Positions 1 through 64,000 of a stretch of 64,000 bases of DNA are shown here, piece by piece; positions within the stretch are counted from its first letter, which is position 1, and each line of letters begins with the position of its first letter. The notes beneath the pieces were generated by a model. The model saw only the letters and a program-made list of their open reading frames with translations, searched no databases and was not told where the DNA came from. This DNA is from Takakia lepidozioides (lineage: Eukaryota > Plantae > Bryophyta), in contig CM060732.1 in NCBI GenBank assembly GCA_030704615.1, forward strand, positions 73,160,001 to 73,224,000. Direction: 5' to 3'. The position numbers and the translations under genes were made by a program.

Positions 1-1454
1 AAGGACAGAGATGATCTCAGATGCAAAGGTTTCTTCCTTCATTCTCAGGCCAACAACAGTCGGGTGTGACTTGTTGGGATTGTGGAGGACCCCATGTCAA
101 GAAGGATTGCCCGGAGAGAGGCAAAGGGTCGGCACAGGCACAGCTGCTCCTGAGCCAAGAGGAGCAGATGTGGATTTTGACCCACAAAGGGGGGAAGCAA
201 GTCAACAGCCAAGGCTTCCACAATCTTTCACATTGACTGAGACAGTGCCAACTATGCCATCGATGGCACCCGCTTGCCCAAGTGTGTCGGATGTAGAGCC
301 ACGAGTGCTATTGGGGAGAGTTGGTGTGGCTCGGGAAATGCCAGTGGGTGGTGCTGCAAAGCAAGGTGCAGCTAGTACATTGTTGGGGGTGGCTACGGCG
401 GTTTGCCAAGCTCCATTGTTTTCTACAATGACCATTGCAATGCAGATTCGACCAGCGGCTATGTTCAGACTAGCAACTAGACTCCGTGAGAGTGCAGATG
501 CATTGGCACTGTCTGCGGAGATAGCAGATAAGGTATAGTCTCTGGATGCTTTGGATTCGAGGGTAAAGTCAGCCACAGCTGCGTCATGGCAAGCGGCAGC
601 TGCAAGGTTGCAGGAGTTGCCAGCTAGGCCAGCCATTGAGCGCAGCATGGTGACTCCTGGGGTAGTCTTGGTGGACAATCAGGATGGAGTGTTTCAATTG
701 GGTGCCCAATCGGGAGGAGGTATAGGCCACTACGGGTCTTGTTGGACTCGGGAGCACAGCCATTGATGTTGGGGAGAGCAGCAATTGCAGGCTTAGGCCT
801 TACAAAGGCGGATTTGGAGCCTTGCCCTTTCCAAATTCAAACATCTTGGGTGGTTCAGAGAAGGCGCGAGGGATTACACGCCATGAGCTCTGCATTTGAT
901 TGCAGCCGGATCATCCTACGGACAGCTCAGTCATGAGAGCTAAAGCCATTGTTACGGACGCGATGTCCTATGATGTGCTTGTTGGTGGGGCTGTGTTGTA
1001 CCCTATGGGCTTTACTTTGGACTTTTGGGAGGAAACGGCATCCTATAGGCCGGAATGGCAGTCAAGGGATGGTCGACGTGCACTGCTCCCAGTGCGGTTT
1101 ATTGGAAATGTAGCGGTGGATCATAGGAACATGATGCCCACATTGGCTGTATTCTCAAAGGTGGTGGCTTGGGGTGGTGACCTCTTGGAGGGCAATAGTC
1201 ATGCAGATGATAGGCCACCACCCGATGAGGACAAACAATTGGCATACAAGGCTGATTTGCTTCCTTATGTGCCTGTTCATATTCCACTATGGGGTACAGT
1301 TGGGAATTTGCATCGAGTAGCAGGCGAGTGTGTGCACCAAGCATGGTAGGAGACCTATCCATTGGTGAGTGAGGGGAATTCAGTGACATCACCTGGACCT
1401 CCTCAGTTAGCTCCTTTGGACACAGTGCCCATTATCTGGCAACAACCTGACTCA

Positions 1455-2380
1455 GGCATTTGTTTGCTAGACCTGTTTGGAGGCATGAGCACTGGGCTTG
1501 CAGGAGTGTTGCAAACATGAATCAAAGTACGCAAGTACTTGTATGTGGAGAAGGATGAGATTGCTCTGTGTGTTTCCATGCGCCATGTTGCTTCGCTCAC
1601 ACCTAAGTATCCTGAGTTGTTGCCTCTCTTAGCAATTCAAGGGTACCAAAAGGCCTTGCCAGCAGACATTACCTTGCTGGGGGCGAATGATTTGGACCGG
1701 CATGGTGCCATTGAATTGGTGATAACTGGGTGGCCTTGCCAAGGACATTCACCCGCAGGTCATGGTAATGGTTTGCAAGATGCACGATCGCATCTATTTT
1801 GGGAGATGCTGCGAGTGTTGCATGATTTGCAGGTGAGGCAAGTGCAACCTCTAGCTTACATCCTGGAGAATGTTCCTCCCAGTGTACATCAGATCCGGTC
1901 ATGGATTGGACCAGCCGTATTGTTGGATGCAGCTGCAGTGGGTTCACGGGCACATAGGCCTAGGTTGTGATGAACCAATCTTGCACCACCAGAGTTGCTC
2001 AAGAGAGTATATGATTCCATTCAACGGCCACCCAACCTCATGGTTGAGGGCATTTTGGACCAAGGGAGGCAACCACAGAGAGTGCGACATGATGATCGTC
2101 CACCTTTGGCAGTGGTCAATCAAGTGGGGCAGCCACTTGCAACCTTGCCTACGCTCATGAGCTTCCCTCGTCTCATGCTTTTCGAGACAATGGTCCTGGG
2201 TTGATTTGGGACAGTGTGCCACATCAATTGGTGGAGCCCAATGCGGATGAGCGAGAGCGGGCAATGGGATTTGCCACGGGCACTACAGCTGTGCCAGCTC
2301 TGTCAGAGGCATCACGACGTCAGGTGTTAGGTCAGACAATGGATCTCAATTGCTTGACATGGGTCATTGGCTTGTGTATG
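1455..2380 (+). pseudogene. DNA (cytosine-5) methyltransferase domain, DNMT3-like, embedded in the Gypsy polyprotein
   Basis: Motif I LDLFGGMSTG (1467-1496), motif II YVEKD, motif IV GWPCQG (1728-1745), motif VI ILENV (ENV at 1866-1874), motif VIII AHRPRL, motif IX ERERAMGF, motif X RRQVLGQTMD (2315-2344). In frame with the protease ORF (900-1349); stops at 1518 and 1968-1973, frameshift near 2165-2180. Confidence 0.92.
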
Positions 2381-3001
2381 GCTGAGCAACGGAGATTGCA
2401 AGCATTGGTGGCTACTTCCGCACTTCCATTGGATATTGCACCCTCTCTGCCAACCGGGACGGTGGAGGCAGTGAGTGGGGGCGAGCACAAGATCATGGGG
2501 TGCAAACACCCATGGCAGATGTGGGATGAGATGCGCAAAGAGAGAGTCATTGGATCTCTCAAGCAGCAATATGATGAGTGGGGAGAGCCATACACTGAGG
2601 ATCAATTGGAGGCCAAGGTGGCTAAGGTTTTTGAAGAGGTTGAGAATGTTTCTTATTCAGAGGATGTTCTCAAGGTGGCTATGGCGGAGCAAGTGGAGGC
2701 TACGCCATAGTCAGAGTGGGCGGACAAGGCCCAAGAGGTTGCTATCTAGCAACCAAAGGATTCGTCTCCTACCTCCAAGCCTGGTGTACCCAAGGTTGTA
2801 GTCACTGAGGACAATTGGGAACCAGATGTTGGACCTACAGTCACCGGACGAGAGAGACGGAGGATCCAGCGATTTCTAAGGGCTTATAGAAATTGCTTTG
2901 CCTTCGGTTTGAAGGATTTGAGGAGTTTGAAGGGTCAGGAGATTCGTATTGATTTGGCAAGTGACACACCAATCTTTTGAAGGCCCTACCGGTATAGTGA
3001 C

Positions 3002-4260
3002 ATGGAGAGGTCATTGATCCAGTCACGGACTATGAAGTTGTTCGAAGCTGGATTGGTGGAGTTGTCAGGCGGGGAGTATGCCTCGGCAACAGTGCTGCCA
3101 GCTAAGAAGGATATCTATGGCAATTGGACAGAAAGAAGGATGTGTGGGGACTATCGTCCTGTGAACCGTCAGACTAAGTCCGATAGATATGCCATGCCAA
3201 CTCCAGAGGAGATCTTTGATGCCATTGGGCATGCAAAGGTGTTTAGCACATTGGACTTGCGATCTGGTTACCACCAGTTGCCGATCAAAAAGGCTGACAA
3301 GCAAAAGACGGCATTCTGGGGGATTGACCAACATGGGAAGGATTGTTTGTACCAATGGCGGTTCTTACCGTTTGGGTTGAAGAATGCTCCTGCAGAGTTT
3401 CAGAGGGTCATGGATAGGATTCTCGCTGGGCTAGACTTCGCCCGGTGCTACATTGATGACATCATCGTCTTTAGTGCTACGGTTGAGGAGCATGAGAGAT
3501 ACCTTCAGGTGGTGTTTGAGCGCTTGAGAGCGCACGGGTTGAAACTCCACCCCGGAAAGTGCAAGTTCTTCCACAATCAGATTGAGTATCTGGGTCACAT
3601 GATATACCCTGGAGGATTGGGTGTTCAACAGACAAAGGTGGAGGCCATTGCATGCATTCCACGCCCCATGGATGTGAGCAGAGTTCGTGCTTTCATGAGA
3701 TTGGTAAACTACTATCGACGGTTTGTCAAGGGATTTAGCAGCATTACAAAGGCTCTTACCAAGTTGACCAAGGTGGGTCATGAGTGACAGTAGGAGGAGG
3801 AGCAGAAGGAAGCCTTTGAGGAACTCAAGGCTCGATTGACTTCTGCACCTATTCTGAGGCAGCCTATTCGGGGGCGGCCTTTCCAACTACATACGGATTG
3901 GAGTATGCTGGGGATTGGAGCAGTCTCACACATGTGGATGATGAGGGAAGAGAGTTTGTAGTGGCATATGCTAGCTGCTCGAACAATGATGCCGAGGCAA
4001 AGTATAGTTCCTATGAAGGGGAGTGTCTGGCTGCAGTATGGGCAGTGACACATTTTAGATGCTACCTCTATGACAATCGCTTCATTCTTGTCATGGATCA
4101 CCAACCATTGAAGTGGTTTGATGGAGTCAGACAAGCTTACAGGGAAGCTTGCACAGTGGGCACTTATGCTTCAAGAGTACGACTTCCAGGTGGTGCATCG
4201 AGCTGGAATAGTCAACCGGGATGCGGATGGATTGAGTCGCAATCCATGCTCAAGTGAGCT
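3002..4260 (+). pseudogene. Gypsy reverse transcriptase and RNase H
   Basis: RMCGDYRPVN, LDLRSGYHQL, LPFGLKNAPAEFQR, YIDD, KCKF..YLGH; RNase H motifs follow with stops and frameshifts. Confidence 0.95.
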
Positions 4261-6396
4261 TGATGATACAGGAGCTCGATGGCATGGTGAGATGGACAAG
4301 GAGATGGTGCCAGGATGGCATGCATCTGCCTTTTTATGCATTCTAGCAATGGGAGCTCAAGCTAGTCCATCCCATGTGATTGGTCATAGAGATAGTGTGC
4401 ATGACGATCCAGAGATCAGTGTGGAGCTTGGTGGTGCTAAGGATGTACATGAAGATGCAACAGTGTTGGCCTACCTTTGTACTAGAGAGACAACAACTAG
4501 TGTGACTGCTAAGGAGAGAAATCGGATCCTACAACAAGCCAAGAGGTTCAAGTGGGAGGGGACTCACCTACTCCGAGTATGGGAGGATGGACGAGTGAGG
4601 ATTGTGCCTCATCCAACACAGCGAGCGCGATTGGTACGCCATGCCCATGAGGAGTTGGGACATTTTGGGGTGCGGCGCACTCATAGTTTGCTGCAAGGAC
4701 AATATTGGTGGCGGGGCATGCACACGGATGTGCAATAATTAGTGGCAAGGTGCATGGTGTGTGATAGAGTGCAGGCTTTTTTTAATGCACCTACTCCACA
4801 ATTGCATCCTTTACCCATTATGGGTTTGGGCTATCATTAGAGTCTTGGCTTCGCAGGCCCATTGCCACTGACGATTCGCCATAACAAGTATGTGCTGGTG
4901 ATGGTGGAACATTTCTCCAAACACTAGAAGAGAAACCGGCTTTTTCCACGGTTTTTTTCACACTTTTTGCTGTGGAATCAGCCGCAGTCCACACCTGCCG
5001 TGGGCGTAAGGAACGACTAGTGCTTTCGGACATCCCGTGGACGGCCTGGCTCTCGAGTGGCCCTGTGGAAAAGTCCATGGGTGGCTTTTTCCACGGGAGG
5101 CTTTTTCCATGGGTGGGCTTTTTTCACGTGGTGCATGCTGACATGGCCGCTGACATGACCAATGGCATAGCTGACATGGCAGAGTGTGAAAAAAGCCAGT
5201 GTGACATGTTTCACGGCGGATTTCACACCTTGAACAAGCCACTATGCGACACGTGTCATATTTCACACCTTCGACAAGTCACTATGCAACACGTGTTCGT
5301 TCCTGTGTGGTGATACACATTAATTAATTATTATTTGCTTTCCAATATTAAGTTTGAATATTAATGGATTTAATTATTATATTATTATTATTATTATTAT
5401 AGGAAAAATGGACAGTGGCCTGGATGAGAACATTATTAAATAACAAAATATTGAAATTATGTTTTTAGAAATTATATTTATTCGCTCAGATACCAAAACA
5501 CGCCCTTTGTAGGGAAGGAGAGTTTGCCTTAATGTCTATGCTGAGTTGCATCTCCTACTTTCTGTAATCTAATAGACATTCACTTTTTTCCCTCGGTTGT
5601 CCCACCCTTGACTGTGGTTAGAAAAAACATTCATTCCACAGCTTCTCCTCATCTCTGTTACATGTTTTTGGATACTTTCCTATTGTCACTTTGGCAGTAT
5701 CAAGTCAAAATCACTCCAAACTATGTACCATCTACCCATGCAGGTTTCTTGTAGCTAACCCTCCACAAGGAATCATAAGTAATCTGGAGCTTGAAATTTG
5801 GCCCTCTTGGATGACACTCTATCCCTGCTCCTTCAGCTATCCATGCCTCTGCACAGATCATGCATACATCTTTGCATTGTTGTTAGCAGCTGACAATGAC
5901 AGCCTAGATTTGTTCCAGCAAACACCCAACTCAACTTATCACACCAGTTCCTATTCTCAATTGCATCTACCACTCTGTAATCCAAAGGCATTTACCTTCC
6001 AAGACGGTTATCCCAACATTGACTGGGGTCAGAAAAATATTCATTCCACAACTTCTCCTCTCTGTTACCTATTTCAGGATACTTTCCTATTGTCACTTTG
6101 GCAGTATCATGTCAAACTCACTCCAAACTATCAAAGGTTCACTCAACCAGCTAACTTGCAGAATTCTTAAAACATGAAAATTTAGGGCGATTCTGATAAG
6201 AGGGGAAAACATAGTGAAATGTGTTGAAGAAGGTGCCTTGATTAGCATTGCCTGATTTTATCAATTGTGCCGCTGCTGTTGCGGCTTCCAGTTGACCATC
6301 TACCCATGCAAGTTTCTTGGAGCTATTTTTCCACGGGGAATCACCCATTCCCGCATCATTGCTCATAGGTCTCCAAAGCCTCCATCCACGCCTTTG

Positions 6397-9144
6397 CTGT
6401 TACAACCCTTGCCGATTCCAGAGGGGACTTGGGAAAGCGTCTCGATGGATTTCATGACCGCTATGCCGCTGTCAAAAGGATTCGATGCAATCATGGTGGT
6501 GGTGGATAGGTTCAGTAAAATGGGCCATTTCATCCCCACCAAGGAGACGGCAACGACGCAGGAAACAGGGCGACTTTACTTCGCCCACGTCTTAAAGCAT
6601 CATGGAGTCCCGAAGGATATTGTCTCGGACCGCGATCCAAAGTTTACGAGTAAATTTTGGAGGGCACTTTGGAAGAAGATGGGGACGGGGCTGAAGATGA
6701 GCACCGCCTTCCGACCTACGACCGATGGCCAAACGGAAAGAGTGAATTCCGTAGTGAAGCAGATCTTGCGGAATTACGTGTCGGCAGACCAAACAGACTG
6801 GGTGGAACACTTAGACGCGGCAGAGTTCTGTTATAATAACACAGAACACTCCGCAACGGGAGTTTCCCCTTTCGTATTGGTCTATGGAAAAACAGCTCTG
6901 GTGCCGACAAGTTGGGCCGCCCAGGATGTTGAGGAACCGGCAGTAGCGGCGGTACTGGAAGAACGCGAGCGTTTGTTGAAGCTCGCAAAGTACAACATTG
7001 CCAAAGCTAGGAAACGGTATGAAAGGCAGATGAATCGAAAGCAGAGGGAAGTGAAGTTTGAGGCAGGCACGGAGGTCTGGCTGAACATCAAGAATTTCCG
7101 ACTACCTCCGGAAGTGAGTCCAAAGTTCGTACCTCCGTATGCGGGACCCTTCGCATCCGGAAGGTGATGAATGAGGATGTGTATGAATTGAAGCTGCCGG
7201 CAAACAACAAGGTGCATCCAGTATTCCACGTCTCCCTTTTGAAGCCTTACTTCAAAGATGAAGTGCGTCCGAATCGGCATCAAATGTTGCGTCCGCCACC
7301 TGTGCTGTTGGATCATGAAAATGAACCTGAGTACGAGGTGGAGGCAGTACTTAAGTCGAGGAGGTTCAAGAACCGAGAAACGGAGTATCTCGTCATATGG
7401 AAGGGCTATCATCATGTGGAGGCATCTTGGGTGCGTGCCTCAGAAATGGGAAACGCATCCGAGGCGGTTGCAGTTTTCGAAGGGCGACCTCAAAAGCGGA
7501 AGAAGCGTTGATGGGGACATCAACCTTGGAGCGTGGGGGAGGAAATGCATGCTTAGCCCGGCTTAGCTAGCTTAGGAATCCGATTGCAAAAACTTGTATT
7601 GTACAAAAATTTGTTATAAAAGAAATGGGTTCCAGATGTTGTGCGTCCTATTTTGTTTGGAATGGTGATGCATGGTGTGGTTGGCTAGTGTGTAAGATGC
7701 ATGCTAGCTTACAAAAGTGGGAGAGGTAAATTGGGTTAATTGTGTGTTTGCGCAGTGCCGAAATCGGGTGACTCCCATCCAAGGGGCAAGGAAACTTGCG
7801 CCTTCTTTAGGAGTTCACGTACAAGTGCGCACCTGGCACGTGCGCGTACTATAACTGCGCTACCGAGGGGGTTGCCTTGTAGTGCGGGCTAACGCGGAAG
7901 CTACATGCTTCCGTTCATGTACTATAATCGTGTAGCCTCGGGACGAAGTCGTAGTGCGGCTTCGCCGTGTTCCCGTACCTCAGGCCAACATTCCAAGGCG
8001 GACCCAATTGTAGTGATTGGGGCGCGCGGTTGGTTCAAGGTTATCTTCCCAGTCAAAGAGGGTTTGAGGTGAACCCTTGCTCAAGGTGATGCCAAAAGCG
8101 GCATCATGAGCGGTCGCAAGCAATGTTGTTGCAGTAAGGCGATTCGATCCTCGAGGAGGATCGTTCCTTGGCCTTGAAGTAGGCCAAGAAGAGTGCACTG
8201 GGAGGAGCTTGAGAGGCTCCACCCTTGGGCGAGACTTAGAGGAAGTCGGCCGAACTAGCTAGTGGAGAGTAGAGTCAAGTGTGGGGTTTGGTTCTTTGCC
8301 ATGGGACGCCATGGTACGGAAACAAACTCCTTGATGTGGGACGCCACAACTTGGATGTTTGTTTCCACAAAATGGACAAGCCAATGAGGACATCGACTCC
8401 CTGTTGGTAGGGGTGTGTGTCACGGCCCTTTGCCTTGAGGGCGGGGGGGTCGGGACACAAGAGGGGCTGCCCCTGTGGTGGGGGCAGTGGCAGCGATAGG
8501 TATGGGGGGCTGAAGCACCCTTGAGTGCCCAAGGCACTCAAGGAGGCGGAGGCGCTCACTAGGTGGAGCCCCGCACACCGGGTTGCGGTGGGGGTGGCTC
8601 CACAAGGGGTGGTGGTAGCTAGCGGGACTTAGTGGGGGTGGCATAGGACTCACCCTGGGGCGGAGACCTCGTGGTGGGAGTCATGGGGAGTCTTGGGACT
8701 CATCACGGTCCATAGGGGCCGTGGTGAGTGGGCCAAGACTCACCGCGACTCATCACCGGGAGTCGAGGGTGTTCGTGGTGGTTTGCCATAAAATGGCATG
8801 GTTGTTTGTGAAACCCCCGCGGACAGCTACAGAAGTATATATAGGGAGTAGTAACCCCAAGAACGGTGCAAGCCTGTTTGGTGACCAAAAACTAGTGAGT
8901 AAGCGAGCGAGCCGGAAAGCGACCAAAGAGTGGGGAGCTGTTCCCGGACTGCCAACTACCAAAGGGAATTCCGCTGGTTCCAAACCATTGGAGGGTTATT
9001 TGGGAGATCAAAGGGGGACCGTTATGCCCCGGTGAGCAGCCGGAGCTCCAAGTTGGCCCGGCGGCCAGGTTGGGAGTTAGGCGCGCGCATCAAGCGAGTA
9101 ACTATGACTTGAGGGGGGAACTTACAGAAGTGAGGTGCGCGACA
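6397..9144 (+). mobile_element. 5'-truncated chromovirus (Ty3/Gypsy) element: integrase core, chromodomain, 3' UTR and 3' LTR
   Basis: LLQPLPIP..SMDF..VVVDRFSK..IVSDRDPKF..TDGQTER..GPF; chromodomain YEVEAVLKSR..EYLVIWKGY..ASW (7330-7511); LTR 8418-9144. Confidence 0.9.
8418..9144 (+). repeat. 3' LTR of the chromovirus element
   Basis: Starts TGTCACG after a G-rich tract, ends CGCGACA (6/7 inverted match), contains TATATATA at ~8835; PPR sequence begins immediately after. Confidence 0.65.
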
Positions 9145-10017
9145 TGCAAGGTATGCACAACAGGGACGTGGGATGGAGGCTTTGGAGACCTATGAGCAAA
9201 TGATGGGGGAAGGGGTCCAGCCCGGCCACATCATGTTTGTATGCATTGCAGGCCTGGCAGCCCTGGAGAAGGGCAAAGAGGTGCATGGGGATATCATCAA
9301 AGCTGGAATTGTACCTAATGTCATTCTAAACACTGCCCTGGCAGCTCTGGAAAAGGGGAAGGAGGTCCATGGTGACACCTTTAGAGCTGGAATTGTACCA
9401 ACTGTCATTTTGAACAATACCCTAGTGGATATGTAGGCAAAATGTGGGTGCATCGGGGATGCAAAGGGAGTGTTCAACACTATGGCTGAATGAGATGTGG
9501 TGTCGTGGAGTGCGATGCTTGCAAGGTATGCATAGCAGGGACGTGGGATGGAGGATTTGGAGACCTATGAGCAAATGATGGGGGAAGGGGTCCAGCCCGG
9601 CCACATCATGTTTGTATGCATTGCAGGCTTGGCAGCCCTGGAGAAGGGCAAAGAGGTGCATGGGGATATCATCAAAGCTGGAATTGTACCTAATGTCATT
9701 TGAAACACTGCCTGGGCAGCTCTGGAAAAGGGGAAGGAGGTCCATGGTGACACCTTTAGAGCTGGAATTGTACCAAATGTCATTTTGAACAATACCCTAG
9801 TGAACATGTATGTAAAATGTGGGCGCATCGAGGATGCAAAGGGAGTGTTCAACACTATGGCTGAACGAGATGTGGTGTCGTGGAGTGCGATGCTTGCATG
9901 GTATGCACAGGAGGGACGTGGGATGGAGGCTTTGGAGACATATGAGCAAATGATGGGGGAAGGGGTTCAGCCCGGCCACATCATGTTTGTGTGCATTGCA
10001 GGCCTGGCAGCCCTGAT
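9145..10017 (+). pseudogene. Tandem PLS-class PPR fragments, 375-bp period
   Basis: Repeated VVSWSAMLA.YAQQGRGMEALETYEQM..ALEKGKEVHGD..LVDMYAKCG..DAKGVF; unit starts at 9173, 9548 and 9923; premature stops. Confidence 0.9.
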
Positions 10018-10029
10018 TTAAATCAGTCA

Positions 10030-10708
10030 CCTCAACCATGACCACAACTTCTAAAAGAGGATCAAGAGAGGGAGTCCATAATGCCTCTTCTGGCTCTTCT
10101 GGGCATGTGAAGATGCTTTGTGAGGGAGGCAGACTGAAAGAGGCTCTACAACCTTTAAACCAAGGAGCATTTCAGCAGATTTAGATATGTATGTCTGTCT
10201 CTTGCTTAAGTATCAAAATGAAGGGTCTGGAAGCTGGAAAGCAGGTGCACACTCACATTATCCAAAGTGGATTCACGCCAAGTGTTTTTCTCCTCAACCC
10301 CCTTGTGAACATGTATGTTAAGTGCAGGAGCATCATGAATGCACACCGAGTGTTCAACGGAATGCCTCAACAAACTTTGATCACGTTGAATATAATGTTG
10401 GCAGGATTTAACATGGGTGTGGTAGGAATGCTTTGGAGACCTATGAGCAACAGCTGCGCGAAGGGGTGAAGCCCAACCACATCACATTTGTTTGTAATGC
10501 ATGTGCAAGCCTGGGAGCTCTGGAAAAGGGCAAAGAGGTCCATGGTGACATCGTCAAATCTGGAATTGTACCCAATGTCATTCTGAACACTGCCCTGGTG
10601 GACTGCATGTATGCCAAATGTGGGTGCATCGAGGATGCAAAGGAAGTGTTTGACAGTACGGCTGAACGAGATGTGGTGTCGTGGAGTGCGATGATTGTAG
10701 GATATGCA
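10030..10708 (+). pseudogene. More divergent PLS-PPR gene 5' fragment
   Basis: LCEGGRLKEAL-type N-terminus, GKQVHTHIIQSG..LVNMYVKC..AHRVFNGM, NACASLGALEKGKEVHG..MYAKCGCIEDAKEVFD; frameshifts. Confidence 0.85.
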
Positions 10709-10810
10709 CCCGCTTGCTTTTTGTACTCGCTCCGGTTTTGTTGGCATGTGGTGCATGTCTTGACATACTCCTCTGCCTCCTCCCTCAGTTTGGGCCAGAA
10801 ATACTCTTTC
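10709..10810 (-). mobile_element. Displaced piece of the chromovirus integrase zinc-binding region
   Basis: KEYFWPKLREEAEEYVKTCTTCQQNRSEYKKQAG, which normally immediately precedes LLQPLPIP (found at 6397 on the + strand). Confidence 0.85.
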
Positions 10811-11955
10811 TGCCAGGCCTGCAATGCATACAAACATGATGTGGCCGGGTTGGACCCCTTGTTGCTCATAGGTCTCCAAAGCCTCCATCCCACGTCCCTG
10901 CTGTGCATACCTTGCAAGTATCGCACTCCACGACACCACATCTCGTTCAACCATAGTGTTGAACACTCCCTTTGCATCCCTGATGCACCCACATTTTGCC
11001 TACATATCCACTAGGGTATTGTTCAAAATGACATTTGGTACATTCCAGCTTTGAAGGTGTCACCATGGACCTCCTTCCCCTTTTCCAGAGCTACCAGGGC
11101 AGTGTTTTGAATGACATTAGGTACAATTCCAGCTTTGATGATATCCCCATGCACCTCTTTGCCCTTCTCTAGGGCTGCCAGGCCTGCAATGCATACAAAC
11201 ATAATGTGGCCGGGCTGGACCCCTTCCCCCATCATTTGCCCATAGGTCTCCAAAGCCTCCATCCCACGTCCCTGTTGTGCATACCCTGCAAGCATCGCAC
11301 TCCACGACACCACATCTCGTTCAACCATAGTGTTGAACACTCCCTTTGCATCCCCGATGCACCCACATTTTGCATACATGTCCACTAGGGTATTGTTCAG
11401 AATGATATTTGGTACAATTCCAGCTCTGAAGATGTCACCACGGACCTCCTTCCCCTTTTCCAGAGCTGCCAAGGCAGTGTTTAGAATGACATTAGGTACA
11501 ATTCCATCTTTGATTCTTTGATGATATCCCCATGCACCTCTTTGCCCTTCTCAGGGGTTGCCAGGCTTGCACAAGCATTGCAATGCACACAAACATGATG
11601 TGAGAGGGCAAAACAGGCTGAAATAGGTCAAAGAAGAAGATGCCCTCACCACATTGTCCTTGAGATTGTGTCATGACTTGACCAACCATCAACCCAGAAG
11701 GACCTCTTGTGTGTGCTGCTTGTGTATGTAGTCAGGTAATGTCGGTTTGGTCTGTGAGATCGAACCACCATGGTGTAGCTGAGTAGGCAGAGATTGAAAC
11801 ACGGCTTGCTAAGACCAAGCTAACTCTCCCAAGAACGGCAAGCTCGCAAGAATGTTGCGAGCTTCTCCTCGTCTCATCTCCTCCTCCTCTCCTCCTTCGC
11901 TCAACGCCTCCATCCCACGCCCCTGCATATCCTACGTTCATCGCGTTCCATCCCT
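10811..11955 (-). pseudogene. Tandem PLS-PPR fragments on the minus strand (same unit as 9145-10017)
   Basis: ORF 11023-11472 and neighbours repeat the same motifs; a further short piece WNAMNVGYA..GRGMEAL at ~11900-11952. Confidence 0.88.
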
Positions 11956-13669
11956 CGGCTACTGGTGTGGCGCATGGAGACAAAAAAAAACGCCAAGTCC
12001 CAGCCCTCCTCTATATTCACGATTACCCTAATTGGCAACCTTATTAGCAACTTTTTAACTTTTTAACCTTTTGCACTTTGATTCATTCTAGGTCATAGGC
12101 TAAAGTCCTGCTACCAGACTTGTTTAGAAAACCAAAACACCACGTAGACAAACATTTGATAATGATAATAAAATGTATTACCATTGGGCTGGTTTGAACA
12201 CTTGTTGGTAAATTTAGGTTAGGATTTTTAGGTTAGGATTTTTTCGAAATATTCTGGTTTTTTCTTTGATGTGTGAGATGACAAAGTCCAAGCATGTCAC
12301 ATAAACAAGGAGTTCAACGTAAGGATGATGCAAGTGATTTGTGGCAAAAAGTGTAAATCATGCCTATGCCTATTTGTCCTAGTTGTGTCATAGGTTGCAA
12401 CGGAACGAGGCCACCTTTGAATGGGATCCCCATGCTCATTTCACCAAGGGCATTATAGACTTTATAATGTAGAGATTGAAAATGGGGTGTATTCTTCACT
12501 TGCTAGTAGCCCATTGTGCAGATTTCTAAACATGAACATGAAGTTCATAATCATTTTCCAAGGGCATCATTCTCAAACTCCCCATACACCACAATCAGTG
12601 GAAATAATTGTATGTTCCCATTTCACACAGGTGTGTAACATGCCATGTAAACTAAGCCAACCCCTGCCACGCTCATGGCTGTTTTCACTCTTGCCTGGGG
12701 TGTGGACCACATGTGAGACACCCCATAGTTAGGGCATATTTAGACCCACACCTTGGCTCAGTGTACAGACCCGCGATAAAAGCCGTGGAATGTGCCAGGT
12801 GTGAGATGGCAGAGCTGTGGAAAAAACCGGTTTCTCTTCTAGTGAAATGGATTGAATTGGTGGCATTGCCTGACAAGGCAAGTGAGGGGGCTGCGTATGC
12901 ATTCTTAGATCGAGTGCTTAGCCAATCTGGTGCTCCAGCCGAGGTACTCACAGACCAGGGGAGAGAGTTCTTGGGGGAGTTTCAGGCTTTGTGTGAGCAA
13001 GCCTTGATAGATCACCGCACTACTTCTCGGGATCATCCCAAGGCTGATGGCTTGGCGGAGAGAGTTGTTCAGACAGTCAAGAGAGGTTTGCGCAAGTATG
13101 GTTTGCAGAAGGGACACCTAGGAGATTGGGACCTTCAGCTGCCTTGGCTAGCTATGGGCTATAGGTTCAGCAAACAAGCTTCACTTGCCTCATTCTCACC
13201 TTATTTTCTTCTCTTTGGCCGAGAGCCGGATTTGCCTGCATCTATTCGCAGGGAGACTGCAGTAGTCCTCAACCTTGATGATCCGGATGTGTGGACACAA
13301 GTATGTGCCCAACGGGCAGAGTTGTTCAAGAGAGTCATGCTTATGGATTTTGAGAACCTTGCTATTGCCCAACACCGAGATACATTGAGGTACGCCACTA
13401 TATGTGGAGGGGGATATCGGCCAGGTGTTCGGCGTTTCTATCCTGGGGACTATGTGTATCTGCAGCAGACAACGCCTACAACCTTGGATGTCACAGCAGG
13501 TCGTGTGATTCTAAGAGTCCGGGAGGTGTTGCCTTCAGGAATATTGATTCTGGAGGGTCGAGATGGCATGGTATGGAAGGACCATGTGCGCAATTGTGCG
13601 CCATGTCACCTTCCACATGTGGATGGGAGGATAGATCCCAACCTTGCAGTGGTACCTGCAGGGTTGCGT

Positions 13670-13813
13670 TGCATGCTATGTGGGCATGCTGGTGGTGCCG
13701 CGACCATGTTGATGTGTGACAAATGCTCAAGGGGGTGACACATGGGATGCTTGACGCCGCCACTTGAGGAGGTTCCTACTGGAGAATGGTTGTGTCCACG
13801 ATGCCTTGGATAG
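13670..13813 (+). pseudogene. PHD finger at the integrase C-terminus
   Basis: CMLC..[32 protein letters not shown] (C4HC3); internal TGA at 13736 at the position of a typical W; terminal TAG at 13811-13813. Confidence 0.92.
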
Positions 13814-14076
13814 AGGTAGTGGGGCATGACAGTGGTGAGGTTGACAAGTGATCCAAGGTCTAGCTAACGGGAGTTCAATGCCATGGACACCCAATTGAAG
13901 CCATGGATTGCAGGAAGGCGAGTAACGATGGGGCTACTTTTGCACCCAACCTCTTGATCTATTGCCTTTAGATACTGGGACTTGGGCGATTGATGACCAC
14001 GCGATGATCTTATTGGGATGGGTATTTGTCAGCTATCCGGTGTTAGAGGGACCTAATCACCAGCTAGGGGGGCGAT

Positions 14077-14612
14077 TGTGGTATAGCTTTCTAGGATTGT
14101 GTGCTTAGATTTTGTGGTGGACAATGATGTATGTTGTGGCACGATGCTTAGGTGCACGATAGCTGTCATGGTTTTAGTCATGGTTATCTAGAATTACCTA
14201 CTTCTATAACTAGGACATTTTAGATATTTATATTTATATTTTGTGTATTGGGACTTCATTTGGTCTCACATGCCAAGTGAGGTGTCGAGCCTCACTTGGG
14301 ACATGGGGATAGGTTTTCCCCTTGTGAGGATGGAGGAGGCTCATCTTCTTGTAGTTGAGCCGCCATGAGCCTCTCTCACCTCCATAGCTCTAGGTATTGA
14401 GAGGGAGTGTGGTGAGGGCTTTGTAGGGTGGATTCCCTTAGCAAGGGTGCCCTTGGCTTGACTTAGTTTATGTGATTGAGTGGATTCATGAGTGGAGGGT
14501 TTCTATTATGTTCACTTTCATTATCATTGTGGTATAACTTTCTAGGATTGTGTGCTTAGATTGTGTGGTGGACAACGATGTATGTTGTGGCACGATGCTT
14601 AGGTGCACGACA
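14077..14612 (+). repeat. 3' LTR of the MTase-Gypsy element, with an ~85-bp direct repeat at both ends
   Basis: Follows purine tract AGGGGGG; starts TGTGG, ends GACA; 14077-14161 is nearly identical to 14528-14612. Confidence 0.7.
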
Positions 14613-15700
14613 GCCCCAATCCAAAGGCATCAGGCAAAAAAATGGGCAGGCTGGGACTCCAAGGGGATTAGTAAAGTAGGAGACATTTGGAAACATGGCA
14701 GCCTGCTCTCCAAAGACACAACCACTACCATAGTCGGAAAAATCAGAGCGAACCACAGTTACGATTCCATTATCCAAAGCATCCCACCCCATTGGATTAA
14801 CAATCTCTTGGCAGGACCCTCAAGCCCCTCCTCCAATTACTGGACTCTCGTTATCCTTTCCAACACACTTACTTTTCTCTTTGTGGTTTCCACTACAGAC
14901 CATTCTATGGAAGGTTACTCCTTTCACATTGACGCTAATACCCTCACACTTTCAATCCAAGACAACAACATCCAATCCTTCCCTCGCTATCCATACACCC
15001 CTGTCAGCATCTGTTGTTGGACATCCCCAACCAAAGACACCAACCCGCAACCCCCCCTGAACCAACCTCCTCTAGCATGGTTCGCCTCCCAAAGGTTCGT
15101 ATGGATCCTTACCAGGCCCCTTCCAGAGCTAGACTTCGATCCGCAGGAATGGTCTTGGAAACTAACCCGCACCCCTACCCCATTCTTCACATACACAACT
15201 AAAAAAGGGATATACAGCACTATCGCAAGCCCCTCCCATCCTGGCGAAATGGAACGAAAAGTGGAGTCACTTCGACTTTCACAATGAAAGCTGGGAATTG
15301 ATTTGGAGGATCATTTGGACCAAAGCCAGACTGGCCAAAATGGCGGCATTCTTGTGGCAAATAGCAAACAAAGTTCTGAAGGTTGGTGAATGGCTGGGGT
15401 TTAACGACGCCCTTCTCTGTAAATGTTGTTCAGCACCTATTATGGAATCGCAAGAACATTGTCTTCTTTACTGCCATGCCCCTGCATCGATATGGCCGCA
15501 CATTCACTCTTTCTATGGGCGCTGGAACGGCATACCCTTAATCTCGCTTGGAATTATGCTAAACTATGACAGATCCTCAAAAAGCAGAGTCAATGATTGT
15601 CCAGTCTTTGACACTCTTAGTTGTGCCACCCTCTGGCACTCGTGGAAAGCGAGATGTAATTGCCCTGCAGTCCGTGGTTTCTTTTTCATGTCAGCTGCTA
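14613..15700 (+). mobile_element. LINE (L1/Tx1-like) ORF2 3' remnant with zf-RVT
   Basis: WRIIW..KMAAFLW..CKCC..ESQEHCLLYC..IW..LWHSWKAR; frameshift near 15290. Confidence 0.75.
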
Positions 15701-17921
15701 GTTTGATCCAGGCTCTCTGCCTTCGTCTCTACCTGGGCACATCAAGGCATTATCTGCAGAAGCGTCTCCAACGATCACTGCGAATGGAACAAGCAGCCAC
15801 CGCCCAGCTGGAGCAACATCATTACCATCATCCACCACATCGCCGGAGTTTGACAGGGACATAAACTGGAAGCACGTCAAAGGAGGGCGCCAAACAGTCG
15901 AGGCTCCACTTTCGCTGATGTATGGTAGCTCTGAAGTATGTCCGAGCTGTAATCACTCAATCGCCTCTAGGATACACCCACGTTCTGTGATGCAGCTACT
16001 CTTCAATAAATCCCCAGACGTTTTGCCCTGGGGATGCTTTGATAATTACAAAGCAATTATTAGTAAGGTTCTCTTTACTCGATCAGAGTAGTATGGTTCG
16101 TTTATACTCGACCAAGAGTAGGAAAGATCGTAATTCACTGACATCGGTGTGTGTGCCTTATGGTGTTCCCGAGGGTTTAATTTTTTCCCTCCAAATAATT
16201 CCAAATAAAGTAATAACAGGGCCACTGGCCCCTGTTCATTAATATATATATAAATATATATATATATACACAATTTGTTCCCGGGCAGCTTAAGATATGA
16301 TCATGATGACATGGCGACGATTTTCAAGAATCACTTTTTCTTTTTGCAGTCTGGGCAGCTTTAAAAATTTGATGATGATATACATGAAACGTGGACCATG
16401 ATGTGACAACCAAATGTGGCGACCATGACATGGCACTACACTAAAACTGCTCTACACTAAAACTAGTCTCCCACCTTCAGTCGTCACTAGAACTTCGCCA
16501 GGGCCGTTAACTCTGATACTTATAGCTGAATAACAATATTAGCTATCGACCAGTGTTAATGGTCTGGTATTTTGAATTGGAAATACCAGAAGGGTCCTGG
16601 TATGCACTGCTGAATTTTTTTTAAGTAGGTAGGTTTTCCAATAATGCAGCCCCTGATTTTTTCAAGTATGAATTTGGTATGCATAGAGTGGTTTAAAAAA
16701 AAAATTCAATCCGGATATGAGCAATGGTATCTGAATGTCAATAACCTAGAAATATGAACTCGGACATGGTATTAAAATAAAATAAAATAAAAATGGTACT
16801 ACTATTCAAATTCACAATCAATATTGAAATGGCAATTTGAACAGTTATTCAAGAAAACCACAAGGAAACCTGCTCATCTCATAAGATACCAACCCCCATA
16901 TTAACCCCATATTAACATGATACCCGAACATACATGCAGCAACGAGTCGAGCTTTGGTAGGGGGCGGGGGAAGGAGAACCCTAACTGCCACCTGTTAGGG
17001 TTTGGGGGGCTGCCAGGGAACTCGAGAACCTTCTGGGGGTACTACAAATGTTTACGGGGAACAGAGAACAGTAGGTTAGGTTAGGAGAGACCCGGGTTGA
17101 TGCCTGGCGAAACCCGGATACCATACCAACACTATTGTCGACCTAGGTGTGTGATTTCATGCTGTAGGAATGTTTTGAACTCAATAGCCCGGAATATGTT
17201 AGTTCCTTTGGAATGAGGACATAATTATTAATTGGTATCATTTTTTATGCATCCATACACTTTATTGAGGTTGGGTAGCGTGTGAGCACACGAACAAAGG
17301 CATATTTTGCATATTCCTCAAGAATCCGGAGAATGCGATAGCCAAACCAAAATGTGCTCACGCGAAAAGAATACGAAATTATTTGAAAACCGTGCTCATG
17401 TGACAAAACTTATGGAATTAATCGTCCAAAGCTTAACTCGCGTTAGCACAAACACCCAAAAATGTGCCATAACTCAAAGTCAGCGAACGTAAACAATGTG
17501 GCACTTGGTAAAACATTGTGTAGAGAACATCCCCAAGAACCACCCAAAAAATGGGTTTCGCTGGAGAAACTTGGATTTTCGCCAACGAAATTGGGGTTAT
17601 TTTTTATTTGTAGGTTCCTTCTATATGTTTAAAATTATTCTTACACACCATGTAGACCGTGTTAACGCACAAAGATCCTATGTCAGTCTATATATGTATT
17701 TCCGCAGGCATACATATCACCCCATATCCATAACCGTGGATCCTGCTATCACGCGCGCACGCTGTGTTCACGCCATACCAATCCCCCATTTGATTAGCCC
17801 ATTGTCCAGAAAATTGGTGCAGACGTTAGACTGTGAGACTGTGACTCTTATGATCGATATACCTCGCTTCTGTGTGCAAATGAATATCGCTCCATATTTC
17901 GAGTTGTGCCCAGTTCCGCCT

Positions 17922-20900
17922 TCAACTAATTATTGACATCAAACAGGAGGGAGGCTTGAGGATATCGGCTGCAGTCCACCCGTATGCGTTTCTGCAGAAG
18001 GATTGCGCAGACCAGCCTGAGCCACTATAAGTAATGTTGATATCCGACATTCCAATGTTCGTGCATGCCACAGAGTCGCTGCATGCAAAATCTACGCCAA
18101 CGAGAGTCGATGAAGATCCAGCAATGCCGGAATATATGATATTGCTGACTTGTACTGCTCGTGCCTACGCAACAATCCACCAACATACGATGTAGACTGT
18201 TTGGAAGTCAAGCCCCTCTCATTTACTACAATGGCTGTACATAGTGGAGGAAGAGAAAAATCGTGTAGCAAATCTGAGATGCATTAATGAAGAACACCCA
18301 CCTCGTTGCTGTACTGTCGGCAACACAAAATTTCAGTAAGTTAATCGTCACTAAGCAGAGATATTTACTCATTTTAATTCAGTGATAGCGGGTGTGTGTG
18401 CACAGTTATTATTCTTGCACCAGGGACAAGTGGCCAGCCAAACATTGTACAAACCACTGGTTTTGCAGCAGACACGATACTGTTAGTATGTACCTCAATT
18501 CGATATCAGGGCTCGCTCGATCTATTCTAATATAATTTTGAAGGTTCAGCTCCTCAGTATGAGCTAATTGTCAAACCACCATTGGCAATCTCATGTTCAC
18601 TTTAACAATCGCTGGCTCGACAATCAACATTTGTGAATCAAGGATTCCGCAACTTGTGGGCACTAGAAAGTATATTGGAGAGACTAGCTTGCAGGTAAAG
18701 GAAGGACGTGCAGAAAACACTGCAAGTTATCAGATACTTTGCATACTAGTTTAAGAAACAGATTCAACGCGGATCTCACAATCCAAAAGAAATCGTTTAC
18801 ATTGGCAGTGCAGTTGGTGTATCCATTGCAGTAGTATTGGTCGATGACTATGGGATTCTCCACACGATTCAAACTTATGTTTCGGAAAGATACTCCTGTC
18901 ACAAACCCAGATCCTCCCTAGAAACATTTCAACCCAACAGATTTTTAATATGGACGACAACATTTTGAATACATGCACGTACTTCCACGTACTTGGACCA
19001 AGGACCTTACTTACAAAAGTGGTCCAGAAACTTGTTCTAAATCATATCTCTCATCATTCAGGATGGGCTGTCTTTACCTCAACACTCACCTCTTGGTAGC
19101 TGCCATTTCACAAAGCAGCTTTGGCACGTCCGAAATCTGAACATTCGCACTAAAATCTCATTTTGGGAAAACTGCAAACATTTTAACTGATAAGTTTACC
19201 TGCCAAGTTTTGATACGTACACCATACATGGTGCGAACAAACCAGACGTTGTGTACAGAAATATTGGACACTGCTGCATATGAGCCGTTTTCTCCAAGGC
19301 CTCCGATGCTGCAGTCCGTGAAATCTCGGACCACATCAGACGAAGTACAAATGTAAGACATTAAAGGGAGGTCACGCATGCTCTGTTTATGGAACTGCTG
19401 AAATTCCTTGTTCAAACTTGTTGATACGTGACAATGTGCATATTTGAGATGTGAGAGAGGGTTGGATCTCGTATCACAATTACCTGATGCCATGTCCAGG
19501 CCCGCATAGAATGTTATGTATGGCCACATCGGAACAGCCCGTCTTAATTGCAATACAATCATCCCCTGAGGTTTATCAACGTATCACATGCAGCTGAACC
19601 GTTATCAAATAGACGCATTTGAAGGACTACTGCACAAATTGAGGGGGAATGGAAAGAAAGTAGGGTCGTAATCAGATCTCCCCTAAGAGTATCCTACGAG
19701 ATATCAGTGTCTATGTGAAATCGTTCAATCCTGAGAGATGCTTTAGACTAGCCTGCAGGCTTAAGTTAGAAGCATGAATCCGGAGGTTAGTCGTACCCGT
19801 AGCAATTTTGATGCTCCTCAACCCAACCTGGTGCGAATTCGCCATATTTATCCCATCTGTATTAGGACTAGTAGCTGAAGCCGAAATGGTAATATTGCTC
19901 ACTCGGAAACAAACACAGGTATCAATCTTCAGATGAATCTGTGGGGCGTTCCTGATGTTGAGGCCATGAATGACGGCGTTGCTGCAAGTAGAAAATCTCA
20001 TCAACTGTAGAATGCGTTGATGAGGCGACTTGTTAGACACGAACTTAAACAAGACGGTCATATTACTTGGGTCGCCTCGCCGACTGCGACGGCAAGAACC
20101 AAAGAAAACATGGTTTGCGCGAGCATCATGAAACGCACGGCCATTTAAGGCTTTCAATATAAGGTCCACAACGCACCCTCAGTAATCGAGCTATTCGTAA
20201 ACACATTCCAACAATGAGGGCTAAGAAAAAGGTTGAGCATATTGACGAAGCCACTCACGTAAGGTCGTGCAATGCTCTTGGAGGCAGACCGCCACCAGGT
20301 TTGACCAGCACCATCAAGTCTGCCCGATCCTTGTAAGGTAACGGACACCGAGAAGAATAATATCCAGTCAGATGGAAGAGGACTAGACCATCTACTTCCG
20401 CAGCTTGGTGCCACTACCTTACCATCAACCTGCACAACAGTTTGAACACTCAAATAATGTTTTAGCCCGGTCACGAGCCACAGGACTTTGAAGGTTACAT
20501 GATCTATACTAGTAAGCTTCTATAACTTCAAGGGATGTGCCCACCTTGGTCACATTTGACGGCGGAAGAGATTATGTGCATTTACTTGAAAAATTCCTAT
20601 CATCGAGCTTCATCTGCAATTAACTGTGCACAAACTTTGTCTCTTCAGTGTCAATTGTTGTATCTAGAGCTCAGAAGTTAAGAAACCAGAGACCAAATTT
20701 CATTTCAAGGTTTTAAGCAGTTCACAAACTTTTGATTTAAGTATTGCGGGCACGGAGGAAGGGAAAGCTCTGAAGATGAATGAATGAGCAGCACGGCTCA
20801 AGAAGCGGAGGTGAACAAGGCATTCGAGATGTGTGGATGGGAACCTGGAAAACTAGGTTGCCTAAGCAAGGACCGGCAAAGGTAATAGCACCAATAAGGA

Positions 20901-21484
20901 AGGTCCCTCCAGCCGGAACCTCCAAAGTGGACGAATAGACTTGACATGAAGCATTCCATGCATTTCGAAAGGCCTGCAGACATGTGCCATAAACCAGGAC
21001 AAGTTTCGAAGTTCAAAGAATGTCGAGACAAGAAGAGTTCGTTGGGCATGTGTGATTTATCTCTGGAACAGTTTGTTGGACCTTTCCCATCAGAAGATCA
21101 TGCGGCAGATGAAGAGAATTTCGGGAGGGTAAAAATGAGGCAGACTTCATGTATTCAGTGGCATGTATGTAGAACATTTTGGATAATTATAACCGCTCTC
21201 AACTCTTGCTTTTATGACCTGAATCTCACCTGAGTGTCATCCGAAACACCGTCGCCTTTTGCTCCATAATCATACACACTGATTTGTCGTGGACCATTGA
21301 CACTGTAATTCCCGAGGTGCGGTTCGGCAGTGTCCTCTGATGTTGCTGGACTGTCCCGATGATCCAGTTCGCCAACATTTGGTGGTAAATGATGGTGGAA
21401 TCCAGACGCATGAACTCTGGTTAGCGTAACTGAGAGCAACAGAGTACATTGAATACAAACTTGAAAGTAGAAACATAACAGCAT
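17922..21484 (-). CDS. Polygalacturonase (GH28), 8 exons
   Basis: Exons 21484-21230, 20973-20845, 20429-20259, 20004-19797, 19565-19484, 19308-19200, 18917-18801, 18164-17922 with GT-AG boundaries; motifs YGAKGDG.DDT, NTDG, GDD, GHG, RIKT; signal-peptide-like start (ATG choice uncertain). Confidence 0.92.
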
Positions 21485-23789
21485 CTTGAGCAAGTGCTCC
21501 AGAAAGTAGATAAAATCAGGGCACAAACAAGAGGATTGAATCGAAGGACACGTCAAAGGAGCAAGTGCGTGACTGGTCTTAAAACTGACACCCCTTTTAG
21601 ACTTTCTTATTCTTGAAAGTGATCATGCGAAACCACAACAAATGCATTGTATAACTTGCAGAGAAGTCCAGGAACCACTTGTGAATCTGAGACTCTGCGT
21701 TCAAGAAACTGTGAAGTGAGAAAGGTGATACATGTGGACAAAAATAGCATGTCAACTCACATGTCTACAACAGTCCAAAGCCCACAGCTTTCTAGAAGTT
21801 CTAACTTCCTTATCAGAAAGTGATTGAAAAGGAGACAAGACAACTACGTTATCCAGAGCAGAGTGAAAGTAGGATGAACATTGAAGACAGAACGAGAGCC
21901 TCCATTAATGGAAAGACCACAGCTTGTTAGCCATCCCATTTTTCTCATGTTTTCTTGAAGCAATGGAGAATCGAAAAGAGTGCAGCGTGGTAGGTAAGCT
22001 GACTGGACATCACAGTTGTGTGGGATCACCAGCCGTAAGACATGTAATCCATCATCGGGTGTTGCAGGCTGACGAGCTCGATCACAATAGTTTCCTCTCG
22101 ACCTAATATCAGAAATTAAAATATCGATGTTACTGGGAGCTAACACCTGGAGACCTCTCGCCATGAACGCAGGTTGAGAGAGCGTGTCGAAACATCATCC
22201 TGTCTGTGAGCTGCGACGAAAGGCGTCCTTTCAGCATCAGACCTCGAAAATCAGCTCGTCACAACGACTATCACGCTATGTAGTAGCAGATTGCGGCCAA
22301 TTGTATACTACTAGATGACGTGACCAGTTACAGTAAATTTGAAAAGCTGGCTGCAAGAAACTCTGCAATATATCAAGTGCTACTATCGGTTGGTGACATT
22401 TTGTACATAGACATACCGTGTATATAGTTCATACTCTTTAGTTCTGACCAGTTGGTAGATCAGATAATATGTATATGTCAGATATGTGGAAGTCATGACT
22501 AGAATCCGTTTGTGCATGACATCTTGAAGCAGCCACTGAGCCACAGCTACAATTTTCAGCTCCCCTGCTTAAATTGTGACTCTTTTATGCGGTTCAGGAG
22601 AGAAGGACGAGCGGAAAGGGCCAGAAATTACGATCAAGTTTGCTTGAGCGCTCGTGTAAAAGGATGAGCTTCAGGGTGACAGGTCGATTGAAGCAAATAC
22701 AAAGGGATGGCCACCTGGCTCCTTTTCGCCTCAGATATTGCCAGGCCTACCTACCACTGGACGCCTGCCAACCATACTAGAATTCTCCGCAGTTCTCTCA
22801 ACAACAATCTCCCTGATCCAAAGCCGACACAAAACAGCTACAGACGGCCTCCTCCTCCTCCGGCCTCTTGTCCAGCTTGCACGTCCTTTCAATACCCTGT
22901 CCTCCTGGTCTTAAGTTCCAATCAGAAATTTTTAGTAGTTACTCTATTCGTGAGCCTCTCTCAGCTCAATGCAAATATCCTACTCCTACCCTGGCCCAAC
23001 CCGACCTGCATTGTACATATCCGCCTCCCCCTGCACAACTCCAAAATCTTGTCTCCACACTTGCTGTTCAAATGCTTCCCCCTTCCAGAACTGTTACAAT
23101 CCCCTCACTCTCCTTCCTCTTTATCCAATATCTAGTTCAGTACCATGGAGTTGAGGAGTCCAAACCTCATCACGAAGTGGAATGTGGACCTATATTAAGA
23201 TACACATTCGGAACATGTTAGTATTGAGGTAGATTATAATGTAAACCATGCTTCAAAAGGTTGCTCGACTTTCCTCGAGTGTCAGTAGGTATGAAAATTC
23301 CTGCAGGGAGAATCGACATACTTGTCGGAAGCTTGCATAAGACATTCCATCATTTTCTCAAGAAATCGAATGTACAATTATACATTCATAAATGCTGGAA
23401 CTTGGAGTTGGCCATGTGCAGAGAGGAACTTTGATTGAGGACTCTGCTTGCACCGTCTGCACCAGCTGACTGCATCATGCTCCTACAACCAACACCTAGG
23501 CTTCATCAATAAACTCTTGGCAGCTTCTCATAAACAGATAACTGCAACACCAACAAGAACACCTGTTCAGCATTTTGACCTGTGTGAAGAGCAAGAGAGG
23601 AATGTCCCCATTCCTGGACAGCCCTTGAGCAAGGATCTTGAGGGTTTCTATCTAGGTATAGACCACAAAACACGTGTACCAAAATTTATACAAATTTATT
23701 TATAGAAAAGAACCAGAGGAATTTAAGCAAGAGCTAGACTACTTTTGATAGCGAAAAAAGTATACCAAGAATAGTTGGGGACCTGGATG

Positions 23790-23885
23790 TCCTGCACTGG
23801 CAGGCTACCTGTACTTCAATAGGATTTCGCATCTTGCTTTCAGTCAGTTTGCAAGTTGTGCAATTGCTAGTCCACGGGTTTTAGA
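23790..23885 (+). pseudogene. Degenerate F-box remnant, tandem copy of the downstream one
   Basis: ctggcaggctacct..gctttcagtcagtttgcaagttgtgcaatt resembles 24133-24195. Confidence 0.45.
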
Positions 23886-24090
23886 GAGAGCCTCGAGAGA
23901 GCATAGCTCCTGTGCAAATTAGTTGCTGCAAGAGAGGTGACTGTACAGTTTGCTGTAAGACTTTAGGTAGTAATATTTGGCATCTTCCTTGTACAAGCAT
24001 ATCATTCTTTTCTTCCCGCCTGGGCAAGCTCTGGTAAGGTAAGGCTTACCTAGAATCACTGCAACAAGAACACAATTAGAGAGATTGAAA

Positions 24091-24800
24091 ATGGATGATC
24101 CAGTACTCCCTTCCGAGGTAATGGAACTAGTGTTGGCCCGTTTGCCATATCGGAGTCTTGTCCGCTTTCAGACAGTTTGCAAGCTGTGCAATTTCCTCCC
24201 ATCTTGCCCGAATTTCCAATAAGCATGTCATCAAGCCCGTCTTGACGCGGAGTCGTACATCCTATTTGTTGGAGAAGATAGCCCGGAGGTGGCCATGTTT
24301 TATGCCGCCACAACGGGTATGTGGCACAAAATCGAACTCAGCTTCCCTAAGGATAATCTTTGTGCGGTGGGACAATACTATGGCCACAAAGTTTGTGCTG
24401 CAGACGGAGGGTTGATTTGCTATGCTAATTATGAACGACTTGGTGACGGATGCTTGTATATCGTGGATTGTGTACAATCCTCTCTCCAAGAGTTTCAGAC
24501 AGTTGCTACAATCCAGCAGATGTGGATATTGTAAAATTGGTTGTCGATAGATGCACCAGGTTTTACAAAGTCATCGTGACATCAAGCGATGTGGATCACG
24601 TCTGGAGAACATATGTCTATGACTCAATCTCCGAGCGCTGGACCGAGACTGGAAATTTGTTTGTAGATCATGATCATTCTCTCGCACAGGCCGGAGAAAG
24701 TGTGGTTTGTGGCCGTTTTCTCTACGCTGACTTTCTGTTTTAGACAAACAGGACAGAATTGGGTCCACCAGTTGATGGCTTATGACATTGTCACAAGGTG
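24091..24800 (+). pseudogene. F-box (F-box/kelch-like) pseudogene
   Basis: LPSEVMELVLARLPYRSLVRFQTVCKLCN then TAA at 24220; later VCAADGGLIC and YKVIV..TYVYDSISERW in different frames. Confidence 0.8.
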
Positions 24801-25279
24801 GCATTCTTAGAAGGTGGCATTCTTAACACAAAAATGGAATTTCTGTCAACACTTCAGGACAATCAGGAGTCAGTGCAAAATGCTTGGTCGAAGCACCAAG
24901 ATGTAGGTTTCAGTTCAATCAACATGACATCTGATCCTCGAAACACATGTTTCTAAAATCAACTGTGCAATGTTCTAGTTTTGGTATTACTATCAGAAGT
25001 GGGACAGATGCACACAAACCTGTTAGGTTGATTTGGTTCATTTGCAGTAGATTTTGTAGCCTCAAAAATCTGCAAAGGGGTGGTGGAACATCCTTGCGAA
25101 ATCAGCACTTATATAGGCAGGATTAAATAAAGTAATTCCTCGCGGTCCTCTCAGAAAGTCTGTATATGAGCTGGCCATCAAGGCCAGTTAGTAAGGGTCA
25201 AGACTAATGTGATACATCAATCCCCAGGCCAGTTTGTGACCTACAGCTGACTCATCATTGCAGCAGGCACAGTTGATTT

Positions 25280-26607
25280 TCATCCCTTCATTTGGTGGTC
25301 TTGTCCATAGGCTGGGTGTGCAGGCACTGGATATGTCTGTGAAGGTCCTGGCTGAGATCCATAGGGAAACCCTGTTGGGACTCCGTATGCTGGCTGCCCC
25401 ATGGCAATACCTTGCTGGTTATACTGGGGAAGCTGTGGTGCTGACCAAGCTGCATTTCTTACACTGATGGCAGCAACGTAATAGATGCCTGCAAACAATA
25501 CGGTGGCAAGTGCCAACAAGGCAGCCCCAGGAAAGACCATGGGTCCTGCCACTGGACACGTGTTCCCATACCAAGAGGCATCTCTCTGTTGATTCAGGCC
25601 CGCCCCGGCCAGAAACAACATAAGTCCAATTATGAAAGTGACCCTGGACACACCAAGCAAGAATTCTGGTTAATTTAGAGTTCAAAATTGACTTGTCCTA
25701 ATCTGTTGTGATTGTATGTACACACTAGGAGACCCAGTGAGGGAAACAACCCTGCCATTTCCCCAAACCTAAATAGATTCCTTTTTTGGAATTCTCACCC
25801 TCAGTGAGAGGCACACTGGGTATTTCAGTGTATCTGTCATCCTTAAACAATGCTAATCAACAGACTAGAGAGTTCCTGTCACTGTGCAAGACATTAGGAA
25901 GTACACGATTCTTCTGCAAGTTGAAGGCTTTATAAGCAGCCATGCATCCTTCAAGACTGAGAAAACCTTAAGTATTTTGCAATTTCTACTGTACGACGCC
26001 TAAAAACTCGAAAACACAACTGCTGATTGTCTGGTATAGTTGTCTGCAAGAAAGACTAAACATCACAGCTTGTTCACGGCCAAAACTGGTTGAAATACTT
26101 GCTCTCTCTCGAAGACTAATAATTGCTGCATGCTTGCAAATGAGGCTTGGACTCACCAGTTTGAGACAAGACACAAAATTGAAAGAGTCCTGTTGCTACT
26201 GGCCGGATAAAAATGCCCGTCTGGACCATAGGCACAGCAGATGCAACCACCAGCTGTGTTGATCGTTATCTGAGCCACCACCAACGCCAGGGCTCCAAGC
26301 AAGGCATAGCGGTAGGCAGGGCTACCTGGATAGTGGCACACATCATTATCCACAGGTTGAATCTGATGTGCCTGCACAAACCAGCAACCATCCTTTAGAA
26401 GTTTCATGATCATAACTGAGACAGAAGAGGGTGAGATCTCCAGATACCAGAGGGTAATTGACCTTACTGCACCCTGCAAAGGGTTTAGAAGTATAACTAA
26501 GTAAAGGTCATTTCCACAAATGAGCTTCTGGTAAACACAGTTCTGAGCTCCCATAGCGTTTAAACAGTAACTCCGTAGAAGACGATAAGCCACTCTTCCA
26601 CCAGTAG

Positions 26608-26641
<34 letters not shown>

Positions 26642-27397
26642 TTTCCTTCCTGGCTAGAAATAAGCAGGTCTTACGCGCTTTCTTCCAAACTTGACAATAC
26701 AACCAAGCGCCCAGCAGAGGAAGTCCCACCTTCACAACATGCCACCGGTTCCTGAAGTGCTATCAAGCCTGTTGGTCTAGCGGCACTCGAACGGTAAGGT
26801 ATATCCATGCCAATACTTAACCGTCCGAGTTTTACCCTCAGACCTTTCATGCTACAGCCATCGGCATTGGTTGCTGAATACCACCAGACAGCTCCTGTGC
26901 GGAGTCTTACAGACTGGGCCGAGAATAGGCCCTCAGTCATGAACACAGACATTACCGGAACTCCCCAAAGACAAGGTGGGTGATGAACAAGTGGGCTTGG
27001 AAGGACAGAGAAATGACTGACTCTAAGCTGATTGCGTGTGACTCCCCATTACAAGTAATAGTACCGTGCAGGGTGCTGGCCTAACCTCGGCAAAGTCATG
27101 AGTGGGGCCGAATTCACCGACATTGGACCCCAAAACAAACAATCGGTCCTCCTTGCTGCACTCCCATCTCGTATATAGCTCTAACCACCATCAAGAGAAA
27201 TGTGGGCGAGGGGCGAACAGCATGGAGCAGAAGGGATTGCAACACAAAACTAGCCATGTACAGTGGGGGAAGCCAGTTGAGTGCAAATTTACCTTAGTGC
27301 GCTTGGCGTTGGCAACAAAACCCATGGACGCCGCAAAGAGACCCAAGCAGAGCACGAACAGCAGGATCCATACTTGCGGCCCCCTCAACGCTCTCAT
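25280..27397 (-). CDS. DUF1218 family membrane protein (DESIGUAL/VCC/MWL-like), 3 exons
   Basis: Exons 27397-27293, 26371-26157, 25643-25280; GFVANAKR, CHYPGSPA, AQITINTAGGCICC, C....MVFPGAALL. Confidence 0.88.
26611..26640. repeat. (CT)n microsatellite; others at ~27405-27445, 38530-38550, 38643-38661, 39895-39930, and (TA)n at ~16241-16268
   Basis: Directly visible. Confidence 0.9.
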
Positions 27398-30339
27398 CTC
27401 TGCCTTGTCTCTCTCTCTTGTCTTCCTCGCCTCTCTCTCTCTCTCGCACGGCCTGCAGCTCTTTCTCCCTCCCTCGAATTTCTGAAGCCCTACTCGATGT
27501 GCCGTCTACTGCCCATTCACGCGTGCCAGTAACCGTCACCTGTCGGTAAGCTTTACCGAAACTTACCTACTTTCACCAACCTTTTTTACCCCCACCGCCT
27601 TAACTCACTTTAAATGGGGGAGAAAGTTGACTTTTAAAAGAAATCCTGGGAGCGACAACTCCTGCTCTTCACCAAAATTAACGCCCTCTTGTATTAGCCA
27701 CATGAAAACACTTAGAGGGAATCCACATCCCCACTGGCCAAGTTCGGCACTACCTTGTAAACATTTGGGATTTTTCCTAGTTGGAGTTTTATCTTTTGCC
27801 CAACTTGCAGGGCAAGGTTTTTCTCCTTAAGGTTTTTTTATCCCACTTGTCTCGGATGTTTTGGGTTATGTTTTCTTCACGGCTTCCTAATTTAAGATCG
27901 AGCGGACAAAGGAGGATCCAGCCGAGCCTTTCATAGAGGCGTTGGAGAACTTGAAACAAACTTCGACGCTTTTGCATCACCATCTGGAGAGGTGGAGTTG
28001 GGACTCACAGAAGTCCTATGACGATTTGTACGCTGAAGGAGAAAATGAACGACCACATACCAACTATACACAAATACAATGTGATGCTAAATTAGCTTCA
28101 GAAACATTGGGTGCTGCAAACAAAGCCACTCTAATATAATGAGAAAAACCCACATTTCATCCATGAAATTGGCAATGAGACAAAATTGTTACAACACCAA
28201 ATTTGGACATCCAAAGTTAATTAAATGCTTGAACTGTTGGAGTTGCATATTATGCAATAGTTGGAAGTTGTATATATATCTCTATAATTTCTTACTAACA
28301 ATATCGTTGCCAGATTCACATATACAAGTTGCTTATGGGATGGAAAGATGACTTCGTTACAATGTATAGAACTAAACGTCGTAGCCAAGGATTTTCTATA
28401 GTACACTATGGCATGAATACATATCGATGACCTAATTTTGCAATCAACAACATTAGATGTTCAATGAACCATTGTTGGGCAAGGTCCCAATTGTCATTAT
28501 TGTATGGATTCTAACTCCCAAAATAGTCCGTGATGGTCGTGGAGAGATCCTAGAATATTGCGCTTTCTGGATTGCTCACATATTGCACCTTCTATTGCTT
28601 TCGTTTTCGTGTTGTACTATTCAAATACCGATCTCTATGTTCATTGGACAACATAGTTTTTAATGTCATTGATAGCATGTAAGAGAGTGACATAGGTCAC
28701 AATCCCTTTGTGAGATCTTCTAGTGTTAATGCTACTATTGCACCTTATAATTTGCTCTTTTGTGTGATACAATATGCATAATGCATCTCATGATTTGAGT
28801 TGCATGTACGTCGACTATTGCACCAAGGTTGTTTATGACAAAGAACACCTATGCATTAGCAATATGGTGATAGCTAGGACATGCCCATGACAATATTTGA
28901 TTACTTGTAAACTGCACCCAACTACTGAAGAAATTATCTCTGCACCCATTTCTACCGCCTCAACGCCTCTACATCTGCGTCAACAATTTTTTCGGTAGAC
29001 TCTAATGTAGCTGTGGTTACAAACACAACAACATAGATGAGAGTTTACAAATTAAAAAAGTAACATTTACAAAAATGGAATCCAATGAAACCTAGAGCAA
29101 GAAACCAAGACTTGAAACAATGATGACATTTTGCAATAATAAAGAAGATTCATGCAGATTTCAACTAATGAATCATGTTAAGAATTGAATTACCAATTTC
29201 ATTAAATAGAGTTATGCAATGGCCCATTTCAATGGTTAAAAGATAAAAAGAACACATGTAGTAGCCCCACATCTACCCAAATAGTCTATGATGTAATATT
29301 TGTTTTGTCTTTTCGTCATTCTAAGAGATTGTGCATGGCACTCTTGCTGTTGATTCATATCGAGAAAGAAAAACGATAAAACATGTATAACTTAAATCCT
29401 ACCCTAAATCCCAAAGCACTCAACTTTTATAGAAAACCGTAAGTGTCACTTAGGCGAGCTGAGAGAGTGCCATAAAACAGACACAAACTAGCTATGACAT
29501 AATCAATTACATGACAAAAACAAAATCAGCCATCTACTCCAACAAATTTGGATGTGTAACTTTGAAAAACAAAGCAATAATCTCTCTATTTGAAATTAGT
29601 TGAGAAAGACGAAAAAAGAGTGAGGATAGGACCTATGTTGAAGCTCCTGCCTAAGCTTCACATTCAGCTTGGAACCTATAGGAACTTGTGATGGACGTCA
29701 ACATAAATTGAAAAGAGTAGCAACATAATCTCCTTGGTCTCGTTTGGATCAATCGTTTCCATCACTTCTCTCATATTATTTGCACTATGAAAAATCTACC
29801 ATAACTATGGCTTCATACCAGTCCATTTAAAAGCTAAAATGAAGAGACGTCTCGACAATAACACGAGTAACGACCAGACATTATTTCTTGGTAGGGGCTA
29901 TCATGGTACTTCCAAGTTTAGCGCATATTGCGGGCACCAAGTTCTAAGGCATGGTATTGCCATATTTCATACCATTGGGATCGGCTCTTTGATACCTGTG
30001 CTTAGATTGGTTTATAATTGCCTCAAACCTGGCTACCAAAAATGGTACACTATGCTTTTGTAGGTATATTGGTGATTTGAGGTTATTTTTTGGACCTCAT
30101 TAACATGGCTTCATTCATCTTTCCTTTTAAAAAGAAAATAAATGGTTTTCATGTGTCAATTATATTCTATTGGGTTAAGATCAACGATTTACTTTTTGTG
30201 GCAAGTACATGATTTTATAGCCTGTGAATGGTAGATGACTGTGCTGCGACATGCCACTATTGGAATTATCTTGCAGGGCATAGTTGAGAACCACAACATA
30301 CACTTTGAAACCTATGGGGTGAAGTAGGATATGTGCACA

Positions 30340-31230
30340 AAATTGGATTTGCTGGCAAAAGCCCATTGTTCTTAGCGCCACAATAAAACCTTAGTGGGTC
30401 CGCAAAGTGATGAAGAGATAAAGTTTTACCTCAATGTAGACTATGACCATAATTTCTTGCGCCCATGCGGCTATTAAGGTAATAGAATCCATAGGGCCCA
30501 CCCTCGAAAAGGGGCAGTAGCCGCAAGGTGAAGTGGCTCTTAGTTACGTCGGCTATGGCCGGCCTCCTCTCTCTCTTTCTCTAATAGAACAACATTTTGT
30601 TTTTTTCTTTATCAAATGATTCATTTTATATTCTGTTTGATGCATTGTGTTTGTTTATATTTTACTTCTTGCAATTATCTTTCCAAAGCACTATGCTGAA
30701 CCACAAGTTCTATGTCAGTTCTCAGAAAAATCGGAGAGGGACCGAGATGCACAACTGCTGGTTCTTTAAACCGGCAAGAACATGTCATATTGAGAACCGC
30801 CCTAGGTGAAACACTTGATAGTTAATGGGAACCAATAAAATGGGACCCTTGAGACCCCCCCCAAACCCAAAAGCGCATGGTTCTTAGCACCACCATAAAA
30901 CCTTAGTGGGTCCGCCAATTGATGATGTGACAAAAGTTTTATTTCAATTTAGACTACTACCATATTTTCCTGCGCCCATGCGGCTATTAATTTAATATAA
31001 CAACATTTTCTCTTAAAAATCATTGTATACTTTGTTTGGCTTGTTGTGTTTGTTTATTTTTTATTTTCTGCAACTATCTTTCCAAAGCACCCAGGTTCTC
31101 AGAAAATCTGATTGAGACAGAGATGCACAACTGCCGGTACCGACAAGAACAATACCACCCAATGTGAAAATATTGAAAGTTATGGGGAACCAGAAAGATA
31201 AATAAAATGGGACCTTTGAGGGTCCAACCC
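30340..31230. repeat. Diverged ~510-bp tandem duplication, with a third partial copy at ~34190-34330; probably a non-autonomous TE
   Basis: ttcttagc.c..cataaaaccttagtgggtccgc..gcgcccatgcggctatta at ~30368 and ~30880; gatgcacaac..aagaacatgtcatattgagaacc at ~30745 and ~34221, partial at ~31122. Confidence 0.7.
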
Positions 31231-31869
31231 CGCATCCCCAACCGGGGGATCGCCCGGACCTTCCAACTTCACATAAGTGCCCAAGGATGAGGCTAACTCT
31301 ACAGTTTCAACCATGGTTTTCTAATCCCTCCGTGCAGGCTGGCATGTTGGGATTTACTCTGCTAAAATATAGCCCAAGATCATCCTACCAGCTCAATTTC
31401 AGATGCATAGGGCAAGGCCCCATCCCCCGAATTGAGGAACTCATTCCATCACCCAAATTCAGGAAAGGTTTTGGGATGGACCTAAGTTTCCCCAACGTTT
31501 TTTTTATTGGCGAATTTTCGCCAGATTTCAACCTCAAAAAATAAAATAGAATATTCTGTCACAAATTCTCTGTTTTGCCATGGATGAATTTGCCAAACTT
31601 CTCCAAATAAAAAACAAATTAACGCCAAATATTGAATTATTGATGTAAATGGATTAAAGTACAGAGGTGGATGACTCTATCCTAATATCAGTGGATGAAC
31701 AGAGTGTACGGCTAATTTTTGTAAAACCCTTGCTGTTTTCCAAATTTGTTAAGAAAACGCTGAGTTTCCTTGTGTAAGGACATGAACGTTCTTTATCTCA
31801 TGTTTCTTCTAGTTTATCACCGTACTTTTTTCCTATTGTCCTAATAAAGGCCCTCTCTTATAGCTTGGT

Positions 31870-31940
31870 GGCTTGGTAGCTCAGTTCGACAGTACACTTG
31901 GTGCATCCCAAGTGGTTTCGGGCTCAAATCCCGATGCGTT
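31870..31940 (+). repeat. tRNA-derived SINE head or pseudo-tRNA
   Basis: A-box-like TAGCTCAGTTCG, hairpin CACTTGG..CCAAGTG, T-arm TCGGG CTCAAAT CCCGA. Confidence 0.4.
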
Positions 31941-32339
31941 GTAATGTCATGCCGAAACTAGCACACAATTGAAAAATCTACTCTAAGCAGATCAGCAGAA
32001 AATAAAACACCAGACAAGCTCCAAATTGATGCCAATACGGCATGATCAATTACTCTCTTAGCTTAGAGTCAGTAAATGACGTCTCCTAACTTTGATCGCT
32101 TGCGGCAACGCAGGGCTGTCCCACCCAAAAGCAAAATGATTCAATCCCGTTGAAGACGATTCAGGAAGGAACTTGAAAAGGCGTAAGGGTTTTGTTAAGG
32201 CCAACATCTGTATGATACCTAGGGCTGTCCCAGAAATGTCATGTCTGTCACTCTTGGAATGCCTTGTTCTGACAGGGTTTTAGAATGATCCTTGATTACA
32301 CCCATATCCAACTGAAGGACCGGTTGATCCTCAACCATC

Positions 32340-33620
32340 GTGGCCGCCACCTCACTTCAGGGCTCCACATGTCTGCTTGGAGGGGAGCCAGACCGAGCAG
32401 GCCAGTACCACTACATCTGTAATTGTTACCACATCTTCTACGATCTACATAGGATTACTCGCAAAGGGCTCGCAGATTTAGAGGGCCCAGCATGTTTCAC
32501 ATATGTGAAGGTGAGATTCCACCTTCCTAGTTATTTTGACCTGGATGAATAGACGACAGATGAAACGTGGATAACTTGTGCATCATAACGATACCATCCT
32601 ACAGATCGGGTTTCAGCAACTACAGCACCCTGACTTGATGCTTGCATAAGTTGTCATTCTCAACCCATGGGCAATCGCAACATGCCCATTCTGATGCAGG
32701 ACTATGGATAGTGTATACAACTCCAGATTTCGATTGACTTTTGAAATGAGCGGGAAAATCCTGACAATTCTATGTCTGACTCGGCCGGTATCTCCTATGC
32801 AATGAATACTACAATATTAGACATGAAATTCTCCTGTCTCTTGTTGCAAATGAACCCATGGGCCTTCAAATTCCCCATGTACCAGTAGTGTGTAAGCAAA
32901 CCTTCACCTAGCTCATATATTAACCAATCCATTCTACACCCATTCAATTTTTCTTTTCCACTACGCAATAAGTTTCCAGGGTAGGTTTCAATGCCTAGCA
33001 TGCAGGACATTGCGCGCTCCCATGACCCACATTTTAAATTTTGGAACCCACCAGATGTGGATGTAATCCCAGAAATCCCCTGCATCTGGATATGTATAGT
33101 CTAATATCCACAATTGCAATTGTGCATATTCCTCTGAAGCATCAGCTGACGCCGGAGCATCTTTGCTGTACATTATCTAACCCATACCCTTAAGCACGAG
33201 ACTCGCAAGTTATCCGTTCTTGATCTCACATCCAGCCTTTAAGAAAACAAAAAGTCCACGAAGAAATGTTCCAACTAGTATGGTGAGAATTTTTTCAGGA
33301 AACTACAAAACACGAAGAATAACGATGTATTCTTCAACAAAGCAAGACGAACATGCCACATCTAGAGGTAAAGTGCAACGTCTAGAAACACTTCCAAATC
33401 GGAATAGGAATTAGGTAAGCGATGGGAGTAGATCAATGAGAAGAAAACCATAAACTTGCCAATTAAACGAAACTTACTGAATCGTATTGATTTCGGCATT
33501 AGCGTCATTGTCATTCATTGGGTCGCCAAGCGGGTTCATCTTCAATGAGGCGTGAATGGAATTCCTTCATACATCATTACATGATCGCCATAAGCTGGAC
33601 CCAAGTATAAAGGGCTCATG
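32340..33620 (-). mobile_element. Mutator-like (MULE) transposase remnant with SWIM zinc finger
   Basis: WRPN..NDANAEINT (~33480-33530), FWDYIHIWWVPKFKMWVMGAR..HA, IETYPG..RMDWLIYEL, SWIM WACCDCPWVENDNLCKHQ (~32632-32690); fragmented. Confidence 0.72.
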
Positions 33621-36600
33621 AGGCATGTTGCTACAAAGAGGATAACGTTTGATAGTGGGGCGTACATGCATTATTGTTGCAAAACATATTATCACCTAAA
33701 AGTTGTTCTTTCCAAAAACTGCAAAAAAATCCAATTGCAACAAAAAAATAGTGATTTTTTGAAAGGTAATCAATCAATGAGAACTAATTTTTTTAAGGTT
33801 ATAATTCAATGTGTTATCTCCCCTAAAGATGTCCCATTTAAGACTTTGAAAAACTTTCAAACTCTAGCTAAAACAACCTTCCGGAAGATTATTGAAAAAA
33901 TCCACTTTCACATCATTCACTACATACACATGCACAAAAAAAAAATTGACCCCTAAAGCTCAATTCCATCATGCACTATCAAACTTATCGTTAGACTATT
34001 TGCCGAATCAATTTGCTACAAGTTGGTTTTAAAAATCATTTCATAATAATACTAGGATAGATAGAACTCAATGTCCCATGCATGGAACTTGATATTAGTG
34101 GTTGTCTTTCTTCAGCACCCGGTCTCAATACGACAAGGCGGCCAACAAAATTTCAGGTGCCCAAGTTGCCGCAACAAGGCCAACAAAAGATTGTGCACTG
34201 AAAATCTTGTTGGGAACACAGATGCACAACCGCCAACTTTTAAACCAAGAACAACATGTCATATTGAGAACCGTCAGCCAAGATGGAAAACTCAAACTAG
34301 TTAATGGGAATAAGAAAAGTAAGTGAAATGAAAGCTTTTATATCCCTGGCCAAGACATCTCTAGCAAGACCCCACTTCCAAATCTGAAACAAAGGTTCAC
34401 ATACAAGTCAAAGAACTGCCCATTATAGTCACAATAAACAACTCACTATAAGTAGTCGTGAGATCAATTTACCCTCATAGATATAGCCAACTCAACTATA
34501 GAAATGGGTAGTGATCAATCAGTCACCTAACATTACACGTGGATGATATTTGAGACCTGAGCTTTGTGCTTGCCATGTTACTTGAAAGAGTTCATTATCT
34601 CATCTCTATAATTTAGGCCTGATTTGTGAGAGGTTGCTTATGAGTGGTTCCCATGAGAAAAATCGGGCCTGGGTGCTCCATACTGAAATGCACCCTTACA
34701 CCCTTCGTCCCCCGAAAAGGCCACCTAGATCACAGCCCTTCCATCCTTTATATACCCTCATCGGCAGCCTGGCCTTGTGAAGCCACGCTCCAGCCTTCCA
34801 AAAGCCTACCCTCTCTAGTTTTTGCATTCTACATATTGAGCTTTCTTTTAATTAGTGGAAGGTCCTGCTGAGAATGTTCAGAAAGTTCAGAAAATGCAAA
34901 AATCAGGGTTGAAGTAAATTACAACAGGTTCATAGAGATAACCTGTACGAAATGGAGTCCTGCTGAGAAGTTTGACAATCCCAGTGCCCCCAGCCGTAAC
35001 TTCGCCAACCCCAACCACTCCACCTGCACCAAGCCCCTCACCAAGCCTGCTCCCCTGAGGAGGCTTCTCTGACCCTGTTCCTGTACTTCTGCAGCAACCA
35101 CAACCACAACCAACTTAGCATACCCTGAAGATAGGAAAAAACTACTTACACTGGTACTGAAACCAGTAGTTGTAGTGTTTGTGGCAGCACCAAATTGGAA
35201 GCCACTACCGAGTCACTTGAAACCCAACGGACATAATACTAGAACTATCTAGAAATTCAACTAGTGAACTACTAAAAATAGTTAGTGACTACCTACGTGG
35301 CCCACACCCTACATTCATGGGCCATGTGCTTCCCCCCCCTTTTTTTCTTGGCTTTGTTTGACACCTCACAAGTTAAATTATCCCTACCCACACCCCTCTC
35401 CCTGCCACCTCATTCGTCAAGCCCTCTAAAAACAGGACCACTCTAGAAACAGGCCCGAATGAAACTGCACTACATATCCTCACCCTTCCAAATTCCCCAA
35501 AGAAGCTATTTTTTTTTACTAGCCCACCGAAGTAATTACAAGTAAGTAGCATGCTAGCTCAGACAGCTCCCCCTTGTTATATACCGCGGCAGGACGGAGG
35601 CCCTAGTGTTTTTTTTTCTGGCGAAAAATCACCAGATTTCCACCTGAAAAATGGGTCAGCTGGGGGTAAGTTCCAAAAATTTCGCCAAAAAGCGCCAGTA
35701 GTTGAGAATTAACAGCCTAATTTTGCAGACGTGGATCATTTGAAATTTGCCACCTGGTATATAAACCACTTTTACAGCCTTGCCACCTCGTTATTCTCGC
35801 CACATAGGCACTACATGTGGCCCCGCCAGCGATTTTGGACAAATGAAAAGAAAACACTGGGCCGCCCGACCTTGTCAAGCGGTGGTGGAACTTCTAGAAG
35901 GTTGCTCTCTACCCCACACGTGTGAATCCCATAGAAGCCCTACCCCACCACACCGCCATTGGCTGCTCAAGCACACTCAAGTGACTTCGTTCCTTTCTGA
36001 CCATTACCAAACTAAGGAGTGCTCATTACCCATGCCCTGGAACACTGGTTAAGACTTTAAGACTTAAGATCTCAGGATAACAAGAGCCCAATTTTAGACA
36101 TGTCAGAGATGACTCTTTCCTGGGACTGAGTTTTGCGACTGCAGAACCGACAGCAGGTGCTTGATAGTACAAAATACACCTATGTAGTAATTCTGTTTTG
36201 GTGACAGTTATCATTGAAAGTATTCAATAGATGTGTGACCTGACCAGGAAATGGTCCAAATCCCTACATACAAGAAAGTTGCACATGAGCTTATCAGACG
36301 TCAGCCTTGGACGAATCCACAAAGTATTCTGACGTGCAAGATTTTGTTTTGTCGAGTTTTTGGATTCTATCGAATCTGTGAACCCTCAACAAACAAGATC
36401 CTGTGAAGGCAGTAAGAAATTATCAATGCTCTGTCTAAAGATTCAACTTTCCTTCTCTAGCAAATTGGGATACGTTGCCGCATATGTCATGAACCCCAAC
36501 TTTATCACACTTAATGCAAGCACTGTTGTGGAATGGGGTCCATCAAATTCTAGACTGGGACAATGATAGAAAAGGGGCAAGTAAATGATGGAATATTTCA

Positions 36601-37436
36601 CATGTGACAAAGTTGCAGCCGCCCATCAAGTTGTTGCTAGCATCTTGTCTTTTGGGTGGATTCCAAGGTGGGTGGGAAGAAGTCCGGCCGATGTGGGTGG
36701 TCCACTTGTCATGCAAAAGTGGAAAGGAAAAATGGGTATGCAACCACCCCGGCCCACCTGCATCATTGGGAGCTCACTCCCTGGCACTTGCTGGAATCTC
36801 CACTTGTGCTCCTCTCTCTTGCAATGACCAGCAGAGTGACAGTCTGTATGGAAATAGAGGAATGCTGATGTGTTATGTACAACGAGTGTACAACACTGGC
36901 TGTTGGCAAACATCAGGCAGGCATCAACCATACTCCATGCTCTAGGCATCAATTGAGCGTGAAGAACTAATTCGAGTTCCAGTTCAGATCTGAACAAATT
37001 AGGACTTATGATATGATTAACCAGACACGATGATCAGATCAGGCCATCAAGGTCTGAATTTCAAAAGAACTTTAGTCTGCCGGACACTCTGGATAGAAAA
37101 TTTATTTCTGTAGACAGCTCGTCATTCATATACTGGGCAGATTGGATAGCCATTATCTTCATGCTATCTCGAGCTAAAAGATGGGAAAACGCTCTTATGT
37201 ACTTCGCCCACCGATAATTTACATATGCTATATATGGCGGCCTCCTTTTACACTCCAGCTTTTACCTTGTGTCTTATGTATACATCTTGAGATTGTGAAC
37301 ATTTTATATCCACTTCAGACGAAAACTAAAGACTCAACCTCTAGACAATTCTAGATCTATCTAGAATTGGTTGAAGTGATGGAGCCCGATCCCGATTCTG
37401 ATGATGTCTGGAGTATTTGATGTGCTCATCTCCACA

Positions 37437-38390
37437 TCACCATGGACCTGCAAAGATGACAAATCCCCAAGCCCTTGGGCATCTCTCAGTTACCGCGGCT
37501 TTTTCTTCCATGTGATGGTCTGGGGTATGACGCTGGTTGAAGCGCCCAACAAGCCCTGGGCCTCGTTGGAAGCAGCTTCCACATACATCGTAGCCAACAG
37601 TTTCTGGACAATCAACACAGTGGAACCTCTTTCCTACTATGGGCATCATCCCACATCCATCGCAACCTACATTTCGATGAACCGGGCCTTGTGACTGCCG
37701 AGTCTCTTCAGCTCCTGCTTGCATTCCTTCAACTCTGCTGTTTTTCCCGTCAATTTCCTGCAACGTGACCTCATCACGCCGCTTGTTGTAGTCCGCACTG
37801 AATGTACGCTCTAGGTACTGGTGAAGCTCAACACAGACTTGTGGGAAAGAGCCAGGGCTACAGCTGCCACACAAGGGGCAGTTCAAGACTTTCTCCTTGG
37901 AAACACACGTGTGGCAGAACATATGACCACAATTCAACACAACTGGCTTGTAAAGCAGTTTATCACAAGCCTTGCACTGTAATAGATCGGATGCAGAAGC
38001 ACCCGTCGTAGAAGTGCCTGCCAGTTCCTCATGATCGAACTGTGGAGAGGACATGCCCTGTTTCTCCTCCTCTTCGTGAATCTCTTTGGCTCTAACCAAG
38101 TACTCTTCTGGGGCCAACTTGCAGAATAAAGAATGAAGTTGCTCGCAGACTCGTGGAAGATGCCAGTACGACTTTTGGCAGATTGGGCAATGAGAAATTG
38201 TAGTTGTATTCATGGATCGATGAATACACCACAAACAAAACATGTGGCCACAGCTCGGGACAACCGGCTTGTAAACCAGATCCAGACATATCGCACAATT
38301 GAAAGGCATTTTGTCCATTAATTTCTTGTACCTTGACGAGCGTCTTTTCCTACTAGCCTCTTCGTCGGCCACGCTTCCCCTGTACTCCAC
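37437..38390 (-). CDS. PRT1: PRT1-like E3 ubiquitin ligase (RING-RING-ZZ), intronless
   Basis: Two C3HC4 RINGs (CAIC..CGHMFCLWC..CPIC; CKAC..CGHMFCHTC..CPLC) and ZZ (GCDGCGMMPIVGKRFHCVDC..YDVC..FNQRH); first in-frame ATG at 38318, true start uncertain. Confidence 0.85.
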   Translation of the reverse strand: MEYRGSVADEEASRKRRSSRYKKLMDKMPFNCAICLDLVYKPVVPSCGHMFCLWCIHRSMNTTTISHCPICQKSYWHLPRVCEQLHSLFCKLAPEEYLVRAKEIHEEEEKQGMSSPQFDHEELAGTSTTGASASDLLQCKACDKLLYKPVVLNCGHMFCHTCVSKEKVLNCPLCGSCSPGSFPQVCVELHQYLERTFSADYNKRRDEVTLQEIDGKNSRVEGMQAGAEETRQSQGPVHRNVGCDGCGMMPIVGKRFHCVDCPETVGYDVCGSCFQRGPGLVGRFNQRHTPDHHMEEKAAVTERCPRAWGFVIFAGPW

Positions 38391-39084
38391 ACCGTGTCAA
38401 CTGGTCTTCCTCCAGGCAATTCAAACCACCCTCTCCCCGTCCTCAAACATCTGTCGATGCTCAGCTATGCATGCGTCCACACATCACTCAATTCGACCGC
38501 ACAGATCTAGATCCACCCAATTCAAAACCTCTCTCTCTCTCTCTCTCTCTCAAGCATCCATCGATCCATGCATCATGGGTGTATCATCAGCGCAGAATTC
38601 ACACAATTCACACAATTCCTCAACGCCCTTCATACATCTTCCCTCTCTCTCTCTCTCTCTCAATCATCCAAAGTCTACCCTGTTCCAGGCCCTCCTCCAA
38701 CCCTCTGCAAACGATCTCCGAAGTCTTCAGGATCTGGATCTGTGCATCTCCTTGCATGTGATCATAGGAAGAATAAGTGGGGCCTCTCCTGAGCTCACCT
38801 CTACCCACCTTGGCTTACTTACTGCAACCCTTTCCTTGGGTGTAGTTACTATCTACATCATCGTCCTTGCCACTAATTGGGAGAGGATAACCTAGAGAGG
38901 CACTGTGGATTTGATGGATGGTAAGTCATTTCATCCATGAGTTTGACTCTTGTACCGGGCCCCACAATTAGGTCAGATCTGGATTACGAAATGTTGGTCT
39001 GCAAATTTCAAAGGTGGGTTTTAGGAGGCAGATGTGATCTCGTGGCGTTTTGGGCACGGATGTGATGTGGTGAATGTGAATACA

Positions 39085-41868
39085 ATGGCTGACAGCAGCA
39101 GGGGGATTTGGTATTTTGGTGATGAGGGCGAGATGATGAAGTTCGAAGGGAGGGGCCACCGAGTGTGGGTATGGGGCGCAGCGATTGCAATCTTCGTGGT
39201 GCCGATGATTTTTACGCCCAAGATTCGTCAAGATCAAGGATACCATCTTTTTGCCGACCGTCGCAAGTTTATACTGGGGTCGTTTCTTTGCCTTCATGAC
39301 AACAATTTTGGCTTAAGGTAATGGTTGCGTTGGACCATCGCTTTTGTCTGCTTTTCAAGCTGTAAGAGGAGTGACCTTGATAACATGGGTTTCAGCTTGA
39401 AGAAAGAATGACCATACTTTAAGTGGTTGGGGCATCAGAGTGGAGTGTGAATAGTGAAGAACAACTAGAATGCTGGCTTTTCGTGGCTATCCTCTCGCCA
39501 CAAACTCAGACAGATAGGTAGATGATGGATAGAGCTAAAGCCAATGGATAGCCGCTTTGCATGTCAACTTTATCAACAGGGACCTCAAGGCAGATCAGGA
39601 ATATGTAACAGGCACAATGAAGGTTAATATGTTGGATTTTAATTAGTAGTTGTTGTTTCATTTCATGATCAGCTCATTAATCATGTTCTCTGTTGGAGAC
39701 CAAGAAATGCAGTGACATGATCTATCCTGTCTCAGTTCATGGCAATTTTTTACTGGAAGGGTTGTGCAGTTTGAAGGGGGAAGTGTGGGGATGGATGGCC
39801 TCCTTTGTGGGCGTTGCTGCCACCTCATTTGGGTTGGCATATTACCACCTCAAGCCCAATGATGCTTGACTTGTGTGGGATCGCCTGCCTGTATGTGTGT
39901 GTGTGTCTCTCTCTCTCTCTCTCTCTCTCCCTCTCCATCCTTTGGCAATCAGACATGACAAGATACAGTTGTACTCGGAGCTATGGCATCTGCAAATGGT
40001 TTTATGTGGCTTCCTATAAGAAGCCACCCAGTGGGTGGTATACAAAACTCCCCTTCATGATGAATTTAAAGCAGGGACGTGCAAGCCCCTCATTGGGGCT
40101 GTGTGTGGGCTCAGATGACAATTGCATTTGCGTCAGTGATGGCTGTTTTTACAATTGAAAGAATCGACGAGACCACTGGACGGGCATCCTTTGCTCCCCT
40201 TTTCATTGCAGGGGTGTTTATTGTTGCTTATTGGCGGTATGTCCTTCCAATTTGCTCTTGGTTTCTTTTCTGCTGGAAAGGAGACAATTGGGTAAAAGAG
40301 GGTATTGTCATCAGTCTTCTTTTGAGCATGTTCATGGGGTGCCATTTGGTTTTGGATGCCCTATGAGCGAAATGTAGTGTGAAGGTCCGAAGCAGACTCT
40401 AATACTTCATCCGGTAGAAGGGTTTTGAGTACTCCAAGGTGCTTCCATTACAGTTCAGTGTGATTATGTCCTTGAATGACTTGATTACATGTGTCCACTT
40501 TTGTGGAGCAGGTTTGCAAATGATTTACGATTGTATGCGCTGGTGCACTTCGTGCCATGCCTGGCCATCCCTGCCATGGCTATTGTCTTGCCACCAAGTA
40601 TTCACACTCTTCCTATTTGCTCTGGGCAGCAGGTTCTCTCCCTGTCTACTTTCTCTCTTTTCTCAGTTCCCTTTTTAACTCTTGGGTGAGATGCAGATCC
40701 ACTCTTCATTTCGTTTTGGTGGCAGGCAGGAGTGGGCTTCTCTAAGAGAGCCATCACCCTCTTTGCCTTGGAGGTGCATTGGACCCCATATGTCAGCAAT
40801 ATTGAGGTTATTGTATTGTTGGTTTATTGTCAGAGTAGTGTCCATGGACACATGAGGGAGGGGATGTGGAGAAGCACCTACCAAAAGTCAGTGATTTAGT
40901 AATTTAGCCTCCATATCAGACTGTCATCATTGGCATGATTGTTATGATATCATGACGTTCTGGAACAACATACACTGATTAGGAGAGGAGTTAGTGATTT
41001 ATGAGCTAAACTGCCATCTGGCTGGGTGGAGGTAAGGTGGCCTAGAACAGCTTGGGTTCTGACATTAATCAAAGCTTACATGCAAGGGTCTGGAGTATAA
41101 TATGTTGTGGTGCTGGACTTGGAGGATTTCAGGCTGGTATTTACTGGCAAAGATAGAAGAGGCGTAAGACATGAAATTCACTGCCGTGTTATACCTGAAG
41201 GATTGTGGCGGGTTGAGGTGAATGATATCTATATTGCCAATTGTGTCTTGCCTCACCCTATCCCACCGCAAACAATGTTGGAGGATGTCGTCTACAGGGG
41301 GACGCATTTCATGGGCAGTGGGCACACTTTGAAGCATTTGTGCGCAGCCATGGTTCCGGTCATTACTATTGTCATGCTCTATCGCCGCAATATTCGTCTC
41401 AAAAGGTTTGTTTCGCCCGAGTACTGAAACACGTGCCCTGTTGGAGTGTCTTGAGTAACAGCCTCGGTTGTTTTGCTTTCCCAGACAGGTAATGCTGGAG
41501 GGTTAATACAAAAATACAGTGTAGCCAGGTGAATAATATTGTGTGGCCTCTTTGAGCTTTGGTTTAAGTTGTCATTGTGATTTCACTAGCATATTCTGAT
41601 AGGCACATTTGGAATAGTAACTCCACAGAGTTACTTGGGCTGAGAAGACAGTTTTGATTACTCAAGTATGCTCTTTTCGCTTGGGTTCTAAAAGTGTATT
41701 TTGGCAATGGCTTGAAAGCTGCAGACAGAGTCTGCTCGGAAAGTGGACAAGGCAATTGAGAGGGAGCTCAAGTCCACAAGAGGCGAGAGGTGTGTTGGAA
41801 AGGTGGAAGGCATACTGGAGCGGACTACCTGGTTCTCGGGAGGAAACTGAATATCTTGTTAGCGAATA
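39085..41868 (+). pseudogene. Alkaline (phyto)ceramidase-like membrane protein gene, apparently damaged
   Basis: QDQGYHLFADRR, YYHLKPNDA*LVWDRLP (TGA at 39867), MTIAF..ERID, DLRLYALV, PP/KYSHS frameshift near 40595, GWYLLAK, SGHTLKHLCAA. Confidence 0.75.
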
Positions 41869-42593
41869 AAGGGTCTGGTTGTATTGGTTCATTAGAAAGC
41901 AGTTAGTGCATTGATCTGTACGACAAGTTCCATTCAAATGCACTTCAACCCATCATCCAGAATACCTTGGAAGAAATTTACTAGTTGGGGGGTCGGTGGG
42001 TTTGGTCAGCAGGTCATTATGATGTTACCTCCTGCTTCCATCATACGATCGATAGCCATTTTCTGGCACCGATAATTTATCCTCGTTCGGTCTGCTTATG
42101 CTGTTGATTCTGTGATTTACTCATCAGCAGTAGTGAACTGGATCATGGTCCATGGAAGGCTGAGTGCATCTCCACCTGAGAAGCAGTCCTACGCATCTGT
42201 GACTAAACCACAAGAAAGCAAATCCATACCTTGATTACACCTAAGGAAAATATCTAAACACAGATGCCAAAAACTGCCCAAGAAGGAAAGGCTGTATAAC
42301 ATTGTGGACTCTCCTCTTCAAAGCATGACTGTGCTACTCTACTGCATGTAGATGATGCAAATAGTGCAGAAAGCATAAATAAACAATCATAAGGATTCAC
42401 AAGGATTCTTGCTCTGGACGAATGAAGATCTGTTGAGTGCGTGGATGAAGCATCGGGAGGAACCTTCGGAGTGTCGTGAAATGGGCGCTGTGTTTGAAGG
42501 TCGGATGCTTTGAAGGTGGGTGTGTGTAGGAAGAGAGAAGACACGGCGGTTTGCTCATGCAGTCGCCATTCCCTTGTGGAGGTAGCCGGAGAG

Positions 42594-45500
42594 ATGGCGG
42601 AGGGGGCAGGAGAAGAGGTAGTGTTAGATCGGATGCTAACAAGGTTAGCACTCACGGAGGATGCACAGCTGGAGAAAGTGCTGTCCAAGCTTCTCCCACT
42701 TGCCATTTCACGCCTGGGCTCCTCTCACCACCCTACTAAGCTGAAGGTAAGCTCTGTCTCGTAAAAATATAGTCTTAAATAATTTTAGGGTTATGATTGA
42801 CCTCTGCCCAATTCCCCTGCAGACCGCCTTGGTTTCCACAATTGAATTTCCACAACGAAGCTCTTCATGATCAATTGAATTTCATGGATTATCATTCATG
42901 GTAGGTATCCATCTTGCTTGCAATTTTGGCATACTGCAGTCCATGTATTCAATGCAGTCCATAGCACCCCATCAATTCATACGATTGGGTTTGAATGGGT
43001 CTGTGGTGCTCAGAGGTAGGAATATGGTTCGCCCTCCCCCAATTGCCTGTGTGGAGGGCTGTAGAACCCTCTGCAACTTGAGTTTGGAACAACTCTGTTG
43101 ACTCCCTAAATGTAGTTGCCATGTGAAAGACTGAATTTGTGGTATGTGCATATTGTTGCTTGCTACTGAAATAGCCATGTTTGGTTACCGAGTCTTGGCT
43201 CAGGGGTCTATCAGGGTATTCCCAATATATGGAGATACAATTGAATTATCAGCGGCCAATTAATTTGCTGTTTAGGAGATGTTACCTTAAGGCATTTGGT
43301 GCTCCATGTAACATAGGGTTTCTGATACCCTTTTGATACCCTTTTTCTGAAGCCAATAGCTTCAAAGTGTTTACATCTTGGGATTCATTTTGAGGGCTGC
43401 TCAGACATCCTCAAGCATCAAGTTTTGGGGCTAAATCTGTGGTCTATTGGAAACTAAATCAGGCTCCATCAGCAGCCTATCCACTAAATATGAGTAATGT
43501 CAGTCCTGGGTGTCCAGTAATAGTTTGCTGAGGCCCTGGATAACTGCCGCTCTAGTGGTCCTATAGCATCAAGCTGAGGTGCTGGGAATCTGTTGAGAAT
43601 TGGGCATGTAAGGACCAGAGTCTTTGGCGTGTGCTTTTAGGCCAAACACAGACGGATTCTTCATAACAAATGCACCTTTAGTCCCTCCCCTCAGTGGAAA
43701 GTTGTTAATATTTTGTTCATTTGAGGCAATTGACTTCACCAGCTGTGTTTGTATTGAAAACGTAATAGGCGTTTGCAAATGTTTGCTGCAGCTTGATCCG
43801 CGTGAGCGTCGGCCAACGCTGTGGGTTTGAAACTCTCTATTTGTCTCTGTGTATGGGAGGCAAATTGCAGTTCCTGCCTATATATTACGTTGTAAATGCA
43901 ATTGCAATTCATAAATTGCAGTGGTGGTGTACTTTTGTGGACAGGTGATGGAGATGCTGTCCCACATAAACAAGCGGGTAAAAGACCAGGTGTCTATCAA
44001 ACTTCCATTGGAGGACCTGCTGAAGCTCTATCAATCTCCAGATGCAGCTCCCATGGTTAAAAATTTCTCAATTGTCTACATTGAGATGGCATTTGACCGT
44101 TCTTCCTCGGAGGTGTGCTTGTAAGCTCAGTTGTGCAGCATGCAATTTGGATACTTACGGTCTGTGTTTGCTATGATGCATAAATGAATTTTATGGAGTG
44201 TGCTCAGAAGCCAGGAAAAGGGAGTGAAGGGAAAGAGTAATGATCAAGGGGAATCACCCCACCAGCCTTCTCAGTCATAAAGCAAGAGGGATGTATTCAT
44301 CCAACTTTTGGTTGCGATAGCCTTAAACCTCTGCTCGCTATTTTGAGCAAGAGGGAATAATTGACCATCCTTGCAAATCTACTAGTCCTATCTGGATTAT
44401 GTACTCTCCGGGAGCCTGTTTTGGTTCTAGAGGCTATTCCACCATTGAAGGTGAGTGAGACTATCCTGAAGCACTTGCAAACAGCCAATGGTATTCATTG
44501 CTGGGCCTTGAGAGCGTGTGACGTATGAGGTGGTATAGGCCTTATGCTAGTCAACACACTGATTTTGGCCAAAGATGTGGTGGTGGAAAATGCACTCATT
44601 ATGGGGAGGGAGGGAGTGGACTATGCAGAAGTCAACATGGTGCAAGTAATACATACACATGAAGAGAGCTGGTCTCTCAGTCAAGAAGATTCAATATAAT
44701 GATTTGCATTTTCAAGACAAGCTGTAGCTTATTTGGATGTGAATTGGCAGGAAAAAGTGGCAGTTGTGCCTACTTTATTGGCTGGTATTTCGCAATTGCC
44801 ATCCCAGCATCAGGATATTGTGTTACGCATGGCTGCTAAGGTTCTTTACATAGCCCCTGTAATTGAAACATAATTATGGAGAGCTGTCACTTGAATAGTG
44901 TCCCGGAGGAAATCTATGTTCATCAGCAATGCTGCAGCAATTATACCAAAGTCCTTGTTAGTTGTTGATGTTGTTACGAATTTAGTCCATGTGGTAGGGG
45001 TTTGCAGTTATTCTCTCGATTTTGTCCTTGAATGTGTCCTTGAATGTTACAATCTGATTCACGCCGCAGGAAAGATGTATTTATTGTCTTGTTCACATTA
45101 TCGGGTTGTTAACTTGTGAGAAAGTTTACACTCTCTCCTGCTTGTGCCCTCAGGGTCTGTTCAGGTTCTGCAGGTCTATGTCATGACTTTGATACCAGCT
45201 TGGGTGGTGGCCTTAGGGAATGGAGAAATATGCATCTTCTCGCATCGAGGACAATTTAGGGGTTAGCTACACGTTTGCTCAGGCCAGCGCTGATCGTGCA
45301 ATCTTTTTGGAGTTTAGCCTCCAAATGCTTCTGTATCAACCTCCGTCCACCACACCAGACGGGTATCCTCTCCTCTCGGCCTTGTATTTTTTGAGGATGT
45401 GTAGGCGTGTTCGAGTTAAGTTCTTCAGTGGGTTAACTGGTTTACCCTATAAGCATCTCATGCCTGCTGCTGTCTTTGGGCTGTGGTATATAGGATTACA

Positions 45501-48500
45501 GTTGCACCAGCAGGGCTTTCCCTGGAGCAAGTTGCACGGGTCGCTGGAAAACAACCACTCAAGGGTGATATGCTTGTGATACGCAAGGTAGCTTTCAAAT
45601 GTTGCTTTTCTCCCGAAACCACAGTTAGGTTTGTGAATCAATAGTGTCACTTCGTTGGTGGCTTTGGTGCTAAGCGATAATTCCAGTTTGTATTTTTGAA
45701 GTAACTATCCCCAGTCATTTGAATGTGGCAAAATTTTGAGGCATGTCTTCTTGGGCATCAAGTTATTGCATTTAAGCTTTGTACTCACTAATGAAACGCA
45801 AAACAGTAAAAATTGTTTCAATTTGGAAACATTGGACCTTATGGTCATGGCTACTGGTCAGATGGTTTAAAGCCACTGTCCAGGCACATGGAGGTGATTA
45901 CTCGTGTGGAATGCTTTTGCCTTAGCTTGCATATTTTTGATGGCTACATGGTTAGAAGCTTCTCTGAGAAAAGAAAAGTGCAAGTATGAAGACTGAAGAA
46001 GGGCAGTTGGTGACAGTTGGGCCTTCTCAACGTTTTGGCGGAGCTGGAGCTGGCGGCTGACCTTATGTATCCCCTTTTCCTTGTCGCCTCTGCAGACAGG
46101 TGGCTCTCACCATCTTGTAATCTTACATTAAGGTGTTTCACACTAGGTGTTCAGCTACTGCTCTTACTAGTGAGCCTGCTATTTAAATAGGCCAATGTGC
46201 CAATGTTCTCAATGCAATTGGTGAGTGTTGTGAATTTTAGCAATGAGCGTGTGTCCAAGAGAGGGGAGGAGTTGCTGAAGCGAAAGGCAAATGGAGCCAA
46301 CCTGGAAGACCCTTCATTGATCAGACGTCTGTTCTCTATCTTTCAAGGTATGGTTCAAGTGCACCATATGTTACATTGTAGACACTGGATAAGTGATTGT
46401 TTATATTTCCATTAAGTTTCTTTACACGTCAACACGTTGGGGCTATTTTCTGTCTACTTCCATGTTTCTGGAATAGTAGTGCTCCTTCCATGCATGGTAG
46501 GAGTTAAGGTATTTGAAAGAGTAGGTTTACAGGAACACGTGAGTTTGTGAGAGTGATTATACTGGTTTGGTCTTATTCGTTGTTCAGGCACAGTAAGTAT
46601 TGGAGGGGCAGCAGCGGCAAGAGTAGCGCCTGCTGGACCAGTTTTGAAGGCACGGCTGATGGCAACCTTTACACGATCATTGGCAGCTGCCAATTCTTTT
46701 CCTTCCACTCTCCAGTGTGTTTTCGATTGTATATATGGTAAGTAACCATTTGTAGTGAGCTCTTCAACTTGAAATCCAAAACAAAAGCACTCCTTTGCAA
46801 ACGTGGCCACACACAGTTGGCGATCAACCCTATGCTCCATGGGTCATTTTTATGCATATGGCTCCTATAGTTTCAAGCACATGCTTCTTTGACATAGTAG
46901 TTGAAATGGGTGGCTTAATACCCAGCACTGGAGTCAGTGGTCAGGATTACTACAAGTGGCAGCTAGCTACAGGCAAGGGTATCTGGTTCAAAGTTGCTCC
47001 TAGTGATCAATGCTTGAGGCAGGACACTTTTCAAGGGAGCTCATCTTTTGGCGTATTCATGTAGGCTCTGTACCTTATGGAAGGACGCGCAGCAGTCTCT
47101 GTTGCCTTTGTGAATGTAGAGGCGATTTACGTTGTTGATGAGGTGATTTAGTATTGACATAATCCTAGCTGGTGTTTGTTTGGTCTTTGTAGGAACTGGA
47201 ACCACAGTGAGGTTAAAGCATGCAGGCATGGAGTTTGCTGTCTGGATTTTCAAACATGTGGGTTTCCCTCTCCTTAAACACTTGAATGATATTCATAATT
47301 TTGCAAGTGTCCAGAAGGGGTTGGGGTTGCAAGTTTGTAAATCAGGAGCATTCAACAGATGGCCGAGTGGTTAGGGCACAAGGTCGCCTTACAAGCAGTC
47401 CTCGGTTCAAAACCATGAGTGTCTATTGGATACCACCCATTATAGCCAACCCAGCTATAAAAGTGGGTCAAAGGGTAAACCGGTCACCTGATGCGTGGGT
47501 ACCTGGGGGCTTTCAAGGCCTTCGGGGAGGTTTTCGGCAACCTTGTTACCCCGGTCACGTTCATTAGGTGTCCGGCAATTGCCCCTGTCAGGGTGAAGTG
47601 ACACCATAATTTATGCTCGCTTCGGCAGGAGTGAACCTTTTTGTATTTATTAAAACTTCGGGGTTGAGTGTGGGTGTCCATATTGCAGGCATCCAATGAG
47701 CAACTGAAACCGATGGCCCCTATCATTCTGAGTGGCCTTATCAAGCTGCTTGATGGACAGAGTGTCACTGACACTGGTGTGTTACTGAAGCTTGCATGCT
47801 CTCCCAGTTTGTTAATGAACAGTTGTACTGGTATTGTGATGATATGTTCATGTTTTGGCACTGTGTGGATGACGTTTGGCAGTCCAGCCTGTCAAGAAAG
47901 ACGGGCCTGTGTAGACTGTTTCTTGTCAAGGTTTTGAATGTGTTATCTCTTGGGTGGCTAAATCAACTGAAGTTTCGAGCACACACCCGGGTGATACTTA
48001 CTAACATCTGCCAAGCTATTGAGTCACAGTCTCCTAGTGCTTCCTGTTGGTCAACCTTAGTCGGGAGACTCTCATGTGTATGTGAGTTTCCATATTTGGT
48101 AACCTTATGCAAGCACACTTGTGGCCAAACACAGATGCATCATCCTTGCAGCTAAGAGCATTCACATATCAGGCAATTGGACAGCTGGCACAACGTGCCC
48201 CAAACCTTTTCAGGTCCCATCTCTCTGTGCTTCCAGCCTGTGTGCTTGTGTTTCCCTGATTGTTTGTTCCGATGAAAAATATTTTGGATATCTTGGATTG
48301 AAGCTTTGTTTTTGCAGCATGCAAGAATTGACATTGATAGACCTCTCTTTCTAGGTCTACTGTAAACATGTGATAATTAGAGGGAAGCCGATTTCAGCAA
48401 GAAGTGCAGGGCAGGGGCAAAACTTTCCGCTAGAATCTTGCTGGAAGTTGAATATCACAGGTTGTGAACATGATGGGATGGATCCTGTTACTGAACTCTT

Positions 48501-51500
48501 TCAAGCCTTAGGCCTTCAAGATCTCTGCAAAGTCAAGTTGAGGGATGATTTATGTGGTGGGTTGAGAAAACAAGAATTTTGAAGTGTCTTGATTGTGACC
48601 ATCAACAGTGGCAACACAAGCATGGCAGTTCGGATGTTTGGGGCATTACGTACTGAGTCCAATTCGATAAAGTCAACAGTGCAAGAAGCCCTGACCTCTT
48701 TAGCTGCTGCATACAAGGTACAGTCGGAGAATGGCTCCACTGGGGTTTGTTTACCTCTCAACTTGCAAACAGGAGTGTGTGCTATGGATTGGTGCTTTAG
48801 GTTGTTGCACTTTCGTTATGTGGAGGGGTCAATACGTGAAACTAGGCTTGAACATATGTTAATGTTTTTCCTAGCTTTGCAGGTGGCTGTCCTAATCTGG
48901 GCTCGATTGTGTGAATGGATTCATCAGGGATGCACTGGACCTGTGGCCAAGGAGGTGGAAACTCTTCTTGCAGAAAATGCAAATGCTGTAAGTCATCTTC
49001 TCTGTGAGGAGTTCTCCTGATTGATTTACTTCTTGGTGGTTACTGGTCTCTGTACACTTATGGAAGGCTACGGCAAACAACGTCTTATGAGTACATTCTG
49101 TACACTTATGGTTCGGTAGTATGTTTTGATTGTCTATTTCGCCAGTATTGGGCTGTATCCTACTTGGAAGTATACCAACTCTTAAAAGGTCCTTAATAGT
49201 GTGGGCTCTTTGGAATATTGGTGTATTATCAGAGGATCCATCCTACTCCACTACAGTGCCTCAACTTTGCTCATGTAGATATTCGTTCTGGTTGGTTCAG
49301 TTCGCCCCATTCATCTGCAGCAGCCTAAGTCCTTCAGATGCTTGTATTCCTGAAATGCTTCACTGTCAACCATTGAGTAGGTGCTGAGATGGCAAGCTCT
49401 AAGTTTACTATTATTCTGGCTCACTGTGTTGCAAAGGTGGAAGGAGAGGCAAGGTTTTGTGCCATATTGTGGGCCACGCGATTGTATTCGTTTGCACATG
49501 CACCAAGCCGCTTCCTATGTATGCTTGGTGCAGCTGACTCAAAGCTTGATATCAGGTATCATATTCCTGATTTACAGTCATCCTCTACTCCTTTCCCCCC
49601 CACCTGCCCTTGTGCATATGCAGTACTGTTTTCAATTACCTTCACCTAATTTTGTGTCTTATTGTCATGACTGCTGATAGGGAGATGGCACAGCAAGGTC
49701 TCACTGCTACTAAGAATGAGAAAGGAGATGCTGCTTCAGAGCTTTCTGGGACACCAGTGTCAGCTGTTGAATACCCTTCTCTGAACTCAATGATGAGTTT
49801 CATCTGTCAGCAACAGAGTGGGGTTTTGGCTCCCTCACCCCTGGGCGAACGTGCATTGTTGTTCTCTCCGAAGACCTATGTGGCAATGATCAGTTTTGTT
49901 CAACAGTGCTATGAGACCGAGCGAAGCAATGCGGCTGCTGGAAGCATTGGAAAAGGGAAATTGAAAGCTACAGAAGAATCACAAGGTCTGCTATCATGCA
50001 TCAGCTATTTGAATCTCCACTGGAATTTGTGGCACTCTTATGTACTTAACAGAAATTTTGAACCTGTCTAGCTTTTGATATACTTTTTGGCCTTTTCAGC
50101 TGGCACATTGAGAGACATTTCTCCAGAGGAGGCCTTTCGACTGTTGCTGGAGCATGGGATGGCATTCGATGGCACTGCTGAGTTGCACGCTTTGGCCAGC
50201 ACTGGGTTAGTTGCTTTGGCTGCTGCTAATCCGCAGGTAATGGTCTTAGTTCTTCTTCTGATTTTGTCTTTTTCTATTGTGTTCATGCTTGTTAGAAGTC
50301 CGAAAATTTGTCCTTGAAAGATCTGTACAGGATCTTCGCCCTCTGGATATCACCATGCCCTTCCGGACGTCCATGGCACTGCACACTAATGCATATTAAT
50401 ACTGTGTATGACACATCTCAGAAGTGAATGATCCCTAACTGCTTTGGTTTCTTGATAGCTTTCTTGCACCACACTTCAGGCCTTTACCCATCACGGTCTC
50501 AAATGCTTCAGAACCATGTAGGTTATCACTTTGATCATGAGCAGACATCTCATTGTTGTCTTGATGGTGGTTGGTCACAGAGAATAGCAGAGGTATACGC
50601 CAATCGATTGCCGTGGCTGAAGCAGTTTGTCGGACATGTTGACTCAACTACACGTGAGGCTGTTGCTCGGTTGATTGGTATAGCTACATCTGCACTCTCT
50701 TCTCCCCAAGCTGCAGCATTAATCCAGGAGTTCCTGTCTGCTTTCAATACCACCAAGATTGGCCGGTAAGTTCTCTACACGTACTGTACATAGTATTGGT
50801 GCCAGTATCCCAAATTCTCGTGTTTGTAGTGCAGCATATTTATTTCACATTTGGAATCACAGAGTTGTATATCAGTAAAGTATTTTCTAGCCTGTGAGGG
50901 TGGGTCCATGTACAGAGAATTATGTGATGATTAATTCCCCTGGGCTTTAATTTCCTTTTGGGTTTATTTGTGGGCAGGTTTGAGGACGTCCATGGGGCAA
51001 TTTGTGCAACTGGCTATGTCTTGGCCCAATGCATTACTGGCGAACCAGCAGTGAGTATCTTTTTAGTGCGTCTGCATCTGTGGCTTTGTTCTTTCCCTGG
51101 GCAGTCGATACAAACCTGCAATGTTCTGTGATATATACAGGAATGTACACTTCCACATGGTTGATATCTGTGATTTGTGGGACTTGGCAGGTGCCAGGGC
51201 CACTGTTGATAAGTGCCTTATCAGCTTTGATCGAAAAGATGACCGCCGCAAACTCGTCCTTGTCAGGCTCTGCTGCAGAAGCAGTAGGCCATGCAGGTCT
51301 CCGGGGGACCCTTCCCCTGCCAATCGGGAACCTAACTTCCGGTTTTTCTTCTGCAACTCCTGGCACTCTGACTCTTTCAGAAGCTTCAGGCAGCAACGAT
51401 GTAGTTCCTGGGCAAGGTACCAGGAATACTGGAACACCACTATCCGAAAGTCAAACCGACAACACAAGAGAACAAGAAAATGCTCAGACCCTGAAGGCAA

Positions 51501-54500
51501 GAGAGGAGAAAGAGGACCCGTCTCTGGCATTGATAGTCAAACGCTTGACCACTCTACTTGCATCTCAGGAGGTGAAGGTTGTGCAGAAGGCAGGGATTGC
51601 ATTCGGGCATCTGTGCTTCAGCAACCCAAGCCCGGAGTTTTCAAATGCTGCCCTGACAGCTGTCTTCTCTCTTAGCAGATGCAAGGTTTGCTTGTTCATG
51701 ATATCCTTCTTGTTCTTGGAAATACTTCTGCATGCAATGTGTCACTGGGTTATTTGCTGTCCTGAGAAAAACTGCTTGATGGGTTGCACCAGACACGTGG
51801 AAGACCTCTGGCTTTCATAGTGGGAAACAACATCCTTGTCATCAGGACTCAAATCATTTGTAGGGCTGCTGTTTACAGCTCAATGTTGGTGAACCTGTGA
51901 AAACAGATAGATTGTTCAGGAACCATAATTGACTCGTCAAAACTTCCTCTTTGCAAAGAGAGATTGCTTATGGCTTACATGGTCACCCTCATGTCTAGTC
52001 AAAAAGCTAAAGTTGGGGGAGCATTTTGTTCCTATTATGTCCAACATGTCCCAAATGTGGTGTTTGAGGCTTGCACCTATGCTGCATGCATCCCTAGTCT
52101 ACAGCAGGTTTCAAGCTAGATGTTACCTGTTGTAAATAGCACGAACATAACATACTCATTACAAATTACAGATGGATGTCGATGGATTTTAAGATTAATC
52201 CTACAGTAAGTGACATGGATCAGTGAGAATATGGATACAAAATTTTCTGACTCGATTTTGTCTGTACCTGAGGTGAGTACTTCAAAGTCCTGAAGCCATC
52301 ATTCACGTGATCTAAGGCTTGTGTGTTAAGTGCTAGTTTTTGGAGAGGCATCCAATGTGATTTATCTCATACTAGTCAGGGACATGCATGCAGGCTGAGG
52401 ATGTGCTTTTTTCAATTGGTGAAGCACTGGCATTCATATGGGGTGGGGTTCCCATCACAGCAGATAAGATTCTCAAGTCAAACTACACCTCTCTATCTGC
52501 TTCATCCAATTTCTTGGCAGGGGACGCACCTGCACCTGGGGATGATGTAGAGATGGTAGATGGTGGGACTAGCAGTAATAACAAAGACCAGGGCGAGTTG
52601 GGGAGGGAGAAAATTGTGCGCAAGCTATTTGACGAGCTTCTTTTCAGCAGCAGGAAAGAGGAGAGGTGTGCAGGAGCTGTCTGGCTTTTGTCAATCATCA
52701 GCTATTGTGGACACCACCCCCGAGTCCAGCTAATGCTTCCACAAGTTCAGGTTAGTGGTTGAACTTGCACCATCCATTCCCCTTCTAATTTCTGGAAGTT
52801 ATATATTATTTGCATTCAGTGTTATCTACAGGCTGGACTCAAGACCTAGCCATGTACTAAGTCAAACTCGAGATAGTATGGTATAACTCTCATATATTTG
52901 GCCAAGCATTTGGTGACTTTGACTGTGAGCGAGTTGATATATCTCTAGAGGGTGTTTATAAGTGGTTCCTTGATGAGACCCAACAGCTCCATGGTCAATG
53001 CTTCATGCAAGCATAGTAGATTCACATCCAAAAGTATTGGGGGTATTGACTTCCTTTATATCTGAAAAAGAAATTGGGTGTGGGGTTATGCAGGAGGCAT
53101 TTTCACATCTACTAGGTGAACAGAATGAGCTGACCCAGGAGATGGCATCACGAGGAATGAGTATTGTGTATGAGCTAGGAGATGCAGCTACGAAGGATGA
53201 GTTGGTAATGGCCCTTGTCTCCAACCTTACAGGTGCTGCTAAAAAGAAGCGGGCTGTCAAGGTAAGCCTTCGGTTTCTAGGCTTTGCCTTGAATGGATTA
53301 CACACCAGATGTCATTACTCCTCACTATGTGGCCTTTGATATTGCTCCAGCACTTCTGTCCGGATTATTGCTTGCTCATTCTGCATGCGAATACTTTGTA
53401 GACATGGACAGCATAAATATCAACTTCCTTACGTGTACACTTTTACTCACATAAAGTACTTCCATCTACCTACAGCTCATGGAGGATTCGGAGGTGTTCG
53501 AGGAGGGCTCAATCGGAGAAACTCCAGGTGGCGGTAATATCAGTACATACAAGGAGTTGTGCAACATTGCAAATGAAATGGGGCAACCAGATTTGATCTA
53601 TAAGTTCATGGACCTTGCTAACTATCAGGCCTCTCTGAACTCACGACGTGGTGCCGCATTTGGGTTTGCCCGGATTGCCAAACAGGCTGGTGAAGCATTG
53701 CGGCCTCACTTGCGCTCGCTTGTTCCAAAGCTTTTCCGGTACCAGTATGATCCTAACAAGAGGATCCAGGTTGGTTATAGTTCCTTTCACATAATTGTGT
53801 GTGGATGAATGTGATCAATGGAGCCATTATAATCCAGCTGGTATGGTACGCTTTGGGATGGAGTAGTGAAGTAAATCAAGAATTCGTGTTCTGTCAAAGG
53901 GAAAGTGTGTTTCATTTCAGTTTCAGTGGCATATGGTATCCTTTAGTTTATAGCAAGAGACTGTTTAGTAGTGGAAGTTAATTGTGAATGCAATTGCTTC
54001 GAAGACACTAAAGAGCTTCAGGTGGAAACCAGTGGTTGAGATACCTAGTATCAACTTAACTGAATGGATCCACAACTCCTGCATGTCCCATGCGATCTAC
54101 TGTGCACGATGGAAGAGAATGTTTGTCATGTGTATGAGCCTTTCAGCATATATTTGTAGGCATAGATCCACCTTGAGAATGACAAGCAAAGCTGTTTGGA
54201 TGTCTGCAGGATGCCATGGGACACATTTGGAGATCGCTTGTAGCAGAACCCAAGAAGACAACTGATGAATACTTTGATGATATCATGGAAGATCTGTTGA
54301 CACAGGCGGGCTCTCGGCTTTGGCGCTCTCGAGAGTCTTCCTGCCTGGCTCTTGCAGACCTTTTGCAAGGCCGCCGATTCAATGAGGTTTGCTGTCTGGG
54401 CTATTCCTCGATCTCTTGTAGATGCTCCGGAAAGGGTGCATGCATTACTGGTGTGTGTATCACTTTTACATTGGAGTGTCCTTAACATGGGTGCTAAATA

Positions 54501-57500
54501 ACTCCACCGTAAGAGTTTCTGCAATACTTTTCTGGAAGGGTGAGGAAGGAGGATTGGATCAAGGTTTAAATAGACAAGAGGTTCTTTGAGCTGTGTGCAG
54601 GTCAACTTCAGGCACACATAATCCATTTGGACCTTGATGCTGGCAGATTTTTAATATCTAGTATCTTGGTGATGTGACCAAAAGGTGGGGAAGTATCTTG
54701 AGAAGCTATGGAATATGGCATTCCGAGCGGTTGATGACATCAAGGAAACAGTCCGGACAGCAGGGGACAGTCTCTGCAGGGCTGTAAGTTCTCTCAGCCT
54801 ACGATTGTGTGACACATCGCTCACAGTGAAGACTGATGCACAAGGCACCATGGCTATTGTTCTACCTTTTCTACTTACCAAGGGGATCCTCAGCACTGTG
54901 GCTGATGTGCGTCGCCTCTCCATCAACACCGTCATGAAGCTTGTTAAGGTCTCTCTCTCACAACTTACTGAGTCCATCAAAGCTTGAAGTCTTATTCTGG
55001 TTCTGGAAGTCTTGGTGTGGTTCCGGAAATAGCCTTTTGTCAGAGCCCATGCGCTTCCAATATTTTAGCCTGTCCACAATTTGCATGTTTGAGATGTCAT
55101 CTCTGCAGAGGTAAGGGAGTTCTCTGATAATATGGTTGGTTATGCTGTGACAGGGTGCAGGGGAGGCTGTTCGCCCACAGATGCCTGACTTGGTTGGTTG
55201 TATGCTGGAGAGCCTTTCAAGCTTGGAAGACCAGAGATTGAATTATGCTGAGGTCTTCCCTCAGTCCTCTGGCTGAATGTCACCTTTGGCTCTTGCAATG
55301 TTGAACTATGCTAAAGTATGTCACACCATGTAAAGTGTGAAACTCCTGGGTTTGGTTGTGGTCACTATTAAGACCCTGGTGTCCTTGCAGGGGACTTGGG
55401 ATGACCGGCTATTCTGCTGCATCCTTTTCCGGATAATGGAATGTAGTGCAGTTTCCGAATTGCATGGAGTGCCATTTCATTCGGAAGTTCTCAAGTGTTA
55501 TCAGATTATTATTTACTTGTACTGTTCAGTTACTGATATGTGTTAACTTACATGTAATTATTTGGCTGGGCTGGGTTGCAGCTGCATGCGGAGAGGGTGG
55601 GAATAAGCACAGAGAAGTTGGAGAATATACGAATTGCTGTAGCCAAGGAGTCACCTATGTGGGATACGCTCGACCTGTGTCTGGGTCAAGTAGACCTCCC
55701 AACTCTGGAGCTGCTCATCCCCCGATTGGTGCAATTGGTTCGCTCTAGTGTGGGCTTGAACACCAGGTGAGTTACTCCATCTGGGCCGTAATGAGAAGGC
55801 TGAGTCCAGAGATTCTACTAATGCTTTTACACGATCCGACGTCACTGCAGTTACAAGCTTGATATACTTATAACCAAAGCACTTCTAGGGATCATTCTTC
55901 CTCTAGCGGCAGCCAACAATTGCTGGTTATGGTTACCACTTCGTACAGGCAAGACTTCAGATGTATAGAAGTTCAAAGTCTTAACTTTCAACTCCTGGAA
56001 TATCGCAGAGTGGGTGTGGCGAAATTCATCAGTATGCTGGCACAGCGGGTTGGGGCAGACATGAAACCTCACAGCACCGTCCTTCTGAAAGTGTTGTTTC
56101 CAGCTGTTCAGTCAGAGAGGAGTACAGCAGGTAGGCGAGCCTTCGCAGCAGCATGTGGGAGCGTGGCCAAATACGCAGGTACTGGTGATAATTTGACTGC
56201 GAACCTGTTGTGACTTAACATTCAGTTGTAGACTGTTGCCAAGATATAGCTGACTTATGCTGTTGATAAATTGTCTGACTTTGCACCTTTCCTCATCTTT
56301 GTACATGTTTCTACAGAACCCTATCTTAATTGAAGTTCACAAAAGGAAGATGAATATGAAGCAGTCAAGGGCTCGATCCTCCTGTCTGGTTCTTGCAGGA
56401 GAGGTGCAAGTCGGACGTTTGCTCACAGAGTCGGTGACTCTCTATAGCTCTGGAGGTGAGAGGGATGCCCGTATAGCCAGTGCGCTGGTTTTGAAGGAGC
56501 TGTCGCGGCAGGCAAATGACATCTTCAAAGGCTACTACACTCTTTTGCTTCCTGTGGCTTTTGTTGCAAGGTACAAGCTGACAAGCTGCCTCCAGGCCTT
56601 TGGCATTTTTTCACCTGTAGCCTCTATTGCAGTGCATGTTTCGCTGGGATATTCTTGTGCGCATATGAGGTCTAACCTACTGGGAAAATTGGAAGGCCAG
56701 TTTTGGCTTAGGAGGGACACTGCATTCAAAACTTCACCTAAGAAGTCCTCTTTTTGCAGGTTTGATGAGGAAAAGGATATAAACAACATCTTTGAGGAGA
56801 TTTGGGAAGATAATACAAGCAGTGCTAGTGTGGCATTGGCTTTGTATATGCCGGAAATTGTGGCCCTCTTGCACCAAGGGATTTCGTCATCCTCGTGGCC
56901 TCAGAAGCAAAAGGTCTGCATTTGTCTTTGATGAGTGTGCTGCTTATGGGAAGTAATACACTTGCCACAGTAAACTTAGGCTGAGTGGCGTGTTGCTGCC
57001 TACATTCTGGTTACATTTGCCTCCTCTTATGTGGGCTAAGTCCACTTAACAAGGTGGGATTCATTGTTCTCTCTCTCCACCCTTCCTTCTTCTGTTCATG
57101 AAGGAGGAATCCCGTCTGGCAAGCCTACAATAACTGAGCTGGTAATCTGGATCCAATCAATCAGCTATGATGGGTGCAGAGTGCAAAAGCAATATCAAAG
57201 TTGGCGGAAGTAGCTGGCGAGGCAGCGACTCCCTTTGTACAGAGTCTACTTGTAGACCTATTAGCAGAGCTGCCAGGCCGTCTTTGGGAGGTCTGATGAG
57301 TATTCTCTTCTCTCCTTCCTTACTGACTGTAGGCTTTCAGTTGAGTTCACGGTTGCAAGTTAATAGTCAATTGAACTTGAGATCTATTCACTGTCTCATG
57401 TTTCTAGTCTGCAGTCTCCTTTCTGCTGTGGAGTACAAGACATGCATCACTCCTTGTTGCGTCAGGCTTGTTATATGCTGGCAAAAATGAGCAGTACATG

Positions 57501-60500
57501 AGGCAGGCTACAGTACTGGTCGACAATTTTTGGGAAGTTTGTCATGTATGCCCTAACAAGAAGTACATATCAAATATTGCAATACAGCGAATGTCTGGAA
57601 TGATTCGATGGAAGTTGGGATACAGGGAAAGGAGACAGTCCTTGATGCAATAGGGGCCCTTTGTAAAGGCTGTTCCAAAGCCATATCCACAGCTTCAGTA
57701 AGCTCAAACAGCCTTGGCCCTGACACAGTAATTGAAGCCATCTGTGCTGCCTGTGGTCGAAAGAAGGGATCCTTTGTTGATGCGGCATTTGCCTGTCTGG
57801 AACAGGTCTTACTTTCCCTTCCTCATGACTTACAATTTTATGATATATGGTTTCCAGATTTGCAGGGAATGTGGACCTTGAATACATGTTTGATCTTTCT
57901 TTAGTGTAGGCTTCATTGCGCTTGCTATACAGTAAGTGGCAGTGGATGGTCAAAGTACATGTAATATTTTATTTTATTTTATTTTATTTTATTTTTTTGT
58001 ACTCATAAGACGTTGTTTGCCGTAGCCTTGTGGCCATTGACTCCGCGCCCAGTTTGAGCGGGAACAAAAGGGACAGAACCTACCTCTGTCAGGGGCTGAC
58101 GTTGGTAGTAAGACTTACCTCCATATATAGAATTAATCCGGGTTTTCCAGATATCCTCTAGAAATCCCTTCACACAAGCATCAATCTGCTGTGTGTGATT
58201 TGCCCAAAAACTAGGCCTCAGGAGGGCCTGGGCTTTTGGCTCAGCCTCGAGACTTTCAAAGTTGGTAAACAGGGGTACAGGCACCTTCAGATTGCCCACA
58301 CAACGGGCAATTGCACTCTCCCTTTCCTCTCTGCTTCTGTTTGCTGTTCAAAGGTAGGCTTCCTGCCCTGAGTTTAAATTTCAGTCTAGTGCCGAGAGTG
58401 GGTAGACCCTTGAGGTCATCCAAGATGTCCTCCCCCATGTCACAGACTGGAAACAAGTTCAGGGAAGTTTTCTGCCTAACTTCATTTTCATCAGACAATC
58501 TCATGGCAACAGACATGGCTGAGGACACTACAGCCTCTAAGTCAGATTTATCCAGCAGGGTCAAGACTTGCGGATCCAGGTCCAGGTCCTTGAGGATCTC
58601 TTCTACTCTCTTCTGCCAGGACTTAGCCTGTTTGACAGGGCGGTCCTGTTTCCAAGATATAGAGTCGATTAACTTAGGATATCTGGTGTTGGGCATATGT
58701 TGCAGCTGACCCCACCATCTGACCTTGAATTCATCTCGTCGGGAGCTTAAGGACGGAATGCCAAACTCACCCCGAACAGCCACAATGGCTGTTTCGGAGC
58801 ATGCTGACATACACTCCTTAAGCACCCCCACTTGAATGGATTCTAGAGACTTAGCCTGGTTGGAGTTATCAACCCATATAGCAGATCCGTACTCCAAGGC
58901 AGGTCTAATAACGCGACAAAGCATGGTTTTCTTAACCTCAGAGTTGACCCCTCTGCAGTGGAAAAATTTAGTGAGCCCCAGAGCTTTGCCCTTGCCAGTT
59001 TGAACAACTTTCCGGATATGTGCATCCCAATTACAATTGGAGGAGAACTCAACGCCCAGGTAAGTGTAGGAAGGGAGGACCGGGATCTCTTGGCTACCCC
59101 ACTGCCACTTAAGATCACTTCCTCCCTCTCCTCTGTCGTTGAATGCTACCACTGCACATTTGCTGACAGTAGCCTCTAGCCCCCAAAGATCAAAGTATCT
59201 CTTCACGCAATCAATCAACTCCTGGAGATTGGTTGGAGTCTCCCCTATGCCTGCGAAGTCATCCGCAAACATAAGGGCTGGTATGGTGGTATCACCCACC
59301 CTTAACCCAAATCCCTCACTTTCCACATCCTCGAGGAGTTGATTGATGAAAACAAAGAAGAGCAGAGGGGAGAGAGTACATCCTTGAGCTACACCTTGGT
59401 CTATGTCAAAGAAGTTGGACTTCTGTCCGTTAACAGTGACACCGCTTTTGGTGTGAGCATACAAGTTGTGGACAACTCTCCACATCTTTCCCTTGATCCC
59501 ACAAGACCAGAGGCGGAACCATAGGCCATCTCTCCACACTGGTCATAAGCCTTTTTGACATCCAGGAAAAAGACATAAGTGGGTTTCCCTTCTTTTTTCC
59601 TTCCCTGGATAATCTGGCTTAGAGTGAAGATATGATCCACACAGCCCCTGTTTCGCCGAAAGCCAGCTTGGCCTTCGTGGAAACAACCTCTAGACTCCAG
59701 ATCAACCTCGAGACGAGTACTTATAACTCTGCAGAATGTCTTGCCAACAGCATTGAGGAGCGTGATGCCACGGTAGTTCCCCGGTTCTTCTCTGTCACCC
59801 TTCTTGTATAGATTGACAATGACCCCCTGTCGCCAGCGAAAGGGGATCATTTCAGTCTTCCAGATAAAGTTAAAGAGGAGAACTAGGGCCTCTATCATGG
59901 GATCGCCACCGTGCTTGATAAGCTCGTTGACAATACCATCAGGTCCACCAGCTTTATATCCATTTAAGTGTTCAATTGCTTCCACAACCTCAGAAGAACT
60001 AATGGGAGCATTATAAGCCATTGAAATATACTCCAGTTCATCAGGGCTGTTTTGAATCATAGGAACAGTTTTTCCAACTGTGTCCCTCCATTCAGCAGAA
60101 GACCCCTCACTGTTAGACCTAGAAGTTCTGCCAAGGATACTGTAGTGAGTTTCAAAGGTTTTGACAATGTCAACCGATGAAGTCACCACTGCACCTTTAG
60201 TAGTCTTCAGCGCTTGTACTTGCTGACCGTTTTTCGGCTTGTACAAACGTTGAAGGGCCAACCAGAATTTCTTGTCATTACCACCATGGTGGTTTGAGTT
60301 TATTTCACTGTATAACTTGTCCCAGTATAATTTCTTCTGAGACCTAACAAGCTGATTGATATCTTTACGGAGCTGGTAGTACCTCGCCCACAATTCTCTG
60401 TTGGTTTCCAAATTGCAGCACTCTTTATAGAGGGCTCGTCTCTCAGCTATCTTGAGTTTAATCTCATTAGTCCACCAATTAACTGCTCTACCGCAGACAA

Positions 60501-63500
60501 TTAGTTTCCTCCCAATGATCTTGTCAGCCACGGAGGAAACGAAACTCTCCCAAGAGTCCACTGCTCTTTCGACTTCATTTCTTGCGTTAACAGAGCGTGA
60601 CTGAAGTTCTTGGAGCGATTGGACAAAATGAGAGAGAGCCTCTTGCAAGGCCTGGACGTACTCAGCCTTGACCTCCTCATTGTGGAATTTTTCTATGCGC
60701 CACTTCCGAATCGAACGTTTCACAGATCTCTTGGTGGTGGGAAAACACCTTTTGATCTCAGTCCAAACCAGGAAGTGGTCAGAGGTACCAATATCAGTTC
60801 TATCGATCAACACATTGGCACACTGGGGGAACAAAATTTTGTCCATTATGATATAGTCCACAATGGAACGTTCCCCAGTTTGGGATTTCTCACGAGTCCA
60901 CTGCACTTGGTCACCTCTTGTCCTGTTATTCAAGGTCAAAAGCTGAAGCTCTTCTAGACAGTTAATTAACCGTCTGCCATTAGAATTCAGCTCGTCCTCA
61001 CCAAAAGGTCCAATGATATCGTCCTGATGGATCCCTTTGCCCACCCGGGCATTGAAGTCCCCCAATAGTACCACCTGACCTTTGGCAAGGAACGAAGCAC
61101 AGTCCAGCTTTACATCTTCGAAGGCCTTGTCTGCGTCAGCACTAAGGGTCCCCTCTGTGGGCATGTAAACACAACCAACAAAGAGGTCCTTTGTACTCAT
61201 GCCGCCCTTCAAATTCAGTTTTAGCCAGATACTAAGCTCGTACCTCAAACACTTGTTGATAATTTCACAATTGTCAAACAAGAAATCACGGACAAAGAAT
61301 CCGACCCCTTTTTGACCGCGTTTGGCAGAGGCTGCCTTGAGAGTACACATCTTACCTGCCCATTTATAACCAATGACATCTCCAACCAGTTTATCCGACG
61401 TTTCCCATGTTTCTTGCCCAGCACAGATATGAATATCATTAGTCCGAAGAACTTGTCCCACTTCAAGTTGTTTCCTTTGGTTGGTCAACCCTCAGAAGTT
61501 GAAAGTGGCCAGCCGCAAGCCAGCCCTTTGCGTGTGAATTGTTTGTCGTTTAGGTAGCTTGTGATTGCTCCTGGACGGCCAACCGTTCTGCAAAGGGGGG
61601 ACAGTTACCCCATGTGTAGATTTTGCTCGTCTTGTGTAAACTTTGAGAATTGGTAAACCATTCAGGGTACCAAATCTTTCAGTTACACGACGCACAGGCT
61701 CCGCACACATAGGGGCAGATTGTCCGTCAGACTGCTTGGGGACAATTACCCCGTGTATAGATTTTGCTCGTCTTGTGTAGACTTTGAGGATTGGTAAACC
61801 ATTTAGAGTACCAAATCCTTCAGTTACACGACGTTCAGGCTCTGCACACTTAGGGACAGATTGTCCATCTGACGGCTTGGGGACAATTACCCCGTGTATA
61901 GAATTTGTTCGTCTTGTGTAAACCTTGAGGATTGGTAAACCATTCAGAGTACCAAATCCTTCAGATTCAGGACGTTCAGGTTCCGTACACTTAGGGGCAT
62001 CTTGTCCTTCTGGCTGTTTGGATTCAACCTCATCCAGAGCATCAAACCGATTAGAAACTCTCAAGTTGAAGTTGTTGCCCTTGGTTGTCTTCCTAGAGCG
62101 CCCCATTGAATCACCAATGTCTAAGACCACTCTCCAGCCAGTCAAGGGACGAACTTCTTTGAGATTGAATTGATGCGGGACTCTATTAGAAGCACTTTTG
62201 GTCATTGCAACCTTCAACGTACCCCTGTTATCAAGTCTCGAGATGGTACCATTAGCCATGAAATCCAAGCCTAAGCTAGAGCATGTAGTTTTAAAGGACA
62301 CATCGTCCATCCTGGGATTCACCCCAAAAACTACACATGAAGCCCTAGATTTGGCATAAGTAACCAATTCCCAGGTATCACCCTGAGGAGTATTGATGTT
62401 GATAGGAGCTAAATTTTTTATTGTTTTCGCAGGCCATAAGTTTAAGCACAGGAACCAACCCGAGCCCAAGTGCCGAGTATGCTAGACAGAGCATACGACT
62501 GCCCAATTTGGGCGGAGGGGCTGCCCCCAAGCGGTAGGAGTCTGCATGTTACCATTCAGAGATCACACTCCAGGGAGTTGCAGGGAATGGCCCGTGTAGG
62601 CATATTCTAAAGAGGGAAAGGCCCCAAGCTTTCCAACTAAATCCAATGCACTACCTTACCTGAAGCAAAGCGCTTCAGGTCGAAACAAACAAGAACACGA
62701 GGTCACAAGGCCAGCATTTAGTCACAGAGACATTAATGTACTCCCGTTTCAAGTCCACCCAATGTCAATAGGCTTCCTAGAGGACAGGGATGTAGTACAC
62801 GTAATATTGTCAGCTAATGAAATGAACCTCCCTTTTTCTGAGCAGGTCCTCAAAGCTTTTAAGGAGCGAGATCTCTATGAACAGGTGGCCCCACTTTTAC
62901 TGGACATATGCATGCAATCTCCAGCTCGTAAGCAATCATCTCTGGTTGTGGGAGGTGCCAGTGGAGAAGGTACTCTTCTTGCACAATTGGACAGAATTAC
63001 TTTTGGACATCTGTAAACACATGCTATAAATTAGAGTTGCACTGCTTGAAGGCAGTAATCTGTTAGGTATGACAAATGGGCAGGTATGCAACTAAACAGT
63101 TCGAAAACTCATGCCCAATGACAACTAGCAGCATACCAGGACAAGGCTTCGTATTGAGACACTGTTAGGCAGGAACTTTCTGAGACCATAATTATATTAA
63201 GCTTATTTTATAACCACATTACATACTACCCACCCTCCCAGCCTCTACTCCACACATTCATTTGGCCACACAGGTCACAGGGTTAATCATGTCCGATGAG
63301 ATCAAGCTCAAGATTGCTGAGAGACAGGCACTTCATAAGGATTGCTGTAATATCAAAAACAACAAAGATTTGTGCTCTATATATATATCAAATGCGCAAA
63401 GATGTTAATCAGCTAGTAACGTCTCAGTAAAAATTAATTTGGGAGAAGTTACACTGTGACATTAACCATGGTGGTAATGATACAAGATTCTGGTTGGCCT

Positions 63501-64000
63501 TACAACGCTTGTAAAGGCCGAAAAATGGCCAGCCAGTACAAGCTTGAAGGAATAATAATGGGGCAGTGGTGACGTCAACTGTTGACATCGTCGGGACCTT
63601 TGAAACTCACTACAGCATTCTTGGCTGTGAATCTAAACCTATTAGTGAGGGGTTCGGATAAGTGGGAACCCCACAAAAGGCTCCGGGAGGGGTTAGCCAT
63701 AAGGCAAGCCAAGGTTCGCAGGGAACAGCATGAGTACATTCTCTCTCTCCAACACATATACATGCACCCATATATATACATATATGTATATCTACTCGTC
63801 CTTCTTCTCTCTCCCTCTGCTCCAGTGCTGACGTTACTTCATCTGGCATTGCAGAAAATGATGAAGCAAAGGAGAGAAAAGCAGCAGTACCTGTTGAGAA
63901 GTCCCTGGCTTGCCTAGCAGCTAGCCTTAGTGCAGCAGCTCCAACCACAGCCACTGTCCATGGGAAGAGCATCACAGCAGCTTTGTTTGCAACTCTTGGT
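42594..64000 (+). CDS. ECM29: Proteasome adaptor and scaffold protein ECM29 (HEAT repeats), more than 30 exons, continues beyond the window
   Basis: [128 protein letters not shown]; GT-AG exons, e.g. 42594-42746, 43945-44112, 53476-53769, 57626-57804, 62826-62969, 63856-end. Confidence 0.95.
47352..47425 (+). repeat. Intronic tRNA-derived SINE head
   Basis: A box TGGCCGAGTGG and B box GGTTCAAAACC at tRNA-like spacing; no full cloverleaf. Confidence 0.45.
57969..62793 (-). mobile_element. Full-length LINE (APE-RT, RTE/RTEX-like) in an ECM29 intron, antisense to the host gene
   Basis: EN motifs ATFNF*GL, GQETW, LGDFNARVG, SIVDY, SDH; RT motifs NYRGITLL, QAGFRRNRGCVDHIF, LDVKKAYD, GVAQGCTLSPLLF, FADD; (TAAAA)n tail at ~57969-57998; 15-bp TSD AGTACA(T/C)GTAATATT at 57954-57968 and 62794-62808; one frameshift near 59540. 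Confidence 0.93.
61600..62000 (-). repeat. Three 120-bp tandem repeats coding a 40-aa unit in the LINE N-terminal region
   Basis: PKC.EPERR.TEGFGTLNGLPILKVYTRRAKSIHGVIVPK.SDGQS, three copies. Confidence 0.9.
63295..63665 (+). mobile_element. Degenerate fragment of the same LINE family, inverted relative to the full-length copy
   Basis: Matches the reverse complement of ~60090-60470 (EIKLKIAER..RKDVNQLV..FWLALQRL..GAVVTS.VDIV.TFETHYSILG). Confidence 0.85.

Follow-up and report, generated by a model that had tools for sequence, protein, structure and literature searches.

A 64,000-nucleotide stretch of the Takakia lepidozioides genome (hereafter the window) contains a decayed Gypsy-type retrotransposon with a DNMT3-like cytosine methyltransferase (MTase) in its first open reading frame (ORF1). 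Comparison with relatives shows that ORF1 encodes Gag, a protease (PR) and the MTase, and ends at a conserved in-frame stop ahead of the reverse transcriptase (RT). We propose that ribosomes occasionally read through this stop and that the MTase, packaged at the level of Gag, likely methylates the element's own cDNA; we give this model as a whole a probability of roughly 0.55. The parts of the copy are as follows (window coordinates).

1..711, + strand: gag, 3' portion, with a zinc knuckle (CWDC..H..C, 72-110; motif scan)
712..1064, + strand: aspartic protease, LLDSGA at 739-756 (tblastn; PF13650 E=0.01, below cut-off)
1455..2386, + strand: DNMT3-like C5 cytosine methyltransferase (PF00145 E=1.3e-11; motifs; PDB profile and fold of relatives)
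2747..2755, + strand: TAG-CAA-CCA, in-frame stop ending ORF1 (Gag-PR-DNMT), fits the UAG-CAR-YYA motif
2981..3784, + strand: reverse transcriptase (RVT_1 E=3.1e-33; YIDD at 3449-3460)
3794..4149, + strand: RNase H, frameshifted in this copy (PF17917 E=1.2e-19)
4442..4921, + strand: N-terminal part of integrase (PF17921 E=5e-11; HHCC zinc finger at 4640-4762)
4922..12844, no strand assigned: CACTA-type DNA transposon, a later insertion in integrase (inverted ends and target duplication)
12845..13813, + strand: integrase core and C-terminal PHD finger, then a stop (tblastn, rve, PHD motif)
14066..14075, + strand: polypurine tract, kept in 15 loci (blastn)
14077..14612, + strand: split terminal repeats B1, A2 and B2 (B1/B2 95.5% over 89 nt)

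The initial annotation had placed the element at 739..3787, which is too short, as the element continues to 14612 and its 5' end falls outside the window. Upstream, a tblastn search with the relative P0002 aligned to 401-715, a region also present in Gag-PR-DNMT proteins. Downstream, the CACTA insertion has 28-nt inverted ends with one mismatch and an AAA 3-bp duplication, and is foreign to the retrotransposon. The integrase core beyond it shares 70% identity with the L065 integrase (tblastn; rve E=3.6e-6, below cut-off), and the PHD finger was located at 13670-13810 by motif scan, with PF00628 matched in the relatives L064 and L065. Because the integrase C-terminus is a PHD finger and not a chromodomain, we rejected membership of the chromoviruses; the chromodomain at 7062-7508 is part of another nested element. 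We also noted other nested insertions in this heavily decayed copy.

As had been proposed, the window copy is dead. Three stops (1518 and 1968-1973) interrupt its MTase, which has also lost 10 codons to a deletion after ENV and shifts frame near 2162. Its protease is frameshifted near 845, a break at which other copies differ. CpG observed/expected ratios are 0.43-0.46 for the element, 0.46 for the remaining window and 0.96 for the nested chromovirus fragment; these ratios do not discriminate self-methylation from host methylation.

The MTase motifs were found where they had been reported, in the canonical, non-permuted order with motif I ahead of VI-X: I, DLFGG 1470-1484; II, YVEKD 1542-1556; IV, GWPCQG 1728-1745, with the catalytic PC intact; VI, ENV 1866-1874; VIII, AHRPRL 1950-1967; IX, ERERAMGF 2249-2272; and X, RRQVLGQ 2315-2335. 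The recommended search against PF00145 gave a match from 1521-1967 alone (45 bits, cut-off 22). A profile of 49 relatives searched against the PDB returned DNMT3A at the top (6.6e-27), ahead of DRM (3.8e-16), M.HhaI (2.2e-9) and DNMT2 (~1e-4). The modeled MTase of the relative P0001 (pLDDT 92.7) retrieved only DNMT3A/B/C in its top Foldseek rows, and the best matches outside transposable elements were ant DNMT3s, with no plant host DNMT among the sequences retrieved. On the basis of motif order, PDB profile and the fold of relatives, the domain is DNMT3-like rather than a permuted DRM, in agreement with the initial annotation. The catalytic Cys and the Glu of ENV are invariant in 49/49 aligned proteins (31-80% identity), and the Arg of motif VIII is nearly invariant. 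The catalytic Cys was also present in 78/78 loci, a count that we do not treat as evidence, these loci having been selected by the GWPCQG pattern.

The reading frames only partly bear out the earlier picture. Motifs I-VIII do share the frame of ORF 900-1349, which had been taken as the protease ORF, but that ORF covers no more than the protease's C-terminal half and a linker, and the catalytic LLDSGA lies in another frame. Motifs IX-X are in the RT frame, as had been described. The MTase was thought to lie inside the pol polyprotein; it is indeed in the same frame as RT, but it ends a Gag-PR-DNMT ORF and is separated from RT by stops at 2708 and 2747, the latter found throughout the family.

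Relatives were found in both liverworts and mosses (Marchantia, Calypogeia, Sphagnum). Among testable loci, RT lies downstream of the MTase in 48/55 and a protease upstream in 53/61; the PR-MTase-RT linkage recurs. One moss-like family accounts for about 75 of the 80 loci, which leaves about six independent lineages. Intact members, whose existence had been conjectured, include the open-frame L065 and the Gag-PR-DNMT protein P0014 (Mp_4g09160) of Marchantia polymorpha. In class B relatives, the MTase is instead placed between RNase H and integrase. Thousands of diverged contigs from the same or close species cover the MTase; we use their depth to show many diverged copies only, not copy number. 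Separately, two single-contig joints skip the MTase (1122-2342 and 1391-2468; run X3), hinting at deletion derivatives. Viral contigs (30 and 80 loci) contained only distant MTases, whose best segments were partial with E no better than 2e-18, and we rejected a viral donor on these grounds.

We calculated an MTase dN/dS of 0.12 for L065/L066 (dS 0.25) and again 0.12 for L064/L065, where RT gave 0.05; the decayed moss-like family gave 0.61 for MTase as compared with 0.42 for RT, and saturation affected the majority of between-family pairs. The MTase is a stable family trait under purifying selection. The initial annotation had named an absent PF00145 match, a domain missing from other copies and bearing its own target duplication or host introns, and a dN/dS near 1 as grounds for abandoning its reading; none of the three arose, since PF00145 matched, the linkage is recurrent and dN/dS between intact relatives is low.

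A conserved stop follows the MTase. Proteins of the class that ends after protease and MTase terminate 58-182 aa past the MTase in all 26 of the 26 checked. The linker of 36/37 in-frame MTase-RT pairs contains a TAR-CAR-YY stop, and at the DNA level an in-frame stop of the TAG-CAR-YY(A) type was present in 56/62 sequences compared with 7/317 background windows. By contrast, only 12/714 ordinary premature stops have the TAR-CAR-YY context. In L065, a single frame (976-8227) is broken only by this stop, and no further Met occurs until 117 codons on, within RT. The full CARYYA context occurs in four lineages with non-alignable flanks (the window, L027, L064 and L065/66). The large moss-like family has CAA-CCC (CARYYC), one base off the consensus, with TAA as the stop in 14/48 such matches, and L061 departs from the context (TAG-TAG-CCA). 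Compared with the sequences of its relatives, the stop at 2747 reads as a shared family stop and not as decay.

The type I (tobamovirus) readthrough motif is UAG-CAR-YYA, as given in a passage of PMC3542737 citing Skuzeski et al. 1991. The stops described here resemble type I sites, as CAR-YYA follows the stop and the stop divides a polyprotein in frame. They differ in position, lying between methyltransferase and RT, after the protease, whereas the MuLV and Tca2 stops lie at the gag-pol border. Some related elements have no stop between MTase and RT (P0065, P0215, P0217 and P0218), hence a high MTase dosage is not required everywhere. Stop-bearing elements cluster together in quick trees (SH-aLRT 97 for an MTase tree that has two ant DNMT3 proteins as outgroup and omits 75 class B rows as well as most MTase-only fragments; 98 for an RT tree that retained 22/68 class B rows), and P0258, also stop-less, is nested in the stop-bearing clade in both.

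The domain order of the family, Gag-PR-RT-RH-INT, is that of Ty3/Gypsy LTR retrotransposons, and 4-bp target duplications flank 3/3 full-length loci (L037, L059 and L071). Their ends are split as A...B-A-B, unlike two equivalent LTRs, and no tRNA primer-binding site was evident by eye after A1 in three loci. The termini of relatives are TG...CA, but L037 starts TA; the polypurine tract is conserved. In the window, B1 spans 14077-14161, A2 starts with TGTCATG at 14164 and runs to ~14527, and B2 (14528-14612) has CA at its end. The 5' A repeat was not found in L064 or L065, which limits the demonstration of split ends to the moss-like family and the 3' end in the window. DIRS elements use a tyrosine recombinase and produce no target duplication. 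Membership of that group was rejected on the basis of the DDE integrase, the 4-bp duplications and the two ORFs of L065, where rve, H2C2 and PHD were matched but none of the recombinase families.

In our model, ORF1 would yield Gag, protease and the DNMT3-like MTase and terminate at a UAG-CAR-YYA-type codon, which ribosomes would pass occasionally to produce RT-RNase H-integrase-PHD. By analogy with known biology, such readthrough is very likely. Since the MTase lies ahead of the conserved stop, it would be made in bulk at the Gag level rather than at the level of RT. Packaging of the MTase and its subsequent release by the protease, as the initial annotation had also envisaged, are probable; catalytic activity has somewhat better odds still. 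That new cDNA of the element is its main substrate is a reading which we favor by a small measure. The PHD finger on the integrase, which we take to resemble readers of unmethylated H3K4, would keep integration clear of active promoters. Inserted in matching chromatin, a pre-methylated copy would then cause less damage to the host and be less readily recognized as naked foreign DNA.

It is also possible, albeit unlikely, that the same architecture and readthrough serve an MTase that acts on nuclear chromatin, whether where the element inserts, on copies already present (self-limiting silencing) or on competing elements. Gag-level dosage would far exceed the need of one cDNA per particle, a host-benefit or self-limiting function is among the options raised in PMC5890265, and the moss host DNMT3b methylates heterochromatic CHH (PMC6453930). 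However, ORF1 provides no chromatin-targeting partner for the MTase, the PHD finger being on the ORF2 integrase; the fusion to Gag-PR would speak for packaging; and in class B the MTase sits between RNase H and integrase, that is, among cDNA-handling enzymes.

Rather less probable is that the stop is a true terminator, with ORF2 (RT-RNase H-integrase-PHD) expressed by splicing, from a subgenomic RNA or by reinitiation. In the moss-like family, where the last base of CARYYA is altered, an in-frame ATG lies three codons past the stop, hence reinitiation is possible there; a Met also follows 5 codons on in L061 and L066, and 14 codons on in L064. Nevertheless, ORF1 and ORF2 remain in one frame, and the full CARYYA is preserved in the four lineages despite their non-aligning flanks. 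Furthermore, the next Met lies inside RT in L065 and, in the window copy, at 3002, past the start of RT homology. Readthrough is our preferred interpretation of these stops.

An MTase kept for nucleic-acid binding or particle structure without methylating DNA in vivo, or one that methylates RNA, is improbable. Its faster evolution relative to RT in L064/L065 would fit such a role, as would the inactivity of KnitGypsy-Dnmt3 in yeast, which its authors deem inconclusive (PMC5890265). Against it, the catalytic Cys and the Glu of motif VI are invariant and an Arg of motif VIII nearly so, the profile is much nearer to DNMT3 than to DNMT2, and SymbioDIRS-Dnmt3 domains did methylate CG (PMC5890265). 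Lastly, the window copy might have captured a host DNMT3 fragment once, or received it as a nested insertion, with no role in the family. This reading, whose sole support is the decay and nested insertions of this copy, is refuted by the like position and spacing of the MTase in dozens of loci, without introns or a target duplication of its own, by purifying dN/dS and by congruent MTase and RT trees.

The role of retrotransposon-borne DNMTs has been an open question since 2018, in part because the known hosts (dinoflagellates and Klebsormidium) are hard to manipulate; open Gag-PR-DNMT frames in the genetic model Marchantia polymorpha make this role testable. The putative readthrough site would shift the expected dosage, as the MTase would be produced in bulk at capsid level instead of being a minor product of pol. 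The family may have been overlooked because its split ends likely escape standard two-LTR finders, and inventories of bryophyte DNMTs and studies of de novo methylation may miss a source of putative DNMT3-like activity encoded by transposable elements. More tentatively, and with odds somewhat against it, there may be an ancient green-lineage clade (chlorophytes, streptophyte algae and land plants) of Gypsy elements with DNMT3 and a PHD-integrase, in whose land-plant branch readthrough yields a methylase at capsid stoichiometry and copies are inserted pre-methylated, aimed by an H3K4me0-type PHD. If so, a mobile, self-written epigenetic mark independent of host RdDM would be present, unrecognized, among the 'hypothetical proteins' of Marchantia.

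Literature searches found no report of such a land-plant element or of its readthrough, consistent with the impression that MTase-bearing retrotransposons are not well documented in land plants, and by keyword the family is absent from PMC6317226, PMC9985172, PMC12885004, PMC9477723, PMC11982613 and PMC12344493. Compared with host DNMT3s (animal DNMT3A/B and moss PpDNMT3b, PMC6453930), the element MTase shares the catalytic fold and motif order, but it is only ~20-22% identical to DNMT3A/B and is a bare catalytic domain inside a retrotransposon ORF, without PWWP, ADD or introns.

Like SymbioDIRS-Dnmt3 of dinoflagellates (PMC5890265) and EpiLTRs (bioRxiv 10.64898/2026.05.21.726589), the present elements are retrotransposons with a cytosine methyltransferase. 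SymbioDIRS-Dnmt3 performs de novo CG methylation in yeast, with its own cDNA proposed as the target (PMC5890265); the present family differs in its DDE integrase and 4-bp duplications. In EpiLTRs, the DNMT is sister to DNMT4 and is accompanied by DAM and a chromodomain (bioRxiv 10.64898/2026.05.21.726589). Gypsy-7a_cRei of Chlamydomonas also has a PHD finger in a Gypsy polyprotein, for which an insertion bias was suggested, and a methyltransferase is not among the domains in the figure legend (bioRxiv 10.1101/2022.06.16.496473). Of the known elements, the nearest is KnitGypsy-Dnmt3, described from the charophyte alga Klebsormidium nitens by de Mendoza et al. 2018 (PMC5890265); together with SymbioDIRS-Dnmt3, it bears out the statement that such elements occur in charophytes and dinoflagellates, and this kind of element is thus already known. 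No Klebsormidium-labeled sequence was among the relatives returned, and the comparison follows the published description. KnitGypsy-Dnmt3 is likewise a Gypsy element that has a Dnmt3 domain and split repeats of the DIRS-like type, but its DNMT is in one ORF with RT (and RNase H), whereas here the host is a land plant and a conserved stop separates the two in the same frame; a PHD finger and readthrough go unmentioned for it in the main text of PMC5890265.

The window opens inside a decayed retrotransposon on the plus strand, at a point within gag. The initial annotation had read a DNMT3-like cytosine methyltransferase (MTase) domain between protease and reverse transcriptase (RT) inside pol; the frames it gave are correct, except that the ORF at 900-1349 is the second half of the protease only. 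An unbroken stretch of the MTase (1521-1967) matched PF00145 (Pfam, E=1.3e-11), and RT, RNase H and then an integrase zinc finger lie downstream (Pfam).

Features of the window element (window positions)
72-110, plus strand: gag zinc knuckle (motif scan)
739-756, plus strand: protease motif LLDSGA (motif scan)
From 1470, plus strand: MTase motif DLFGG (motif scan, canonical order)
1728, plus strand: MTase motif GWPCQG (motif scan)
1866, plus strand: MTase motif ENV (motif scan)
2315-2335, plus strand: MTase motif RRQVLGQ (motif scan, last in canonical order)
2747, plus strand: stop between MTase and RT, TAG-CAA-CCA, read from one copy of the window's species
12845, plus strand: integrase resumes (sequence comparison with relatives)
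13670-13810, plus strand: PHD finger at the integrase end (motif; Pfam PHD confirmed in relatives L064 and L065)

The MTase carries three stops, a 10-codon deletion and one frameshift, and this copy cannot work. We aligned contigs of four public runs (X1-X3 and X5; two samples at most) to window 1-5400; run X1 alone gave 20,521 contigs there, with the MTase also covered. Several of the breaks read otherwise in other copies, hence they are largely private to the window copy of a repeated family. Where the window copy differs from other copies in the four runs, it mostly has A in place of their G or T in place of their C (in run X1, 121 and 101 places, versus 62 and 51 in the reverse direction), an excess expected from post-insertion deamination of methylated cytosines.

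A CACTA-type insertion interrupts the integrase at 4921; its inverted ends are 28 nt long, and it comes with an AAA duplication. Within this insertion (4922-12844) lie fragments of PPR genes in tandem (about 9130-11550, Pfam PPR) and part of a nested chromovirus, with integrase and chromodomain (6256-7511); no obvious transposase was found in it. The window also holds, on the minus strand, a LINE-type element whose endonuclease and RT occupy long open frames (58256-62481) and two host genes, for a protein with a double RING plus a ZZ zinc-finger (37437-38396) and for a glycosyl hydrolase of family 28 (about 19150-21620). On the 3' side of the polypurine tract (PPT), two 89-nt repeats, 95.5% alike, flank a segment beginning TGTCATG. 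Three full-length relatives among the metagenome loci (L037, L059 and L071) have the layout A ... PPT-B-A-B with a terminal CA, and a 4-bp target duplication was found in 3/3; they are integrase-inserted elements with split ends. We noted that the internal B1/A2 junction (window 14155-14170) is near-palindromic, CACGACA-NN-TGTCA(T/C)G, and resembles an end-to-end integrase attachment junction; it recurs in these three relatives and L006, and is kept even in the distant L065.

By sequence, the best solved match of the MTase is DNMT3A; its profile ranked DNMT3A first (6.6e-27), with DRM at 3.8e-16 and M.HhaI at 2.2e-9. The predicted fold of a related protein (P0001, pLDDT 92.7) likewise had DNMT3A as its best Foldseek match (1.8e-19). 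A search with the MTase stretch returned 50 proteins, with identity reaching 65%; almost all of them carry a hypothetical or unnamed label. Those with a named source come from Marchantia polymorpha, Calypogeia fissa, Sphagnum and, as a weak match, Riccia; viral contigs yielded distant MTases only. Among the best 80 of 97 metagenome loci (64 clusters at 97% identity), a protease lies upstream of the MTase in 53/61 and RT downstream in 48/55 of those long enough. The MTase is thus a trait of the family, not an accident of one copy. About 75 of these 80 loci form a single moss-like family that clusters with Sphagnum proteins (quick tree); L027, L061, L064, L065 and L066 are more distant. MTase dN/dS was 0.12 both for L065/L066 (dS 0.25) and for L064/L065; for window/L027, a nearly saturated pair, it was 0.18. 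The corresponding value inside the decayed moss-like family was 0.61 (protease 0.69, RT 0.42), as is expected where post-insertion decay dominates.

MTase and RT are in frame in 37/54 pairs. Every one of these 37 linkers contains a stop, with the context TAR-CAR-YY in 36, about 70-77 codons upstream of the RT start. At the DNA level, this context occurs 150-420 nt past the MTase in 56/62 sequences, against a background of 7/317 equal windows within RT-integrase; just 12/714 ordinary premature stops share it. The stop reads TAG-CAA-CCA in L027, TAG-CAA-TCA in L064 and TAG-CAG-TTA in L065/L066, while the flanks do not align among these loci and the window. The tobamovirus type I readthrough consensus is UAG-CAR-YYA (available text of PMC3542737). 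In L065 an open frame extends from 976 to 8227 with the conserved stop as its sole break, which separates ORF1 (protease and MTase) from ORF2 (RT, RNase H, integrase and PHD). Database proteins that end after protease-MTase terminate 58-182 aa beyond the MTase in 26/26 checked, four full-length Marchantia models included; the Marchantia stop is known from protein models, not DNA.

A search of 1.84 billion representatives gave 269 proteins with E of 1e-30 or lower, 150 of them listed. These relatives have two layouts: class A, with the MTase before RT (named members Mesostigma and Closterium), and class B, where the MTase follows RNase H and precedes integrase-PHD (named members include the chlorophytes Chromochloris, Haematococcus and Cymbomonas). 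Class B proteins (in P0058-P0259) read RT-RH-DNMT-INT-PHD, with 31 full examples among 226 proteins and 25 more in the tree set. In P0223 and P0226, from Mesostigma viride and Closterium sp. NIES-53, the MTase lies before RT or after the protease. Quick trees of MTase and of RT each recovered class B as one clade and grouped the stop-bearing elements together, plus the stop-less P0258; the clade that contains the window copy (99 SH-aLRT) also includes sequences of Marchantia, Calypogeia and Sphagnum. Judging from these relatives and the PPR fragments, the host is most likely a land plant outside the seed plants.

We propose that ORF1 would be translated as Gag-PR-DNMT and that a minority of ribosomes would likely pass the stop, appending RT-RNase H-integrase-PHD. 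From its place in ORF1 ahead of the putative readthrough stop, the methyltransferase would therefore be made at about one copy per Gag; it would be packaged, freed by the protease and encounter cDNA during synthesis. Our preferred reading, with a probability of roughly 0.55, is that the enzyme is predicted to methylate the element's own cDNA. That it acts on chromatin instead is considerably less probable. The closest solved matches of the PHD (best 60 of 76) are CHD4, PHF12, PHF21A, KAT6A, DPF2, ATXR5, KDM5B and AIRE, which we take to be readers of H3 tails that lack modification; the integrase would accordingly keep away from promoters marked by H3K4me3. In animal DNMT3, the ADD domain pairs the writer with an H3K4me0 reader; if the PHD is such a reader, the element would have the same writer-plus-reader pairing. 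Production of ORF2 by a route other than readthrough is unlikely; in L065 the next Met lies 117 codons past the stop. Counted against readthrough are the moss-like family (CAA-CCC, often TAA, with an ATG three codons on), TAG-TAG-CCA in L061 and the relatives that lack any MTase-RT stop. Least credible is a non-catalytic role for the MTase domain; across 49 proteins at 31-80% identity, neither its catalytic Cys nor its motif VI Glu varies.

Links between DNMTs and RT are reportedly covered in a 2011 review by Iyer et al. The main text on KnitGypsy-Dnmt3 of Klebsormidium (de Mendoza et al. 2018, PMC5890265) describes DIRS-like A/B repeats, Ka/Ks under 0.2, and a yeast test without activity that was inconclusive; on a keyword check it has no Marchantia, Physcomitrella, PHD or readthrough. 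In their available text, a 2025 paper (PMC12344493) and a preprint of 2026 (10.64898/2026.05.21.726589) mention such elements for no group but 'streptophytes', and the same text of the preprint has no land plant or bryophyte by keyword. A plant LTR classification (PMC6317226), checked likewise, contains neither PHD nor methyltransferase, and a literature search with subscription journals and repeat databases outside its scope found DNMT-bearing elements reported neither from land plants nor with readthrough. The window feature is real and, judging from sequence, would work like KnitGypsy-Dnmt3, and the window family probably belongs to the same lineage. In KnitGypsy-Dnmt3, however, DNMT and RT share one ORF (PMC5890265, in the text available), a defining feature that the window family lacks. 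New here are the land-plant range, the model liverwort included; the readthrough-type stop, its readthrough predicted, that makes the methylase the last domain of ORF1; and the PHD integrase, together with relatives spread across green algae.
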